From an uncultured Bacteroidales bacterium (GTDB lineage Bacteria > Bacteroidota > Bacteroidia > Bacteroidales > UBA10428), in the NCBI GenBank assembly GCA_964521285.1, contig CAZFQS010000014.1, positions 8,961-72,960 of the forward strand: a stretch of 64,000 nt of DNA, given 5' to 3'. The notes beneath the pieces were generated by a model, which worked only from the letters and a program-made list of their open reading frames with translations, made no database searches and was not told where the DNA came from. A program made the position numbers and the translations under genes. Shown in pieces: positions 1 to 64,000 of this stretch. How positions within the stretch are numbered: position 1 is the stretch's first letter; each line of letters begins with the position of its first letter.

Positions 1-52
1 TTTAAACTATATTTACCTTTCTTTATTGTGAAATTTGGAACAAAAAAATATA

Positions 53-1057
53 ATGGAGAGTTTCCAGATAGCTACAGCCGACTGGTTAAAGGCTTTACAG
101 AAATTAAATGAATCTTTTATAGTATATGCACCTGTTAATAATGGTGATAGCATTGATTACGAGATAGTTGGTGATAATAATATCAATGATATAATATACA
201 ATACTCCCAAGCCTGTTACACCGCTTAAAACATTCTTCCTGCCTGTAAAGGAGAATGTGGTTATTAACAAAAAAATTCACAATAAAAATATAATCATGGG
301 GATTCCCTCATGTGATTTGGCCGGCGTGAGTTTGTTAGATGAAATATATCTTGATAAAGATTTTATAGATCCCTATTACAGGAATGTAAGAGAAAATTCA
401 ATTCTTATTGGAACAGATTGTTTTACTACACAGGAACATTGTCATTGTACTGCATATGGGATTAATCCTTATCCGGAAAAGAATAATGACCTGTCATTGA
501 TTTCTTTAAATGGTTCAATATTAATTTTTGTGAATACGGATAAAGGAATTGAAATTGCTGCCAGGATTAAGGAAGTAGCTACTGTACATGAAATTAGTAG
601 TGAGAATATAAAAGCAGTGCAAACAAAAAGAGAAGCTGTTAAAAAGGAATTAAAAAAGAGTTACAAAAATTTACCGGATTATAAGGAAACCGGAAAACTT
701 ATCATTAAATCAAAGGATGCAATTTGGGAGAAATATGCAAAGACATGTGTTTCTTGTGGTGCCTGTGCAACTATTTGTCCGACTTGTACTTGTTTCCTTT
801 TAATTGACAGGCCTGATTTTGAAAAAGTAAGACAACTGGATGCATGCCAGTATCCAGGGTTTGAAAGGATAGCAGCAGGGGAAGATCCTCTTGGGAGGAA
901 ATATGTGAGGTTCAGAAACAGATACTTATGTAAATATGTATGGAAACCTGAAAAGTTTGAATCAATAGCATGTACAGGTTGCGGCAGATGTATCGAATCA
1001 TGCATAGGCAGTATAAACAAAAACGAATTATTCACCGAATTAGTGAACAAAAAATAA
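53..1057 (+). CDS. Poly-Fe-S protein, AsrA / sulfhydrogenase beta (HydB)-like
   Basis: ORF track 35..1057 opens at TTG; first ATG is at 53. Cys clusters CVSCGACATICPTCTC, CTGCGRCIESC and HCHC. Lies 12 nt upstream of an AsrB-like partner. Confidence 0.75.
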   Translation: MESFQIATADWLKALQKLNESFIVYAPVNNGDSIDYEIVGDNNINDIIYNTPKPVTPLKTFFLPVKENVVINKKIHNKNIIMGIPSCDLAGVSLLDEIYLDKDFIDPYYRNVRENSILIGTDCFTTQEHCHCTAYGINPYPEKNNDLSLISLNGSILIFVNTDKGIEIAARIKEVATVHEISSENIKAVQTKREAVKKELKKSYKNLPDYKETGKLIIKSKDAIWEKYAKTCVSCGACATICPTCTCFLLIDRPDFEKVRQLDACQYPGFERIAAGEDPLGRKYVRFRNRYLCKYVWKPEKFESIACTGCGRCIESCIGSINKNELFTELVNKK

Positions 1058-1069
1058 AATATTACAGAA

Positions 1070-1894
1070 GTGTCAAATATCGGAAGCATATATAAACCTC
1101 TTAAAGCAAAAGTTGATAAGGTAATTACTGAATCGCCTACTATTAAGACACTTGTTCTTATCCCTGAGGCTGATTTTTCTTTTAAAACAGGTGAGTTCAT
1201 TCAACTTACACTTAATGGGTATGGTGAAGCTCCTTTTACACCTTCTTCATCACCACTTGAAAAAAGAAGGCTTGAAGTTACTATTATGAAAGCCGGCTAT
1301 GTTACAGAAAAGGTACATGCACTTAAAGCAGGAGAAGTAGTTGGAATAAGAGGCCCGTTTGGAAGAGGTTATCCTGTAGAGCAATTCTATGGTAAGGAAA
1401 TAGTAATTGTTAGCGGTGGATGTGGTTTTGCACCCATAAGATCATTACTCTATAACCTGATGGCAGAGAAGGAGAAATTTAAGAAAGTGACGGTTTGTTA
1501 CGGAGCAAAAACACCCGAAGAATGCATCTACAAACCCTTTGTTGATGAGTTGAGAAAAACAGAAAGATTTGAGGTATACAGAAGTGTGGATAATGCTGAT
1601 GACAAATGGGAGGAAAAGGAAGGTGTTGTCACCATATTACTTGATGATATAAAGGTAGATATAAAAAATTCAGTAGCGGTTGTTTGTGGTCCGCCGGTTA
1701 TGATGAAGTTTGGCACAATGAAATTACTGGAGATGGGATATCCTGGAAGTGATATTTATTTATCAATGGAAAAGAATATGTCATGTGGCCTTGGTAAATG
1801 CGGACACTGTATGATGGGGAAATATTTTGTATGTAAAGACGGACCTGTTTTTACCTATGAAGAAATTAAAAATGAACCGGATATTTGGTTATAA
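1070..1894 (+). CDS. FAD/NAD(P)-binding 2Fe-2S oxidoreductase, AsrB / HydG / PyrK-like
   Basis: GTG start. Motifs RGPFGRG and VIVSGGCGFAPIRS (nucleotide-binding fold); C-terminal CGLGKCGHC..C 2Fe-2S motif typical of the PyrK/AsrB/sulfhydrogenase gamma family. Confidence 0.8.
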   Translation: MSNIGSIYKPLKAKVDKVITESPTIKTLVLIPEADFSFKTGEFIQLTLNGYGEAPFTPSSSPLEKRRLEVTIMKAGYVTEKVHALKAGEVVGIRGPFGRGYPVEQFYGKEIVIVSGGCGFAPIRSLLYNLMAEKEKFKKVTVCYGAKTPEECIYKPFVDELRKTERFEVYRSVDNADDKWEEKEGVVTILLDDIKVDIKNSVAVVCGPPVMMKFGTMKLLEMGYPGSDIYLSMEKNMSCGLGKCGHCMMGKYFVCKDGPVFTYEEIKNEPDIWL

Positions 1895-1905
1895 TTAGCA
1901 AAAGT

Positions 1906-2376
1906 ATGAGCAAAAAGGTATTAATTGATCTTTATAAGTTGAGGAACCTGGATGAGTGTAAATCCGAGGCTATTTACAAAAGAGGTCCGGACGATAAATC
2001 ATTTAAGACAATAAGGGAACTTGCAACATTTCAGTTTACCTGTCGCAAATGTGATAATGCTCCATGTATAAATGCATGTCCGGCAGATGCACTTGAAAAA
2101 GATAAAGATGGGATCATTAACAGGGCAGTTAATCTTTGTATCAGATGTAAATCATGTATTACAATTTGTCCTTTCGGAACAATGATGGATGATTTATTTG
2201 AAGTTAAAACATCTGATTACAAGTACATGAACTTATCAGATGAGTCAGAACTGGAAAAATTTGCGTCAGCATACCCTGATGATATTGTAAGTATTGTTGA
2301 TATAGATGAGGATCCGAAACAAAACATTTATAAATTAAACGATAAAATATTAGTTAAAGAATATATTTGGGAATGA
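1906..2376 (+). CDS. 2x[4Fe-4S] ferredoxin-like electron-transfer protein (HycB/HydN-like)
   Basis: ORF track starts at TTG 1885 and overlaps the upstream stop; ATG at 1906 (MSKKV) is more likely. Motifs CRKCDNAPCINACP and CIRCKSCITICP. Confidence 0.7.
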   Translation: MSKKVLIDLYKLRNLDECKSEAIYKRGPDDKSFKTIRELATFQFTCRKCDNAPCINACPADALEKDKDGIINRAVNLCIRCKSCITICPFGTMMDDLFEVKTSDYKYMNLSDESELEKFASAYPDDIVSIVDIDEDPKQNIYKLNDKILVKEYIWE

Positions 2377-2399
2377 GTTAAATAATAGAAAATAGAAAT

Positions 2400-3332
2400 A
2401 TGCTAAGAGATTTATTCTACTACTTGATTTATCCGGGCTTTCTTTTTGTTGCTGTTGTAGGCGGATTATTGTCTTTTTTTGACAGAAAGATTACGGCATG
2501 GGTTCAATTCAGAAAAGGACCTCCCTTATTACAGCCATTTTATGATTTCTTCAAACTTCTTCTGGTTAAGGAGACTATAACTCCGGCTAAAGGATCAAAA
2601 ATGACTTTTTTACTGGCACCGGTATTTTCGCTTTTTGGAGCTACTGTATCAAGTGTACTGATATTTCTTCCTTTACTCGGAATTAAAACGGGATTTACCG
2701 GCGATGTCATAGTTATATTTTATTTGCTCACCATTCCTTCCTTATCCTATATTATAGGAGCACTGGCATCCGGAAATCCATTAGCATCAATAGGAGCCTC
2801 AAGAGAAATGAAATTGGTTATCAGCTATGAATTATCATTTTTACTCGTATTAATCGCTATAATAATTAAAAGCGATATGAGTATCAGCCTTTATGATATT
2901 ATTAATGCACAACAACCCGCTAATGCATTCATAGGAAGTGTTTCAGGTGTAATATTATTTATTGTGGTAATCTTTTGCCTGCAGGCTAAATTAGGTCTTG
3001 TACCTTTTGATATGGCTGAAGCAGAAACAGAGATAACACATGGTTCATTTATTGAATATTCTGGTTCTGCCTATGCCCTGATTAAACTGACTAAATACAT
3101 GATGTTATTTACTCTGCCTGCATTTGTTGTTGCACTTTTTATGAAAGGATTTAATTTTGAAGGAATAGGAATTTTATGGACGGTATTAAAAGTGTTGGCC
3201 ATAGTATTAATCTTAACACTGATAAGAAATACTAATCCCAGGGTTAGAATAAGTCAAGCCATGCGGTTCTTCTTTGTATGGATGAACCTGCTGGCTATTA
3301 TTGCTATTGTTTTGATATTTTTTGGATATTAA
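2400..3332 (+). CDS. Hydrogenase membrane anchor, NuoH / HycD / MbhM-like
   Basis: 310 aa polytopic membrane protein at the position and size of the NuoH family. Sits immediately upstream of NuoB/C/D-like hydrogenase core genes. Confidence 0.8.
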   Translation: MLRDLFYYLIYPGFLFVAVVGGLLSFFDRKITAWVQFRKGPPLLQPFYDFFKLLLVKETITPAKGSKMTFLLAPVFSLFGATVSSVLIFLPLLGIKTGFTGDVIVIFYLLTIPSLSYIIGALASGNPLASIGASREMKLVISYELSFLLVLIAIIIKSDMSISLYDIINAQQPANAFIGSVSGVILFIVVIFCLQAKLGLVPFDMAEAETEITHGSFIEYSGSAYALIKLTKYMMLFTLPAFVVALFMKGFNFEGIGILWTVLKVLAIVLILTLIRNTNPRVRISQAMRFFFVWMNLLAIIAIVLIFFGY

Positions 3333-3754
3333 AATTTGAGAAATTGGGCTTTAAAGAATTTTGTTTTAAGAAATCACTCTTTTTGTTTCACTTTGGTGGA
3401 GCATCCTGTAATAACTGTGATATAGAGATTCTCGATTGCCTCACACCAAGATATGATGTCGAAAGGTTTGGGATGCAACTCGTGGGAAGCATAAGACATG
3501 CAGATGTTTTGTTGGTTAACGGTTCTATCAATAAAAAGGATAAACCAAGACTCCTTGAAATTTACAGGCAGGCCCCCAAGCCAATTATAGTGATTGCAAT
3601 AGGAGCCTGCGGCTGTACAGGTGGTATATTTGCAGAAGGTAATACCTTTGCCGGTCCGGTTGACAAAATTATCCCGGTAGACGCTTATATACCCGGATGT
3701 CCGCCAAAACCAGAGGCTATACTAGCTGGTATTGTAAAGCTTCTTAATAAATAA
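3278..3754 (+). CDS. Group 4 [NiFe] hydrogenase small subunit, NuoB / MbhJ / HycG-like
   Basis: Motifs GGASCNNCDIE, GACGCTGG and PGCPP (proximal 4Fe-4S ligands). The ATG at 3278 overlaps the upstream gene by 55 nt, so the true start may be TTG at 3344. Confidence 0.85.
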   Translation: MDEPAGYYCYCFDIFWILKFEKLGFKEFCFKKSLFLFHFGGASCNNCDIEILDCLTPRYDVERFGMQLVGSIRHADVLLVNGSINKKDKPRLLEIYRQAPKPIIVIAIGACGCTGGIFAEGNTFAGPVDKIIPVDAYIPGCPPKPEAILAGIVKLLNK

Positions 3755-3770
3755 AATAAGAATTAAGCAG

Positions 3771-4199
3771 ATGGTATCAATAAAAGACATAGATAATATT
3801 AAGAATTATCTAAAGGGAGATATAATAGAAACAGAAATAAAAAGTGCAACACGTGCAACAGTCACTATTAAGAAAGACGCACTAATCAGGGCTGCCGATT
3901 ATTTGTTTAATAAACTTAAGTTAAGGTTTATTATTGCTTCTGCTTTGGATTCTAAAAAAGGATTTGAGATCTATTATCATTTTAGTAATGATTTTTCAGG
4001 ACTGGTAGCTAATTTGCATGTAATTCTCCCAAAAGAAAAACCGGAAGTAGAATCATTAACAGGATTGTTTGAAGCAGCAAACTGGATTGAGCGTGAAATG
4101 CATGAAATATTAGGCATAAATTTCTTAGGCCATCCTAACCTCGAGAAACTTATTTCTGAAGGAAACTGGGCTAAGGGAGTTTATCCATACAGGAATTAG
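3771..4199 (+). CDS. NuoC / MbhK-like hydrogenase subunit
   Basis: 142 aa. C-terminal ANWIEREMHEILGINFLGHP matches the NuoC/30 kDa subunit signature. Located between NuoB- and NuoD-like genes. Confidence 0.8.
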   Translation: MVSIKDIDNIKNYLKGDIIETEIKSATRATVTIKKDALIRAADYLFNKLKLRFIIASALDSKKGFEIYYHFSNDFSGLVANLHVILPKEKPEVESLTGLFEAANWIEREMHEILGINFLGHPNLEKLISEGNWAKGVYPYRN

Positions 4200-4241
4200 A
4201 AATTTCTAATAGTAGAAAGCTAATAGCTAAAAGCGAAAAAG

Positions 4242-5429
4242 ATGAGTAAAATAATACCAATAGGACCATATCATCCGCTGCAGGAAGAACCTGAACTTTT
4301 CAAATTATACTGTGATGGAGAGATTGTGAAAGATATTAAGTGGGAGACCGGTTATAATCATAGAGGCATAGAAAGACTGAGCGAATCAAAAACTTTTGAT
4401 CAGGCATTTTTCCTTGTTGAAAGAATTTGTGGTATATGTTCGACTTCACATCCCTTTGCATTTGCAAATTGTATGGATGAAATAGCAGGAGTGGAAATAC
4501 CTGACAGGGCAAAATATATACGCAGCATAATTGGAGAATTGGAAAGGATACATAGTCATTTATTATGGGTTGGTCTTGCCGGCCATTTTCTTGGTTATAA
4601 TACTGTATTTATGTGGGCATGGAAATACAGGGAACCTATTCTTGACCTGTTTGAGATCATTACTGGCAACAGGAATAGTTACGCTATGTTCAAGATTGGG
4701 GGCGTCAGAAGAGATATTGAAGAACATAAGATACCAGGAATACAGAAAGTACTGGATTCTTTCAAGAAAAAGAATGATCTGCTCACAGGGGCTGTAATGG
4801 ATGATCCTGTTATACATGCAAGAACAAAAGGAGTAGGTATATTAACAAAAGAAGATATTATTAATTACGCAGCGGTAGGTCCGACAGCCAGGGCTTCAGA
4901 TGTTGCTATAGATGTCAGGAAGGACGATCCATATGCTGCATATCCGTTAGTAAATTGGAAAGTTATTACCGCCAAAGGATGTGATGTTTTTGCAAAGGCT
5001 GAAGTGAGGCTTCTGGAAATGTATGAATCAATCTCAATAATTGAACAATGCCTTGACGGACTGAAAAAGACAAAAGAAGGAGATATTGAAGTAGAAGTTA
5101 GGGAGGTGCCTGCCGGATACGGTACAGGTCATGCTGAAGCTCCCCGCGGTGAAGTATTTCATTTTGTTGTAACAAATGGTTCAAATTACCCGGTAAGGCA
5201 TAAGGTAAGAGCTCCCAGCTATGTGAATATAGCAACCTTTAAAAAATCATGTGTCGGACAGACAATAACAGACGCTACAATTTCACTTGCAGCTGTTGAT
5301 CCCTGCTATTGTTGTACCGAAAGAATGGCTTATGCCTATGATTATAATACCAGAGACAAGATTCTTAATGGAGAAGATATATTAAAGCTATCTCACAAAA
5401 AAACTGAAGAAATAAGAAAAAAGTTGTAA
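4242..5429 (+). CDS. Group 4 membrane-bound [NiFe] hydrogenase large subunit (MbhL / EchE / NuoD-like)
   Basis: N-terminal RICGICSTSH (L1 CxxC) and C-terminal DPCYCCTER (L2 DPCxxCxxR). All four Ni-Fe cysteine ligands are present. Confidence 0.9.
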   Translation: MSKIIPIGPYHPLQEEPELFKLYCDGEIVKDIKWETGYNHRGIERLSESKTFDQAFFLVERICGICSTSHPFAFANCMDEIAGVEIPDRAKYIRSIIGELERIHSHLLWVGLAGHFLGYNTVFMWAWKYREPILDLFEIITGNRNSYAMFKIGGVRRDIEEHKIPGIQKVLDSFKKKNDLLTGAVMDDPVIHARTKGVGILTKEDIINYAAVGPTARASDVAIDVRKDDPYAAYPLVNWKVITAKGCDVFAKAEVRLLEMYESISIIEQCLDGLKKTKEGDIEVEVREVPAGYGTGHAEAPRGEVFHFVVTNGSNYPVRHKVRAPSYVNIATFKKSCVGQTITDATISLAAVDPCYCCTERMAYAYDYNTRDKILNGEDILKLSHKKTEEIRKKL

Positions 5430-5439
5430 TACCTGTAAA

Positions 5440-7332
5440 ATGAACGATATTTTATTAGATAATTCATATTTGACTGTTATAACAGCAATAATTGTTATAC
5501 CTATACTTGTAGGTGTAGTTTTATTTATCTTACCGGAGAAAATAAAAACTGTTAAAGGAATAATTTCACTAATTATTGCTGCACCGGTACTCTATTTTGC
5601 TTACGATATTTTTGCTCAGAAGAGTCTTGCAGGAAAAGCCAATCTTATGGATGCTATTACAATTAAAAGTCAGGTTATTAATACATGGCTTGAAGGGGTT
5701 GGTAAATATACGGCTGTTAACATTGACAGCCTGAGTAAATTAATCGCATTGTTAATTGGCTTTTTCGGATTTATTATTGTTATCTATTCACTTGTTTATA
5801 TAACCAAAGCAAAGGGTATACGTAATTACTATCCCTATGTACTTATAACTCTGGGTTCATCATTTGGCGCAGTTCTCGCAGATAATCTTATACTATTTGT
5901 TGTTTTCTGGGGTATTCTGGCTATTACATGCTATAAATTGATTAAGGGCTATGATGAGGAGAGCTCGGCCGCTGCCAAGAAAACATTAGTTATAATTGGT
6001 GCATCTGATGGTATAATGTTATTAGGAATAGGGATTATATGGAAGATTACAGGTTCTATCAATATGTCTGAATTAAGTATAAATACAACAGATGCAATCA
6101 GAAATATAGCATTTATTACTTTGCTTATTGGAAGTTTTACAAAAGCAGGAGCTATTCCTTTTCACACATGGATTCCTGACTATGTAAAAAAAGCACCTGC
6201 CTCATCTTCAGCTTACCTGCCGGCATCCCTGGACAAGCTTCTGGGAATTTATTTCCTGGCAAGAATCTGTAATGATGTTTTTATACTTAATCAATGGCTG
6301 AGACTGGTAATAATTATCATAGGTGTTTCAACAATAATCATTGCTGTAATGATGGCCTTGATACAACATAATTATAAAAAGCTGTTGGGTTATCATGCGG
6401 TATCACAGGTAGGTTATATGGTGACAGGTCTCGGACTGGGAACTCCTCTGGGGATTATCGGGGGATTATTTCATATGATGAACCATGCTTTATATAAGAG
6501 CGGACTGTTTCTGGTTGCAGGAAGTATTGAAAAGAGCACAGGAAAAGAAGACTTAGATGATATCAGTGGATTATCCCGGGCTATGCCTTTAACATTTATA
6601 ACCGGACTGGTTTTTGCATTGTCAATTTCAGGTATCCCTCCTCTGAACGGTTTTGCTTCCAAATGGACTATATACCAGGGAATAATTGATTTTGGAAAAA
6701 CACCGGGCGTAGCGAATCAACTGTGGATTATATGGCTGTCTCTGGCGGTTATAGGTTCTGCGCTGACATTGGCCAGTTTTATCAAATTTATATCAGGAGC
6801 CTTCCTGGGCCGAAGGAGGGAAGATTTAAAAGATGTTAAGGAAGTCAGTATAATTATGTGGTTTCCACAAGTTGTTCTTGCTTTAATTTGTATCGGTTTT
6901 GGTGTTTTCGCAACAAATTTTGTAATACCAAGGACTTTCATCCCCATTGCGGGCGATTTTCAGTATGTAGGAGCATGGAATTCCACAACAATTTCATTGC
7001 TCATATTGATTTCAATAATACTGGGTATTATTATTTATTTAGTAGGTAATGTTAAAAACTTCCGGGTAGATGACAGTTTTGTAGGAGGGGAAACATTTAG
7101 GGAACAGACAGGTTTTGCTTCAACGGAATTTTATAAGACTATTGCTAATTTTAAGTCGTTTTCATTTATATACAGAAAGGCAGAAGAAAAGTGGTTTGAC
7201 ATATACGATTTATCCAAAAATATAGTACTCTGGCTTAATAAGAAATTTAGTCTGGCACATAATGGAGTTTTATCAAACTATGCAATCTGGATCTTAGCCG
7301 GACTTATTATAATGTTAATATTTTTAATCTGA
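5440..7332 (+). CDS. Antiporter-like proton/sodium-conducting membrane subunit (NuoL / MrpA / MbhH-like)
   Basis: 630 aa with many TM helices. Conserved HTWIPD, GYHAVSQVGYM and HMMNHALYKSGLFL motifs of the NuoL/M/N-MrpA/D family. Confidence 0.85.
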   Translation: MNDILLDNSYLTVITAIIVIPILVGVVLFILPEKIKTVKGIISLIIAAPVLYFAYDIFAQKSLAGKANLMDAITIKSQVINTWLEGVGKYTAVNIDSLSKLIALLIGFFGFIIVIYSLVYITKAKGIRNYYPYVLITLGSSFGAVLADNLILFVVFWGILAITCYKLIKGYDEESSAAAKKTLVIIGASDGIMLLGIGIIWKITGSINMSELSINTTDAIRNIAFITLLIGSFTKAGAIPFHTWIPDYVKKAPASSSAYLPASLDKLLGIYFLARICNDVFILNQWLRLVIIIIGVSTIIIAVMMALIQHNYKKLLGYHAVSQVGYMVTGLGLGTPLGIIGGLFHMMNHALYKSGLFLVAGSIEKSTGKEDLDDISGLSRAMPLTFITGLVFALSISGIPPLNGFASKWTIYQGIIDFGKTPGVANQLWIIWLSLAVIGSALTLASFIKFISGAFLGRRREDLKDVKEVSIIMWFPQVVLALICIGFGVFATNFVIPRTFIPIAGDFQYVGAWNSTTISLLILISIILGIIIYLVGNVKNFRVDDSFVGGETFREQTGFASTEFYKTIANFKSFSFIYRKAEEKWFDIYDLSKNIVLWLNKKFSLAHNGVLSNYAIWILAGLIIMLIFLI

Positions 7333-7356
7333 TAAAGATTTGAAAATTATAAATAT

Positions 7357-7914
7357 ATGGAAATAGTACTCTCAATAGTAATTGTCTTTATGATATTGGG
7401 AGCAATTTATGCCCTCTATGCAAAGGATTTATTATCGGCACTTATCTCTTGCGGGATTGTTGGTTATGGGCTGGTTATCTGCTTCCTGCTTCTTCAGGCT
7501 CCTGATTTGGCTATAGTACAAATTGTTGTAGAAACAATTACATTAGTGATAATGGTTGCTGTTGTTTTGAACAGCACAAGAGAAGAACTTAAAGAAAAGG
7601 CAGTGGTAAACATAGACGGCGTATCTTATGTTCACCAGAGGTATATTGTTAATGTTATACTGGTAGTGGTTTTTGCATTGTTCCTGTTATATTTTTTCAA
7701 GGAATCCATTTTTACCCTGGATCATTTTGGCGAACATGTAACAAGGATGTCAACGGCATATATTGAAAAAGCAGCAGAGCAGACCGGCAGCGCAAATCTT
7801 GTAACCGGGATTCTGTTTGATTTCAGAGGATATGATACTTTGGGTGAGGCAACAATATTGTTTACAGCAGTCATTGGAATATTAACAATTTTAAGAGCAA
7901 AAGGTAAGAAATAA
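7357..7914 (+). CDS. MrpA C-terminal/MrpB-like subunit (MbhD/E-like, DUF4040 + MnhB N-part)
   Basis: 185 aa membrane protein. C-terminal [20 protein letters not shown] is the MnhB-type motif. Confidence 0.65.
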
Positions 7915-7929
7915 GAATAAATTATTATT

Positions 7930-8367
7930 ATGAATGGTATGACTCCAATAGTAAAAAAAGTAACACAACTTATTGTTGGGTTAATTTTCCTGTATGGAAT
8001 TTATATTATAACACACGGACATCTTACCCCTGGCGGAGGATTTGCCGGTGGAGCAGTTGTGGCAGGTTCATTTGTTTTACTGGTACTTGCCTATGGGAGT
8101 AATATCTTAAAATTAAAGAAACGGGAGGAGGGGTCATCAGTTGTTGAGAGTCTTGGAATACTGTTATTTACAGTACTGGCATTTGCTGCAATATTTATAG
8201 GGACAAAGGTCTTTTTCGCAAATTATCTGCCCAAAGGAGTAATAGGTGAATTAATAAGTGCGGGCGTAATTCCTTTATATAATATAGCTGTTGGAATTGA
8301 AGTTGCAGCAGCATTATTCACTATTTTTCTGGCATTAGTAATTTATAAAGAAGAGGTATTAAAATGA
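7930..8367 (+). CDS. MnhB/MrpB-like antiporter subunit (MbhF-like)
   Basis: GHLTPGGGFAGGAV motif typical of the MnhB domain; 145 aa membrane protein. Confidence 0.7.
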   Translation: MNGMTPIVKKVTQLIVGLIFLYGIYIITHGHLTPGGGFAGGAVVAGSFVLLVLAYGSNILKLKKREEGSSVVESLGILLFTVLAFAAIFIGTKVFFANYLPKGVIGELISAGVIPLYNIAVGIEVAAALFTIFLALVIYKEEVLK

Positions 8368-8702
8368 TTGTTTATTTGTTATGTTTTATATTATTCCTGG
8401 TTGGACTTTTTGGAGTATTAACTAAAAGGAATGTAATTAAAATTGTAATAGGCCTTTCAGTAATGGAATTTAGTTTGTTCCTGTTTTTTGCATTAATAGG
8501 ATATATCGATAAAGGAATTGCACCCATTATTGTTCAGAATATACCAAATGCAAAATTTGTTGATCCATTACCGCAGGCAATGGTGCTAACAGCTATTGTA
8601 ATCGGACTGGCTACAAATGCTATGCTGCTTGCCATTGCAATTAGATTATATAAGAAATATAACACTTTTGATATAAGAAAAATAAATAGTTTAAAAGGAT
8701 GA
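8364..8702 (+). CDS. MnhC/MrpC / NuoK-like antiporter subunit (MbhG-like)
   Basis: 112 aa protein with 3 TM helices. ATGA overlaps with both neighbours. Position within the Mrp gene order. Confidence 0.7.
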   Translation: MIVYLLCFILFLVGLFGVLTKRNVIKIVIGLSVMEFSLFLFFALIGYIDKGIAPIIVQNIPNAKFVDPLPQAMVLTAIVIGLATNAMLLAIAIRLYKKYNTFDIRKINSLKG

Positions 8703-10231
8703 TTATGGAGCAATTAATTCCATTATATGTAATACTGCCCCTTGGTGCTGCATTTCTTATTCCTGTAATAGGAAGATTTATTAAAGGCTTTCAAAAGACT
8801 ATTACCTCACTGGTTTTCCTTTTTCTTCTGGCTTTAAGCATAAAGTTCATATTAAATGGAATTAATGAGCCGTTAACATACAAAATCGGTGGATGGGAAC
8901 CAGTTGGCAATATACCTATAGCAATATATTTTGTGCTGGACGGACTCAGTATCTTTATGTTATGTATTGTAAACCTGATAGCATTCCTTTCGGGATTTTA
9001 CGCTATATCCTACATTAAGAAATATACGGCAGAAAATAACTTTTACGCTTTATTCTCTCTTATGGTGGCCGGCATGAATGGAGTAATACTTACAGGTGAT
9101 TTGTTTAATCTTTTTGTATTTTTAGAAATTGCAGTTATTGCTTCGTATGCACTGGTAGCCTTTGGTATTGAAAAAGAAGAACTGGAAGCATCATTCAAAT
9201 ACCAGGTTCTTGGTGGTATGGCTTCTTTATTAATACTCTTTAGTATAGGTCTTTTATATTGGAACACAAAAACATTAAATATTGCTGATATTGCCACATT
9301 GATAAAGGCAGGTACTTACAATAAAATTCTAATCTTTTCTCAGCTTGTATTAATTGCCGGTTTTGGACTGAAAGCAGCAATTATACCATTTCATGCATGG
9401 CTGCCTGATGCACATTCCTCAGCGCCTTCCCCCATATCATCCATGTTATCAGGAGTACTAATAAAGGCAATTGGAATTTATGCTATTATCAGATTATTCT
9501 TTAATATGTTTGCCATATCACATGAAATAGCATTAACCTTAACAACTTTAGGTGTTTTGTCAATGGTAATAGGATCATTATTAGCAATCGGACAATGGGA
9601 TATTAAACGCTTGCTGGCATACTCAAGTATCAGCCAGGTCGGATATATTATAATGGGAGTGGGAATCGGACTTCTTATTTTAACAACAAATGGAAATAAA
9701 GCCATAGCGGCATTATCAATTTTTGGAGGATTGTTTCACCTGGTCAACCATGCTGTATTTAAAGGATTACTGTTTTTAAGTGCAGGAGCTGTTGAACATC
9801 GAACAGGAATAAGGGATTTAAAAAAGCTGGGTGGCTTATCAAGTAAGATGCCAGTCACATCTTCTTCTTCATTAATAGCCTCCCTGGCAATTTCAGGTAT
9901 ACCACCCTTCAATGGATTTTTCAGTAAGCTGGTTATAATAATTGCTGCAATCCAGGCACAGTATTATTGGCTTGCAGCTATTGCTATTGTTATTAGTATT
10001 ATTACGTTGGCATATTTCTTAAAGCTTCAGAAATATGCTTTTTATGGTAAAGCAAATAATAAAATAAATAATTTAAAAGAGGTTCCTTTTACAATGTGCT
10101 TTTCAATGATTGTACTGGCTATATTGTGTATTGGCCTTAGTTTGCTGATAATACCGGGAATAAGGGAAGCAGTAATGGAACCTGCTGTAAATACTTTGAT
10201 TAATAAAGCTAATTATTTGTTAATATTATAA
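8699..10231 (+). CDS. MnhD/MrpD / NuoN-like antiporter subunit
   Basis: 510 aa. Motifs HAWLPDAHSSAPSPIS, SQVGYIIMG and HLVNHAVFKGLLFL of the proton-conducting transporter family. Confidence 0.85.
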   Translation: MIMEQLIPLYVILPLGAAFLIPVIGRFIKGFQKTITSLVFLFLLALSIKFILNGINEPLTYKIGGWEPVGNIPIAIYFVLDGLSIFMLCIVNLIAFLSGFYAISYIKKYTAENNFYALFSLMVAGMNGVILTGDLFNLFVFLEIAVIASYALVAFGIEKEELEASFKYQVLGGMASLLILFSIGLLYWNTKTLNIADIATLIKAGTYNKILIFSQLVLIAGFGLKAAIIPFHAWLPDAHSSAPSPISSMLSGVLIKAIGIYAIIRLFFNMFAISHEIALTLTTLGVLSMVIGSLLAIGQWDIKRLLAYSSISQVGYIIMGVGIGLLILTTNGNKAIAALSIFGGLFHLVNHAVFKGLLFLSAGAVEHRTGIRDLKKLGGLSSKMPVTSSSSLIASLAISGIPPFNGFFSKLVIIIAAIQAQYYWLAAIAIVISIITLAYFLKLQKYAFYGKANNKINNLKEVPFTMCFSMIVLAILCIGLSLLIIPGIREAVMEPAVNTLINKANYLLIL

Positions 10232-10241
10232 GAAATATAAT

Positions 10242-10727
10242 ATGAAATACATTTTTGCTTTTATAATATTGCTGGGTTTCTGGTTACTTTTTACTTATAG
10301 TATTGAAACTCCTAATTTAATTGTTGGTGCTGTCGCATCATTAATTACTGTATTGGTATTTGCAAAACATTTTGTTAAACCTGTGTGGAAAATGCTGCAG
10401 CCTCAGCGGTATTTCTGGTTTATTATTTACCTGATTGTGTTTATATGGGAGTGTATTAAAGCTAATTTCGATGTGGCATACAGGGTATTGCATCCTGCTA
10501 TGCCCATAAAACCGGGGATCGTAAAAGTAAAACTCAACCTGAAAACAAATATGGCAAAAACTATTTTGGCCAATTCAATTACAATGACACCGGGAACAAT
10601 TACTGTAGATTTGATAGATGACACTTTATATGTACACTGGATTTATGTAAGCAGTACTGATCCTGAAGTATATAGCAAGAAAGTTGCAGGAAGATTCGAG
10701 AAATATATAAAGAAGATATTTGAATAA
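10242..10727 (+). CDS. MnhE/MrpE-like antiporter subunit
   Basis: 161 aa with N-terminal TM helices. Size and order (before the F and G homologues) fit MrpE. Confidence 0.65.
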   Translation: MKYIFAFIILLGFWLLFTYSIETPNLIVGAVASLITVLVFAKHFVKPVWKMLQPQRYFWFIIYLIVFIWECIKANFDVAYRVLHPAMPIKPGIVKVKLNLKTNMAKTILANSITMTPGTITVDLIDDTLYVHWIYVSSTDPEVYSKKVAGRFEKYIKKIFE

Positions 10728-10747
10728 TTAACGATAAAAAATTAAAA

Positions 10748-11014
10748 ATGAACCAGCTGCTTTATTACTTTTTGTATACTCAGATTGCCCTTTGTTTCTT
10801 CTGTCTGTACAGAATAATAAGAGGGCCAACAATAGCTGACAGAATGGTTGGAATAGATATTTTCGGTATTCTCGTGGTTGGTATCTGCGCAATAATAGCA
10901 GTCATAACTGATCGTATGTTTATTATTGATATTGGAATTGCGTGGATTATTTTAAGTTTCATAGGCACATTAACTTTAGCAAAATATTTAGGAGGAAGAA
11001 ATCTAAATGAGTAA
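10748..11014 (+). CDS. MnhF/MrpF-like antiporter subunit
   Basis: 88 aa. YRIIRGPTIADRMVGIDI matches the MrpF signature (RxxxGPxxxDR). Confidence 0.75.
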   Translation: MNQLLYYFLYTQIALCFFCLYRIIRGPTIADRMVGIDIFGILVVGICAIIAVITDRMFIIDIGIAWIILSFIGTLTLAKYLGGRNLNE

Positions 11015-11360
11015 AATTATTTTTATAATACTGCTATCAATAGGTATTTTATTTAATTTATTTGGTTGCATCGGACTTTTAAGGTTACCTGATGTGTATA
11101 ACAGACTGCAGTCAGCAACCAAATGTGTAACACTTGGAACCTGCAGTATACTTCTTAGCCTTATAGTATATTACGGATTTGATGAAATAGGGGTTAAAGC
11201 CTTGATCGCCATTCCATTATTATTTTTCGCAGCTACAGTAGCTGCACATGCCCTTATCAGAGGTTCATATTTCTTTGGCATCAAGCTGGGAGAGAAAAGT
11301 GTTAAAGATGATTATAAAGAAGTCGCCGGATCAGATAAAAATAAAGAATCGAAAAAATGA
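11007..11360 (+). CDS. MnhG/MrpG-like antiporter subunit
   Basis: 117 aa. GLLRLPDVYNRLQSATK matches the MrpG signature (RxPDxxxRxHaxxK-like). Confidence 0.75.
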   Translation: MSKIIFIILLSIGILFNLFGCIGLLRLPDVYNRLQSATKCVTLGTCSILLSLIVYYGFDEIGVKALIAIPLLFFAATVAAHALIRGSYFFGIKLGEKSVKDDYKEVAGSDKNKESKK

Positions 11361-11965
11361 AGTATCCTAAATTAAGAGAAGTTAAAGAAGCGGTAATTTC
11401 ATTATTGACTCCGGCTTATACAACAAAATTCCCTAAAAAGCCGCATACTCCGTTTGAGAATTACAGAGGGAAGCCGGTAGTTGATGATGAAAATTGTGTT
11501 GGTTGCGAAACTTGCGCTAATGTATGTCCTCCACATGCCATAACTTTTAAAGATGATAAAAAGAAGAAGCTAAGAGTTATTGAAAGAAATTACGGATTAT
11601 GTATTTTTTGCGGACAATGCCAGGACCATTGTATTACGGGCAAGGGTGTTAAGTTATCAGATAAAATATTTGATCTGGCAACCTTTGACAGATCTCAGCT
11701 GGTTGAGAAACAGGAAAAAGAACTTCTTGTATGCGAGAATTGCGGCGCTATAATAACAACAAAGGAACATATACAATATTTGCATAAAAAGCTAGGTCCG
11801 ATAGCCTATTCTTCTATCCTTAACCTGAATATGCTGAATGAGAAATTAAAACTTGCCGAGCCTAAAGATGTTAGTTTTGATGTTAAAGATGAATTAAAGA
11901 GAAAGGATACATTTAATATCATCTGTCCGAACTGCCTGAGAAAGGTGCTGGTAAAGAGTATATAG
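11357..11965 (+). CDS. NuoI / MbhN / HycF-like 2x[4Fe-4S] subunit with extra C-terminal CxxC..CxxC extension
   Basis: Motifs CVGCETCANVCP and CIFCGQCQDHC, plus distal CENCG and CPNCLRK pairs. ATGA overlap with the MrpG-like gene. Confidence 0.8.
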   Translation: MKYPKLREVKEAVISLLTPAYTTKFPKKPHTPFENYRGKPVVDDENCVGCETCANVCPPHAITFKDDKKKKLRVIERNYGLCIFCGQCQDHCITGKGVKLSDKIFDLATFDRSQLVEKQEKELLVCENCGAIITTKEHIQYLHKKLGPIAYSSILNLNMLNEKLKLAEPKDVSFDVKDELKRKDTFNIICPNCLRKVLVKSI

Positions 11966-12109
11966 GCTCTTCCGGTTAAACCAGGTATATCTTTTTCGGT
12001 GAAATTACCAGCATTTATACCTTTTTCCTCCTGATTTTATTTTTTCTTTTGTAATTTACATTTATCGGATAATAAGATATATAAAGACTATAGAATAAAA
12101 TAATACAAA

Positions 12110-12568
12110 TTGGTCGAATTACATAAGTACTTCCTGAAGCAGAAGAATAAGAGTCTGCTGTTTGTCGGAATAGGTAATATACTAAGAAGCGATGACGGTG
12201 CAGGTGTATACATATGCAGGAACATAATGGCAGCAAATAATATAGGGACTTTAATAGCGGAGGTAAGCATTGAAAATTACATTTCAAAAATTAATGACTT
12301 AAATCCGGATATATTAATTCTTGTTGATTGTGTAAATTTTAATAAAAAGCCGGGTTATTTTGATTTGCTTCCGGTTGAAAAGATAAAAGACTTTACTACA
12401 AATACCCATAATATTTCACTTAAGAGAATATCGGAATTTTTTAAAATGAAAGTACTTGTTTTGGGAATTCAGCCTGCTTCACTGAATTTTGGGGAAAGAC
12501 TTAGCAGGCAGGTAAAGGAATCAGCAGACAGAATAGTGGAGAATATAAATCGAATATTGTCATCCTGA
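12110..12568 (+). CDS. Hydrogenase maturation endopeptidase (HycI-like)
   Basis: TTG start. LLFVGIGNILRSDDGAGVYI matches the GNxxxxDDGxG protease motif. Lies 144 nt after the NuoI-like gene. Confidence 0.8.
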   Translation: MVELHKYFLKQKNKSLLFVGIGNILRSDDGAGVYICRNIMAANNIGTLIAEVSIENYISKINDLNPDILILVDCVNFNKKPGYFDLLPVEKIKDFTTNTHNISLKRISEFFKMKVLVLGIQPASLNFGERLSRQVKESADRIVENINRILSS

Positions 12569-12579
12569 AATTTCAGGAT
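12562..12579 (+). terminator. 18-bp perfect palindrome ATCCTGAAATTTCAGGAT spanning the protease stop codon
   Basis: Verified by eye as self-complementary. TGA stop at 12566-12568 lies inside it. No U-tract follows, so a terminator role is uncertain. Confidence 0.3.
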
Positions 12580-12588
12580 ATGTGTCAG

Positions 12589-12604
12589 CAATAGAGCAAT
12601 AGAA
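12589..12604 (+). repeat. Octamer tandem repeat CAATAGAG-CAATAGAA (2 units)
   Basis: Direct reading. One inverted unit CTCTATTG lies at 12648-12655. Same family as the arrays at 20123 and 37586. Confidence 0.8.
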
Positions 12605-12719
12605 AAAAATATTTTCAATTTCTCTACTTTAAAACTTGCAAATAGTACTCTATTGTTGTATATTAATCAATAAATTATCAGATATTTTTTATTGTAATTT
12701 ATACAAAAAACACTGAACC

Positions 12720-13145
12720 ATGGGTAAGCATCTAATATCACTTAAAGTAAAATGCCCTAATTGCAAAAAATCACTTATGGATTATACTCAATATCTTAAT
12801 GGGAAACCTAGTATCAAGGTTCACATAGGAGTGGGTAAAAGTAAAGGAGTAATAAATTTATGTTCAACTTATGGTTGTTATGAGAAGGTTAGTAATATAG
12901 ATTTAATAGAAGGTGAAATAGCCAGATTATCTTGTCCCCATTGCAAAAAGGAATTTTCCGGAACCAGTTTATGTGATGATTGTGATGCTCCTATAATCGA
13001 TTTCAATCTTGAAAAGGGAGGAAAGGTTCATGTTTGTTCGCGTATTGGTTGTAAGAAACATTTTGTTTCTTTCGAAGACATTTATGATACACTATCGAAT
13101 TTTTATGCTAATTATAATTACGGGGCAAGAGATATTGATTTCTGA
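12720..13145 (+). CDS. Uncharacterised duplicated zinc-ribbon protein
   Basis: 141 aa. Internally repeated pattern CPNC..CSTYGC and CPHC..CDDC..CSRIGC. Isolated between the two hydrogenase operons by 151 and 287 nt spacers. Confidence 0.6.
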   Translation: MGKHLISLKVKCPNCKKSLMDYTQYLNGKPSIKVHIGVGKSKGVINLCSTYGCYEKVSNIDLIEGEIARLSCPHCKKEFSGTSLCDDCDAPIIDFNLEKGGKVHVCSRIGCKKHFVSFEDIYDTLSNFYANYNYGARDIDF

Positions 13146-13432
13146 TTATTGTAAGTCATTTAATGAAATCTTGATATGTTAATCGTATAAGAGGTTTAAT
13201 TTCATAATTTATTATCCTGAAACAAGATTTCTTTCATCCTGTAAGTTTGAAATAACCTTTAAGGTTCTTACTTTTTTTTTAGATAATAATAGTATTAAAT
13301 GTAGAAATTAATCCCTGATTTACCCCCCTATTTAATAGTTACTTTTTAATTAAGAAATACAAAAATGAGATTTTTAAAGGATCCTAACAAATTGTATATA
13401 ATTATTGTAAATAATTAAAAATTACTAATTCT

Positions 13433-15229
13433 ATGGAAAATAATTTAAAGAGTATAATTGAAAAGTATAATAAAGATAATTACAGGTTATTGGATATGTT
13501 ACTGGATTTGCAGGCGGAATTTGGTTTTATATCAAAAGAGGCTATTGAGCTCATTGCAGATGAATTGATGTTATCTGAAGCTGATGTTATACAAACAGCA
13601 TCATTTTATCATTTCCTTTCATTGAAACCGGTTGGAAAATATGCCATTTATATTAATAATAGTGCTGTTGCGAATATGATGGGCAGGAAAGAAGTTGTAT
13701 CTACATTTGAGAAAGAAACAGGTATTAAAATCGGACAGGTAACTCCTGATGGACTGATAGGATTATATAATACATCCTGTATCGGTATGAATGATCAGGA
13801 ACCTGCTGCTATAATAAATAACCGCATTTTTACCAAACTAACTCCATTCAGGGTAAAAGAAATAGTCAGGGATATTAAGCAGGGTAAGAACGTTGACAAT
13901 ATGTTTTCAGCGGGTTATGGTGACGGGAAGAACAGTTCGGAATTTATCAAGGCTGTTGTTAACAATAATATAATGAAGAAAGGTCCGACACTGGATTCAA
14001 ATTACAAGGTGGGCGAGGCATTATATAAAGTATTGAATATGACACCTGAGGAAGTAATTGAAGAGATTAAAGTCTCTAATTTAAGGGGAAGGGGAGGAGC
14101 AGGTTTTCCAACCGGACTAAAGTGGCAGTTTTGCAGAAATTCTTCAGGAGACAGGAAATATATCTTTTGCAATGCTGATGAAGGTGAACCAGGTACCTTT
14201 AAAGATCGGGTAATATTGACTGAATTACCCATGTTGCTTCTTGAAGGAATGGTTATAGCCGGATATGCTGTAGGAGCTACTGAAGGAATAATATATGTCC
14301 GTTATGAATATAAATATTTACAGAAATATCTGGAAGATATACTTCAAAAATTTATGAAGGATAACTATATAGGCAAAGATATATGCGGTAAGAAAGGTTT
14401 TAATTTCAATATAAGAATTCAGTATGGTGCCGGAGCCTATATTTGTGGTCAGGAATCCGCTTTACTGGAATCTGCTGAAGGTAAAAGAGGAGAACCCAGA
14501 GACGCACCTCCTTTTCCGGTTGAAAACGGGTATCAAAATATGCCTACTGTAGTAAATAATGTTGAAACTCTTTGTGCTGTTGTCAGGATAATTATAAATG
14601 GAAGTGAATGGTACAGAGAACTTGGTACACACGAATCAACAGGAACCAAAATAATCAGTATATCTGGTGATTGCCGTTTTCCTGGTGTTTATGAAATTGA
14701 ATGGGGTATAACTTTAAATGACATTCTTGATATGGCTGGTGCAACAGATATACAGGCAGTACATGTAGGGGGGCCCTCAGGGGCACTGATTGCACAAAAT
14801 GAATTTAACAGAAAACTAGGATATGAGGATCTTGCCACAGGAGGAGCAATCATAATAATCAGTAATAAGAGGGATCTCTTATCTGATATTGTGTACCCCT
14901 CAATGGAATTTTTTATTGAAGAGTCATGTGGCAGTTGTTCTACCTGCAGGATTGTACCCAGACTGCTTCAAACCAAGCTTAAAAACCTGATCGATGGAAG
15001 AGCAATTATGCAGGATATTGATGATATGGTCAGCTGGGGCAAGATATTAAAAGCCAGTCGTTGTGGCTTAGGACAGACTGCTGCTAATCCGATTTTATCC
15101 AGTATAAAGAATTTTAGAAATTTATATGAAGAAAAGGTACAAAAGAACAAAGATTTTGCAACTAGTTTTGATTTAAATGCTGCCATCAAAGAGTCCTGTG
15201 AAGCAGCAAACAGAATACCTAATGTTTAA
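13433..15229 (+). CDS. hoxF: NAD-reducing hydrogenase diaphorase subunit HoxF (NuoE-like N-domain fused to NuoF-like FMN/NADH/4Fe-4S domain)
   Basis: GRGGAGFPTGLKW (FMN), CNADEGEPGTFKD (NADH) and ESCGSCSTCR..RCGLG (4Fe-4S). The N-terminal NuoE-like fold lacks the 2Fe-2S cysteines. Confidence 0.9.
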   Translation: MENNLKSIIEKYNKDNYRLLDMLLDLQAEFGFISKEAIELIADELMLSEADVIQTASFYHFLSLKPVGKYAIYINNSAVANMMGRKEVVSTFEKETGIKIGQVTPDGLIGLYNTSCIGMNDQEPAAIINNRIFTKLTPFRVKEIVRDIKQGKNVDNMFSAGYGDGKNSSEFIKAVVNNNIMKKGPTLDSNYKVGEALYKVLNMTPEEVIEEIKVSNLRGRGGAGFPTGLKWQFCRNSSGDRKYIFCNADEGEPGTFKDRVILTELPMLLLEGMVIAGYAVGATEGIIYVRYEYKYLQKYLEDILQKFMKDNYIGKDICGKKGFNFNIRIQYGAGAYICGQESALLESAEGKRGEPRDAPPFPVENGYQNMPTVVNNVETLCAVVRIIINGSEWYRELGTHESTGTKIISISGDCRFPGVYEIEWGITLNDILDMAGATDIQAVHVGGPSGALIAQNEFNRKLGYEDLATGGAIIIISNKRDLLSDIVYPSMEFFIEESCGSCSTCRIVPRLLQTKLKNLIDGRAIMQDIDDMVSWGKILKASRCGLGQTAANPILSSIKNFRNLYEEKVQKNKDFATSFDLNAAIKESCEAANRIPNV

Positions 15230-15240
15230 AATAGAATGAA

Positions 15241-15951
15241 ATGGAAAAAATCGTAAAATTCACAATTGACGGAAGGGAATGTATGGCTAATAAAGGCCAG
15301 TTCATACTTAGTGCTGCAAAAGAAAACGGAATATATATTCCGGCTTTATGTAATTACCCGGGCATAAAACCCAGAGGAAGCTGCAGGATATGTACCGTGC
15401 TGGTAAATGGAAGATTAATGACTGCATGCACTACACCAATTGCTAATGCTATGATTATTGAAAATGATACTGATAAGATAAATGAACTCAGAAAATCAAT
15501 AATAGAATTGTTATTTATTGAAGGTAATCATTTTTGCCCTTCATGTGAAAAAAGCGGAAATTGCGAACTTCAGGCTTTAGCATACCGTTTCAAAATCATG
15601 GCGCCGAGATTTCCATACCAGTTTCCAATGAGGAAAGTATATGCATCTATTCCAAAGATTATAAAGGAACAAAACAGGTGTATTCTTTGTAAGCGGTGTA
15701 TCCGTACTATTAAAGATGAGAAGGGCAGAAGTGTTTTTGCTTACAGAAGAAGAAGTACCAGAACAGAAGTGATTGTAGATAATAAATTGGGTCATCAACT
15801 TACGGATGAACTTGCACAGAAAGCTATGGATGTGTGCCCTGTCGGATCTATTATTTACAAAGGAAAAGGATTTTCCATACCTATAGGCAAACGTAAATAT
15901 GATGAAAAACCTATTGGAAGCGAAATTGATGAAATTAATGTTTCTAAATAA
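15241..15951 (+). CDS. hoxU: NAD-reducing hydrogenase diaphorase Fe-S subunit HoxU (NuoG N-terminal-like)
   Basis: 2Fe-2S motif C..GSCRIC..C, HFCPSCEKSGNCELQ (HxxxCxxCxxxxxC) and CILCKRCIR..CPVG. Confidence 0.9.
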   Translation: MEKIVKFTIDGRECMANKGQFILSAAKENGIYIPALCNYPGIKPRGSCRICTVLVNGRLMTACTTPIANAMIIENDTDKINELRKSIIELLFIEGNHFCPSCEKSGNCELQALAYRFKIMAPRFPYQFPMRKVYASIPKIIKEQNRCILCKRCIRTIKDEKGRSVFAYRRRSTRTEVIVDNKLGHQLTDELAQKAMDVCPVGSIIYKGKGFSIPIGKRKYDEKPIGSEIDEINVSK

Positions 15952-15966
15952 TAAAGGAAAAAAACA

Positions 15967-16515
15967 ATGAGTAAACCAATTATAGCAACAACATCACTGG
16001 CAGGATGTTTTGGATGCCATATGTCATTACTCGACATAGATGACAGAATTTTAGAACTTATTGAATTAGTGGAGTTTAATAAATCACCTATAAATGATAT
16101 TAAGAAATTTACTAAAGTGTGTGACATTGGATTTATTGAAGGTGGATGCTGCAATAGTGAAAATGTTCATATTCTAAGAGATTTTCGTTCGAATTGCAAA
16201 ATCCTTGTCTCTGTAGGAGAATGTGCAATTATGGGAGGATTGCCGGCATTAAGAAATGGTATACCTATTAAGGAATGTCTCGAGGAAGCATATATAAACA
16301 GTGTTACCGTAATAGGTAATCAGGATAAAATTATCCCTAATGATCCTGAAATTCCAATACTATTGGACAGGGTTTATCCTTGTCATGAGATAGTGAAAAT
16401 TGACTATTTTCTTCCCGGCTGTCCGCCGAGTGCAGATCTTATATATGAAGCACTGATTGCAATAATTAATGGTGAAGAAATGAAATTAGATTATGATGAT
16501 ATAAAATTTGATTAA
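15967..16515 (+). CDS. hoxY: Group 3d [NiFe] hydrogenase small subunit HoxY
   Basis: Motifs SLAGCFGCHMS, GECAIMGG and LPGCPP; 182 aa short small-subunit type. Confidence 0.9.
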   Translation: MSKPIIATTSLAGCFGCHMSLLDIDDRILELIELVEFNKSPINDIKKFTKVCDIGFIEGGCCNSENVHILRDFRSNCKILVSVGECAIMGGLPALRNGIPIKECLEEAYINSVTVIGNQDKIIPNDPEIPILLDRVYPCHEIVKIDYFLPGCPPSADLIYEALIAIINGEEMKLDYDDIKFD

Positions 16516-16528
16516 AGAGGTAAGAGAA

Positions 16529-17983
16529 ATGGGACAAAAGATAACAATTGATCCGGTTACCAGAGTCGAAGGACATGGAAAGGTTACTATCTATATGGAC
16601 AATGATGGTAATATTGAACAGACAAGATTACATATAGTAGAGTTTAGAGGTTTTGAGAGGTTTACACAGGGCAGGCCTTATTGGGAAGCACCTGTTTTGG
16701 TGCAAAGATTATGCGGCATATGTCCGGTCAGCCATCACCTTGCAGCTGCGAAAGCAATGGATGTTATTGTAGGTGCAGGTACAGGTGAAGGTCTGACTCC
16801 AACAGGGGAAAAGATGAGAAGATTAATGCATTATGGTCAAATCTTTCAATCGCATACATTGCATTTTTTTCATCTTGCCTCACCGGATCTGTTATTTGGA
16901 GTAGATGCCGATCCCCTGAAAAGGAATATTATTGGGGTTACGATCGAAAATAAGGAGCTGGCAGTCCAGGGAGTTCTTATGAGAAAATACGGACAGGAAG
17001 TTATAAAAGCTACTGCGGGAAAAAAAATACACGGAACAGGTGCAATACCAGGAGGCATAAATAAACACCTTTCAACAGAGGATAAAGAATATTTGTTAAA
17101 CGGACTTGAACCAATGAATATCAATAAAATGATTGAATGGTCTCAGGCTGCACTTGATTTTTTTCATGAATATCATTCAAAGAATAAAGATTTGATTGAT
17201 AACTTTTCAGTATTTCCTTCAAGCTCTCTGAGTCTGGTAAGAAAAGACGGCGCCCTGGATTTATATCATGGCGTACTGCGTGCTGTAAATGCCGAGGGTA
17301 AAACAATACTTCATGATATTGATTATCAGGAATATTATAAATATATTGATGAGGAAGTAAGATCATGGAGTTATATGAAATTTCCCTATTTAAAGGAGCT
17401 TGGTAAGAATGCAGGCTGGTACATGGTTGGACCGCTGGCAAGGATGAACACAGCAGAATTCATTGATACTCCTGTTGCCCAGAAGGAATTTTTAAGATTT
17501 AAGGCCTATACAAAGGGAAAGCCAAATAATATGTCTATGCATATGCACTGGGCCAGATTAATTGAGATATTGCATTCTGCGGAAATGATAAAACAACTTC
17601 TGAATGATCCCGATATTTTAAAAGGTGAACTGCTTACTAAAGGACAAAAACAACTGGAAGGAGTAGGATTAATAGAAGCCCCGCGAGGAACTTTATTTCA
17701 TCATTACAAGATAAATGAGAACGACCAGATAGTAATGGCAAATCTTATAGTTTCCACTACTAACAATAATCAGCCCATGAATGAGGCAGTGAATTTTGTT
17801 GCAAATAAAGTAATGAAAGGTAAACTAAAAATCACAGAAGGGATGATGAATGCAGTTGAAGTTGCAATAAGAGCATATGATCCGTGCCTGAGCTGTGCAA
17901 CACATGCCCTTGGTCAAATGCCACTGGAAATATCTTTATATAATGTAAATAATGAACTTATTGACCTGAAACGTAGTTATTAG
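16529..17983 (+). CDS. hoxH: Group 3d [NiFe] hydrogenase large subunit HoxH
   Basis: ORF track opens at TTG 16508. The ATG at 16529 is preceded by AAAGAGG. Motifs DPVTRVEGHG, RLCGICPVSH (L1) and DPCLSCATH (L2). Confidence 0.9.
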   Translation: MGQKITIDPVTRVEGHGKVTIYMDNDGNIEQTRLHIVEFRGFERFTQGRPYWEAPVLVQRLCGICPVSHHLAAAKAMDVIVGAGTGEGLTPTGEKMRRLMHYGQIFQSHTLHFFHLASPDLLFGVDADPLKRNIIGVTIENKELAVQGVLMRKYGQEVIKATAGKKIHGTGAIPGGINKHLSTEDKEYLLNGLEPMNINKMIEWSQAALDFFHEYHSKNKDLIDNFSVFPSSSLSLVRKDGALDLYHGVLRAVNAEGKTILHDIDYQEYYKYIDEEVRSWSYMKFPYLKELGKNAGWYMVGPLARMNTAEFIDTPVAQKEFLRFKAYTKGKPNNMSMHMHWARLIEILHSAEMIKQLLNDPDILKGELLTKGQKQLEGVGLIEAPRGTLFHHYKINENDQIVMANLIVSTTNNNQPMNEAVNFVANKVMKGKLKITEGMMNAVEVAIRAYDPCLSCATHALGQMPLEISLYNVNNELIDLKRSY

Positions 17984-18466
17984 TTGGATAAAGTACCGGA
18001 AATATTGATATATGGATACGGAAATCCCGGAAGACAGGATGACGGACTTGGTATTTTTCTTTCGGAAAAAATTGATAACTGGATAAAAGAAGAAAATATA
18101 CTGTCTGTTAAGGTTGATTACAATTATCAGTTAAATATTGAAGATGCTCTGGAAATTGCTGATAAAAACCTGGTAATATTTATTGATGCATCAAAAGAAG
18201 AAATAAATGATTACTATTTAACTAAAGTAAAACCTTCAGACAGATTGGAATTCACTACTCATACAGTCTCTCCGTCCTATTTGTTAAACTTATGTAAGGT
18301 TATTTATAATAAAACACCTGATATTTATCTTCTTCATATTAAAGGTTATAAGTGGGAATTTCTTGAAGAAATGACTGAAGATGCAAAAAATAATCTTAGC
18401 AAGGCATATGATTTCCTGAAAGAATTTATTGTAAATAATAAAAATTATATTAATAATACCAGTTAA
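17984..18466 (+). CDS. hoxW: Hydrogenase maturation endopeptidase HoxW
   Basis: TTG start abutting the hoxH stop. YGYGNPGRQDDGLG protease motif. Confidence 0.85.
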   Translation: MDKVPEILIYGYGNPGRQDDGLGIFLSEKIDNWIKEENILSVKVDYNYQLNIEDALEIADKNLVIFIDASKEEINDYYLTKVKPSDRLEFTTHTVSPSYLLNLCKVIYNKTPDIYLLHIKGYKWEFLEEMTEDAKNNLSKAYDFLKEFIVNNKNYINNTS

Positions 18467-18684
18467 TGCTCTTTTAAATAAGAAATTAAAGCTAATTGAT
18501 TATGGATAATTATTAAAGAGTCATTAAAAAGGAATATAAAATAGTATCTAACAATTATAAAAAGACTATTTTTGGGAAAAATTTATAAGAGAAACATAGT
18601 TAGGCTGCAGCACAATGATTTATCATGCCATTTAATCAGGCTAAGATTTAACCAGCGAACTTTAACATAACAAAAATTACTAAG

Positions 18685-19065
18685 ATGAAGTTAGGGTCAT
18701 GGGCAAATAAAAAAATTCTCATAGTCGAAGATGATGATGTTAGTAACGAATTTTTCGAGGAAGTCCTGAGACCTACAAAAGCGAAATTGTTATTTGCAAA
18801 AGAAGGTAAGACGGCAATACAAATGTGTAAAGATAATCCTGATATTGATATAATACTGATGGATATACAATTACCTGTAATGGATGGCCAGGAGGCAGCA
18901 GATGAAATAAGGAAAATCAATAGAGATATTATAATGATAGCACAAACAGCATATGCAATGTCTGAAGATAGAGAAAAGTATCTTTCCTCAGGTTTTGATG
19001 ATTATATTTCCAAACCAATAACTCCTTCCGGATTGCTGGAATTAATTGGGAAATATATATATTAA
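18685..19065 (+). CDS. Single-domain response regulator (receiver only)
   Basis: [22 protein letters not shown]..KP receiver motifs. 126 aa with no output domain. Confidence 0.85.
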   Translation: [126 protein letters not shown]

Positions 19066-19195
19066 CAAATCTTTTAATTGATTTACAATATTTTTAGTTT
19101 TTGTTCAAGCTACAATCACTTATATAAATTGCATATTTTTAAAATTATTAATAGTTTTATCGTGTATTATTAATGAATATTATAAAGTAATTATC

Positions 19196-20089
19196 ATGAA
19201 ACAAAGACGATTTATTTTCATACCAACAGTATTTATTTTAGCTGTTATAATTAGTTGTAAATCAGGAGTTAAATCCGAAACCGATAGTTTTGATTTTGAG
19301 GGTATTAGTCTGGATGAAGGGAAAAAAGCAATTAACAGTGCTGATACTATTGGCGCAGGCTTACCAATTTTTTATAATATGTATTTATCTGTTGAAATGT
19401 CTACTCTTTTTGAATCAATTGGCGCAGTATTTAATCCTGATTTGCTTAACGGCACATCAAAAATTTCTGAATATATAACAAGTTCAAAGAAGGCATTAAA
19501 TATTGGAGTTTATGCAGTTGATTTAAGTTATGCAAGAATCTTTGAGCAAATTGAATTTGCTGGCAGGTATTTTAGTGCTATGCAGAAATTATCAGAAGAA
19601 CTGGGTATACCTGGTGATTATTTTCTTACTACTGCCGAGAGATTTGACAGAAATATAAATGATAAGGATTCGTTAATAATAATAGCCAACGAGGCATATG
19701 TTACAACTGACGATTATTTAAAAGAAAATGAACGCTATAGTGCGGCTGCACAAATAATTCTTGGAGGATGGACAGAGGCATTATATATTGCCATGCATAT
19801 AGCCAAGGAAAGCAAAAATATTGAAGTTTTTGAAAGAGTTTCAGAACAGAAGTATTCTCTTGATAACCTCATTGAAATGCTAAAGAATTATTCTGATGAT
19901 GAAGCCATAGATCATTATTTAACTAAGCTTGAGGAATTAAGAACACCCTTTGACCTGTTAGATAAGGAATTAAATACTGATTTTGATTCAAATACCAGAG
20001 AAGGCAAGAAAAGAATTGAAAGAATTCTGACAATGATAGCTGAACTTGAGAAAGACATAAATAAAATAAGAAGTGAGATTGTGGGATAG
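19196..20089 (+). CDS. Hypothetical lipoprotein
   Basis: Signal peptide ending in the lipobox-like VIISC. 297 aa, mainly helical and acidic, with no recognisable catalytic motif. Confidence 0.5.
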   Translation: MKQRRFIFIPTVFILAVIISCKSGVKSETDSFDFEGISLDEGKKAINSADTIGAGLPIFYNMYLSVEMSTLFESIGAVFNPDLLNGTSKISEYITSSKKALNIGVYAVDLSYARIFEQIEFAGRYFSAMQKLSEELGIPGDYFLTTAERFDRNINDKDSLIIIANEAYVTTDDYLKENERYSAAAQIILGGWTEALYIAMHIAKESKNIEVFERVSEQKYSLDNLIEMLKNYSDDEAIDHYLTKLEELRTPFDLLDKELNTDFDSNTREGKKRIERILTMIAELEKDINKIRSEIVG

Positions 20090-20122
20090 GTTCAGGCGCT
20101 GTCCCCTTTTCTAACCATATAA

Positions 20123-20158
20123 CAATAGAGCAATAGAGCAATAGAGCAATAGAACAAT
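20123..20158 (+). repeat. Octamer tandem array (CAATAGAG)x3-CAATAGAA-CAAT
   Basis: Direct reading. Lies between convergent genes and abuts the minus-strand stop at 20158-20160. Confidence 0.9.
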
Positions 20159-21012
20159 TATTCCGTATACTCCGAAAATGCTTCGATAACAGAGGCTACA
20201 TAAGTTTTTGATACAGGAAGACTAAACTTTTGTTCAATATCTAATTCAAGAAAAAGACCCCCTTTCTCTTTATGTATAATTTTAACCTTTTCAAAGTTAA
20301 CCATATATGATCTGTGACACCTCAAAATTTTCTTTGGCTGGAGTTTAGGCTCAAGGTTCTTTAAAGAATTACGAATGAGATACTTCGTTATTTTACCATT
20401 ATCTACATAAAATATTGTAACATAATTATCAGTTGCTTCAAGATATAATAAATCTTCGAGCAGTATTGAAAAGCGTAAAGTACCCTTTTCATCATGGAAA
20501 GGGATCATCTTTTTTGAAGAGTCAGCAATTTTATCTTTATATGAAAGCTCTTCCAGCTGATCGGACTTAAAACGCCAGGAAAAGTATAAGGATAAAATTG
20601 AATAAGGCAGAAGCAATACAAGGGAAGTATTTTTAATCGAGACTTTGAATATTTCAGTAAAGTATCTTTCATCTTTTAGAATAAACTTAACAAAAATCGC
20701 ATAAAAAGCTGCCATACTTATAATTTCAGCTATTACCCAGAGGATATATTGTAAATAATTTATCCGTTTGATTTTACTGTAATGGTACAATATTATTCTG
20801 CTGATTACTATAACAAGAACACCTGTGAGTATTATCAGGCTTGAAAACATGAGAAGTTGAATCTTGGTAGTGATATTAAACCTGATATTTACGTTAAAAG
20901 GAGAATAAAAATTAATAAAAGCAAGCGCAAATACTGCTGTGAATAATACAGTCCTTAAGATATTCTGCTTTTTTGTTAGATACTCAGGTATAGATGTTTC
21001 CCATATAGGCAT
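20158..21012 (-). CDS. Membrane-anchored LytTR-family DNA-binding protein
   Basis: About four N-terminal TM helices followed by a C-terminal LytTR-like domain (LEATDNYVTIFY..RCHRSYMVN). Confidence 0.75.
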   Translation of the reverse strand: MPIWETSIPEYLTKKQNILRTVLFTAVFALAFINFYSPFNVNIRFNITTKIQLLMFSSLIILTGVLVIVISRIILYHYSKIKRINYLQYILWVIAEIISMAAFYAIFVKFILKDERYFTEIFKVSIKNTSLVLLLPYSILSLYFSWRFKSDQLEELSYKDKIADSSKKMIPFHDEKGTLRFSILLEDLLYLEATDNYVTIFYVDNGKITKYLIRNSLKNLEPKLQPKKILRCHRSYMVNFEKVKIIHKEKGGLFLELDIEQKFSLPVSKTYVASVIEAFSEYTE

Positions 21013-21399
21013 TTTATGCTAATTTATTTATTATGAAAATTACAATGACAAAATTATGTAATAAGCCGAAAAATCCAGTTTTATAAAACATAAAAATATT
21101 AACTATATGATAGAAAATAGATATTTATCCCTATATAGTAAATTTCGCCCCGTATATTAACCTTTTATCCCAATTTACCCTTGTAAGTACCTATAATTTG
21201 AATAATTGGGTATTTATAATATTATTTTGTAATGAATTTATTATGGAATCTGATGATATATGCTTTATAATAAGCCATTTAATAAAACTTAATTATTAAT
21301 TATAAAGTCAGGTTAAAAAGTTGTAAATTAAGATTTGATAACTTGTTATTTCTTAGTTTTGGTTATCCTGGATTTGAATATAATAAAAATATTTCCAGT

Positions 21400-23457
21400 A
21401 TGATAAATGATCAGCTTTTAAATCCAAGAAGTATTGTTATTGTTGGAGGTTCCAACAATAAACATAAACCCGGCGGAAAATTACTGGAAAATATTTTAAA
21501 TGGCAATTACAAAGGAAATCTGTATGTATTAAATCCCAAGGAAGATGTTGTTCAGGGAGTAAAGAGCTATAAAGTAGTTACAGACTTACCTGATACTGAT
21601 TTGGCATTTCTTGCAATCTCAGCTAAATATTGTAAAAAGACAATTGAGGATTTAATCCGGTTAAAGAATACAAAAGTCTTTATTATTATATCTGCTGGTT
21701 TCAGTGAAGAGGGGGAAAATGGTGCTAAGCTTGAAAAAGAAATAGTCAATATAGTAAATAAGGCCAAAGCTTGCCTAATCGGACCTAATTGTATAGGAGT
21801 AATTACCCCAAACTACCAGGGAATATTTACATCTCCTGTACCTAAACTTGATGAAAAAGGATGCGATTTTGTCTCCCAGTCAGGTGGTACGGCAGTATTT
21901 ATTATTGAATCAGCACTTCCAAAAGGAATTACCTTTGCAAATGTCTATTCTGTTGGCAATAGTGCACAATTAGGAGTTGAAGATATATTGGAATATTGGG
22001 ACAATACTTCAGCTGATCAAAAAAGCTCTAAAATTAAATTACTCTATCTGGAAAAAATCAGAGATCCTGATAAACTGCTTAAGCATGCATCTTCGTTAAT
22101 AAGAAAGGATTACAAAATAGCGGCTATAAAATCTGGTAGTTCAGAAGAAGGAAGGAGAGCTGCATTATCGCATACAGGCTCATTAGCAGGTTCGGATTCA
22201 GCTGTAGAAGCCTTATTTAGAAAAGCCGGAATTGTCAGGTGTTTTGGCAGGGAGGAACTGACTACTGTAGCATCAATACTAATGCATAAAGAACTTAAAG
22301 GTAAGAATCTGGCAATAATTACACACTCAGGAGGTCCGGCTGTAATGTTAGCAGATGCTTTATCAGATGGCGGGATGAATATTCCTCAAATTGAAGGTAA
22401 GCAAAATGAAGAATTATTATCGATGCTAAATCCATACGCATCAGCATCAAATCCAATAGATTTACTTGCTACAGGAAATGCTGAGCAGCTGGGAGAAGTT
22501 ATAGAGTATTGTGATAAAAAACTGGATTATATTGATGGCATGATTGTTATTTTTGGAAGTACCGGTCTTAGTAATGTATACGATATTTATGAAGTTCTGC
22601 ATAATAAAATGGAGAATTCTTCCAAGCCGGTTTTTCCTATACTACCATCAATTAGCAGTGCAAAAAATGAAGTTGAAGAATTTTTATTAAAGGGACATAT
22701 TAACTTTCCTGATGAAGTTGTGTTGGGAAAAGCACTGACTAAAGTATATAATACACCTAAACCGGCCGAAGAAGGTATCTTTCTTAAAGGTGTTGATATA
22801 CCAAAAATTCGAAATATAATAGACAGTTCAAAGTCGGGATTCCTGGAACCAGATTCTATTCAACTCTTACTGGAATATGCCAGCATACCTATAGTTAAGG
22901 AAAGGTTTGCAAAATCGAAGAAGACTCTAATAGGCGGTGTAAAAGATATTGGATATCCACTTGTTTTAAAGGCAATCGGACCTGTCCATAAATCAGAAAT
23001 TGGTGGTGTTACCCTTAATATTAAGTCAGAAATACATCTTCTTGCTGAATTCCACCGTATGATGAAAATAAAAAACGTTAAAGGAGTTTTAATTCAGCAG
23101 ATGCTATCCGGTATGGAATTATTTATTGGAGCAAAATATGAACCAAAGTTTGGACACGTTATTTTATGCGGATTAGGGGGAATATTTGTTGAAGTCCTTA
23201 AAGATCATTCGTCAGGTCTGGCTCCCTTAACTTATAACGAGGCATATTCAATGATACGTAATCTAAAAAGTTACAGGATTATTCAGGGTGCAAGGGGGCA
23301 GCCAGGAATAAATGAAGATAAATTTGCTGAAATAATCGTTCGTTTATCTTCATTACTCAGATATGCAACAGAAATTAAGGAATTAGATCTGAATCCCCTG
23401 ATCGGAAGTCAGGATACAATTACTGTGGTTGATGCCAGAATAAGACTGGAAAAGTGA
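21400..23457 (+). CDS. ADP-forming acyl/acetyl-CoA synthetase (fused alpha-beta; CoA-binding + ATP-grasp)
   Basis: ORF track opens at TTG 21343; ATG at 21400 (MINDQLLNPRSIVIVGGS) is more likely. SHTGSLAG phosphohistidine loop and a C-terminal ATP-grasp region. Confidence 0.8.
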   Translation: MINDQLLNPRSIVIVGGSNNKHKPGGKLLENILNGNYKGNLYVLNPKEDVVQGVKSYKVVTDLPDTDLAFLAISAKYCKKTIEDLIRLKNTKVFIIISAGFSEEGENGAKLEKEIVNIVNKAKACLIGPNCIGVITPNYQGIFTSPVPKLDEKGCDFVSQSGGTAVFIIESALPKGITFANVYSVGNSAQLGVEDILEYWDNTSADQKSSKIKLLYLEKIRDPDKLLKHASSLIRKDYKIAAIKSGSSEEGRRAALSHTGSLAGSDSAVEALFRKAGIVRCFGREELTTVASILMHKELKGKNLAIITHSGGPAVMLADALSDGGMNIPQIEGKQNEELLSMLNPYASASNPIDLLATGNAEQLGEVIEYCDKKLDYIDGMIVIFGSTGLSNVYDIYEVLHNKMENSSKPVFPILPSISSAKNEVEEFLLKGHINFPDEVVLGKALTKVYNTPKPAEEGIFLKGVDIPKIRNIIDSSKSGFLEPDSIQLLLEYASIPIVKERFAKSKKTLIGGVKDIGYPLVLKAIGPVHKSEIGGVTLNIKSEIHLLAEFHRMMKIKNVKGVLIQQMLSGMELFIGAKYEPKFGHVILCGLGGIFVEVLKDHSSGLAPLTYNEAYSMIRNLKSYRIIQGARGQPGINEDKFAEIIVRLSSLLRYATEIKELDLNPLIGSQDTITVVDARIRLEK

Positions 23458-23493
23458 GCAGTTATAATATACAAATTTAATGCTTGTAATTAT

Positions 23494-24807
23494 ATGAAAG
23501 AAACAATAGTTCCATTTGAGTTGGTACAACAAAAGCTCAAAGAATGTAACCTGGAACAATTAGGTAAAGCTTCAATAAGAGAGGTTTTAAAACTTGTTAA
23601 TGAGATTGAGAAGTCTTCAGATATTAAATTTATGCGTATGGGAATGGGTGTGCCCGGATTAACTCCTCCCAAAATTGCAACTAAAGCTGAGATAAAAGCA
23701 CTAAGGAAAGGTGTAGCCTCACAATACCCGGATATCGAAGGTTTGCCAGTACTAAAAAAGGAAGCATCGAGGTTTTTAAAATTATTTCTTAATATTGATG
23801 TAAGTCCGGAAGGTTGTGTACCTACCTGCGGGTCAATGCAGGGTTCATTTGCCGTATTTATAACTGTTAACAGAACAGACAGGAAAAAGGAGGGCACACT
23901 ATTTTTAGATCCCGGGTTTCCTGTGCAGAAACAGCAATGCCTGGTTGTGGGACATGATTTCGAGGCCTTCGATATTTATAAATTCCGGGGAAATAAATTG
24001 AGAAGTAAAATTGAGTCATATCTTAAGACACATAAGATTTCAAGTATTTTATATTCTAATCCGAATAATCCGTCCTGGATATGTTTGACTGAGGATGAAC
24101 TTTCGATTATTGGTGAACTTGCAACTAAATACGACGTTATTGTAGTAGAAGATTTAGCTTACTTTGGTATGGATTTCAGAAAAGACATATCAAAGCCCGG
24201 ACAACCTCCATTTCAGCCAACTGTAGCCAGATTTACAGATAATTATATTTTATTAATTTCTACCTCCAAAACATTTAGTTACGCCGGACAACGAACAGCT
24301 TTAATGGTAATGTCAGATAAGGTTTTTAAGCGGCGTTATCCTGATTTGAAAAGATATTATAATTCTGACATTCTGGGTCATGCTATGATATATGGGGCTT
24401 TATTTTCATTATCAGCAGGTACCCCTCACTCATCGCAATTGGGAATAGCATCATTATTAAAGGCAGCCAGTGATGGGAAATATAATCTGGTTAAAGAGAT
24501 TAGGGAGTATGAAAATAAGGCAAAAGTCATTAAAAAGATATTTATGGATCATGGATTTAAAATACTTTATGATAAAGATTTAGATGTGCCAATAGCGGAT
24601 GGATTCTATTTTACAGTTTCATGTCCTGGATTTACAGGTAATGAATTGGTTGAAAAATTGTTTTATTATGGAATAAGTACTGTATCTCTTGATAATACCG
24701 GAAGTGAATATCCTGAAGGAATTAGAGTATGTGTGTCACAGATAAAACCTGATCAGATTCCTGTTTTGCAACAAAGGCTTATGGCATTCAAAAACAATTG
24801 TACTTAG
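23494..24807 (+). CDS. Class I/II PLP-dependent aminotransferase
   Basis: 437 aa. STSKTFSYAGQR PLP-lysine motif and NPNNPS substrate loop. Confidence 0.8.
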   Translation: MKETIVPFELVQQKLKECNLEQLGKASIREVLKLVNEIEKSSDIKFMRMGMGVPGLTPPKIATKAEIKALRKGVASQYPDIEGLPVLKKEASRFLKLFLNIDVSPEGCVPTCGSMQGSFAVFITVNRTDRKKEGTLFLDPGFPVQKQQCLVVGHDFEAFDIYKFRGNKLRSKIESYLKTHKISSILYSNPNNPSWICLTEDELSIIGELATKYDVIVVEDLAYFGMDFRKDISKPGQPPFQPTVARFTDNYILLISTSKTFSYAGQRTALMVMSDKVFKRRYPDLKRYYNSDILGHAMIYGALFSLSAGTPHSSQLGIASLLKAASDGKYNLVKEIREYENKAKVIKKIFMDHGFKILYDKDLDVPIADGFYFTVSCPGFTGNELVEKLFYYGISTVSLDNTGSEYPEGIRVCVSQIKPDQIPVLQQRLMAFKNNCT

Positions 24808-24859
24808 AAATTGTTATTATATTTTATAACAGAATTTATAATTTTAGTCTTTTTTAGCA

Positions 24860-24867
24860 TAGATTTG
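24860..24867 (+). promoter_or_regulatory. Candidate Bacteroidetes-type -7 element TAGATTTG (TAnnTTTG)
   Basis: Exact match to the TAnnTTTG pattern 99 nt upstream of the oxidoreductase operon start. Motif match only. Confidence 0.25.
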
Positions 24868-24965
24868 TTAATTTTTTAACAACTTATTTTTTAATAAAAC
24901 CAGTTAACAATAATTACCGGATCAAACTGAATGAATTATTCAAATACTAACATCAATTTCTTATA

Positions 24966-25196
24966 ATGGCTAAAGTAAAAGGTGCGATTGTTGTAGATAT
25001 TAAAAGATGCAAGGGATGTGAATTATGTATTGAAGCATGCCCTACCAAGGTTATAAAAATGGAAACCAAAGTAAATGGTAAAGGTTATCACTATGCATAC
25101 ATGGAATATCCCGAATTGTGTACGGGCTGTGTAAATTGTGCCCTTGTATGTCCTGATAGTGTAATTACTGTATACAGAACAAAAGTAGAAGATTAG
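24966..25196 (+). CDS. 2-oxoacid:ferredoxin oxidoreductase delta subunit (2x[4Fe-4S] ferredoxin)
   Basis: Motifs CKGCELCIEACP and CTGCVNCALVCP. 76 aa. First gene of a four-gene OFOR cluster. Confidence 0.85.
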   Translation: MAKVKGAIVVDIKRCKGCELCIEACPTKVIKMETKVNGKGYHYAYMEYPELCTGCVNCALVCPDSVITVYRTKVED

Positions 25197-25212
25197 TTAA
25201 ATTAAATAAATT

Positions 25213-26283
25213 ATGGGTGAAACCAGATTAATGAAAGGAAATGAGGCAATTGCCGAAGCAGCCATAAGAGCTGGTTGTGATGCCTATTTCGGATATCCTA
25301 TAACCCCTCAGTCTGAAATAATTGAATATCTTGCTGCACAGGAGCCTCATAAACGGACTGGTATGGTCCTTTTACAGGCAGAAAGTGAATTAGCAGCCAT
25401 AAATATGGTATACGGTGCTGCAGGAACAGGAAAGAAAGCGATGACTTCCTCTTCAAGTCCGGGTATTAGTCTGATGCAGGAAGGAATATCCTATATGGCA
25501 GGCTCAGAGTTGCCTTGTCTTATTGTAAATATTGTCAGAGGAGGACCAGGATTAGGTACAATTCAGCCTTCTCAGGCAGATTACTCACAGGCAACAAAAG
25601 GCGGAGGTCATGGAGATTATAAACTTATTGTTTTAGCACCGGCATCGGTTCAGGAAATGTCTGACTTTGTTCCGCTGGCTTTCGATTTGGCATTTAAATA
25701 TCGAAATCCGGCCATGATTTTATCGGATGGCGTCATTGGCCAGATGATGGAAAAGGTTGAGTTATTTGACCAGGTGCCACGGGCTACGGAATTTGATCAA
25801 TCATGGGCCACAACAGGAAAGACACCTGACAGGGAGCGCAATATACATACATCCCTTGATCTTGATCCTGCCCGTTTTGAAAGGCATAACCGTCATCTTC
25901 AGGAGAAATACAGAAAAATAATCGAAAATGAAGTAAGGTTTGAAAAGATTGAATGTGACAATGCTGATTACGTTATAGTAGCTTACGGTTCCAGTGCAAG
26001 AATTTGCCAGAAGACTATAAAACTGGCCAGGGAAAAAGGAATTAAGGTTGGCCTGTTACGTCCGATAACATTATTTCCATTTCCGGCCAAAGAAATCGAA
26101 AAACTGACAGACCATGTAAAAGGATTTATGGCAGTTGAATTAAGTGCCGGCCAAATGGTTGAAGATGTCAGACTGGCCGTCGGGAAAACGAGAAAAGTTG
26201 AATTTTATGGAAGGATGGGGGGCATGATACCTACGCCTATTGAAATTTTAAATGTATTAGAGGAAAAATTTTCAGGAGGATAA
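25213..26283 (+). CDS. 2-oxoacid:ferredoxin oxidoreductase alpha subunit (KOR/VOR type)
   Basis: 356 aa. N-terminal MKGNEAIAEAAIRAGCDAYFGYPITPQSEI is typical of the OFOR alpha subunit. Confidence 0.85.
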   Translation: MGETRLMKGNEAIAEAAIRAGCDAYFGYPITPQSEIIEYLAAQEPHKRTGMVLLQAESELAAINMVYGAAGTGKKAMTSSSSPGISLMQEGISYMAGSELPCLIVNIVRGGPGLGTIQPSQADYSQATKGGGHGDYKLIVLAPASVQEMSDFVPLAFDLAFKYRNPAMILSDGVIGQMMEKVELFDQVPRATEFDQSWATTGKTPDRERNIHTSLDLDPARFERHNRHLQEKYRKIIENEVRFEKIECDNADYVIVAYGSSARICQKTIKLAREKGIKVGLLRPITLFPFPAKEIEKLTDHVKGFMAVELSAGQMVEDVRLAVGKTRKVEFYGRMGGMIPTPIEILNVLEEKFSGG

Positions 26284-26286
26284 AAA

Positions 26287-27066
26287 ATGGATGTAAAAGA
26301 TATAATTAAAGAAGAGAACCTGGTCTTTAAAAAGACCAAATTACTAACTGACAATATTCTTTCATATTGTCCGGGATGCGGTCACGGCGTTGCGCATAGA
26401 ATAACAATGGAAGTAATTGAGGAGATGGGAATAGTAGCGGATACTATTGGAATAGCACCTGTAGGCTGTTCAGTGTTTGCCTATGAATTTATGAATGTTG
26501 ATATGCAGCAGGTACCCCATGGAAGAGCTCCTGCTAACGCCACTGGCATTAAAAGATGCTGGCCTGATAAATTTGTGTTTACCTACCAGGGTGATGGTGA
26601 TCTGGCTGCTATCGGGACATCAGAAACTATTCATGCCTGTAACAGGGGTGAAAACATAACGATCATATTTATTAATAATGGTATATATGGAATGACCGGG
26701 GGTCAGATGGCTCCCACAACACTTGTCGGTATGAAAACATCTACCACTCCTTATGGACGGGATGTTAAACTGATGGGCAACCCAATAAAAATGACCGAGT
26801 TGGTGGCACATCTTCCGGGGACTTATTATGTAACAAGACAGGCAGTCCATACACCCTTAAGTGTGCGTAGAGCCAAAAAAGCGATACAAAAAGCATTTGA
26901 AATTCAAAAAGAAAAAAAAGGATTATCATTTGTTGAAATAGTATCAAACTGTAATTCCGGCTGGAAAATGACACCGGTGGAAGCCAACAAATGGATGGAA
27001 GAGAATATGTTCCCCTTTTATCCGCTCGGAGATATTAAGGTTGACGGTAAAATGGTCAACAAGTAA
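26287..27066 (+). CDS. 2-oxoacid:ferredoxin oxidoreductase beta subunit (TPP-binding)
   Basis: CPGCGHG and the GDGD..NN TPP-binding motif (YQGDGDLAAIG..IFINNGIYGMTGGQ). Confidence 0.85.
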   Translation: MDVKDIIKEENLVFKKTKLLTDNILSYCPGCGHGVAHRITMEVIEEMGIVADTIGIAPVGCSVFAYEFMNVDMQQVPHGRAPANATGIKRCWPDKFVFTYQGDGDLAAIGTSETIHACNRGENITIIFINNGIYGMTGGQMAPTTLVGMKTSTTPYGRDVKLMGNPIKMTELVAHLPGTYYVTRQAVHTPLSVRRAKKAIQKAFEIQKEKKGLSFVEIVSNCNSGWKMTPVEANKWMEENMFPFYPLGDIKVDGKMVNK

Positions 27067-27133
27067 TAATGATTCACTTTTAAATCTAATCGCTTAAATA
27101 TTTAATATTCATAGTAAACTATATTATTAAAAA

Positions 27134-27685
27134 ATGAATGAAGAAATTATAATAGCTGGCTTTGGTGGTCAGGGAATTTTATCAATGGGCAGTATTTTAT
27201 CCTATTCAGGAATAATAGAAAATAGAGAAGTTAGCTGGATGCCTTCTTACGGTCCTGAAATGAGGGGCGGAACAGCTAATGTAACAGTAATTCTTAGCAG
27301 TGAAAGAATTAGCTCTCCTATTCTGAATACATTTGATACAGGTATACTTCTGAATCAGCAGTCACTTGATAAATTTGAGAATGCTATAAAGCCCGGAGGA
27401 TTGTTACTGTATGATACAAATGGTATAACAAGGCACCCGGAACGTACCGACATAAATATATACCAGGTTGAAGCTGTTACTGAAGCCGGTAAAATGGTTA
27501 CATCCAAAACGTTTAACATGATTGTCCTCGGAGCCTATTTGAAAATAAAACCTATAGTAAAATTTGAGAACGTCATTACCGGATTGAAAAAGGCATTGCC
27601 GGAAAGGCATCACCATTTGATCCCATTAAATGAGGAAGCGCTAAAGAGAGGTATGCAGATAGTTAAGGAAGTAATTACTGTCTGA
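27134..27685 (+). CDS. 2-oxoacid:ferredoxin oxidoreductase gamma subunit
   Basis: IIIAGFGGQGILSMG..PSYGPEMRGGTA signature of the OFOR gamma subunit. Confidence 0.85.
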   Translation: MNEEIIIAGFGGQGILSMGSILSYSGIIENREVSWMPSYGPEMRGGTANVTVILSSERISSPILNTFDTGILLNQQSLDKFENAIKPGGLLLYDTNGITRHPERTDINIYQVEAVTEAGKMVTSKTFNMIVLGAYLKIKPIVKFENVITGLKKALPERHHHLIPLNEEALKRGMQIVKEVITV

Positions 27686-27782
27686 ATACCTTTTAGCTCC
27701 TTTTATGCCTGAGTATTAATTTTTTGACTCCTGTAAATATATTTTTTATCTGTTACTTAATAAGCAAAATCACCAGTTACTG

Positions 27783-27796
27783 GTGATACTTATCAT
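27783..27796. promoter_or_regulatory. FNR/CRP-like box GTGAT-ACTT-ATCAT
   Basis: TGAT-N4-ATCA core 70 nt upstream of ORF 27866. Overlaps the 3' arm of palindrome ATCACCAG-TTA-CTGGTGAT (27769-27787). Confidence 0.3.
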
Positions 27797-27865
27797 CAAA
27801 TAAAAATCAATTGCAATTATTTAATGATGTACATTTAAGTGAGGTTAAGTTGAAAAGCCAAAACC

Positions 27866-28477
27866 ATGAAAAGAATTACGATTCTTTTTATAATGGTTTC
27901 AACTATAAATTTCACAGTTAAATCGCAATACGACAGAATAAAAGAGTATTATTCCCATTATGGAATGAATATTTCTCAGATTCATTCCGGTAGTGGACAT
28001 GGTTATGGGATAGTAGTAAATACTAATATTCAAAAAGGAAGAAAATCTCTTGAGGTTGGTGCTATATTTAAGACAAGTGAAAACAAAATAGCTGGAGCCG
28101 ATTTAAGATATAAAATCTTTTTAGGTCATTTTAATGATTTTCTAAAATGTGAAAAATTATTCAGCCCCTATTTTCAGTATAATTTAGTATATCAGAAAGC
28201 GACTGTTGATGCTCCTGTCTTTGTTACTATAGGTAAATCAAGGATAGAACTGCCTTATAACGGACCTGATATTGTAACTACAATAGAACATTATGTGTCA
28301 CTTGGACTGCAATTAAAAATAAATAACCGTTTCTATTTCGATAGCTCTCTGGGATTAGGAATTTATATAGGATCAATTGATAAAAACAATAAACCATCCA
28401 GCTTTGGAATACATAAAGAAAACTACGGATTTACGGCTTCTTATAAATTGGGTGGGGGCTACAGATTTAATAAATAA
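27866..28477 (+). CDS. Putative outer-membrane beta-barrel protein
   Basis: Signal peptide, alternating hydrophobic beta-strand pattern and a C-terminal GGGYRF-type aromatic terminus. Confidence 0.5.
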   Translation: MKRITILFIMVSTINFTVKSQYDRIKEYYSHYGMNISQIHSGSGHGYGIVVNTNIQKGRKSLEVGAIFKTSENKIAGADLRYKIFLGHFNDFLKCEKLFSPYFQYNLVYQKATVDAPVFVTIGKSRIELPYNGPDIVTTIEHYVSLGLQLKINNRFYFDSSLGLGIYIGSIDKNNKPSSFGIHKENYGFTASYKLGGGYRFNK

Positions 28478-28650
28478 TTGCCTGGTTGCATAAACAATGC
28501 ACTTCATAATAAATACTGTGTCACTTATAACTTTAATTTAATGATTGAAAAGCCAATATTAAATTTGACTTTTTGAAAGGAGTTTTTAAATTTAAAATCG
28601 AAGACATTAAGATAAGATTATTGAATAATACATAGAAACCAAACCTAAAT

Positions 28651-29187
28651 ATGACAGATAATTCTTTAATAAACTTTGAGGCATTTTTTAAGATTACTTA
28701 TGGTTTGTATATTGTTAGTTCAAGGTTAAATGATAAATTAAACGGATTCATTTCTAATTCAGTAGTTCAGATAACAGCTGAGCCGGTCCAGTTTGCTGTT
28801 TGTTGTCACAAAGACAATTATACTTCTTTACACATTAAAGAAAGTAAGGTTTTTTCTATATCTGTTTTGCATAAAGATACCAGGGCGGAACTGATTGGAC
28901 TGTTTGGTTATAAAAGTGGAAGAGATATAAATAAATTTGAAAGTGTAAATTATATAACAGGTAAAACCGGTGTACCAATTGTTATAGATGATACCATTGC
29001 CTGGATTGAATGTGAGTTAAGACAGACTTATGATGTAGGAACTCATTTGTTATTTGCAGGAGAAGTAGTAAAGAACGATATAATTGATTCGGAAAAGGAG
29101 CCCCTGACATATGCCTATTACAGAGAAGTGAGGAAGGGATTTGCTCCTAAAAATGCACCGACATTTATTGATAAGAGTAAGTTATAA
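28651..29187 (+). CDS. Flavin reductase-like (FMN-binding split-barrel) protein
   Basis: 178 aa. Motifs YGLYIVSS..NGFISNSVVQITAEP and GTHLLFAGEVV are typical of the flavin reductase domain family. Confidence 0.7.
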   Translation: MTDNSLINFEAFFKITYGLYIVSSRLNDKLNGFISNSVVQITAEPVQFAVCCHKDNYTSLHIKESKVFSISVLHKDTRAELIGLFGYKSGRDINKFESVNYITGKTGVPIVIDDTIAWIECELRQTYDVGTHLLFAGEVVKNDIIDSEKEPLTYAYYREVRKGFAPKNAPTFIDKSKL

Positions 29188-30432
29188 TTTAACAAATTCC
29201 ACTCTTCTGTTATTTGCTTTACCTTCGGCAGTGCTATTCATGTCAATAGGTTTGCTTTCACCCCAGCCTCTGGAGGTTAACCGGTCTTTTGATATACCCA
29301 TTGTTATCAGTTTATTCATAACTGTAAGGGCTCTGTCTTCTGACAATTTCTGGTTAAAATCATTATCGCCATCACTGTCAGTATGCCCCTCGACACTGAA
29401 TTTCAAATCCGTATGCTCGTTCATTAAGTCATAGATTTCATTAATTACACCCATCGACTCAGGCTTAAGTGTGGCTCTGCCAACATCAAACCGGATACCA
29501 CTGGCTATTATTTTTCCATCCTGAAGTACACGATCATAATATTTGACTCCTCCTTCTGCTATCCTGATGTTTTTAATATAATAATGCCTGTCATTTGAGG
29601 CCCAGTAGCAATCTATAGAGATACCTGTAGGATTAATATCAAGACGGGGTATGTTTATCAGGCGGACATCATCCATATAGGCTTTAAACTTTCCTTTTGT
29701 ATAAGCCATAGACACATGCACCCACCTTCTTTCCTCAATATTTTCAGACGGATAGACACTTGATATACTGCCTATTTTCATTCTTTCATGTGTAATACTA
29801 AGTGTTTCCTGATATCCATCCGGGGGACGTTGATTTTTCCTGTCCCATAAATGAACCTCAGAGCCGTTTGGTTCAACATACAAGTCAAATTCAACAGTGA
29901 AAACGTCTGGTAAATAATCCTTTTCTGAATTCTCTATGTATGGCACAATAACCGGTGTTCCGCCCCTGAACATAATAACTTTTTCACCCCCGAATTCAGC
30001 TACTTCAGCATTACCCCTGTACAAATCCCAGCGTGATGGAAACTCCCCGTTTTCCTCACCAACCAGATTATCTTCAAATATAATCTTATCCCCCGGAACA
30101 AAATCGAATTTTGACCACATAAGCTCAGGTGATGATTTTACTGCTGAAACATCAGCTGCCTGTTCTGAAGATTCTGCATCTGTTTGTTGTTGTGTTTCCG
30201 TAGTACCTGATTTACTTTCATCGTCTGATGTTTCTGTTTCTTCATCTTTTTGCTTAAAAATATTACCAATGCCTTCTTCAACTTCATCGAATCCTTCATC
30301 TATAGTCTGATCAGTTTTTCGATCAATACGCTGCTCTGATTTTCTTTTTAGCTTATCCTTCAGGTCAATCTGGCTATAGGAAAAACTCAGAATACCAAAA
30401 ATAAGTAGAGTTAATAAAAGTAACTTTTTCAT
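29182..30432 (-). CDS. OmpA-family protein with acidic linker and jelly-roll-like middle domain
   Basis: Signal peptide. C-terminal OmpA_C motifs (GHTDSDGDNDFNQKLSEDRA..NRRVEF). Confidence 0.8.
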   Translation of the reverse strand: MKKLLLLTLLIFGILSFSYSQIDLKDKLKRKSEQRIDRKTDQTIDEGFDEVEEGIGNIFKQKDEETETSDDESKSGTTETQQQTDAESSEQAADVSAVKSSPELMWSKFDFVPGDKIIFEDNLVGEENGEFPSRWDLYRGNAEVAEFGGEKVIMFRGGTPVIVPYIENSEKDYLPDVFTVEFDLYVEPNGSEVHLWDRKNQRPPDGYQETLSITHERMKIGSISSVYPSENIEERRWVHVSMAYTKGKFKAYMDDVRLINIPRLDINPTGISIDCYWASNDRHYYIKNIRIAEGGVKYYDRVLQDGKIIASGIRFDVGRATLKPESMGVINEIYDLMNEHTDLKFSVEGHTDSDGDNDFNQKLSEDRALTVMNKLITMGISKDRLTSRGWGESKPIDMNSTAEGKANNRRVEFVKL

Positions 30433-30641
30433 TCTATTATAGTTTTAATTTTGGGCTCTTTGTATAACTATAAACAAATTTATAAAATCTTTTTATACAA
30501 CCAGTGAATCTATTGGACATAATAATCGTCTTTCCTATTGCAATGATTCTCCATAATTCTTTAATAAAGAATATATAAATAAATATTTATCTATTTTAGC
30601 TATTAAAATTAATAATCAGTAAGAATTCAGTAGTTTGTTAT

Positions 30642-31292
30642 ATGATAGATGCAATTATTTTCGACAATGAAGGTGTAGTTGCTGATACTGAACCTGTTTG
30701 GGATAAAGAACAGGAGATATTTCTGGGAAGAAGAGGGATTGTATACAAAAAGGATAGAATTAAACATTTACTGAGCGGCAGAAGTATAACAGACGGAGTA
30801 AAGATTTTGAAACAGGAATATAATTTAACCGGAGATGAAATGGTTTTATCTGATGAAAGATATGCGATAGTAAAGAATCTGCTCAAGTCAGATATATATT
30901 TTATTGAAGGATTTATGGAATTTTATGAACTTGTAAAACATAAATATAAGACCTGTATAGCAACCTCAATGGACGAAGAATTATTAAATATTATCGATAA
31001 AAAGCTTTTATTAAATGAATTATTTAACAAAAATATTTATACATTAAAACATGTCAGCTACAAATCCAAGCCATGTCCTGATATTTTCTTATATGCGGCA
31101 AAAGAATTGAAGTCAAGTCCTTATAATTGCCTGGTGATTGAAGATTCCCCAAATGGTATAGATGCAGCCCGGGAAGCGGGCATGAAATGTATCGGACTGG
31201 CAACTACTTACTCTGATGAAAAATTAAAAAATGCAGATTTGATAGTAAAATCCTTTAGCGAGATTAATATAGAAAAATTAAAATTAATTTGA
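30642..31292 (+). CDS. HAD-superfamily hydrolase (beta-phosphoglucomutase-like subfamily IA)
   Basis: Motif I IIFDNEGVVADT, motif II ATS, motif IV EDSPNGIDAAREAG. Confidence 0.8.
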   Translation: MIDAIIFDNEGVVADTEPVWDKEQEIFLGRRGIVYKKDRIKHLLSGRSITDGVKILKQEYNLTGDEMVLSDERYAIVKNLLKSDIYFIEGFMEFYELVKHKYKTCIATSMDEELLNIIDKKLLLNELFNKNIYTLKHVSYKSKPCPDIFLYAAKELKSSPYNCLVIEDSPNGIDAAREAGMKCIGLATTYSDEKLKNADLIVKSFSEINIEKLKLI

Positions 31293-31375
31293 TTTTCCTG
31301 CTTTCTTTTTTTTGTGATTAGTGGCTATTCGCATTGAAAAGAATCTGAATGATCTATTTTTTATGATTTATATAA

Positions 31376-31951
31376 CTAGCTGTCATATAGATGCTTCTTA
31401 AGAATATATTTATATACTTCCCCGGGTAAAAAGTATTTCACATTTTTCCCTTGTTTCAACGCTTTTCTTATAAAGCTTGAGGATACTTCTATTAATGGTG
31501 CCTCAATGACTTTTATATTTTTATGTTCTTTTAAGTTAATATTTTCAAATCCCGGTCGGGGATATATATAGCGTTGATAGTTTTTAGTTATTTCTTCGTG
31601 ATTCTTCCATTTATGGAATGTAGGCAGTACATCTGATCCCATTATTAATACATAATAAAAGCTTGGATTTTTTTCTTTTAAATATGTTAATGTATCTATG
31701 GTATATGAAGGTTTGGGAAGCCTGAATTCGATGTCACAAATCTGAAATTTATGATCTTCGCCAATTGCTTTTTTTAGAAGTTCATACCGGTCATAGTCTT
31801 CAAGCAAGGCGGCTTTTCTTTTAAGAGGATTTTGCGGACTCAGTACAAACCAGAGTTGATCAATATCAGTAAATTCCACAATGTAATTTGCAATAGCCAG
31901 GTGGCCAATATGCACGGGATTAAATGATCCGAAGTAAAGCCCGACTTTCAT
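31376..31951 (-). CDS. nadD: Nicotinate-nucleotide adenylyltransferase
   Basis: GSFNPVHIGH nucleotidyltransferase motif and ISSSFIR; 191 aa. Confidence 0.9.
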   Translation of the reverse strand: MKVGLYFGSFNPVHIGHLAIANYIVEFTDIDQLWFVLSPQNPLKRKAALLEDYDRYELLKKAIGEDHKFQICDIEFRLPKPSYTIDTLTYLKEKNPSFYYVLIMGSDVLPTFHKWKNHEEITKNYQRYIYPRPGFENINLKEHKNIKVIEAPLIEVSSSFIRKALKQGKNVKYFLPGEVYKYILKKHLYDS

Positions 31952-31961
31952 TACAAAAATC

Positions 31962-32531
31962 TTAATTGTTAAGAAATTCTCTCACGATCTCTTCAGCTTT
32001 CTTTAATGCATAATCCAAATCTTTATTAATAATAATTTTATCAAACTTATTTGCAAATCTCATTTCATAATTTGCTTTTTCCAGTCTTTTCTGGATTTTT
32101 TTCTCTGAGTCAGTTCCGCGACTCTCCAGTCTTTTGCAGAGCTCTTCAATAGAAGGGGGCATTACAAAAACAGCCAGTGCATCATTTCCAAACTGGCTTT
32201 TTATATTTATTCCACCCCTTACATCTATATCAAAAATTATATTGTTATTATTTGCTTTAATTCTGGCTATCTCACTTCTCATTGTGCCGTAATATTGATT
32301 TTTATAGACTTCTTCCCATTCTATAAAAGCATTATCTTCTATCTTAGCCTGGAACTCATCGACAGTAAGAAAATAATAATCCTTGTTATTTACTTCATTA
32401 TCTCTCCTCTTACGCGTACAGGCTGATATTGAAAATTCGAGTCTAAAGTCTTTAATATTCAATAGGTGTTTGACAATGGTGGTCTTGCCAGCACCTGAAG
32501 GAGCAGAAAATATTATTAGTTTTCCCGCCAT
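31962..32531 (-). CDS. gmk: Guanylate kinase
   Basis: P-loop SAPSGAGKTT and YYFLTVDEF..EVYKNQYYGT motifs. Confidence 0.9.
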   Translation of the reverse strand: MAGKLIIFSAPSGAGKTTIVKHLLNIKDFRLEFSISACTRKRRDNEVNNKDYYFLTVDEFQAKIEDNAFIEWEEVYKNQYYGTMRSEIARIKANNNNIIFDIDVRGGINIKSQFGNDALAVFVMPPSIEELCKRLESRGTDSEKKIQKRLEKANYEMRFANKFDKIIINKDLDYALKKAEEIVREFLNN

Positions 32532-32542
32532 ACGTTTTATTT

Positions 32543-33424
32543 TTATAAAATATTATTTAATTGTTCTTTTATCTTTTCCAGTTCATCTTTCATCATTACA
32601 ATCAGCTTTTGTATATCAAAATCATTTGCTTTTGCTCCCATAGTATTAATTTCCCTGCCCATCTCCTGAGATATAAAACTAAGCTTTTTACCAACAGGTT
32701 CATCTTTATTCTCATTCATTACATCCCTGAAATATTTGCAGTGGTTTTTTAACCTTATTTTTTCTTCAGTTATATCCAGTTTTTCAAGATAATATATAAG
32801 TTCCTGTTCAAATCTTGTAAGATCAATGTTTTCCTTACTTACCCATTCGTTCAAATTACCGGTTAATCTTTTTTTAATATTTTCAATTCTCTTATTCTCG
32901 AATTTATTGATTTTTTCCAGATAATTTTCTATCAGGTCTACCCGGTGGGATAAGTCCCTGCTTAAGGCTATTCCTTCCTGTATTCTGAAATTGTCCAGTT
33001 CATCAATACTACTTTTCATTGAATCCATAATTGATTTCCATTCTTCAAAATCCAGTTCTTCGTTTTCTGTTTTAAGCACTTCCGGTAATCGCATTATTAT
33101 TTGTAAAAGTGGTTCCGGGCTATTAATATCCAAATCTTTGCTCATTGATTGTAATTGCTTATAATAGTTTTTTGCAATATCTGAATTAATTATTGATGCA
33201 CGTTCTTTATCCGAATATTCGATATTTATTGTTAATTCCACTTTCCCCCGTTTTAGCAGATTTATTAATATATTTCTCAGTTCCAGGTCTTTTTCCCGGT
33301 AAAGATTAGGTAATCTAGTATAAATGTCTAATTGTTTGCTGTTTAAAGATTTCAGTTCTATTGATACAGTCTTGTTTTTTAGTTTACATTCGGCCTTACC
33401 ATAGCCGGTCATTGATTTTATCAT
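32543..33424 (-). CDS. yicC: YicC-family stress-induced protein
   Basis: N-terminal SMTGYGKAE and C-terminal FISQEMGREINTMGAKAN signatures. Confidence 0.85.
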   Translation of the reverse strand: MIKSMTGYGKAECKLKNKTVSIELKSLNSKQLDIYTRLPNLYREKDLELRNILINLLKRGKVELTINIEYSDKERASIINSDIAKNYYKQLQSMSKDLDINSPEPLLQIIMRLPEVLKTENEELDFEEWKSIMDSMKSSIDELDNFRIQEGIALSRDLSHRVDLIENYLEKINKFENKRIENIKKRLTGNLNEWVSKENIDLTRFEQELIYYLEKLDITEEKIRLKNHCKYFRDVMNENKDEPVGKKLSFISQEMGREINTMGAKANDFDIQKLIVMMKDELEKIKEQLNNIL

Positions 33425-33522
33425 TACTTATTATAATATCTTAATAAAATGAAAATTTTATATTGAACTAATCAAAGTTAAAATTTTGTTATGAAATGAG
33501 CATAAAAATTTAGCTATTATAT

Positions 33523-34890
33523 TTAGGTCGGGGCTACTGTTAGGCCTGTACTCTCTATTTTTTTGACAATAACTTTTGATTTCCATTTGCCGGTTAAATA
33601 ATATAGTATTGAGAATAACATACCTGTGAACCATGATGCAGGAGAGGACCACCATATTCCATTTGTGCCGATTATACCTGATAAAAGAAAGGCTAATGGT
33701 ATTCTTATTAACCATAAGGCTATTAATGTTATGAACATTGGAATTAAGGTATCCCCGGCCCCTCTCATTACACCGTTGAAAGTAAACATTACACTGAACA
33801 ATAAATAAAATGTAGCTGTAATTATCAAATATTCTGTCCCGACACGGATTACTTCTTCATTATCTGTAAAGAAGTGCATTAATATATTTCGAAATGAAAT
33901 AATAATAACAGCTATCCCTATTGAAATTAATGAAGATATAAGCAGAGTAGCTCTCAGTCCGACCTTTACCCGGTCAGTTTTAAATGCTCCCATATTCTGG
34001 CCAACAAAAGCAGCAAGGGCTTGGCTTAGTGTAATTGAAGGAAGGATTGCCAGGTTACCGATCGTACCAGCTGCCGTGTAGGCAGAAGTAACTCCGGTCC
34101 CGAATTCATTTACAACTCTGTATAAAGCAATCATCCCAATTGCTACAAAAGTCTGCTGTAATCCTGCAGGGACACCAATTTTCACACTCTGGTAGAATAT
34201 CTTTCTATCGAACTTCAGCTTGAGAAAGTTTATATTAATTAGCTTGTGAGTTTTATTTAAATATATTATTGCTGTTATGAAAGCCCCAAGATGTGATATT
34301 ATCGTGGCAACAGCTGCACCGGCAACTCCCCACCTGAATACAATTACAAATAATAAATCAAGGAATATATTAAAGATTGATGCAATGATTAAAAAGTACA
34401 GTGGTGTTTTTGAATCCCCAAGACCTCTCAATATAGCGCTGGTTCCGTTAAAACCAAAAAAAACAACTATGCCCAGAGCAATTGTATTAAAATAAACCTT
34501 TGCATAAGGAATAACTTCTTCAGGAAGTTTTGTTAGCCGAAAAATACCTTCACTAAATATTATACCTGTAGCTGAAAGAATAATTGCAGCTATGAAAAAA
34601 AAGAAATAGAGAGTATTTATAGCTTTTTTGACATTATTATAGTCTTTTGCTCCAAAATACTGGGAAATGACAATAGTACCTCCTGCACCTATACCTATAC
34701 TGAAGGATATTAAGGCAAACAGGATTGGGAATGAAGCTCCAACAGCAGCCAAGGCTTTTTCACTAATTACCTGGCCTACAATTATTCTATCAGTTACATT
34801 ATATAATTGCTGAAATAGATTACCAAGAAGCATTGGTGTTGCAAACCTGAGTATTAATCCAGCTTCATTACCTGTTGTAAAATCTTTCAT
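33523..34890 (-). CDS. MATE-family efflux transporter
   Basis: 455 aa with 12 TM helices. N-terminal ILRFATPMLLGNLFQQLYNVTDRIIVG is typical of the MATE family. Confidence 0.85.
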   Translation of the reverse strand: MKDFTTGNEAGLILRFATPMLLGNLFQQLYNVTDRIIVGQVISEKALAAVGASFPILFALISFSIGIGAGGTIVISQYFGAKDYNNVKKAINTLYFFFFIAAIILSATGIIFSEGIFRLTKLPEEVIPYAKVYFNTIALGIVVFFGFNGTSAILRGLGDSKTPLYFLIIASIFNIFLDLLFVIVFRWGVAGAAVATIISHLGAFITAIIYLNKTHKLININFLKLKFDRKIFYQSVKIGVPAGLQQTFVAIGMIALYRVVNEFGTGVTSAYTAAGTIGNLAILPSITLSQALAAFVGQNMGAFKTDRVKVGLRATLLISSLISIGIAVIIISFRNILMHFFTDNEEVIRVGTEYLIITATFYLLFSVMFTFNGVMRGAGDTLIPMFITLIALWLIRIPLAFLLSGIIGTNGIWWSSPASWFTGMLFSILYYLTGKWKSKVIVKKIESTGLTVAPT

Positions 34891-35047
34891 TTAGACATGT
34901 CAACTTTGAAAAAGTCCAAAGGTCATTATTTAATTGTAAACCACAAAATATTATTTATATACTTTTTTTCAAAGGCGGGATTATAATATTTTAAAGCTTA
35001 TGTTAAAATTTTATCTTTGGAAAACAGAGTATTAAACTTATTCATTT

Positions 35048-35055
35048 TAAATTTG
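35048..35055 (+). promoter_or_regulatory. Candidate -7 element TAAATTTG (TAnnTTTG)
   Basis: Exact pattern match 44 nt upstream of the pyk ATG. Motif match only. Confidence 0.25.
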
Positions 35056-35098
35056 ACTTATATTGAATTATTATTCCTAAAGATCTCAATTAAAAACT

Positions 35099-36532
35099 AT
35101 GGAAAGGCATGATCGTTCAAAAACAAAAATAATTGCAACTATAGGGCCCGGATCGTCTTCAAAAGACGTTCTCAGAAAATTGTTTATGGAAGGCATTGAT
35201 TGCTGCAGGTTGAATTTAGCTCATGGTACATATCAGGAACATTTGAAAGTTATTAATAATATTCATGAATTAAACGATGAATTATCCAGTAATGTCGCCC
35301 TTTTAGCTGATTTGCAGGGACCAAAATTAAGGATAGGTGAAGTATTAAATAACTTGATTGAATTAAAGGAGAATAAAGAGGTAACTTTCATTACCGAAGA
35401 ATGTGTTGGTAACCAGGAGAAACTGTTTATAAATTACAGGGAATTTCCCAAAGATGTTGGACCTGGTGAAACAATTCTTATAGATGATGGTAAAATTAAA
35501 TTAAGAGTAACTGAAACAAACGGAAAAGATAAGGTTAAAGCTAAAATCATACATGGAGGTATTTTATCATCAAAGAAGGGTGTTAACCTGCCGGATACAA
35601 GTATTTCGCTCCCCAGTTTAACAAAGAAAGATATTGAAGATGTAAATTTTATTTTAAACCATGAAGTAGACTGGATTGGTCTTTCTTTTGTAAGATCAGC
35701 AAAGGATATTGTTGATTTGAAAGAGATAATAAAGAAAAAGAAAAAATATGTAAAGGTTATAGCTAAAATTGAAAAGCCAGAAGCACTGAACGAAATTGAT
35801 AATATTATTGATGTTGCAGATGGAATTATGGTAGCAAGGGGAGATCTGGGTGTTGAAATACCATTTGACCGTGTTCCCTTTATCCAGAAACAAATAGTCA
35901 ATAAGTGTATTAATAACTCAAAACCTGTTATTATAGCAACACAGATGCTTGAAAGTATGATATCTAATTTCAGGCCGACCAGGGCTGAAGCAAATGATGT
36001 TGCTAATGCAGTTTTTGATGGAGCTGACACCCTTATGCTCAGTGGAGAGACTTCAATAGGCAAATATCCTGTGGAAGCAATAAAAGCTATGCAGAGAGTT
36101 ATCGATTATGTTGAAGGAACAGAATTTGTTTTAAATCACGAACATATACCTGATTGCAAATCAATATCATACCTGCCCGATTCTATTTGTTATAATGCAT
36201 GTAAAATGGCTGATCTTACAAATGCAAAGGCAATAATTACTTTTACTCATTCAGGTGCAACTGCCTTTAAAATATCAAGCCACAGACCCAAAGCCGATAT
36301 TTTTGTATTCACATCAAATGAACAACTGATTAAGAAATTGTACCTGGTTTGGGGAGTGAGGGCATTTTATCTAAAACATGAAAACCATGTTAATGATGCT
36401 ATTGATAATACTATTGAAATTCTCAAGAGTAAAGGATATATTAAGGGTGACGATGTTGTTGTACATGTAGGCAGTATTCCCATAAAAAAGCGGGGGCAGA
36501 CAAATATGATGAAGATCAGCTATGTTAAATAA
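35099..36532 (+). CDS. pyk: Pyruvate kinase
   Basis: Motifs KIIATIGP, DLQGPKLR, MVARGDLGVEIP and ATQMLESM. Confidence 0.95.
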   Translation: MERHDRSKTKIIATIGPGSSSKDVLRKLFMEGIDCCRLNLAHGTYQEHLKVINNIHELNDELSSNVALLADLQGPKLRIGEVLNNLIELKENKEVTFITEECVGNQEKLFINYREFPKDVGPGETILIDDGKIKLRVTETNGKDKVKAKIIHGGILSSKKGVNLPDTSISLPSLTKKDIEDVNFILNHEVDWIGLSFVRSAKDIVDLKEIIKKKKKYVKVIAKIEKPEALNEIDNIIDVADGIMVARGDLGVEIPFDRVPFIQKQIVNKCINNSKPVIIATQMLESMISNFRPTRAEANDVANAVFDGADTLMLSGETSIGKYPVEAIKAMQRVIDYVEGTEFVLNHEHIPDCKSISYLPDSICYNACKMADLTNAKAIITFTHSGATAFKISSHRPKADIFVFTSNEQLIKKLYLVWGVRAFYLKHENHVNDAIDNTIEILKSKGYIKGDDVVVHVGSIPIKKRGQTNMMKISYVK

Positions 36533-36558
36533 ATACTCACAATAAAATAAACAGCGTC

Positions 36559-37584
36559 ATGAAAGCAATGCTTTTAAATCAAATATATGATTTAACAAAA
36601 AATAGTCAGCCCCTGGAACTTGCTGATATCGCTAAACCAGAAGTTAGTAAAGGTGAAGTCTTAATCAAAGTAAATGTCTGTGGAGTATGCCATACAGAAA
36701 TAGATGAGATTGAAGGCAGAACACCCCCTGCTAAATTTCCAATAATTTTGGGGCACCAGGTTGTTGGAATTATTGAGGACATGGATAAAGAAGATGAAAA
36801 TGTAAATGTTGGGGATAGGGTGGGAGTAGCATGGATTTATTCCTCGTGCGGGAAGTGCAGACATTGTCTGTCGGGAAAAGAAAACCTATGCCCTGTTTTT
36901 ATGGCAACGGGCAGGGATGTAAATGGCGGTTATGCGGAATACATGCTTGCTAAAAAAGAATTTATATATAAAATTCCAGAAGTATTTACCGATACTGAGG
37001 CAGCACCATTATTATGTGCAGGTGCAATAGGTTATCGTTCATTAAAACTTACAGGATTGAAGAACGGATTGTCTTTAGGTCTGACTGGCTTTGGAGCATC
37101 TGCTCATCTGGTGTTAAAAATGGTAAGGCATAGTTATCCGGATACGGAAATATTTGTTTTTGCCAGGAGTGAAAAAGAAAGAAATTTTGCCAGGCAGCTG
37201 GGTGCTGTGTGGACTGGAGATACAGCAGACAGATCACCTGTCAGGCTGGATTGTATAATAGATACAACACCTGTATGGAAACCTGTAATTGAAGCTCTTA
37301 ATAATCTTACTCCCGGAGGAAGGTTAGTGATAAATGCTATAAGAAAAGAAAACATTGATAAAGATTACCTCCAGAAGGTAAATTATTCTGAACATTTATG
37401 GATGGAAAAAGAAATCAAAAGTGTGGCAAATGTTGAGCGTAGCGATGTAAAAGAATTTTTAAGGATTGCTTCTGAAATACCTGTAAAACCTGAAATTCAG
37501 GAATATTCTCTTGAAGAAGCCAATAAAGCCCTTATAGAGATTAAGCAAAGAAAGATTAAAGGTGCTAAGGTATTAGTGTTGTAA
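36559..37584 (+). CDS. Zinc-dependent alcohol dehydrogenase family protein
   Basis: GVCHTEIDE catalytic Zn motif, structural Zn CGKCRHCLSGKENLC and GLTGFGASAH Rossmann motif. Confidence 0.85.
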   Translation: MKAMLLNQIYDLTKNSQPLELADIAKPEVSKGEVLIKVNVCGVCHTEIDEIEGRTPPAKFPIILGHQVVGIIEDMDKEDENVNVGDRVGVAWIYSSCGKCRHCLSGKENLCPVFMATGRDVNGGYAEYMLAKKEFIYKIPEVFTDTEAAPLLCAGAIGYRSLKLTGLKNGLSLGLTGFGASAHLVLKMVRHSYPDTEIFVFARSEKERNFARQLGAVWTGDTADRSPVRLDCIIDTTPVWKPVIEALNNLTPGGRLVINAIRKENIDKDYLQKVNYSEHLWMEKEIKSVANVERSDVKEFLRIASEIPVKPEIQEYSLEEANKALIEIKQRKIKGAKVLVL

Positions 37585-37585
37585 T

Positions 37586-37615
37586 ATTGCTCTATTACTC
37601 TATTGTTCTATTGCT
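37586..37615 (-). repeat. Octamer tandem array, reverse orientation (CAATAGAA-CAATAGAG-TAATAGAG-CAAT on minus strand)
   Basis: Direct reading. Begins 2 nt after the alcohol dehydrogenase stop codon. Confidence 0.85.
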
Positions 37616-37724
37616 AAATAATTAAATAAACAAATAATCAGATAAACAAATAATTAAATAGATTCATTTGTATATTCATATTATTTCGTAACTTAAAAAT
37701 AAAGTTTGCTTGACTAGACAGATA

Positions 37725-40184
37725 ATGGATAATACTAAAAAATTATCATATAATAAACTGAAGGATAGAGTCTTAAAGCTTGAAAAAGAGTTAAATGAAA
37801 TAAAAAAAGCCCAGAATAACTTATCATATTCTCAATTAATAAATGAGCTTTATGAACTGCGAAGGAAGAATAAAGAATTATCAGAATTTGAAAATAAATT
37901 ATTAAATGACACTAAGGTTACACGTAAAATAAAGAAAGGCATAAATAAAGAGAATTTCAAAGTTTTTGATGACTTCTATTCAGGTATATATATTCTTCAC
38001 CCGGAGAAAAATAATGATACCAGTGATTTACGGTTAGTGTATGGAAATTCTGAATCTGAAAAACTCCTGGGCTTAAATGTGGATGATATAAAAGGTAAGA
38101 CAATTAATGCAATTTTTCCTGAATTTCAGAAAGAAGGAATTCCCCAATTATTATCTGAAGTCTTAACCTTAAAGAAACCTAAAAAGATAAAAGAAATCTC
38201 TTATAAACTTAAAAAAATTGAACCAGCAATCATATCAATTAAAGCTTTTCCTTTATACGAAAATTATATCGGAGTATCATTTGAGAATATTACAAAAACA
38301 AGGAGACTCCAAAAAGCATTAAAAGAAAGTGAGGTTCGCTTTAGATCTATATTAAACAATTCCAATTCTGTAATTTATTTAAAAGATTTATCCGGAAGAT
38401 ATTTATTAATTAATAAAAAATTTGAAGAAATATTACATTTGGATAGTATGGAAATTATCGGGAAATCAGATTATGATATATTCCCGGAGGAATATGCCAG
38501 GGAAATTGTTAAGAATGATTTGGAAGTAATTAATAATCAGAATACAATAATTGTTGAAGAAGTCTTTCCCCTTGATGATGAACCACGTACTTTCCTGTCA
38601 AGCAAATTTCCAATTTTTGGGGATGATAATAATATTTACGCAATTTGTGGCATATCAACTGATATTACTGATCGAAAAAAGGCTGAAGAAGAGCTAAATA
38701 AAATATTTACTTTATCTGAAGACTTAATTTGCATCGTAACATTGCAAGGAAAAATTTTAAAAGTTAATCCGGCATTTGAAAGAGCGCTTGGATATAAACA
38801 GGAGGAATTTTTAGAAAAGTCACTTTTCGATTTTATGTATCCTGCTGATATAGAGAGTACTGTTAATATTGTAAAAGAGAAGCTGAAAAATAATGAACCT
38901 ACTATCAACCTTGAGAACCGTTATCTATGTAAGGATGGTTCTTATAAATGGTTTTCATGGATTTCCCAGCCACTTTATGATAAAGGTATAGCATTCTCAA
39001 TTGCAAGAGATATCACTTCCAGTAAATTCTATGAAAAGGAATTGATAAAGGCCAAAGAGAAAGCTGAAGAAGGTGATCGGCTGAAATCAGCATTCTTATC
39101 AAATATGAGTCATGAAATAAGAACTCCTATGAACGGTATACTTGGCTTTTCAAAAATGCTGGAAGCGAATTTACTGGTAGACAAAAGAAAACAATATATT
39201 AATTATATACATTCCAGTGTAAACCAGTTACTGACAATTATCAATGACATTATTGATTTCTCAAAAATTGAGGCCAGTCAACTGAGATTAAATATAAATG
39301 ATTTCGATCTGAATGAATTAATTGATGATTTATATAATCAATATGAATCTGAACGTTTAGCTCAGGGAAAAAATAATCTGGCCCTCAGCTTTTCTAAAGG
39401 GCTTAATGATCCTGAATGTTATATTGAAGGTGATGATGTAAGAATCAAACAGGTTTTATCTAACCTTTTAAGTAATGCAATTAAATTTACACATAAGGGC
39501 GCAGTTGAGTTTGGATATAAACTCGTAAATAATGACAGATTGAATATTTACGTAAAAGATACAGGTGTAGGTATATCAGAAGGTAAACAAAATATAGTTT
39601 TTGAAAAATTCAGGCAGGAGGATGAATCATTTACAAGGCAATATGGAGGAACCGGACTTGGCCTGGCAATATCAAAAGGACTTGTGGCGCTTATGGGCGG
39701 TGAAATAGGGGTTAAGTCAGAAAAGAATAAGGGATCTTTATTTTATTTTACTATACCTTATAAACAAGCCGGGCTAATTAGTAAAGAGGTAAAAATAATT
39801 GATTCTGATGAAGAATATGATTGGAGTGATAAGACAATTCTTATTATTGAAGATGATCTGATGGGTTATGAATTTCTCAAGGAGATAATGGAGCCAACGA
39901 AAGTGAAAATATTGATTGCAGAGAATGGGCTGAAAGCTATTGACTTAATTAAAAGCAATCCGGACATAGATTTAGTTTTAATGGATCTGCGAATACCAAA
40001 AATGGACGGGTATACTGCCACTACTGAAATAAAAAAAATATGCCCTGAACTTCCGGTAATTGCTCAAACAGCTAATGCACTTCCGGAAGACAGAATAAGG
40101 GCTGAGGAGGCAGGTTGCGATGATTTTATTACTAAGCCGATAAACAGAAGAGAATTCCTGTTAACAGTCAATAAATATATTTAG
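37725..40184 (+). CDS. Hybrid sensor histidine kinase/response regulator with coiled-coil and PAS domains
   Basis: ORF track opens at TTG 37710; ATG at 37725. H-box SHEIRTPMNGI, N/G boxes (GTGLGLAI) and a C-terminal receiver (LMDLRIPKMDG..KP). Confidence 0.9.
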   Translation: MDNTKKLSYNKLKDRVLKLEKELNEIKKAQNNLSYSQLINELYELRRKNKELSEFENKLLNDTKVTRKIKKGINKENFKVFDDFYSGIYILHPEKNNDTSDLRLVYGNSESEKLLGLNVDDIKGKTINAIFPEFQKEGIPQLLSEVLTLKKPKKIKEISYKLKKIEPAIISIKAFPLYENYIGVSFENITKTRRLQKALKESEVRFRSILNNSNSVIYLKDLSGRYLLINKKFEEILHLDSMEIIGKSDYDIFPEEYAREIVKNDLEVINNQNTIIVEEVFPLDDEPRTFLSSKFPIFGDDNNIYAICGISTDITDRKKAEEELNKIFTLSEDLICIVTLQGKILKVNPAFERALGYKQEEFLEKSLFDFMYPADIESTVNIVKEKLKNNEPTINLENRYLCKDGSYKWFSWISQPLYDKGIAFSIARDITSSKFYEKELIKAKEKAEEGDRLKSAFLSNMSHEIRTPMNGILGFSKMLEANLLVDKRKQYINYIHSSVNQLLTIINDIIDFSKIEASQLRLNINDFDLNELIDDLYNQYESERLAQGKNNLALSFSKGLNDPECYIEGDDVRIKQVLSNLLSNAIKFTHKGAVEFGYKLVNNDRLNIYVKDTGVGISEGKQNIVFEKFRQEDESFTRQYGGTGLGLAISKGLVALMGGEIGVKSEKNKGSLFYFTIPYKQAGLISKEVKIIDSDEEYDWSDKTILIIEDDLMGYEFLKEIMEPTKVKILIAENGLKAIDLIKSNPDIDLVLMDLRIPKMDGYTATTEIKKICPELPVIAQTANALPEDRIRAEEAGCDDFITKPINRREFLLTVNKYI

Positions 40185-40220
40185 AATGCTGATTTTTATT
40201 AGCAGTGATAAACAGAATTA

Positions 40221-40832
40221 CTATTTTATATAGAAATCCAGTAGTATCATACCCTCGATAGATGCTGTAAGATGATCCCCAATCTTAACAGGCCCCACTC
40301 CGGAGGGTGTGCCGGTGAAAATAAGGTCGCCAATTTTCAATGTTATAAACCTTGAAATGTATGCAATTAATTTGTCAAAAGAGAAAATTAAATCTTTTGT
40401 ATTTCCTTTCTGAACAGTTTTGTTATTAATATTTAACTGAAAATTTATTGAGTTTATATCAGCTAACTGATTTTTCCTGAGAAATTTTCCCAGGGGAGCA
40501 GCACCATCAAATGCTTTTGATATTTCCCATGGATTGCCCTGTTCAATAGATTTACGCTGTAAATCCCGGGCTGTAAAATCAATTCCTATACCTATTTCGT
40601 TATAATAACGATGGGCATACTTCTCATTAATGTTTTTACCCAGCCGGCATATTTTTAAGACAATTTCAACTTCATGATGTATTTCTTCAGAAAAGTCAGG
40701 AAGAAAAAAAGGCTTATTATTATTGATAATTGCTGAATCGGGTTTCATAAAAAATATTGGCTCTTCGGGAACAGGATGATTTAACTCTTTTGCATGATCT
40801 TCGTAATTTCTGCCAATACAGATTATTTTCAT
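40221..40832 (-). CDS. Fumarylacetoacetate hydrolase (FAH) family protein
   Basis: 203 aa. N-terminal KIICIGRNYEDHAKEL and C-terminal GDLIFTGTPSGVG motifs. Confidence 0.85.
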   Translation of the reverse strand: MKIICIGRNYEDHAKELNHPVPEEPIFFMKPDSAIINNNKPFFLPDFSEEIHHEVEIVLKICRLGKNINEKYAHRYYNEIGIGIDFTARDLQRKSIEQGNPWEISKAFDGAAPLGKFLRKNQLADINSINFQLNINNKTVQKGNTKDLIFSFDKLIAYISRFITLKIGDLIFTGTPSGVGPVKIGDHLTASIEGMILLDFYIK

Positions 40833-41596
40833 TTAAAAGCTCCTCTTAATTTTATAGATGTAAGGACATTTTTCGTATACAAAGGAAAATCATTATTAAT
40901 CACCCATCCGTAATAAGCAGGGTCTTTCTTAAATACATCTTCTACCCTCTGACCTTTATATTTGCCGAAATTAAATGTTTCTTCTCCCTTTTCATTATAG
41001 ACTATCCTTCCGGCAAAATCAGCATTTTTGTTGTGGCTTGAATAAGCTGCGAGATTATCAATATCATTGGGCAGATCATTATATTTATCAATCTGTGCTT
41101 TCAGAATTTCGTATGTAGCCCTGGTATCAGCTTCAGCACTGTGGGCTTCTTCCAGCTCTTTATTGCAATAGAATTTATATGCTGCACTTAATGTCCTCTG
41201 TTCTTTTTTATGAAATATTACCTGCACATCAATAAATTTTCTTTTCTTAAGATCAATATCAATCCCTGCGCGTAAAAATTCTTCTGCCAGGAGAGGGATA
41301 TCAAATTTATTGGAATTGTAGCCTGCCAGATCACATCCTTCGATGGCTTTTGCCAGTGTCTTTGCTACTTCTGAGAAAGCAGGAGCATCCTTTACATCTT
41401 CATCAGTCAGTCCATGTACTTGTGATGCTTTAGCAGGTATAGGAATTGTAGGATTAACTTTTATTGTTTTTGACTCTTCATCACCGTTGGGATATATCTT
41501 TAAGTAGGAGATTTCTACTATCCTGTCACTGGAGATATTTATTCCAGTAGTCTCTAAATCAAAGAATATTAAAGGATTTCTTAATTTAAGTTCCAT
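40829..41596 (-). CDS. DEDDh 3'-5' exonuclease (DnaQ/epsilon-like domain)
   Basis: ExoI FFDLETTG, ExoII AGYNSNKFDIPLL and ExoIII HSAEADT. 4-nt overlap with the downstream FAH gene. Confidence 0.85.
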   Translation of the reverse strand: MELKLRNPLIFFDLETTGINISSDRIVEISYLKIYPNGDEESKTIKVNPTIPIPAKASQVHGLTDEDVKDAPAFSEVAKTLAKAIEGCDLAGYNSNKFDIPLLAEEFLRAGIDIDLKKRKFIDVQVIFHKKEQRTLSAAYKFYCNKELEEAHSAEADTRATYEILKAQIDKYNDLPNDIDNLAAYSSHNKNADFAGRIVYNEKGEETFNFGKYKGQRVEDVFKKDPAYYGWVINNDFPLYTKNVLTSIKLRGAFK

Positions 41597-41651
41597 ATAA
41601 TAACATTAAAAGAAGTAAATAGAATTACTTATAAGAAGTCCTTATTAATTA

Positions 41652-42785
41652 TTAAGCATTTATCATCATCGGCATAAGAAGCATCAGTACATCTTCATCA
41701 TCATTTTCTTTTTGCAAAGGAAGGAACAATCCTGCTCTTGATGGATCAGAAAGTTCGATAACAATGTCAGAGGATTTTAAATTTGATAGTATTTCAATCA
41801 GGAAAACTGATTTGAAACCGATTTCCATATCATCTCCTTCATACTGACAGGATAATCTTTCATAAGCTGAAATAGAAAAGTCAATATCTTGTGCTGAAAC
41901 AGTTATTTGATTTCCGCTTAATTTTAGTTTAACTAAATTACTTGCCTGATTTGAGAATACCGATACCCTTTTAATCGTATTCAAAAAGTTAAGCCTGTCT
42001 ATTATCAATTTGTTTGTATTATCTGTAGGAATCACTGAATTATAGCTTGGGTAATTTCCTTCGACAAGCCTGCAAACCAACTTATACTTTGCCAGAGAAA
42101 AGAATGCATTCTTATCATCAAACTCTATTGTCACTTGTTTTTCCTTGTCTTTTGTAATAATATTCTTTAGCAAGCTGGCAGGCTTTTTTGGAAGTATAAA
42201 TGATGAGTTTATTTCAGTTTTAGCGTCGTCTCTCTTATAACGTACCAGTTTATGGGCATCTGACGCGACGAAAATCAAATTATCCGGAGCTAATTCAAAG
42301 AAAATACCGTTCATTACAGGGCGCAACTCATCGTCAGCAGTAGCAAAGAATGTATTATTCAATCCGGTTGCCAACATCTCATAATTTACCTGAAAACTTG
42401 ACTTTTTATCTTCTTTAATTGGAGGAATTTGAGGGAAATCAGATCCTTTCTGACCAACGCTGGTAAACTGGCCGTTTTCAGTATTTATAACGATCGAAAG
42501 TGTTTCGAGATTTATATCAAATGTAAGAGGTTGCTCAGGAAATTCTTTAAGTGAATCAATAAGTAAACGGGCAGGTATTGCAATATTACCGGAGGCATCA
42601 GCATTTTCTAATGTCATTGTTGTAATCATTGTAGTTTCCAGATCAGATGCTGTTATTTTTAACTCCTTACCCTTTAGATCAAAAAGAAAATTATCAAGTA
42701 TGGGTAATGTGTTTTTGGGATTTATTACTCTGTTTACTGATTGTAAATGATTTAAAAGATCAACACTTGATACTACAAATTTCAT
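41652..42785 (-). CDS. dnaN: DNA polymerase III beta sliding clamp
   Basis: 377 aa. The three-domain clamp pattern is recognisable, with a C-terminal LLMPMMI-type ending. Confidence 0.9.
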   Translation of the reverse strand: MKFVVSSVDLLNHLQSVNRVINPKNTLPILDNFLFDLKGKELKITASDLETTMITTMTLENADASGNIAIPARLLIDSLKEFPEQPLTFDINLETLSIVINTENGQFTSVGQKGSDFPQIPPIKEDKKSSFQVNYEMLATGLNNTFFATADDELRPVMNGIFFELAPDNLIFVASDAHKLVRYKRDDAKTEINSSFILPKKPASLLKNIITKDKEKQVTIEFDDKNAFFSLAKYKLVCRLVEGNYPSYNSVIPTDNTNKLIIDRLNFLNTIKRVSVFSNQASNLVKLKLSGNQITVSAQDIDFSISAYERLSCQYEGDDMEIGFKSVFLIEILSNLKSSDIVIELSDPSRAGLFLPLQKENDDEDVLMLLMPMMINA

Positions 42786-42944
42786 TTATTAAAAGTTTAA
42801 GTATTATATCACAAATAATTGATTTTTTACCTTCTTTATTAGTCTATCAATATTACAAAAAAAATATTATTTCTAAACCTGAAGATAATTATTTTTTCAT
42901 AAAATAGTCAACATACTTAAGCAGAGGGATACAAAATCTTAATC

Positions 42945-44720
42945 TCAGGACTTTACTGTAATTTGTGAAGCATATTTTACTTTTCTTAAATAATTGTATA
43001 TAATGCCGAAGATTATTATAATAATTGCAGGTAACAAAATATTTATTAATTGCCATTTTAATTTTTTCTTCCTGTTTCCGGTAATTTCACGGTCAAGCAG
43101 CCTTAATTTATATTCCCTGTCAAGTAATTCAGAGATCCCCTGTGTGTTTGTCAGATAGTTAATGGCATCAACAATAAATTCTTTATTATCAAAGAAAGCA
43201 TGCAGCACTTCCTTTTTATAATAATTATTGATAAATTCTATATACCGATCAGTTTTTAAGGGTAATATTTGAATTCTGCCGTCAGGCCAAATCTTATAAT
43301 CATTCCTTATAACATCTCCATCAGCAACCAATATCATTTTGGTATTTACACTTTTATCTTTAAATATGATTTTTTTCTCGCCTGATACAAGATTATCCGG
43401 AACAGGCCTGTTTCTAAAATTACTTTCAAAAGTGCCTTCAAGCAAAACTGCAACAGGTCTTGCAACTGTATCAAATTCACTGGCCGGGGTACTATAGTTT
43501 ATCTCACTTAAGCTGATTAAAGCCGGTAATTTAACCAGCTTATTTCTTTTTGAAGTTTTTAATAATACAGTTTTTTTTACTGATTTGCGTAATTCTAATG
43601 TGTCAATTGTATTGACAAACTGTGATCTTAGATAACCTGTATTCTTTGTTACCGGATGGTCATGTGATGGATTTAATAAGGGAAAATACAGCCAGTCAAA
43701 TGGTTCCCAGACAGGCGATTGATCAGGAGGCGCAATATTTATTGGCAGAATGGTACAAAGTTTATCTTTAACAAGAACAGGATTAATTCTAATGCCATAA
43801 CGGAATAGCTGGTCTTCAATATTTAACTGATTAATAAAGGCAAGAGTTGTACCTTTGGTCAGACTATCGGCATTTACAGACACAGCATCAATTAACCATA
43901 ACACCTTCCCCCCGTTCATAATATACTGATCTATAACAAACTTGTCAGGTTCAGAAAATTTATATTTTGGTTTGGCTATAATTACTGAACTATATTTATC
44001 AAGGATTCCGGCTTGCCCTGTTATTTTAAGGAAATCTATCTTATAACTGTTTTCGAGTTCCTGTAAAATATCTTCAAGCTCATAACCGAATAATTCACCA
44101 TGGCCGATGATGAAAGCAATATTTTCAGGATTATCGTCTGATATTTTACGAATCATGTTTATGAATTTATATTCAAGTAATTCTAATGAGCTGTTTATCT
44201 TTTCCTCCTCTGAAAGTGCAGGATCATCTTTCAGCAGGTTAACCGGCACTTCATTACCCCTGTATGATATAAGAGCACCCGGAACAATTGTAGCGAATGT
44301 AAGATCACCTTCCCTGTTTTTGTAGCTGTAATTAATAAGATTCAGCCCTTTCTGTTTTAATTCATACAGTATTTTATTTTGTATTTCAGGGTTCTCATCT
44401 TTTAAAGGATCGATAAATGTATATTCAATATTACTATTTCCATAAACCTTAAATTCTTCAAGTTTATCCTCAATATTTCTCTTAAACTTTTTATAAGGGA
44501 TACTTAATTTACCGTCAAGGTAAATTTTTATATAAACAACATCATTTAAAGTCTTAAGAATCTCCCTGGATACAGGAGAAACGGAAAATTTTTTCTCTTT
44601 TGTTAAGTCTATTCTGATGTTTATGTAACCTGATATGTAATTAATTAGTAATATAATTGCCAGTAAAAGAATAAGGTGGAAAATATCGTGTTTCTTTCTT
44701 TTCTTCATTCTCATTGTCAT
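42945..44720 (-). CDS. gldG: Gliding-motility-associated ABC transporter substrate-binding component GldG
   Basis: 591 aa with N- and C-terminal TM anchors. Immediately downstream of a GldF-like permease, in the typical GldF-GldG pair. Confidence 0.75.
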   Translation of the reverse strand: MTMRMKKRKKHDIFHLILLLAIILLINYISGYINIRIDLTKEKKFSVSPVSREILKTLNDVVYIKIYLDGKLSIPYKKFKRNIEDKLEEFKVYGNSNIEYTFIDPLKDENPEIQNKILYELKQKGLNLINYSYKNREGDLTFATIVPGALISYRGNEVPVNLLKDDPALSEEEKINSSLELLEYKFINMIRKISDDNPENIAFIIGHGELFGYELEDILQELENSYKIDFLKITGQAGILDKYSSVIIAKPKYKFSEPDKFVIDQYIMNGGKVLWLIDAVSVNADSLTKGTTLAFINQLNIEDQLFRYGIRINPVLVKDKLCTILPINIAPPDQSPVWEPFDWLYFPLLNPSHDHPVTKNTGYLRSQFVNTIDTLELRKSVKKTVLLKTSKRNKLVKLPALISLSEINYSTPASEFDTVARPVAVLLEGTFESNFRNRPVPDNLVSGEKKIIFKDKSVNTKMILVADGDVIRNDYKIWPDGRIQILPLKTDRYIEFINNYYKKEVLHAFFDNKEFIVDAINYLTNTQGISELLDREYKLRLLDREITGNRKKKLKWQLINILLPAIIIIIFGIIYNYLRKVKYASQITVKS

Positions 44721-44735
44721 AAAATTATGTAAAAG

Positions 44736-45467
44736 TTACCAGCGTCTTTTATTCAGGATTGTCCTTGTGAATAGTAAAAATATTGCGACTATTGAGATAA
44801 AGTAAATAATATCCCTAAGATATATCACTCCCCTGCTAATTGATTTGTAATGTTCATAAATACCAAGATCCAAAATAAATGTAGCTGTTCTCCCGAATAT
44901 ATTCAATTGACTTACATAGTCAAATCCAATAAAAAAAAGGAAGGAAATACATACGGCAATAATAAAAGAGATAATCATATTATCTGTAATAGATGAGGAG
45001 AATATGCCAAAACCTGTGTAAGTCGCTGCCAGAAAGAATAATCCAATAAAAGAACCCCATGTCCCGCCAGTATCAATGTTGCCCGGAGGATTACCCATAA
45101 AATATACGGTAAGAAAATAAACCAGACAGGGTATCAATGAGAATATTACCAACGTTAGTGCTGCTGAATATTTAGCCATAATAATCTGGAAATCACTCAG
45201 GGGGCGTGTTAACAAAAGGTCCAGTGTCCCGGACTTTCTTTCTTCAGCAAACATTCGCATGGTAATTGCCGGGATAAGGAATAAAAAAACCCAGGGAGAA
45301 ATTATGAATAATGTATCTATTGTTGCATAACCTGCATCCAGTATATTAAGTTCTCCGGGAAAAATCCACATATAAAGGCTGTTGATTAACAGAAAAACCA
45401 GGATAACTACATAAGCGGTGAGAGTACTGAAGAATCTGCTGATTTCTTTCTTAAATAATGAAAACAT
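44736..45467 (-). CDS. gldF: Gliding-motility-associated ABC transporter permease GldF
   Basis: 243 aa with 6 TM helices. PWVFLFLIPAITMRMFAEERKSGTLDLLLTRP closely resembles the GldF consensus. Confidence 0.8.
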   Translation of the reverse strand: MFSLFKKEISRFFSTLTAYVVILVFLLINSLYMWIFPGELNILDAGYATIDTLFIISPWVFLFLIPAITMRMFAEERKSGTLDLLLTRPLSDFQIIMAKYSAALTLVIFSLIPCLVYFLTVYFMGNPPGNIDTGGTWGSFIGLFFLAATYTGFGIFSSSITDNMIISFIIAVCISFLFFIGFDYVSQLNIFGRTATFILDLGIYEHYKSISRGVIYLRDIIYFISIVAIFLLFTRTILNKRRW

Positions 45468-45568
45468 AGTTCGCGTTTACCTTTTAAATAATACAGATCT
45501 TTACAGACAAAGAGCATAAAGAATATTTATTGCTATCAATGAAATACGTAGTTCAAAGATAAGTATTA

Positions 45569-45582
45569 TTGATGTAGATCAT
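45569..45582. promoter_or_regulatory. FNR/CRP-like box TTGAT-GTAG-ATCAT
   Basis: TGAT-N4-ATCA core in the divergent gldF / PagL-like intergenic region, 77 nt upstream of the ATG at 45659. Confidence 0.3.
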
Positions 45583-45628
45583 ACATTATGATTATTTATT
45601 ATGTTAACACAGAACCAAAAATTCCGTT

Positions 45629-45636
45629 TATATTTG
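45629..45636 (+). promoter_or_regulatory. Candidate -7 element TATATTTG (TAnnTTTG)
   Basis: Exact pattern match 23 nt upstream of the ATG at 45659. Motif match only. Confidence 0.25.
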
Positions 45637-45658
45637 TTTTCATAATATTCATTTTCCA

Positions 45659-46765
45659 ATGAAGTTTAAATTTTTAATATTCTCATTATATTTTTCTATT
45701 ATCCCGGCTGATTTTTTTGCAGGTGATCAAAATGGTATATTAAATAATATCTATATTGATTCAAAATTTCATTACGGATTTATAATTCCCCATCATGAAT
45801 CTATTGCCTATTTGCTGGAAAAACATATAAAAGGTTTAGAATTAAATATTAGCCGGAAGACATTTGGCGATCATATCTGGGAGCAGCTTTACAGATATCC
45901 CCGCACTGGCATAGGTTATTTTTATTGTGATTATGGCAATCCAAAAATGTTGGGTAAGGTACATGCATTATTTGGTTATATAAACATACCGATAATTAAA
46001 AATCATAATAACCACCAATTGTTGAATTACCAGATTTCATTCGGCATGTCTTATTTGACGAAAAGATTCGATATTTACGAGAATCATTTAAATACAGCAA
46101 TAGGATCAAATTTGAATATTTATTTCAGACTTGGATTTGATACTAAAATACCGGTATCAGAGAAGATCGAAATACTGGGAGAAATAGGCTTTACACATTG
46201 TTCCAACGGAAAGATAAAATCCCCTAATTATGGATTAAATGTACTTTCCGGTTCATTGGGATTAAATTATTTTATAAATAAAACAAATAAGGAAAGAATA
46301 AAATCAGAGTTACCTGAGAATTATAAAAGGAATTATTATAGTATTATTTACTCTGCCGGAGTAAAGGTATATGATAATCTTTATGACACAAAATATTTTA
46401 TTTCGTCTTTATCCTTTGATTATGAACGCTATTTGAACCTGAAGAGAAGAATTGGATTTGGAGCAGATCTATTTTATGATAAATCAATTAGTGAAGCGTT
46501 GGCAGTGGACTGGCAATTGGATAATGATATGGCAAATCTTATCAGATTTGGGCTACACGGCTCACATACATTAGTATATAATAAGATTTCAATGTCAGTG
46601 AATATAGGACGTTATTTATATTCAAAATATACTGATTTATCTCTTTTTTACAGCCGTCTTGCACTTAGATACAAACTTACGAGTCATATCTTATTAAATC
46701 TTTCCCTTAAGGCTCATAGCGCCAAAGCCGATTTTATAGAGTGGGGAATAGGATATTACTGGTAG
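45659..46765 (+). CDS. Outer-membrane acyloxyacyl hydrolase / lipid A deacylase (PagL-like)
   Basis: Signal peptide and beta-barrel pattern ending GIGYYW. THCSNGK matches the HxSNG catalytic His/Ser motif of PagL-type deacylases. Confidence 0.55.
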   Translation: MKFKFLIFSLYFSIIPADFFAGDQNGILNNIYIDSKFHYGFIIPHHESIAYLLEKHIKGLELNISRKTFGDHIWEQLYRYPRTGIGYFYCDYGNPKMLGKVHALFGYINIPIIKNHNNHQLLNYQISFGMSYLTKRFDIYENHLNTAIGSNLNIYFRLGFDTKIPVSEKIEILGEIGFTHCSNGKIKSPNYGLNVLSGSLGLNYFINKTNKERIKSELPENYKRNYYSIIYSAGVKVYDNLYDTKYFISSLSFDYERYLNLKRRIGFGADLFYDKSISEALAVDWQLDNDMANLIRFGLHGSHTLVYNKISMSVNIGRYLYSKYTDLSLFYSRLALRYKLTSHILLNLSLKAHSAKADFIEWGIGYYW

Positions 46766-46779
46766 CAACAATATCTTAT

Positions 46780-47514
46780 ATGAAAAAAATAACCCTGTTA
46801 ATAATTATTCTTTTTATTATTTATTCTTGTGAAAAAGAATCATCAAATTGCTTATATACTACTGGTAACATAGAGAAACAGGAAATATTGCTGGAAGATT
46901 TTAATTGTGTTTCGGTTAATGATATATTTAATGTAATATTGATCCAGGATACATTGCATAAGGTAGTTATAGAAGGTGGTGAAAATATCTTACGACATGT
47001 TGAAACGATTATAAAAAATGACACACTGATTGTGCAACATTCAATAAGATGTAACTGGTTTAGAGATTATGAAAAGATTAATTTATATATTTATTTCTGC
47101 CGGTTAAATCATATTGTCACTTATTCGCCGGCAAAGATTGTTTCTACAGATACAATTAGCTGCAATAGACTTGAATATTTTGCTCTTGGAGAAATAGGTG
47201 AAGCTGATATGATATTAAATTGCGATTATCTCAGGTTCGATGATTCTTATTCTACACTTGGCCAGTTTAAGTTTAAAGGTAAATCGGATAAAAGCAGGTT
47301 TTATGTTAATTATGGCTCTTCTTTATTTGCAGACAGTTTGATCTCAAAAGATGCAGATATATTTTTTAAAACCATTGGAGATATTCGTGTTCACGTCACA
47401 GATCATCTAAGAGTATGGATTTGGGGGCCAGGAAATGTTTATTATTCAGGAAATCCAGCCAAAGTAGAGATTATGGAGAAAAAATCTACAGGCAATCTGA
47501 TAAAAATCGATTAA
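46780..47514 (+). CDS. Lipoprotein, DUF2807 / head-GIN-domain-like
   Basis: ORF track opens at GTG 46741 and overlaps the upstream gene. ATG at 46780 gives the lipoprotein signal MKKITLLIIILFIIYSC. Repetitive beta-helix-like body. Confidence 0.5.
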   Translation: MKKITLLIIILFIIYSCEKESSNCLYTTGNIEKQEILLEDFNCVSVNDIFNVILIQDTLHKVVIEGGENILRHVETIIKNDTLIVQHSIRCNWFRDYEKINLYIYFCRLNHIVTYSPAKIVSTDTISCNRLEYFALGEIGEADMILNCDYLRFDDSYSTLGQFKFKGKSDKSRFYVNYGSSLFADSLISKDADIFFKTIGDIRVHVTDHLRVWIWGPGNVYYSGNPAKVEIMEKKSTGNLIKID

Positions 47515-48656
47515 GGTTTATTAATATCTTTATAATTTGCTATGCGAATATTTCGAAAGTAAAAATGTAAAATATCTTTATAGGTATAACCAACCCTGGC
47601 CATTTCAATAGCCCCTTCCTGGCAAAGACCAACACCATGTCCAAATCCTTTACCCGTTAAAGTAAGAGTATTCCCATCTGAAGTAATTGAAAAAAATGTT
47701 GATTTCAAATTCCAGTCATTTCTTATTCTGGTTAATAATACTTTTTGATTTTTAAAACGATAGTATCTTTTTCTTACCGATTGATTAAAATCATAATCAG
47801 TGGATTTAGAATTTTCTATATAAATCCCGCATTTCCTCAAATAGCTTTCCCAGTCTTTTACTGAGATTTTTTTAATCCAGACGGCGTTTTTGCTCTGCGT
47901 ACAAAAAGGATCTTTTATTTTAACCAGATAAGGAAGATCTTTTTGCCAGACATCAGATGCATTACTCGTTAGTCCGCCACAATTTGAATGATATGGTGTT
48001 GTTATAAGATTATTTTGTATGTCAATTAAAACCATCCCTTTGGTTTCTTCAACGGCCCGAATAGCAAGATTATTTCTGCTTTTACCTTTATATGCCTGGC
48101 AATGTATACCGTCGCAAAGACTGAACCCATTACCTGAATGTTTATACATATTTTTTATGGCATAGGTCCTTGTTAGTATCGCCTGCGATTTGTAGAACTC
48201 CAGTGGCGCATATGAACCCCCTTCAGTTTCAACAACTCCGCTAATATATTTTTCTATATTGATTTTATTTATAATTTGCAGATTTCCATTTTTTGAAATA
48301 ATTACCAGATCATCATCATATTCTCTTGTATCCATCAGGGGAAGAGTAGGTTTAAGTTGAAAAATGCCTGAATTGTCTGTCGCTGCGAACTCAAGTTTTT
48401 TAAAAACCCCTAATGATTTTTCGTTATTACTGATTGATATTACATTATTTTCTGCAGTGATGAAATATTTATCCGCAGGGTTCGGACTTTTAACAAGAAT
48501 TTCATCACCAAGAATATTGTATTTCCCTGAAAGGGTGGAAAATATTAAAGCCTTTATATTATTTTTATGAAAAACAGCAATGTTTAGTTTCTGTGTAAAA
48601 CCGGGTTTTACAGCACCTATAACAATCAGAAGAATAAAAAGCTTTTTTAATAACAC
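47511..48656 (-). CDS. SpoIID/LytB domain protein
   Basis: Motifs YHSNCGGLT and GFGHGVGLCQEGA are characteristic of the SpoIID/LytB amidase-enhancer domain. Confidence 0.85.
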   Translation of the reverse strand: MLLKKLFILLIVIGAVKPGFTQKLNIAVFHKNNIKALIFSTLSGKYNILGDEILVKSPNPADKYFITAENNVISISNNEKSLGVFKKLEFAATDNSGIFQLKPTLPLMDTREYDDDLVIISKNGNLQIINKINIEKYISGVVETEGGSYAPLEFYKSQAILTRTYAIKNMYKHSGNGFSLCDGIHCQAYKGKSRNNLAIRAVEETKGMVLIDIQNNLITTPYHSNCGGLTSNASDVWQKDLPYLVKIKDPFCTQSKNAVWIKKISVKDWESYLRKCGIYIENSKSTDYDFNQSVRKRYYRFKNQKVLLTRIRNDWNLKSTFFSITSDGNTLTLTGKGFGHGVGLCQEGAIEMARVGYTYKDILHFYFRNIRIANYKDINKP

Positions 48657-48673
48657 TGTTTTGATATATTGTA

Positions 48674-49810
48674 TTATTCCTGGCTGAGTGAATCCACTAT
48701 ACTTTTTGCAATTTGTTTTGATGCTTCAGGCTTACCTATAATACTTCTTAATTCTTTGTAGTTTTTTATTATCTCTTCTTTATAATTCCTGTTAAAGAGA
48801 ATTTTATCCAGCTCCTTTTTAATATTCTCAGCCAGTTTGAATTGTAATAATTCTTTTACCGCTTCCTTATTAAGAATAATATTAACTAATGAAAAAAAAT
48901 TAACATGTATAACCTTAATCAGCACCAATAATTGGCCAAAATAATAATTAAAGCTGCTTGTTTTATAAATTACAACCTGTGGAACATTAAATAATGCAGT
49001 CTCAAGTGTTGCAGTCCCTGAAGTAACAACAGCAGCTGATGACTGTGTTAAAAGCGGATAAGTCTGATTATGAACAATCTTTACATTTGTATTATGCAAA
49101 ATCCTGTTATAATATTTTTCTTCAATAGAAACTGCTCCTGCAACAACGAACTGATAATCGGGATAGTGCTTTGTTATTGCGATCATTTCAGGAAGACATC
49201 TGTCAATTTCCTGTTTACGGCTTCCGGCCAATAACGCAATAATGGGCTTATCTGAAAGTCTGTTTATGTTTCTGAAGTCCTTTGAAGACTTTGAAGATCT
49301 TTTAAAATTCTCTATTTGATCAACCAGCGGATTGCCAAAGAACTCAACATAAATATTTAATTGATTGTAGAATTTTACTTCAAATGGGAGGATAACATAT
49401 CTTTTGTCAACATATTTTCTTATTTTCTTTGCTCTTGACTTTCCCCATGCCCATAATTTAGGTAAAATATAGTAATAGACTCTTAAATTATGAGTTTTAG
49501 CATATTTTGCTATTCTGAGATTAAAACCTGCATAGTCAATTAATATTATGACATCCGGATTAAATTGAATAATATCTTTTTTACATAATATTATATTCCT
49601 GAAGATTTTACCAATATTGCTTATTACTTCCCATATGCCCATGTAAGACATTTCACTGTAATGTCTGACGAGTGATCCTCCGGCACTTTTCATCATATCA
49701 CCCCCAAAAAATCTAAAATCTGCTTTAGTGTCATATCCCATGACATGTTTCATCAGGTTTGCGCCATGCATATCACCAGATGCTTCACCTGCTATAATAT
49801 AATACTTCAT
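48674..49810 (-). CDS. lpxB: Lipid-A-disaccharide synthase
   Basis: N-terminal YIIAGEASGDMHGANLM and overall size of 378 aa. Confidence 0.9.
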   Translation of the reverse strand: MKYYIIAGEASGDMHGANLMKHVMGYDTKADFRFFGGDMMKSAGGSLVRHYSEMSYMGIWEVISNIGKIFRNIILCKKDIIQFNPDVIILIDYAGFNLRIAKYAKTHNLRVYYYILPKLWAWGKSRAKKIRKYVDKRYVILPFEVKFYNQLNIYVEFFGNPLVDQIENFKRSSKSSKDFRNINRLSDKPIIALLAGSRKQEIDRCLPEMIAITKHYPDYQFVVAGAVSIEEKYYNRILHNTNVKIVHNQTYPLLTQSSAAVVTSGTATLETALFNVPQVVIYKTSSFNYYFGQLLVLIKVIHVNFFSLVNIILNKEAVKELLQFKLAENIKKELDKILFNRNYKEEIIKNYKELRSIIGKPEASKQIAKSIVDSLSQE

Positions 49811-49818
49811 AAATACTT

Positions 49819-50115
49819 CTAATAAAAAATCAGCTTTAATGCAAATAATGTAATTGTAAGTCCAAGAGTAGAAATAAAAATCCCTTTTGCTGTTTTTTGC
49901 CAGTTTAGCAAATTAAATACAAAAAATAACAGGAGATTGGGCAAAACACAACGACTTATAAGGAGTGGAAGTAATCTGCCCAGATATATATTTTTATAAT
50001 AACTTATAAAATCCAGGTTTTTAAACTTTGTATAGTAAAATATCAGGTAAAATAATATGGGTACTATTAATCCAATTATGATACCAGAGGCCAGTGAATT
50101 TAATTTTTTATTCAT
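49819..50115 (-). CDS. Small hypothetical membrane protein
   Basis: 98 aa with about 3 TM helices. Packed between lpxB and surE with its stop abutting the surE start. Confidence 0.5.
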   Translation of the reverse strand: MNKKLNSLASGIIIGLIVPILFYLIFYYTKFKNLDFISYYKNIYLGRLLPLLISRCVLPNLLLFFVFNLLNWQKTAKGIFISTLGLTITLFALKLIFY

Positions 50116-50895
50116 TTATATGAAATTCCAGTTTTTTATTGTTCTTATTGTGTCATAGCTGGTAAGGTCTACTTGTGTTGGAACTATCGACACATAGTTA
50201 TTCTTTAATGCCCATTCATCAGTGTCTGATGCTTCGGGTTCAGAATTATGAAATTTGCCGGTAAGCCAAAAACATTTATTTCCCTGCGGATCAGTCCTTT
50301 TTTCAAATTCTTCCTGCCAGTAACCTTTCGTTTGTCTGCATACTTTTATACCCTTAATTTTTTGAAGAGGAATATCAGGCACATTAACATTCAGACAAAT
50401 TGATTTGGATAAACCATTTTCTATTAATTTCCGGATTATTTTTTTTGAATAAAACTCAGTTGCGGTCAAATCAGCATCAGGATTATGACTAGCCAGGGAA
50501 ATACCCACAGACGGAATTTCATTAATACAACCTTCCAAAGCTGCTGCCATTGTTCCTGAATAAAATATACTTGCTGCAGCATTTGACCCATGATTGATAC
50601 CAGCTAGCAGTAAATCAGGTTTTCCGGGAAGTATTTCATTAAAAGCTAACTTTACACAATCAACAGGGGTGCCGTTACAGCCATAAATTGTTATATTGTT
50701 GTCTCCCTTTATTTTTTTTACTCTCAACGGAACTTTAACAGTGATTGCATGAGACATGCCCGAATGAGCTTCTATTGGCGATACAACAAAAATCCTGCCC
50801 AGCGGCTTTACTACATTTACTAATGATTTTAATCCTTTTGCCTTAATTCCGTCATCATTAGTTATAAGTATTAATAGTTCTCTTTTCTTTGTCAC
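50116..50895 (-). CDS. surE: 5'/3'-nucleotidase SurE
   Basis: Motifs ILITNDDGI, GINHGSN and YSGTMAAA. Confidence 0.9.
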   Translation of the reverse strand: MTKKRELLILITNDDGIKAKGLKSLVNVVKPLGRIFVVSPIEAHSGMSHAITVKVPLRVKKIKGDNNITIYGCNGTPVDCVKLAFNEILPGKPDLLLAGINHGSNAAASIFYSGTMAAALEGCINEIPSVGISLASHNPDADLTATEFYSKKIIRKLIENGLSKSICLNVNVPDIPLQKIKGIKVCRQTKGYWQEEFEKRTDPQGNKCFWLTGKFHNSEPEASDTDEWALKNNYVSIVPTQVDLTSYDTIRTIKNWNFI

Positions 50896-50950
50896 GATAA
50901 TAACCGGGTTATAAGAAATACAAAGATATTTAATAAATAATTGAGCACAA

Positions 50951-50982
50951 CAGTCTTGTAAAATTAATACAAGACTGTTTTT
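50951..50982 (+). terminator. Intrinsic-terminator-like hairpin: 10-bp perfect stem, 7-nt loop, TTTTT
   Basis: CAGTCTTGTA (50951-60) pairs with TACAAGACTG (50968-77), followed by T78-T82. Lies in the divergent surE/pheT intergenic region. Confidence 0.4.
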
Positions 50983-51062
50983 AAAATATTGAGAATAATA
51001 TTAATAACCTGATAAAATTCATTAAAAGTATTATCACAGATATTATAGATAACAAATTTTTA

Positions 51063-51070
51063 TATTTTTG
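51063..51070 (+). promoter_or_regulatory. Candidate -7 element TATTTTTG (TAnnTTTG)
   Basis: Exact pattern match 76 nt upstream of the pheT ATG and downstream of the hairpin. Motif match only. Confidence 0.25.
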
Positions 51071-51145
51071 TTATATTATCGTCTATTTTAGAACATTTAG
51101 GATAAAACAAAGAGATAATCCGGATAAATACTCAATTAATCTAAA

Positions 51146-53602
51146 ATGAAGATATCATATAGCTGGCTGAAAGAATATCTGAAAATTAATTTAGATCCAA
51201 AAGATGTAGCACAAATCCTTACTGATATCGGACTTGAAGTTCAGGGAACTGAAATTTTTGAAAAAGTCAGGGGTGGAATGGAAGGTCTGGTTGTAGGTGA
51301 GGTAAAAACCTGCAAAAAGCATCCTGATGCGGATAAATTATATGTCACCACGGTTGATGTCGGAGAGAATATAATATTAAACATTGTTTGTGGTGCCCCA
51401 AATGTCAGGGCAGGGCAGAAGGTTGTTGTGGCAAAACCAGGAACTACGCTATATAAAGATGATGCCAGTTACTTAATTAAAAAGACAAAAATTAAAGGTT
51501 TTGATTCGGAAGGCATGATCTGTGCTGAAGATGAGATAGGCATAGGCACTAGTCATGAAGGTATAATGGTATTAAGTGATAAGGCCCCTGCAGGTATGCC
51601 ATTGAAAAAATATTTTAAAATAGAAAAAGATACTGTTTTTGAAATAGACCTTACTCCAAACAGAATTGACGGGGCATCACATTATGGAACAGCTCGTGAT
51701 CTGGCTGCATACCTCAGACAAAAGCAGGAAGTTAAGCTCCGGTTGCCTGATATTAGTGCATTTAAAACTGAAAACAATAATTATACTATAGACATTAATA
51801 TTGAGAACACTGATTCCTGCATCCGATATGCAGGGGTCACAGTAACAGGGGTTAATATTGCTCCCAGCCCTGACTGGCTTCAGACAAGGTTAGCTTCAAT
51901 CGGCCTGAAGCCAATAAATAATATTGTAGATATTACCAATTTTGTTCTTCATGAACTTGGCCAGCCACTCCACGCTTTTGATGCCGATAAGCTTGCTGAC
52001 GGAAAGATTATTGTAAAGAATCTCCCCGAAGGGACCGTTTTTACTACACTGGATGGAATTGATCATAAATTGTCTTCGGAAGATTTGATGATTTGTGATG
52101 GCAGGGAAGCTGTTGCATTAGCCGGTGTATTCGGTGGATTATATTCAGGAGTAACTGATGAAACAAAAAACATTTTTATAGAAAGTGCATATTTTAATCC
52201 TGTTTTTGTGCGAAGAACATCAAAGAGGCATGGGATTATTACTGATTCTTCTTTTCATTTTGAAAGAGGAGTTGATCCGGATATGATAATTATAGCATTA
52301 AAGCGTGCAGCCTTATTAATGAAAGAACTTGGCGGGGGAACAATTTCATCGGAAGTTATTGATGTCTATCCTGAACCGGTGAAACCTTTTAGGGTAGTAC
52401 TGACTTATAAAAATATTGACAGATTAGTAGGGAAACAAATTGAAAGAGATAAGATCAAAAATATACTTAATTCCCTGGAAATAGAAATTCTTAATGAGAA
52501 TAATGAGCAACTGGTGGTTAATGTCCCGCCATACAGGGTAGATGTGACAAGGGAAGCTGATGTTATTGAAGAAATCCTGAGAATATATGGATATAATAAT
52601 GTAGAGTTCTCCGGAAATCTGAATTCAAATATATCATACACACAAAAACCTGACAGAGACAGATTAGTTAATATAGTGTCTGATTATCTTAGCAGTAATG
52701 GATTTAATGAGATTATGTCAAATTCACTGACAAAATCAGTTTACTATGAACAACTTAGGTCTTACAAATCTGAAGCCCTTGTTAAGCTGTATAATCCGTT
52801 AAGCAGTGATTTGGACGTAATGCGGCAGACTTTACTTTTTGGGGGATTAGAAGCAATAGAGTATAATTCAAACCGCAGGATGACAAATCTGAAGTTTTAT
52901 GAATTAGGCAATTGCTATTTTTACAATAACAATAGTGCAGAAAGTAATCCTCTGAACAAATATTCAGAAGAACAACACTTTGCCATTTTCATTACAGGAA
53001 ACAAATACGAATCTAACTGGATAATGAAAGAGGAGAAAAGCTCATATTTTCAATTGAAATCGTATGTAGAGAATCTTTTTATTCGACTTGGATTTGAAAT
53101 TAATGATTTTAAAACCGGTAACATAAGGAAGAAATCCGATATTTATATTGATGGGCTTAGTTATAGTCATGATGATCAAATAATGGCTGAATTTGGAATA
53201 ATTCATAATTCAATAATAAAATCCTATGATATTAAAGAAAATGTGTTTTATTGTGATTTATACTGGGATAATGTTGTTAAAAAATTGAGAAAAAGTATAA
53301 TTGAATTTGAAGAGTTACCAAAGTACCCTGAAGTAAGAAGGGATTTATCAATGCTTTTAAATAACTCAGTAACTTTTGAACAAATTAAAGAACTGGCTTT
53401 TAAAACTGAACAATATTTTCTAAAGAAAATAAATCTTTTTGATGTTTATACAGGGGATAAGATAGAGAAAAGTAAGAAATCTTATGCGGTAAGTTTTATT
53501 TTACAGGATTTGAAAAAAACACTTACAGACAAGCAAATAGATAAAATCATGAATAAGATGGCAAGTGTTTTTAAAAAGGAACTTAATGCTGAGATTCGCT
53601 GA
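51146..53602 (+). CDS. pheT: Phenylalanine--tRNA ligase beta subunit
   Basis: N-terminal MKISYSWLKEYL, a tRNA-binding domain (KHPDADKLYVTTVDVG), B3/4 and B5 domains, and an FDX-ACB C-terminus. Confidence 0.95.
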   Translation: MKISYSWLKEYLKINLDPKDVAQILTDIGLEVQGTEIFEKVRGGMEGLVVGEVKTCKKHPDADKLYVTTVDVGENIILNIVCGAPNVRAGQKVVVAKPGTTLYKDDASYLIKKTKIKGFDSEGMICAEDEIGIGTSHEGIMVLSDKAPAGMPLKKYFKIEKDTVFEIDLTPNRIDGASHYGTARDLAAYLRQKQEVKLRLPDISAFKTENNNYTIDINIENTDSCIRYAGVTVTGVNIAPSPDWLQTRLASIGLKPINNIVDITNFVLHELGQPLHAFDADKLADGKIIVKNLPEGTVFTTLDGIDHKLSSEDLMICDGREAVALAGVFGGLYSGVTDETKNIFIESAYFNPVFVRRTSKRHGIITDSSFHFERGVDPDMIIIALKRAALLMKELGGGTISSEVIDVYPEPVKPFRVVLTYKNIDRLVGKQIERDKIKNILNSLEIEILNENNEQLVVNVPPYRVDVTREADVIEEILRIYGYNNVEFSGNLNSNISYTQKPDRDRLVNIVSDYLSSNGFNEIMSNSLTKSVYYEQLRSYKSEALVKLYNPLSSDLDVMRQTLLFGGLEAIEYNSNRRMTNLKFYELGNCYFYNNNSAESNPLNKYSEEQHFAIFITGNKYESNWIMKEEKSSYFQLKSYVENLFIRLGFEINDFKTGNIRKKSDIYIDGLSYSHDDQIMAEFGIIHNSIIKSYDIKENVFYCDLYWDNVVKKLRKSIIEFEELPKYPEVRRDLSMLLNNSVTFEQIKELAFKTEQYFLKKINLFDVYTGDKIEKSKKSYAVSFILQDLKKTLTDKQIDKIMNKMASVFKKELNAEIR

Positions 53603-53679
53603 TGGCTGATATGGTTAGAGGAAATTTAAATACTTGAGATATTTAGAAAATAGTTGTTATAATATCAGATATTAACTAA

Positions 53680-54189
53680 ATGGGAAAAATTAAACTTGTT
53701 AAAGGTGATATAACACAGCTTAAGGCTGATGCAATTGTCAATGCGGCCAATAATTCTCTATTAGGCGGAGGTGGCGTTGACGGGGCAATTCACTGTGCAG
53801 CGGGCCCCGGATTACTCAAGGAATGCCGCAAGCTAAATGGGTGTCTGACCGGTGAAGCTAAAATAACAAGCGGATATAATTTACCGGCAAAATTTATTAT
53901 CCACACAGTTGGTCCGGTTTGGAACGGGGGTAATTATAATGAAGAAGAGCTGCTGGCAAATTGTTATCGTAACAGTCTGTGGATTGCAGAGAATACAAAA
54001 TTAAAGACCATTGCATTTCCAAACATAAGTACAGGGGTGTATAGATTCCCTAAAAATCTTGCTGCCAGGATTGCTATTGCAAATGTTAGAGAATTTTTAA
54101 GGCACAGTAAGCAAATTAAAGAGGTAATTTTTGTATGCTTTGATGAAGAGAACTTTAATATATATAAGAAGATATTAGCCGAAGGATAG
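53680..54189 (+). CDS. Macro-domain protein (O-acetyl-ADP-ribose deacetylase, YmdB-like)
   Basis: [30 protein letters not shown] and ISTGVY motifs. Confidence 0.9.
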
Positions 54190-54236
54190 ATTATCAGCTA
54201 ACAGGGTATAGCTTACTAAATTAAATTATAACATAA

Positions 54237-55061
54237 GTGATAAAAGATATTATCAAATGTTTTATTACCATATTAATTGCAGTATTTTGTATAGCTACAA
54301 TAGTTGAAGGACAATGCTTTAATACTAATTTTGCTTTTCAGATTGGTGAAAAGATAACATATAATATTGTATATAACTGGCATTTTATATGGATAAATGC
54401 CGGGCAGGTAGAATTTGAGGTAAAATATGCAAAATTTATGGAGAGGGATGTATATCATTTTGATGCCTATGGCGCTACTTTTAAGGCATATGACTGGTTT
54501 TTCAAGATAAGAGACAGTTTTGATGCTTACCTTGATATGAAATCTCTTAAACCACTTTGGTTTGAAAGAAAGACATATGAAGGCGGATATGCAGTGCATA
54601 ATGAATATATCTTTGATCATAGAAACAATAGAATATTTTCATTCACAGAAAATTCTAATAAACCTTTTTGCAGGGATACTCTTACTTTACCTTCCTGTAC
54701 TTTTGATGTCATAAGCCTTTCATATTATGCCAGAAATCTCGACTTTAATGATCTTGAAGTGAATGATACCATCCCCGTATCTACTATTATTGATAACGAG
54801 TTATTTGATCTTTATATACGCTATCTGGGGAAAGAAGTAATAGAAACAAAAGATGGCAGCAGATATAACTGTATTAAATTTTCCGCCTTACTTGTTGAAG
54901 GCACAATATTTAAAGGAGGGGAAGATCTTTTTGTCTGGGTTACAGATGATAAAAACAGAATTCCGGTATTAGTAGAGGCGAAAATATTGGTGGGTTCTGT
55001 TAAAGCATTACTTATAAATGCCAGAGGATTAAGAAATAAAACGACAGCTAAATTAAATTAA
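54237..55061 (+). CDS. Hypothetical secreted protein, DUF3108-like
   Basis: GTG start and signal/anchor helix. The family call rests on a beta-rich body with a GEKITYNIVYNWHFIWINAGQVEFEV-type first strand and is tentative. Confidence 0.45.
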   Translation: MIKDIIKCFITILIAVFCIATIVEGQCFNTNFAFQIGEKITYNIVYNWHFIWINAGQVEFEVKYAKFMERDVYHFDAYGATFKAYDWFFKIRDSFDAYLDMKSLKPLWFERKTYEGGYAVHNEYIFDHRNNRIFSFTENSNKPFCRDTLTLPSCTFDVISLSYYARNLDFNDLEVNDTIPVSTIIDNELFDLYIRYLGKEVIETKDGSRYNCIKFSALLVEGTIFKGGEDLFVWVTDDKNRIPVLVEAKILVGSVKALLINARGLRNKTTAKLN

Positions 55062-55127
55062 CTTTTATTTTAAATACGATATATCTAATTCTAAAAGCTC
55101 AGTATAATTTTAATAAAAACCTGTAAT

Positions 55128-56270
55128 ATGAAATTCGAATACGGATTGTTTTTTATATTAATTGCCTCTAATTGTATTGGATTGTCAGCTCAAGATGACG
55201 ATAATATTATTTATATTTTCAAGAAACATAACCAGCCTGTATATACAGTAGCATTTAGCGATGATGAGACTCTTCTGGCAAGCGGGGGAGAAGATAAATC
55301 AATTTATATATGGGATATAAATTCCGGTGAATTGAAATATACTCTCGCTAATAATTATTTTCCTATCAGAGATTTGAAATTTGCAGATATGGATGAAATC
55401 CTGGCAGCATGTGGCCCCGATATTAAGCTAATGGATCTTGATGGAAACCTGCTAAGAACTTTTAGCGGTAATACTACACATATCTGGTCTTTTGATTTTA
55501 ATGCCGAAACCAATAAGATAGTCAGTGGTTCCTATGCCACGAATATAAGAGTATGGAATTATGCAACAGGAGAAACATTCCTTATACTGGAAGGCCATGA
55601 AAAAAGTACTCTTCCTGTCGCTATAAGCTTTGATGGAAAGTATATAATCAGCGGATCTCTTGATCGATCAGTCAGAATATGGAATGCAGCTACAGGAAAT
55701 GAACTTAAAAATCTCGACAGGCATACAGATAATATTTATTCCGTTAAATTCCATCCCGGAGGAAAATATTTTGCAAGTGCATCCGGGGATAAAACCATAA
55801 GGTTGTGGGATTTTGTAACCGGAGAAGTGATAAAAACCTATATCGGACATGAAAAGGAAGTCATGGATATAGATTTTAGTCCGGATGGAAACCACTTAAT
55901 TAGTTGCTCACTGGATAATACTATTATCCTCTGGGAAACTGTCTCAGGGGAAAATATACACTCTTTTGTTGAGCATAAAGGATTCGTCAATGCAGTTAAA
56001 TTTAGTCCGGGTGGCAAATACTTTGCAAGTGCTTCGAGCGATAAAACTGTAATATTGTGGAAACTAAACAAGAAAATATTTACCGACTATTATTTTTCAG
56101 AGGAGATAGAAAAGGAGATTGAGGGAAGGCGATTATTCTCACCCAGAAAAAAGTCAGAAACCCAGGCAGAATATAAAACCAGGCAGGAAAAGGACAGGGC
56201 AGCATTAGAAGAGTTGATAGACAAATATTATCAAAAATATCTTTATATATTAAACAATCAGAAATTCTAA
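55128..56270 (+). CDS. Secreted WD40-repeat beta-propeller protein
   Basis: Signal peptide followed by about 7 WD repeats (e.g. SGGEDKSIYIWD, SGSLDRSVRIWN, SASGDKTIRLWD, SASSDKTVILWK). Charged helical tail. Confidence 0.8.
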   Translation: MKFEYGLFFILIASNCIGLSAQDDDNIIYIFKKHNQPVYTVAFSDDETLLASGGEDKSIYIWDINSGELKYTLANNYFPIRDLKFADMDEILAACGPDIKLMDLDGNLLRTFSGNTTHIWSFDFNAETNKIVSGSYATNIRVWNYATGETFLILEGHEKSTLPVAISFDGKYIISGSLDRSVRIWNAATGNELKNLDRHTDNIYSVKFHPGGKYFASASGDKTIRLWDFVTGEVIKTYIGHEKEVMDIDFSPDGNHLISCSLDNTIILWETVSGENIHSFVEHKGFVNAVKFSPGGKYFASASSDKTVILWKLNKKIFTDYYFSEEIEKEIEGRRLFSPRKKSETQAEYKTRQEKDRAALEELIDKYYQKYLYILNNQKF

Positions 56271-56305
56271 AATATTATTCAGTTATATTAATACATTATA
56301 TTGTC

Positions 56306-56776
56306 ATGAATAAAACAAAGAGAATTGCATTAGTAGCACATGATAACAGAAAAAGAGATCTTATAGAATGGGTGGAATGGAACAGGGAGATATTGTTACA
56401 GCACAATTTAACCTGTACCGGTACAACAGGAAAATTAGTTGAAAAAGTATTGAAACAGGATTTCTCCGGAACAAAAACGAACGATCTGGTTATAAATATT
56501 CTTAAATCCGGCCCGCTGGGAGGTGATCAGCAACTTGGGGCTTTAATTGCAGAAGGTAAAATTGATATAATGGTGTTTCTATGGGACCCTATGCAGCCAC
56601 AACCGCATGATGTCGATGTCAAAGCTCTGCTGAGAATTACTGTTCTGTATAATATTCCTACCGCATGTAACAGGTCAACTGCTGATTTTTTAATTTCATC
56701 GGAATTAATGAAATCAGATTACAAACCAGTAATAAAAGATTATTCCAAGTATATTCAACGGGAAATAAATTTCTAA
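56306..56776 (+). CDS. mgsA: Methylglyoxal synthase
   Basis: IALVAHDNRK, TGTTG and the PQPHDVDVKALLR motifs. Confidence 0.9.
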   Translation: MNKTKRIALVAHDNRKRDLIEWVEWNREILLQHNLTCTGTTGKLVEKVLKQDFSGTKTNDLVINILKSGPLGGDQQLGALIAEGKIDIMVFLWDPMQPQPHDVDVKALLRITVLYNIPTACNRSTADFLISSELMKSDYKPVIKDYSKYIQREINF

Positions 56777-56928
56777 ATTAATGACTTATCTCACCATAAA
56801 TGGGTAAGCGATATCATTTAAAATTCAAGAATACTTATAGAGAATTATAGTAAATTGGGTCTTTAATTTTTGGTTCACAGCCGGATTAAAGAAATAAAAC
56901 CTAAACCAATTTCAATTTATTTCAAATC

Positions 56929-58299
56929 ATGTTTTTTATTGTATCATTTTTAACTGCGGTTTTATTTATTCTTTTATCATACAAAGTTCTTTTAGGTAAG
57001 AACATGATAAATAAAAGACCTCCGGTTAAGAATAACAATCAGGATTCTGTAAAAAATGGTATAAGGGCTGACTATGAAAGGCTTTTGAAAATAAATAAAG
57101 ATCTTGGAAATAGTCTGCAGAAACTTAAGAAGGCTAAAGATAAGGCTATGGAAAATGACCGGTTGAAATCGGTCTTTTTAGCTAATATGAGTCATGAAAT
57201 AAGGACTCCGATGAATGCTATACTGGGATTTTCAAATTTGTTACTTAAAGAAAATATATCAGATGAAAATAAAAAAGAATTTGCAAGATTAATTATTGAA
57301 AATGGGAACGACCTTTTAAATCTTATAAATGACATAATTGATATTTCCAAGATTGAAGCAGAGCAACTGAAAATTAACATTACAAAATGCAATCTGACTG
57401 AATTAATGAAAGATATATACTTATATTATAATGATTTAATAATACATAGTAAAAAGCATAAACCTGAGGTTGAGTTAAAACTTGTTTACAATCAGAAAAG
57501 AGAAAATACATATATACTTACTGATCCTCACAGATTAAGACAAATTCTGTCAAACTTAATCAACAACGCAATTAAATTTACATATGAGGGTAAAATAGAA
57601 TTCGGATTTAAAAATTCTAATAGCAATAAAATTAAATTCTTCGTTAAGGATACCGGTATTGGTATTGCAAGGGATAAGTTAAATTCTATTTTTGAAAGAT
57701 TTAACCAGGTTGAAGATCCTTATACCAAGAAATATAATGGTTCCGGCCTGGGATTATCTATAGCAAAACAACTTGTGGAGTTGCTGGGGGGAGATATTTG
57801 GGTTGCGTCAAAGGAAGGAACAGGATCATCATTCTACTTTACCATACCCTCCGGATTTAACGCTAATGAAGAACTGTCAGATAATGATACAAGTGATGGA
57901 TCCTCACATGTTTATAACTGGAAAAACAAGGTTATCCTGATAGCTGAAGATGAAAAGACGAACTTTATTTATCTCAAAACTATTTTGAGTAAATCAAATG
58001 CAAGAATATATTGGGCTGTTGATGGGTCTTCAGCAGTTGAGCTATGTAAGAGAAAAAATATAGATCTTGTTCTGATGGACATTAAAATGAAGGGTATGAG
58101 CGGATATGAGGCCACTCAAAAAATAAAATCTATCTATCCTGATATGCCTGTTATTGCTCAGACCGCTTATGCAATGTCCGATGATATTGAAAGGCTAATG
58201 AAAGCAGGCTGCGATGACTATATTACAAAACCTATAAAAGGCAGCGAATTACTTCCCTTAATTAATAAAAACTTTCAAAAGATCAGTAGCACAGTGTAA
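56929..58299 (+). CDS. Hybrid sensor histidine kinase/response regulator (single N-terminal TM)
   Basis: H-box SHEIRTPMNAI, GSGLGLSI G-box and a C-terminal receiver (LMDIKMKGMSG..KP). Confidence 0.9.
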   Translation: MFFIVSFLTAVLFILLSYKVLLGKNMINKRPPVKNNNQDSVKNGIRADYERLLKINKDLGNSLQKLKKAKDKAMENDRLKSVFLANMSHEIRTPMNAILGFSNLLLKENISDENKKEFARLIIENGNDLLNLINDIIDISKIEAEQLKINITKCNLTELMKDIYLYYNDLIIHSKKHKPEVELKLVYNQKRENTYILTDPHRLRQILSNLINNAIKFTYEGKIEFGFKNSNSNKIKFFVKDTGIGIARDKLNSIFERFNQVEDPYTKKYNGSGLGLSIAKQLVELLGGDIWVASKEGTGSSFYFTIPSGFNANEELSDNDTSDGSSHVYNWKNKVILIAEDEKTNFIYLKTILSKSNARIYWAVDGSSAVELCKRKNIDLVLMDIKMKGMSGYEATQKIKSIYPDMPVIAQTAYAMSDDIERLMKAGCDDYITKPIKGSELLPLINKNFQKISSTV

Positions 58300-58424
58300 T
58301 AATATGTAACATTATTACCTAAAAATTAATCTGATATTATTTAACTTCATACAATAATACAATCAGCCTTAATAATACTTAATTTTCACAAAGGTTATTA
58401 TATCCTGTTTACTCAGATTAACAA

Positions 58425-59099
58425 ATGCATAAATCAGGCAAATCAATAAATGAAGCTGAGGAACTTCAAATAAGATTATCTGAAAAGCTTGTAATAAGGG
58501 GGAGGCCACATAAAATTAATTATATAGCGGCTGCTGATGTTGCATATATTAATGATACCAATATTTCACTTTGTGTCATCGTTATTTTTAGTTATCCGGA
58601 ACTTGAATTACTGAACATTATCAATCATCATAATAAAACAAGCTACCCATATATTCCCGGATTGCTTTATTTTAGGGAGGGACCTGTAATTTTAGAAACC
58701 TTTAAAAAACTGAAAATTCAACCGGACATAGTTATTTTTGATGGTCATGGAATTGCCCATCCGAGAAGATTTGGACTGGCCTCACATGTTGGATTATTGC
58801 TTAATATACCGTCAATAGGATGTGCAAAATCAATTCTTTACGGCTGCTATGAAGAACCCGGGGGAAAAAGAGGTTCAAAAACTCTATTATACAACGATCA
58901 ACACAAACCAGTCGGTATAGTGTTAAGAAGCAGGGAAAATGTCAAACCTGTTTTCATTTCTCCCGGCCATCTGGTAGGAATCCATGAATCAGCTGAAATT
59001 ATAATGAATTGTCTGACCAGGTACAGAATTCCTGAACCATTGAGACTCGCAGATATTGAAGTAAGAAGATTTAAGAAAAAGTTATTAGCGGACTTTTAA
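58425..59099 (+). CDS. nfi: Endonuclease V
   Basis: Motifs AAADVAY, YIPGLLYFREGP and DGHGIAHPRRFGLASH. Confidence 0.9.
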   Translation: MHKSGKSINEAEELQIRLSEKLVIRGRPHKINYIAAADVAYINDTNISLCVIVIFSYPELELLNIINHHNKTSYPYIPGLLYFREGPVILETFKKLKIQPDIVIFDGHGIAHPRRFGLASHVGLLLNIPSIGCAKSILYGCYEEPGGKRGSKTLLYNDQHKPVGIVLRSRENVKPVFISPGHLVGIHESAEIIMNCLTRYRIPEPLRLADIEVRRFKKKLLADF

Positions 59100-59185
59100 A
59101 CCAAATTGAGTTAAACTTATATGATCTTCTATGCAAAATCAAAGGATTTCCATATATTTATATATAATATTCTGATTGACATTAT

Positions 59186-61084
59186 ATGCAGTTATTTTCT
59201 ATACTAAACATATCTTTTAATTTCGATTACCTTCCCTTATTTATTATTGCTGCGCTTGCCTGGTCAATTCCAATGTTAAAATCTCTGGCCAGACTGACTA
59301 AAATCCCTAACCCCGTGCTTGAATTAGTGCTGGGGTTTGTTATTGCCAGGCCCTTATTGAATAATTTTTCTGTTGAAAGCATAAGAATTCTTGAATTTCT
59401 TGCCTTAACAGGATTTATTTTTCTGATGTTTTTAACCGGACTGGAGATAGATGTAAATAAGATTCTAGATTCAATGTCATTAAAGAGAATGTCATTATCA
59501 CGATTTAAAAAGAATTCTTTTCTTATGGGGATATTAATATTTCTTATAACAATATCTTTGTCTCTGATATTGACATTTGTCATATCTCAACTGATTGATA
59601 TAAAAAGCATATGGTATTTTTCACTTATAATGGTTACATCTTCCGTAGGCATAATACTACCGGTTCTGAAGAGCAGGGAAGAAATAAATACTGAATATGG
59701 CCAGATGATTATCTCAGCTGCGGCAATAGCTGATATTATAAGCATCATATTGTTTACTCTTTCTGCCTTCATTATAAAAAAAGGATTTAAGACAGAAATC
59801 TTGCTCATAATTGCCCTTTTTATTCTGTTTTATATATTTTACAGGATCGGCCTGCGCTTAAAGGATATTAAGTTTTTCAAGAGGGTAACATATCAGTTGG
59901 CACATGCAGATTTGCAAATAAGAATAAGGGGAACAATATTTCTTATTTTAATTTTTATTGTAAGTTCACAATTTATTGATAAAGAGACAATTTTGTTAGG
60001 CGCTTTTCTCGCAGGCTTGCTCCTTTCAGTTTTTTTATATAAAACCCGGTCTCTTCTGCTAATTAAACTCGACGGTATGGGCTACGGGTTTTTTATTCCC
60101 ATATTTTTTATAGTGGTAGGAGCACAGTTTAATGCTTCTGATTTGAAAGAACTGGATAATTCGTTAATTCCATTTTTAGGTCTCTTACTGGGAGCTCTTT
60201 ATCTGGTTAAAATTATTCCTTCCTTCATATGGTATAAGTATGGAATAAGAAAGGTATTTGCTGGCGGTATTCTCCTTGCTTCAAGGTTGAGTTTAATAAT
60301 TGCGGCATCAAAAATTGGTCTTGATCTCGGCATTATAACACCTGGTATAAATTCATGTTTTATTTTAATGGCTGTGATAACATGCCTGTTTTCTCCGACA
60401 CTTTACAATATGATAAATCCAAGGAGTATCTTTGATATAGGAAAAACTATTGTCGTTGGAGGCAGCAGTACAGGTGTTCTTCTTTTAAGGAGACTTAAAA
60501 TGCATGCCAGGGCCGGGATAATAATAGAAAAGAATAAAAAGCGATACACTGAAATACTTGCCAAGGGACTTGAGGCAGTTCATGGCGATGGAATGGACCC
60601 GTCGATTTATAAAGAAGTAAAGTTGTCACCCTCCAACTATGTCGTTGTGTTAACTGATTCTGATCAGGACAATATTAAAATATCCCGTCTTCTCCGTGAA
60701 GAATTCGGGCATGAAAAGATCATTTCAAGATCAGGGACTTCAAAAATTGAACTGGAATTATTACGCCTGGGTGTTGATCTGATCGATACATCCAGGATTA
60801 TAGCTACTACTGTTGAAAACCTGATTCTGAGGCCAACAACTTATCAGGCACTTGTCGAAACATTTGAAAGTTTTACCGTTGAAGAAATAACTGTTACAAA
60901 CAAGAAAATTGACAGACTTAAAGTTCAGGAAATACCCTTTCATAATGATGGTTTTCTTATGTTAATAAAAAGAGGCAAGGAAATGCATGTGCCTCATGGA
61001 GATACTAATATCAGACTGGAAGATAATGTTATCGTTTTCGGCACAAACAGGGCAGTACAAGACTTCAGGGAAAAGTTAACCTGA
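59186..61084 (+). CDS. Cation:proton antiporter (CPA2/Kef-like) with C-terminal RCK (TrkA-N/TrkA-C) domains
   Basis: About 12 TM helices, then VVGGSSTG Rossmann-like and C-terminal TrkA-C-like regions. Confidence 0.8.
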   Translation: MQLFSILNISFNFDYLPLFIIAALAWSIPMLKSLARLTKIPNPVLELVLGFVIARPLLNNFSVESIRILEFLALTGFIFLMFLTGLEIDVNKILDSMSLKRMSLSRFKKNSFLMGILIFLITISLSLILTFVISQLIDIKSIWYFSLIMVTSSVGIILPVLKSREEINTEYGQMIISAAAIADIISIILFTLSAFIIKKGFKTEILLIIALFILFYIFYRIGLRLKDIKFFKRVTYQLAHADLQIRIRGTIFLILIFIVSSQFIDKETILLGAFLAGLLLSVFLYKTRSLLLIKLDGMGYGFFIPIFFIVVGAQFNASDLKELDNSLIPFLGLLLGALYLVKIIPSFIWYKYGIRKVFAGGILLASRLSLIIAASKIGLDLGIITPGINSCFILMAVITCLFSPTLYNMINPRSIFDIGKTIVVGGSSTGVLLLRRLKMHARAGIIIEKNKKRYTEILAKGLEAVHGDGMDPSIYKEVKLSPSNYVVVLTDSDQDNIKISRLLREEFGHEKIISRSGTSKIELELLRLGVDLIDTSRIIATTVENLILRPTTYQALVETFESFTVEEITVTNKKIDRLKVQEIPFHNDGFLMLIKRGKEMHVPHGDTNIRLEDNVIVFGTNRAVQDFREKLT

Positions 61085-61085
61085 T

Positions 61086-61781
61086 TTAACCAAATTCACA
61101 AATCTGTTTTAATCTCTTATAATCTACTATTTCAATAATTTTCCCGTTTATTGTTATAATGTTATCCTTTCTGAATTCAGAAAGTGTACGTATTACATTT
61201 TCAGTAGTCATTTCAATAAATTCACCGATTTCCTTCCTTGATACAGGTAATTCAAAAATATTGCTCTTATAGATATACTCTGCAAAATATATTAATACAT
61301 ATGCAATTCTGCCACGTAAATTTCTTTTACTTATATTAATACTGGTGTCTATAAGGTCATCGGAATTCTTACTCATATTTTTGAGCAAATTGAGGGCAAA
61401 CTTACCATTACTATTTACGAAGTTTTTTATTAGAGACAGGTTTATATAACAGACAGTGGAATCTTCTAATGCAGACACCGAATATTTATAATGTGTGTCT
61501 GAAAAAACTGATAACATACTCACAAAATCAAAGGGCCTGGCGATTTTAATAATTTGATCCCTGCTATATTCAACTTTCTTAAATATTTTAACCAGACCGC
61601 TTTTAAGATACATAAACTCTTTTATTTCTTCTCCCTCTTCACATATTAGCTCACCTTTTAAAAAGGACTCCTCATGCTTTGAATTGCATACATTTTTTAG
61701 TTCTTCGTCTTCCACATTGTTAAAGAACAAAGGTCGCAATATGCACTCCCTGCAATCACATATTGTAACTTCCTGGTTCAT
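61086..61781 (-). CDS. FNR-type Crp/Fnr family transcriptional regulator with putative Fe-S cysteines
   Basis: N-terminal C8-x-C10-xx-C13 plus C111 in ALEDSTVCYI (compare E. coli FNR ALETSMVCEI). HTH TTENVIRTLSEFRK (compare TVETISRLLGRFQK). Confidence 0.8.
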   Translation of the reverse strand: MNQEVTICDCRECILRPLFFNNVEDEELKNVCNSKHEESFLKGELICEEGEEIKEFMYLKSGLVKIFKKVEYSRDQIIKIARPFDFVSMLSVFSDTHYKYSVSALEDSTVCYINLSLIKNFVNSNGKFALNLLKNMSKNSDDLIDTSINISKRNLRGRIAYVLIYFAEYIYKSNIFELPVSRKEIGEFIEMTTENVIRTLSEFRKDNIITINGKIIEIVDYKRLKQICEFG

Positions 61782-61803
61782 GAATTAATTTGTATTAATG
61801 TTT

Positions 61804-61819
61804 TATGATATATATCATA
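61804..61819. promoter_or_regulatory. 16-bp perfect palindrome TATGATATATATCATA (FNR-like box ATGAT-N4-ATCAT)
   Basis: Self-complementary by direct reading. 23 nt upstream of the regulator start and 133 nt upstream of the divergent SQR-like gene. Confidence 0.55.
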
Positions 61820-61821
61820 AC

Positions 61822-61835
61822 ATGATATTTATCAT
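61822..61835. promoter_or_regulatory. Second FNR-like box ATGAT-ATTT-ATCAT
   Basis: Same half-sites as box 1, centred 17 bp away. Confidence 0.5.
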
Positions 61836-61951
61836 ATAAGTTATTTGAACTTATACCAATTAATAAGTGTTTATTTGTTAAAACTTATACAAATAAAACA
61901 GATTTTTAATCATGTTGTTTATAAACTTAATTCAAAAATATAAAAATTGAT

Positions 61952-63181
61952 ATGAAGAAGCTAATTATTATTGGATCAGGAACCGGAGGGACAATAATGG
62001 CAAACAAACTGAGAAAGTCATTGGATATAGCCGAGTGGGAAATTACTGTTATTGATAAAGAAAAAGTCCATTACTATCAGCCTGGATTTTTGTTTATTCC
62101 TTTCGGGTTCTACAAAAAAGAAGATGTCATCAAACCTAAGTATGATTTTATACCTGCAGGAGTAAATATTGTCTTTTCTGATGTTGACAGGATAAATGGT
62201 GAAAAAAGTGAAGTGATTCTTAAGGATGGCGTGGTCTTAAAATATGATTATCTGATTATAGCCACAGGGGCAAGGATAGTACCTGAAGAAACCCCGGGGT
62301 TAAAAGACGGTCTCTGGTATAGGAATATTTTTGATTTCTATACTATTGACGGAGCAGTAGCTTTAGGGAATTTTTTTAAGACTTGGGATGGAGGTGATTT
62401 GGTTATAAATATAGCTGAAATGCCTATTAAATGTCCTGTAGCACCTCTTGAATTTGTTATGTTTGCCGATGCTTTTTTTACAGAAAGAGGAATGCGTGAT
62501 AAAGTTAAAATTAAGTTTGTTACTCCGCTTTCCGGTGCTTTCACCCGGCCCAGAGCCTCAGAAATCCTGGGCAATATGCTGGATAAAAAGAATATTGAAA
62601 TTATTCCTGATTTTAGTATAGCAGAGGTTGATAATAGTAAAAAAGTAATCAGAGATTTTGCTGATAATGAAGTAAGTTTCGGTTGTCTGGTAACCATCCC
62701 TGTTCATATGGGCGATGAGATGATTGACCGAAGCGGATTAGGTGATGATTTGAGTTTCATTCCAACGGATAAACACACACTTCAGTCCAAAGCTTTTGAT
62801 AATATATTTGTTTTAGGTGATGCTTCTGATATTCCCACTTCAAAAGCAGGATCAGTTGTTCACTTTTCTTCTGACGTGTTACATGAAAATATAATCTGTG
62901 CCATAGAGGACAGGCCTTTCACTGCAAAGTATGACGGGCATTCAAACTGCTATATCGAGACAGGACACTGTAAAGGGGCACTAATTGATTTTAATTACGA
63001 GACTGAACCCTTACCAGGTTATTTCCCTTTCCCGGGTATAGGACCGTTTGGATTGTTAAAGGAGACGAGAATTAATCATTACGGCAAATTGCTTTTCAGA
63101 TGGATATACTGGCATATTCTTTTAAGAGGAAAAGAATTGCCCATTAGCACTGAAATGTCAATGGCCGGCAAATATCTGTAA
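61952..63181 (+). CDS. FAD-dependent pyridine nucleotide-disulfide oxidoreductase, sulfide:quinone oxidoreductase-like
   Basis: N-terminal IIIGSGTGG dinucleotide fold. Candidate redox cysteines in IKCPVAPLEF and SNCYIETGHC. VLGDASDIPTSKAG second FAD motif. Confidence 0.7.
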   Translation: MKKLIIIGSGTGGTIMANKLRKSLDIAEWEITVIDKEKVHYYQPGFLFIPFGFYKKEDVIKPKYDFIPAGVNIVFSDVDRINGEKSEVILKDGVVLKYDYLIIATGARIVPEETPGLKDGLWYRNIFDFYTIDGAVALGNFFKTWDGGDLVINIAEMPIKCPVAPLEFVMFADAFFTERGMRDKVKIKFVTPLSGAFTRPRASEILGNMLDKKNIEIIPDFSIAEVDNSKKVIRDFADNEVSFGCLVTIPVHMGDEMIDRSGLGDDLSFIPTDKHTLQSKAFDNIFVLGDASDIPTSKAGSVVHFSSDVLHENIICAIEDRPFTAKYDGHSNCYIETGHCKGALIDFNYETEPLPGYFPFPGIGPFGLLKETRINHYGKLLFRWIYWHILLRGKELPISTEMSMAGKYL

Positions 63182-63183
63182 TC

Positions 63184-63894
63184 ATGAAAGAAACTGCTGT
63201 AATTGATGCAAATCTGGAAGATCAGATACAAGTATTAAACGGTAAACTGGATGTTATACTTGAGGAGCTTAATTTCCAGAGGAACCGAAGAGAACAGGTT
63301 GAGGATTTAGTCAAGGATGTTTCATTAGTCGGAAAAGACTTGTTTGAAACAACTGTTAACAGGCTTGATAAAGCCGGAATTGAAATTAACGGATATGATC
63401 TTGAGAAGCTGGTTTTAAAAATAGCCAGGAACATAAGTACATTCAATATGTTGCTTGATTCTCTCGAGAGCGGGAATGATCTTATTAAAGATTTGTCTCC
63501 CGTTATCAGGCAGATAGGATTGGATTTAATTAATATGCTTCACAACCTGGAGGAAAAGGGTTACTTCATATTTTTCAGGGAACTGCTTAATATTTTAGAT
63601 AAAATAGTAACACATTTCACAATTGATGATTTAAAGGCACTTGCAGATAATGTTGTAACCATACTTGAAACGATAAAAAATCTCACCCAGCCGGATATGC
63701 TAAAAGCAGTTAACAATGCTATAGCTATATATAAGAATTTAGATACGGAGAATATGAAAGAAATATCTATGTTAAAAGCTTTAAGAATGATGAATTCAAA
63801 AGATGGAAAGCGGGCTCTGGGATTTATAATGACATTTTTAATAAACGTGGCAAAAAATACAGAACAAAATAAATCAAATATTAACCAAAAATAA
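63184..63894 (+). CDS. Helical hypothetical protein, possibly DUF1641 family
   Basis: 236 aa, no cysteines, helical and acidic. Starts 2 nt after the flavoprotein stop. The family assignment is from memory of the synteny and was not verified. Confidence 0.4.
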   Translation: MKETAVIDANLEDQIQVLNGKLDVILEELNFQRNRREQVEDLVKDVSLVGKDLFETTVNRLDKAGIEINGYDLEKLVLKIARNISTFNMLLDSLESGNDLIKDLSPVIRQIGLDLINMLHNLEEKGYFIFFRELLNILDKIVTHFTIDDLKALADNVVTILETIKNLTQPDMLKAVNNAIAIYKNLDTENMKEISMLKALRMMNSKDGKRALGFIMTFLINVAKNTEQNKSNINQK

Positions 63895-63902
63895 TAATGA
63901 CT

Positions 63903-64000
63903 ATGGCAACAAAAACTATTGATGGACATCAGGTAGAAATGAATGATGAAGGTTACATGCTTAATCCTGATCAATGGAATAGAAATATTGCAATTGGAAT
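63903..64000 (+). CDS. TusE/DsrC-family sulfur-relay protein (5' fragment, truncated by window end)
   Basis: MATKTIDGHQVEMNDEGYMLNPDQWNRNIAIG resembles the DsrC/TusE N-terminus (..DEEGFLxxxxxWxxxxA). Confidence 0.55.
   Translation, partial: MATKTIDGHQVEMNDEGYMLNPDQWNRNIAIG

Follow-up and report, generated by a model that had tools for sequence, protein, structure and literature searches.

A Hun-type [NiFe] hydrogenase operon from an uncultured Bacteroidales bacterium and its putative NAD(P)(H) input module

Which electron donor feeds a membrane-bound, Mrp-coupled group 4 [NiFe] hydrogenase that is co-encoded with the beta/gamma module of a sulfhydrogenase? The question is raised by an operon in a 64,000-nt stretch of DNA (hereafter "the window") from an uncultured Bacteroidales bacterium (contig CAZFQS010000014.1 of assembly GCA_964521285.1, positions 8,961–72,960). 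AsrA/AsrB-like genes were noted beside Mrp-linked group 4 hydrogenases in 2019 (PMC6349859) and 2026 (PMC13582414), the latter study proposing NADPH coupling in silico, and HydDB-based studies place such enzymes in group 4g, "ferredoxin-coupled (putative)".

Gene content, conservation and identity of the operon

Seventeen tightly packed + strand ORFs fill positions 35–12568 of the window (Table 1). Intergenic gaps inside the operon are 10–42 nt, ORFs overlap by 4–8 nt at 8364, 8699, 11007 and 11357, and a 144-nt gap precedes the protease gene at 12110; no terminator-like site was found in any intergenic gap of the operon. In all of these respects—17 same-strand ORFs, their positions, the four overlaps and the protease spacer—the layout agrees with a first-pass annotation made from the sequence alone. 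Two further overlaps among the longest ORFs (1885/1894 and 3278/3332) are probably the product of upstream alternative start codons. On identical contigs, gene callers start hunA at ATG 53 (334 aa) and hunC at ATG 1906 (156 aa); the true hunE start probably lies just past 3332, the N-terminal 25 residues of the longest HunE being unconserved among relatives and the hunE homologue of locus L082 beginning immediately past its NuoH-like gene.

Table 1. Operon features, in window coordinates, with supporting evidence
Feature	Coordinates	Strand	Evidence
Rex-operator-like site TTGTGAAATTTGGAACAA	26..43	+	10 nt 5' of hunA ATG 53; 3 mismatches vs TTGTGAANNNNTTCACAA
hunA, SHI-beta/AsrA-like poly-Fe-S protein	35..1057, probable start ATG 53 (334 aa)	+	Pfam Fer4_22
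hunB, SHI-gamma/AsrB-like FAD / NAD(P) / [2Fe-2S] flavoprotein	1070..1894	+	Pfam FAD_binding_6, NAD_binding_1, DHODB_Fe-S_bind
hunC, HycB/CooF-type connector, two Cys groups, 2x[4Fe-4S]	1885..2376, probable start ATG 1906	+	Pfam Fer4_11
hunD, NuoH/MbhM-like membrane anchor	2400..3332	+	Pfam NADHdh, E 1.6e-65
hunE, NuoB/MbhJ-like small subunit	3278..3754	+	Pfam Oxidored_q6
hunF, NuoC/MbhK-like subunit	3771..4199	+	Pfam Complex1_30kDa
hunG, group 4 [NiFe] large subunit	4242..5429	+	Pfam Complex1_49kDa, NiFeSe_Hases
hunH, MrpA(N-terminal)/NuoL-like antiporter subunit	5440..7332	+	Pfam Proton_antipo_M; NCBIfam MrpA/MrpD families
hunI, MrpA C-terminal domain (MbhD+MbhE, DUF4040)	7357..7914	+	Pfam MbhD, MbhE
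hunJ, MrpB/MnhB-like	7930..8367	+	Pfam MnhB
hunK, MrpC/NuoK-like	8364..8702	+	Pfam Oxidored_q2
hunL, MrpD/NuoN-like antiporter subunit	8699..10231	+	Pfam Proton_antipo_M, Proton_antipo_N
hunM, MrpE	10242..10727	+	Pfam MNHE
hunN, MrpF	10748..11014	+	Pfam MrpF_PhaF
hunO, MrpG	11007..11360	+	Pfam PhaG_MnhG_YufB
hunP, NuoI/HycF-like 2x[4Fe-4S] subunit	11357..11965	+	NCBIfam formate hydrogenlyase Fe-S subunit, 106 bits
HycI-type maturation endopeptidase for HunG	12110..12568	+	TIGR00072 89.9 bits (above cut-off); hycI 86.8 bits

The gene set comprises SHI-beta/AsrA-like and SHI-gamma/AsrB-like subunits (SHI, soluble hydrogenase I of Pyrococcus furiosus, a group 3b sulfhydrogenase), a 2x[4Fe-4S] connector, a NuoH/B/C/D-like core, a complete complement of Mrp subunits, a NuoI-type subunit resembling HycF, and a HycI protease. 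This content fully supports the earlier proposal that a sulfhydrogenase-type beta/gamma module shares an operon with an Mrp-coupled group 4 [NiFe] hydrogenase, and Pfam and NCBIfam profiles uphold the domain assignments behind it apart from one of the MrpB calls: the 185-aa protein encoded at 7357–7914 is instead the C-terminal domain of MrpA, aligning with MrpA residues ~600–790 in NCBIfam.

HunG carries the L1 motif RICGICSTSH and the L2 motif DPCYCCTER, so that all four [NiFe] cysteines are present, and a C-terminal extension of 34 aa past L2. Neither motif varies across 65 relatives, and in a set of 150 representatives at 50% identity only the top Hun-type sequences have CYCC. PDB matches of HunG are MbhL (273 bits), HycE (269 bits) and MbsL (168 bits). 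HunP matches HycF (7z0s_F, 73 bits) better than MbhN (48.5 bits), and the Cys pairs of its C-terminal CxxC...CxxC extension are kept in 80 relatives.

The first-pass annotation had suggested searching genomes for AsrA/AsrB-like genes upstream of nuoH-like hydrogenase genes. The first gene, hunA, was used to fetch 80 loci, each from the genome of a different species. As far as the DNA extends, every one has the same order and strand of hunA-B-C-D and onward. The loci span at least five phyla, with members in Bacteroidales, Cloacimonadota, Omnitrophota, Aerophobetes and Actinomycetota; an arrangement this uniform is far from chance. The hunC–hunD gap has a median of 10 nt (76 loci). A molybdopterin subunit is absent from the window operon and from all 80 relatives, whose hunB–hunC gap is at most 640 nt. 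For the 3' half, 42 metagenome contigs with loci of at least 5 kb all keep the order MrpE-F-G-hunP; hycI follows hunP in 39, the remaining three ending before that point. In relatives the protease gene overlaps the hunP stop by ~8 nt, in place of the 144-nt spacer of the window.

The annotation also implied that this architecture was new, which it is not: the identical set of genes was published under the name Hun in 2019–2021 (Glass et al., bioRxiv 10.1101/536078; Environ Microbiol 2021). Judged on sequence features, the operon is of the Hun type. Its gene order and Pfam content equal those of the hunA–hunL rows of the published Table S5, its 16 structural genes equal the 16 subunits stated by Glass et al., the diagnostic HunG motifs CGIC and CYCC are common to both, and the Rex-type hunR upstream of the published operon has a counterpart here on contig L165. 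Bacteroidetes were already among the carriers listed by those authors, and the window shows no architectural difference from the operon tabulated there; it has a 144-nt spacer ahead of the protease gene.

The HunABC module, Rex linkage and a candidate electron donor

The identity of the donor turns on HunA, HunB and HunC. HunA scores against the NCBIfam models ShyB (162 bits), HydB (137) and AsrA (129), all far under their cut-offs; its best PDB match is SHI beta (9nez_B, E 5e-35), and Foldseek likewise places 9nf0_B and 9nez_B on top, the best being the NADPH-bound SHI beta subunit, with low confidence in the C-terminal half of the model. Sixteen of its Cys are invariant. HunB, which contains the motif CGLGKCGHC, best matches SHI gamma (9nez_C, E 2.5e-51) and scores 201 bits against the AsrB model. 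Across 81 sequences drawn from several phyla, conservation of its motifs GEAPFTPSSSP, GGxGxAPxRS, CGPP and CGxGxCGxC is 97% or higher; the motifs do not discriminate NADH from NADPH. HunC conserves CxxCxxxxCxxxCP and CxxCxxCxxxCP and matches HycB-type structures (9mqx_E, HDCR HycB4 and HycB3, FHL HycB). The connectors HunC (HycB-like) and HunP (HycF-like) belong to the FHL type, which docks a soluble dehydrogenase.

Upstream of the operon, the Rex-operator-like site of the window is not significant by itself (10 matches vs 8 expected in the window). The closest relatives (L001–L003, L008, L023 and L081) have the same operator-like sequence at −22 to −27, and 56 of 77 upstream regions contain an operator with up to 3 mismatches, compared with 2.9% of random 260-nt windows. 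A rex gene scoring above the NCBIfam Rex equivalog cut-off lies divergently 150–230 nt upstream of hunA in ~52 of 70 loci; on L165, a contig with 100% identity to the window, the gene begins 118 nt ahead of window base 1. The adjacent Rex repressor is probably a controller of hun expression. The Rex operator link adds to the published description, being absent from the discussion in the main text of Glass et al. Because ferredoxin-dependent hydrogenases of other bacteria can be under Rex control too (PMC6391272), the link to Rex speaks more for a part in redox balancing than for any particular donor.

Further downstream, a soluble NAD-linked Hox-type hydrogenase adjoins the operon (13433–18466), and 2-oxoacid:ferredoxin oxidoreductase genes are found at 25213–27685. 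Beside the Hox-type enzyme, a second NADH-linked hydrogenase would in part duplicate its function, unless NADPH is the Hun substrate or Hun is regulated differently.

On this evidence NAD(P)(H) coupling appears to be the best reading, better supported than the published inference of ferredoxin. An NAD(P)H donor is favored by the near-complete conservation of the HunB FAD, NAD(P) and [2Fe-2S] motifs, by the nearest solved structures, which come from an NADPH-dependent enzyme, P. furiosus SHI (beta and gamma subunits), and by linkage to the gene and operators of the NADH-sensing Rex. We therefore propose, with moderate confidence, that the operon encodes a Hun-type NAD(P)(H)-linked, ion-translocating group 4 [NiFe] respiratory complex with HunABC as its input. 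Such a complex would assemble from three parts: a catalytic core of HunE/F/G/P on HunD, a complete Mrp-type arm of HunH–O, and peripheral HunA-HunB-HunC. The FAD of HunB would exchange hydride with NAD(P)H, and single electrons would pass from the HunB [2Fe-2S] cluster through the HunA clusters to the two [4Fe-4S] clusters of HunC, then to the two clusters of HycF-like HunP, the proximal cluster of HunE and finally the HunG [NiFe] site, which would interconvert protons and H2. Movement of Na+/H+ across the membrane arm would be coupled to turnover, as in MBH.

This enzyme would be reversible, and the energetics permit either direction. The view that H2 production from NAD(P)H is endergonic holds at high H2 only; at 1–10 Pa H2 and with a reduced NADPH pool, the reaction from NADPH is calculated to be exergonic by 10–20 kJ/mol, so energy-conserving H2 evolution is also possible. 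At low H2, as in anoxic sediments, NAD(P)H could thus drive H2 evolution with ion export, and at high H2 the gradient might drive H2 evolution, or H2 oxidation might reduce NAD(P)+ and conserve energy. A rising NADH/NAD+ ratio would probably relieve Rex repression, and hun would be expressed.

Alternative donors and acceptors

Glass et al. (bioRxiv 10.1101/536078), the only paper to describe the operon, inferred ferredoxin as the Hun electron donor, in which case HunABC would wire reduced ferredoxin to the [NiFe] site for MBH-like H2 evolution with Na+/H+ export. We regard this as unlikely, though it is the default view of group 4g enzymes, MBH as the nearest characterized Mrp-linked hydrogenase uses ferredoxin (HunG–MbhL, 273 bits), and the ferredoxin-producing 2-oxoacid:ferredoxin oxidoreductase genes lie nearby (25213–27685). 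MBH receives ferredoxin directly at MbhN with no need of a flavoprotein, and the characterized HunB relatives SHI gamma, PyrK and NfnA (4ylf) all use NAD(P)(H). Nor would an Fe-S wire need the HunB FAD and NAD(P) motifs, near-invariant across phyla. AsrB is a further NAD(P)(H)-using relative of HunB, and Asr is generally held to be NADH-linked, contrary to the premise that ferredoxin electrons pass to AsrAB. Slightly less likely again is a three-way junction, with the complex handling ferredoxin as well as NAD(P)(H). It would then be either a ferredoxin:NAD(P)+ oxidoreductase that translocates ions and has H2 as its overflow valve, or a confurcating enzyme drawing on ferredoxin and NAD(P)H together to make H2. 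The 16 invariant HunA Cys suggest more clusters than a linear wire requires, MBX was first proposed to be a ferredoxin:NADP+ oxidoreductase, a comparable asrA, asrB, cooF cluster exists in Saganbacteria (PMC6349859), and a sister variant with an inactive Fdh-like subunit is predicted by AlphaFold to hold a branched, bifurcating network (PMC13582414). However, the molybdopterin subunit is missing from the window operon and all 80 relatives, and no ferredoxin-binding element was identified. Nor is the FAD of subunits of the SHI gamma and NfnA type known to bifurcate electrons.

It is very improbable, in our judgment, that HunAB reduces polysulfide, sulfur or sulfite with electrons from H2 or ferredoxin. 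Sulfur reduction was once suggested for the sulfhydrogenase beta/gamma subunits and for Asr, JGI labels relatives "sulfhydrogenase subunit beta (sulfur reductase)", and HunA and HunB do match the AsrA and AsrB models, but at 129 and 201 bits they fall short of the NCBIfam thresholds (323 and 289 bits). The AsrC siroheme subunit is absent from the operon and the 80 loci, and HunG, unlike the sulfane reductase MBS, retains all [NiFe] ligands and has a co-encoded HycI protease. The physiological role of SHI is itself H2/NADPH interconversion.

Relation to known complexes

Like the window operon, P. furiosus MBH (group 4d; 6CFW) has a group 4 [NiFe] core, a NuoH-like anchor and Mrp-derived subunits, but lacks a flavoprotein and a HycB-like subunit, free ferredoxin entering at MbhN, and has one antiporter-like subunit rather than two. 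HunP is nearer to HycF than to MbhN, and the alignment with solved MbhL stops at L2, whereas HunG continues for 34 more residues and is accompanied by a HycI protease gene. P. furiosus SHI (group 3b; 9NEZ, 9NF0) supplies in its beta/gamma subunits the best solved relatives of HunA/HunB, sharing their FAD, NAD(P) and Fe-S motifs. SHI itself is a cytoplasmic enzyme whose alpha and delta subunits belong to group 3 and which is not coupled to ion transport; the partner here would be a membrane-bound group 4 module, reached via HunC and HunP.

E. coli FHL-1 (group 4a; 7Z0S) is built in a comparable modular way, a soluble dehydrogenase leading through a HycB-type ferredoxin to HycF. The window operon matches HycE (HunG, 269 bits), HycF (the best match of HunP) and HycB (HunC), and shares the HycI protease and the C-terminal extension of the large subunit. 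In contrast to FHL-1, formate dehydrogenase is absent, a complete Mrp set makes up the membrane arm, and HunC has two Cys groups rather than four. As in the window, an SHI beta/gamma (AsrAB-like) module accompanies an Mrp-linked group 4 hydrogenase in group 4b clusters that encode SHI beta/gamma homologues and an inactive Fdh-like protein (PMC13582414) and in the RX5A cluster of Saganbacteria, which has asrA, asrB and cooF (PMC6349859); these clusters include a molybdopterin subunit and have been read as bifurcating, whereas the window operon and its 80 relatives are without one. Respiratory complex I resembles the proposed Hun complex in its L shape, pyridine-nucleotide flavoprotein input, Fe-S chain, NuoB/C/D/H/I core and antiporter-like pumps. 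Its NuoEFG is not homologous to the Hun input module, and because the Hun acceptor site retains the [NiFe] ligands it would handle H+/H2 instead of quinone.

Membership in the Hun family and conservation of the operon

Glass et al. (bioRxiv 10.1101/536078; Environ Microbiol 2021) described a putative 16-subunit "Hun" Ni-Fe hydrogenase–Na+/H+ antiporter supercomplex, carried by MAGs of Atribacteria, Firmicutes, Omnitrophica, Elusimicrobia and Bacteroidetes and by Kosmotoga isolates. The rows of their Table S5 for hunR and hunA to hunL list PF06971 and PF02629 (hunR), Fer4_22 (hunA), NAD_binding_1, FAD_binding_6 and DHODB_Fe-S_bind (hunB), Fer4_11 (hunC), NADHdh (hunD), Oxidored_q6 (hunE), Complex1_30kDa (hunF), Complex1_49kDa (hunG), Proton_antipo_M (hunH), DUF4040 (hunI), MnhB (hunJ), Oxidored_q2 (hunK) and Proton_antipo_M (hunL), and the Pfam order of the window matches these rows one by one from hunA to hunL. 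For hunM to hunP the match rests on the text of the paper (16 subunits, Mnh homologues, HunP in the hydrogenase module). [quoted passage not shown] The window locus is a member of this named kind, and its architecture was already known. Glass et al. assign HunG to HydDB group 4g, yet find it distant from other 4g enzymes; in HydDB-based studies such enzymes are group 4g, a loosely defined class without known function.

The ORF listing bore out the 17 same-strand ORFs of the first-pass annotation (spacers of 10–42 nt), and its overlaps (4–8 nt, at 8364, 8699, 11007 and 11357) and the 144 nt gap before the last gene are as it gave them. By Pfam and NCBIfam, gene 1 encodes a Fer4_22 poly-Fe-S protein (best matches ShyB, HydB and AsrA) and gene 2 a protein with FAD_binding_6, NAD_binding_1 and DHODB_Fe-S_bind domains (best matches hydrogenase gamma, AsrB, ShyC and HydG). 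Genes 3–7 encode a small 2x[4Fe-4S] protein followed by NuoH-, NuoB-, NuoC- and NuoD-like subunits, and genes 8–17 encode MrpA/NuoL-like, MbhD+MbhE, MnhB, MrpC/NuoK, MrpD, MrpE, MrpF, MrpG and NuoI/HycF-like proteins and a HycI-type endopeptidase. One earlier assignment had to be corrected: of two supposed MrpB homologues, one is the MbhD+MbhE protein, whose NCBIfam alignment falls on the C-terminal domain of MrpA, not on MrpB. Gene callers place the hunA start at the ATG at 53 and the hunC start at 1906 on identical contigs, so that an apparent 1885/1894 overlap disappears. The window scan found no terminator-like hairpins in the gaps of the operon, all 13 terminator-like matches falling within genes, and the sigma-70 promoter scan was uninformative, with 72 matches against 62.6 expected for a consensus from which Bacteroidota promoters deviate.

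Relatives of HunA number more than 1,300 at E <= 1e-10, one of them in a cultured strain, Marinilabiliaceae bacterium JC017, and a scan with one genome per species turned up at least 507 genomes that encode such a protein. The best 80 loci come mostly from Bacteroidales MAGs and also from Cloacimonadota, Omnitrophota, Aerophobetes and Actinomycetota. This genome search upheld the placement of AsrA/AsrB-like genes upstream of nuoH-like hydrogenase genes: order and strand of the window genes are kept in all 80 to the limit of contig or flank, and a gene like the beta subunit of Pyrococcus furiosus soluble hydrogenase I (SHI) heads every one of these operons. The hunC–hunD gap has a median of 10 nt (76 loci). 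A second scan, by way of the NuoI-like HunP, returned 80 loci; the 42 of at least 5 kb all have the MrpE-F-G-NuoI-like order, and the HycI gene follows hunP in each of the 39 that extend past it. Two complete genomes with independent gene calls have this set of 16+1 genes as well. In relatives the protease gene overlaps the hunP stop by ~8 nt, which makes the 144 nt spacer of the window a local peculiarity; this AT-rich stretch may have arisen by local insertion or may hold an internal promoter. An Aerophobetes locus (L078) has one more MrpD-like gene, placed between hunG and hunH; antiporter-like subunits thus differ in number across the family.

HunG carries the motifs RICGICSTSH and DPCYCCTER, the latter followed by 34 residues, and these features together indicate a true [NiFe] protein that requires C-terminal processing. 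Both CxxC motifs (CGIC and CYCC) are invariant in 65 relatives. An exhaustive search covered 1.84 billion representatives; among 150 representatives at 50% identity, DPCYCCTER was confined to the top-scoring Hun-type ones, after which the score falls from 521 to 394 bits, and this restriction and this drop define HunG as a tight clade. HunG scores almost the same against MbhL (273 bits) as against HycE (269 bits) and lies further from the sulfane reductase subunit MbsL (168 bits). The representative library also holds a 583-aa sister large subunit (P0121), 59% identical, in which NuoC is fused to NuoD and the motif reads DPCYSCTER in place of CYCC.

The electron input module and its donor

The best solved relative of HunB is SHI gamma (9nez_C, E 2.5e-51), followed by PyrK- and NfnA-type NAD(P)-binding subunits, and that of HunA is SHI beta (9nez_B, E 5e-35). 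Foldseek with the AlphaFold2 model of HunA (11-sequence alignment, mean pLDDT 62.7) ranks the NADPH-bound SHI complex first; the model is confident at the N-terminal 210 residues only, and this result supports the SHI-beta relationship only. Below the SHI beta matches, Foldseek relates the N-terminal domain of HunA to FrhB/FdhB-type subunits of F420-dependent enzymes (E 2e-5 to 8e-4), a likeness that hints at a shared ancestry of electron-input modules. HunA has 16 invariant cysteines, and of the four Cys groups in HycB-type proteins HunC retains two. In HunB, conservation is at least 97% (81 sequences, several phyla) at the flavin motif GEAPFTPSSSP, at the nucleotide motif GGxGxAPxRS, at CGPP and at the [2Fe-2S] cysteines. 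In the loop after beta-2 a conserved K-T-P-x-[D/E] aligns with R-Y-G-K-D of the NADPH-dependent SHI gamma, a pattern that favours neither NADH nor NADPH. HunP scores 73 bits against HycF of formate hydrogenlyase (FHL) and 48.5 bits against MbhN, and it shares with HycF a conserved C-terminal CxxC...CxxC extension. A HycB-type connector docks on HycF, while free ferredoxin is the donor to MbhN.

The first-pass annotation proposed NAD(P)(H) as the electron donor or acceptor, and this contradicts the published view: Glass et al. (10.1101/536078) inferred that HunABC take electrons from ferredoxin, and the Ca. Tenebribacter mawsonii locus was published as a "group 4g Mbh linked to Mrp, ferredoxin-dependent," its two upstream genes unmentioned. 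If ferredoxin were the donor and HunB a mere iron-sulfur wire, the constraint on the FAD and NAD(P) motifs would be hard to explain, and HunP stands nearer the subunit that docks a HycB-type connector than the one that takes free ferredoxin. Because HunA and HunB are nearest SHI beta and gamma, the HunB motifs are conserved and HunP is HycF-like, we lean slightly toward NAD(P)(H) as the probable donor or acceptor of Hun, a reading that these comparisons of sequences and models support better than the ferredoxin one. Its consequences reach well beyond this locus. Many uncultured anaerobes from sediments, digesters and the deep biosphere carry Hun-type operons, which current metabolic reconstructions score as a ferredoxin-dependent, H2-evolving "group 4g Mbh"; were the donor or acceptor NAD(P)(H), the way redox balance, H2 flux and energy yield are modelled for the carriers would need revision.

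Rex and the surroundings of hun

Rex is a repressor that senses NADH/NAD+, so the hun operon is probably on when NADH accumulates; judged from the genes, such a rise in expression would fit a redox-valve role. In locus L081 and in about 52 of the 70 loci with enough upstream DNA, hunA has a divergent Rex-type gene upstream, and that of the closest relative (L001) scores 214.6 bits against the NCBIfam Rex equivalog cut-off of 138. Of 77 regions upstream of hunA, 56 contain the Rex operator consensus, TTGTGAAnnnnTTCACAA (PMC2883068), with up to three mismatches, compared with 2.9% of random windows taken from these loci. Perfect copies are present in Aerophobetes and several Bacteroidales. This signal emerges across relatives only, not from the pattern in the window alone (Table). 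Glass et al. (10.1101/536078) give hunR in a supplementary table and leave it undiscussed. Rex also controls other hydrogenases (PMC6391272), and for this reason the Rex link alone does not fix the donor, but it offers a simple regulatory handle on the coupling question of Hun.

Features in and around the hun operon (L165, Logan contig 100% identical to window 1-7515; L031 and L081, loci of relatives)
Feature	Location	Strand	Description
rex	L165 5039-5641	minus	118 nt before window base 1
Candidate Rex operator	window 26-43		TTGTGAAATTTGGAACAA; 3 mismatches, alone not significant; position conserved in nearest relatives
17-gene hun operon	window 35-12568	plus	hunA-hunP and HycI-type protease gene
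HunA model	window 53-1057		N-terminal domain FrhB/FdhB-like, after SHI beta
144 nt spacer	window 11966-12109		between hunP and protease gene
Zinc-ribbon gene	window 12720-13145		between the two hydrogenase clusters; 141 aa, four CxxC pairs, weak zinc-ribbon matches
Second hydrogenase cluster	window 13433-18466	same as hun	NuoE/F fusion (598 aa), HoxU-like 2Fe-2S/4Fe-4S protein, small subunit, large subunit, own protease
Regulatory genes	window 18685-21012 and 37710-40184		stand-alone response regulator, LytTR-type regulator, PAS-rich hybrid histidine kinase, near the hydrogenase clusters
Fermentation genes	window 21343-27685		ADP-forming acetyl-CoA synthetase, aminotransferase, three-subunit 2-oxoacid:ferredoxin oxidoreductase
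Palindrome	window 24865-24882		TTGTTAATTTTTTAACAA; 2 mismatches to Rex consensus, in gap before 2-oxoacid:ferredoxin oxidoreductase genes
hypF, hypC, hypD, hypE, hypB	L031 1737-9795; L081 2837-6402		[NiFe] maturation genes directly beyond rex

The second hydrogenase cluster, whose large subunit belongs to group 3 (VhuA-like, 380 bits), looks like a soluble NAD-linked (3d-like) hydrogenase; about 21 of 80 relatives have NuoF- and HoxU-like genes on the far side of rex. An NAD-linked enzyme next door speaks against Hun as a simple copy, and NADPH specificity or different regulation would reconcile the two. Homologues of the zinc-ribbon protein adjoin hun in two relatives (L008 and L084). The fermentation genes are predicted to encode a module for amino-acid fermentation with reduced ferredoxin as a product. 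In relatives, the hyp genes together with rex and hun make up a hydrogenase island. An alanine dehydrogenase (AlaDh_PNT) gene sits next to rex on L165 and in L081, followed in the latter by hypF, hypC and hypD.

Proposed mechanism and comparison with known systems

In the mechanism we propose, electrons would pass within HunB from NAD(P)H to FAD and on to the [2Fe-2S] cluster, then through the clusters of HunA, HunC and HunP to the proximal cluster of HunE and the [NiFe] site of HunG, and turnover would be coupled to the NuoH-like subunit and the Mrp membrane arm, as in MBH, the P. furiosus group 4d hydrogenase. By calculation, NAD(P)H to H2 costs 8–24 kJ/mol at 1 bar H2 and yields 10–20 kJ/mol at 1–10 Pa H2 and an NADPH/NADP+ ratio of 10–50, and one ion at 150 mV costs ~14.5 kJ/mol. 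These values leave three modes open to the complex: it could couple H2 evolution to energy conservation in habitats where H2 is scavenged, spend the ion gradient on H2 evolution when H2 is higher, or conserve energy while H2 reduces NAD(P)+. The first-pass annotation had named the last two, both of them valid, but its account was incomplete, since H2 evolution at low H2 can by this calculation conserve energy as well.

None of the other families compared accommodates the operon. MBH is a 14-subunit MbhA-N set with one antiporter-like subunit and no flavoprotein that accepts ferredoxin at MbhN; Hun has three extra soluble subunits, one of them a flavoprotein, its antiporter-like subunits number two, and its NuoI subunit is HycF-like. 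The group 3b sulfhydrogenases (SHI/SHII) are cytoplasmic alpha-delta-beta-gamma heterotetramers with a group 3 large subunit. With them Hun shares beta and gamma homologues only; its large subunit is Complex1_49kDa/group 4, and the ShyB, HydB, ShyC and HydG scores of 137–181 bits compare with NCBIfam cut-offs of 600–750. Membership in AsrABC was rejected as well, as the operon and the loci have no gene like that of AsrC, the siroheme catalytic subunit (the AsrA/AsrB equivalogs TIGR02910 and TIGR02911 score 129 against a cut-off of 323 and 201 against 289). The 17 genes include no formate dehydrogenase or CODH subunit, which sets aside FHL and the CO-dependent Mrp hydrogenases (groups 4a/4b/4c); the largest hunB–hunC gap among 79 loci, 640 nt, is too small for a molybdopterin protein. 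Four [NiFe] cysteine ligands in L1/L2 and a HycI-type maturation protease separate Hun from MBS, and from Ehr and complex I.

Comparable input modules have been noted or proposed elsewhere: AsrA/AsrB-like genes beside an Mrp-linked group 4 hydrogenase with a molybdopterin subunit (Saganbacteria, 2019; PMC6349859), group 4b clusters that combine SHI beta/gamma homologues with an inactive Fdh-like protein and for which modelling gave a bifurcating H2/NADPH system (September 2026; PMC13582414), and an NADPH-dehydrogenase-linked MBX with a SudA-type subunit (Thermosphaera, 2010). The plain HunABC variant is covered by none of these three. Our literature search found no biochemical work on this variant and no experimental data on the Hun complex from Kosmotoga or Atribacter.

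The architecture itself is no discovery; the donor question is consequential across its widespread carriers. With NAD(P)(H) as donor or acceptor, Hun would add a new coupling type to the group 4 hydrogenases and would stand as a living analogue of the transition from a membrane hydrogenase to the NADH-oxidising complex I. The fuller proposal, which we hold to be evenly balanced between right and wrong, is that Hun may be a reversible ion-translocating NAD(P)H:proton oxidoreductase with expression set by Rex and an input module recruited from group 3b—in effect a complex I that ends on H+/H2, not on quinone. On that proposal Hun would be the first pyridine-nucleotide-coupled group 4 hydrogenase, and it would give widespread anaerobic Bacteroidales, Cloacimonadota, Atribacterota and Omnitrophota a way, not counted before, to reoxidise NAD(P)H and produce H2, or to draw their NAD(P)H supply from H2.
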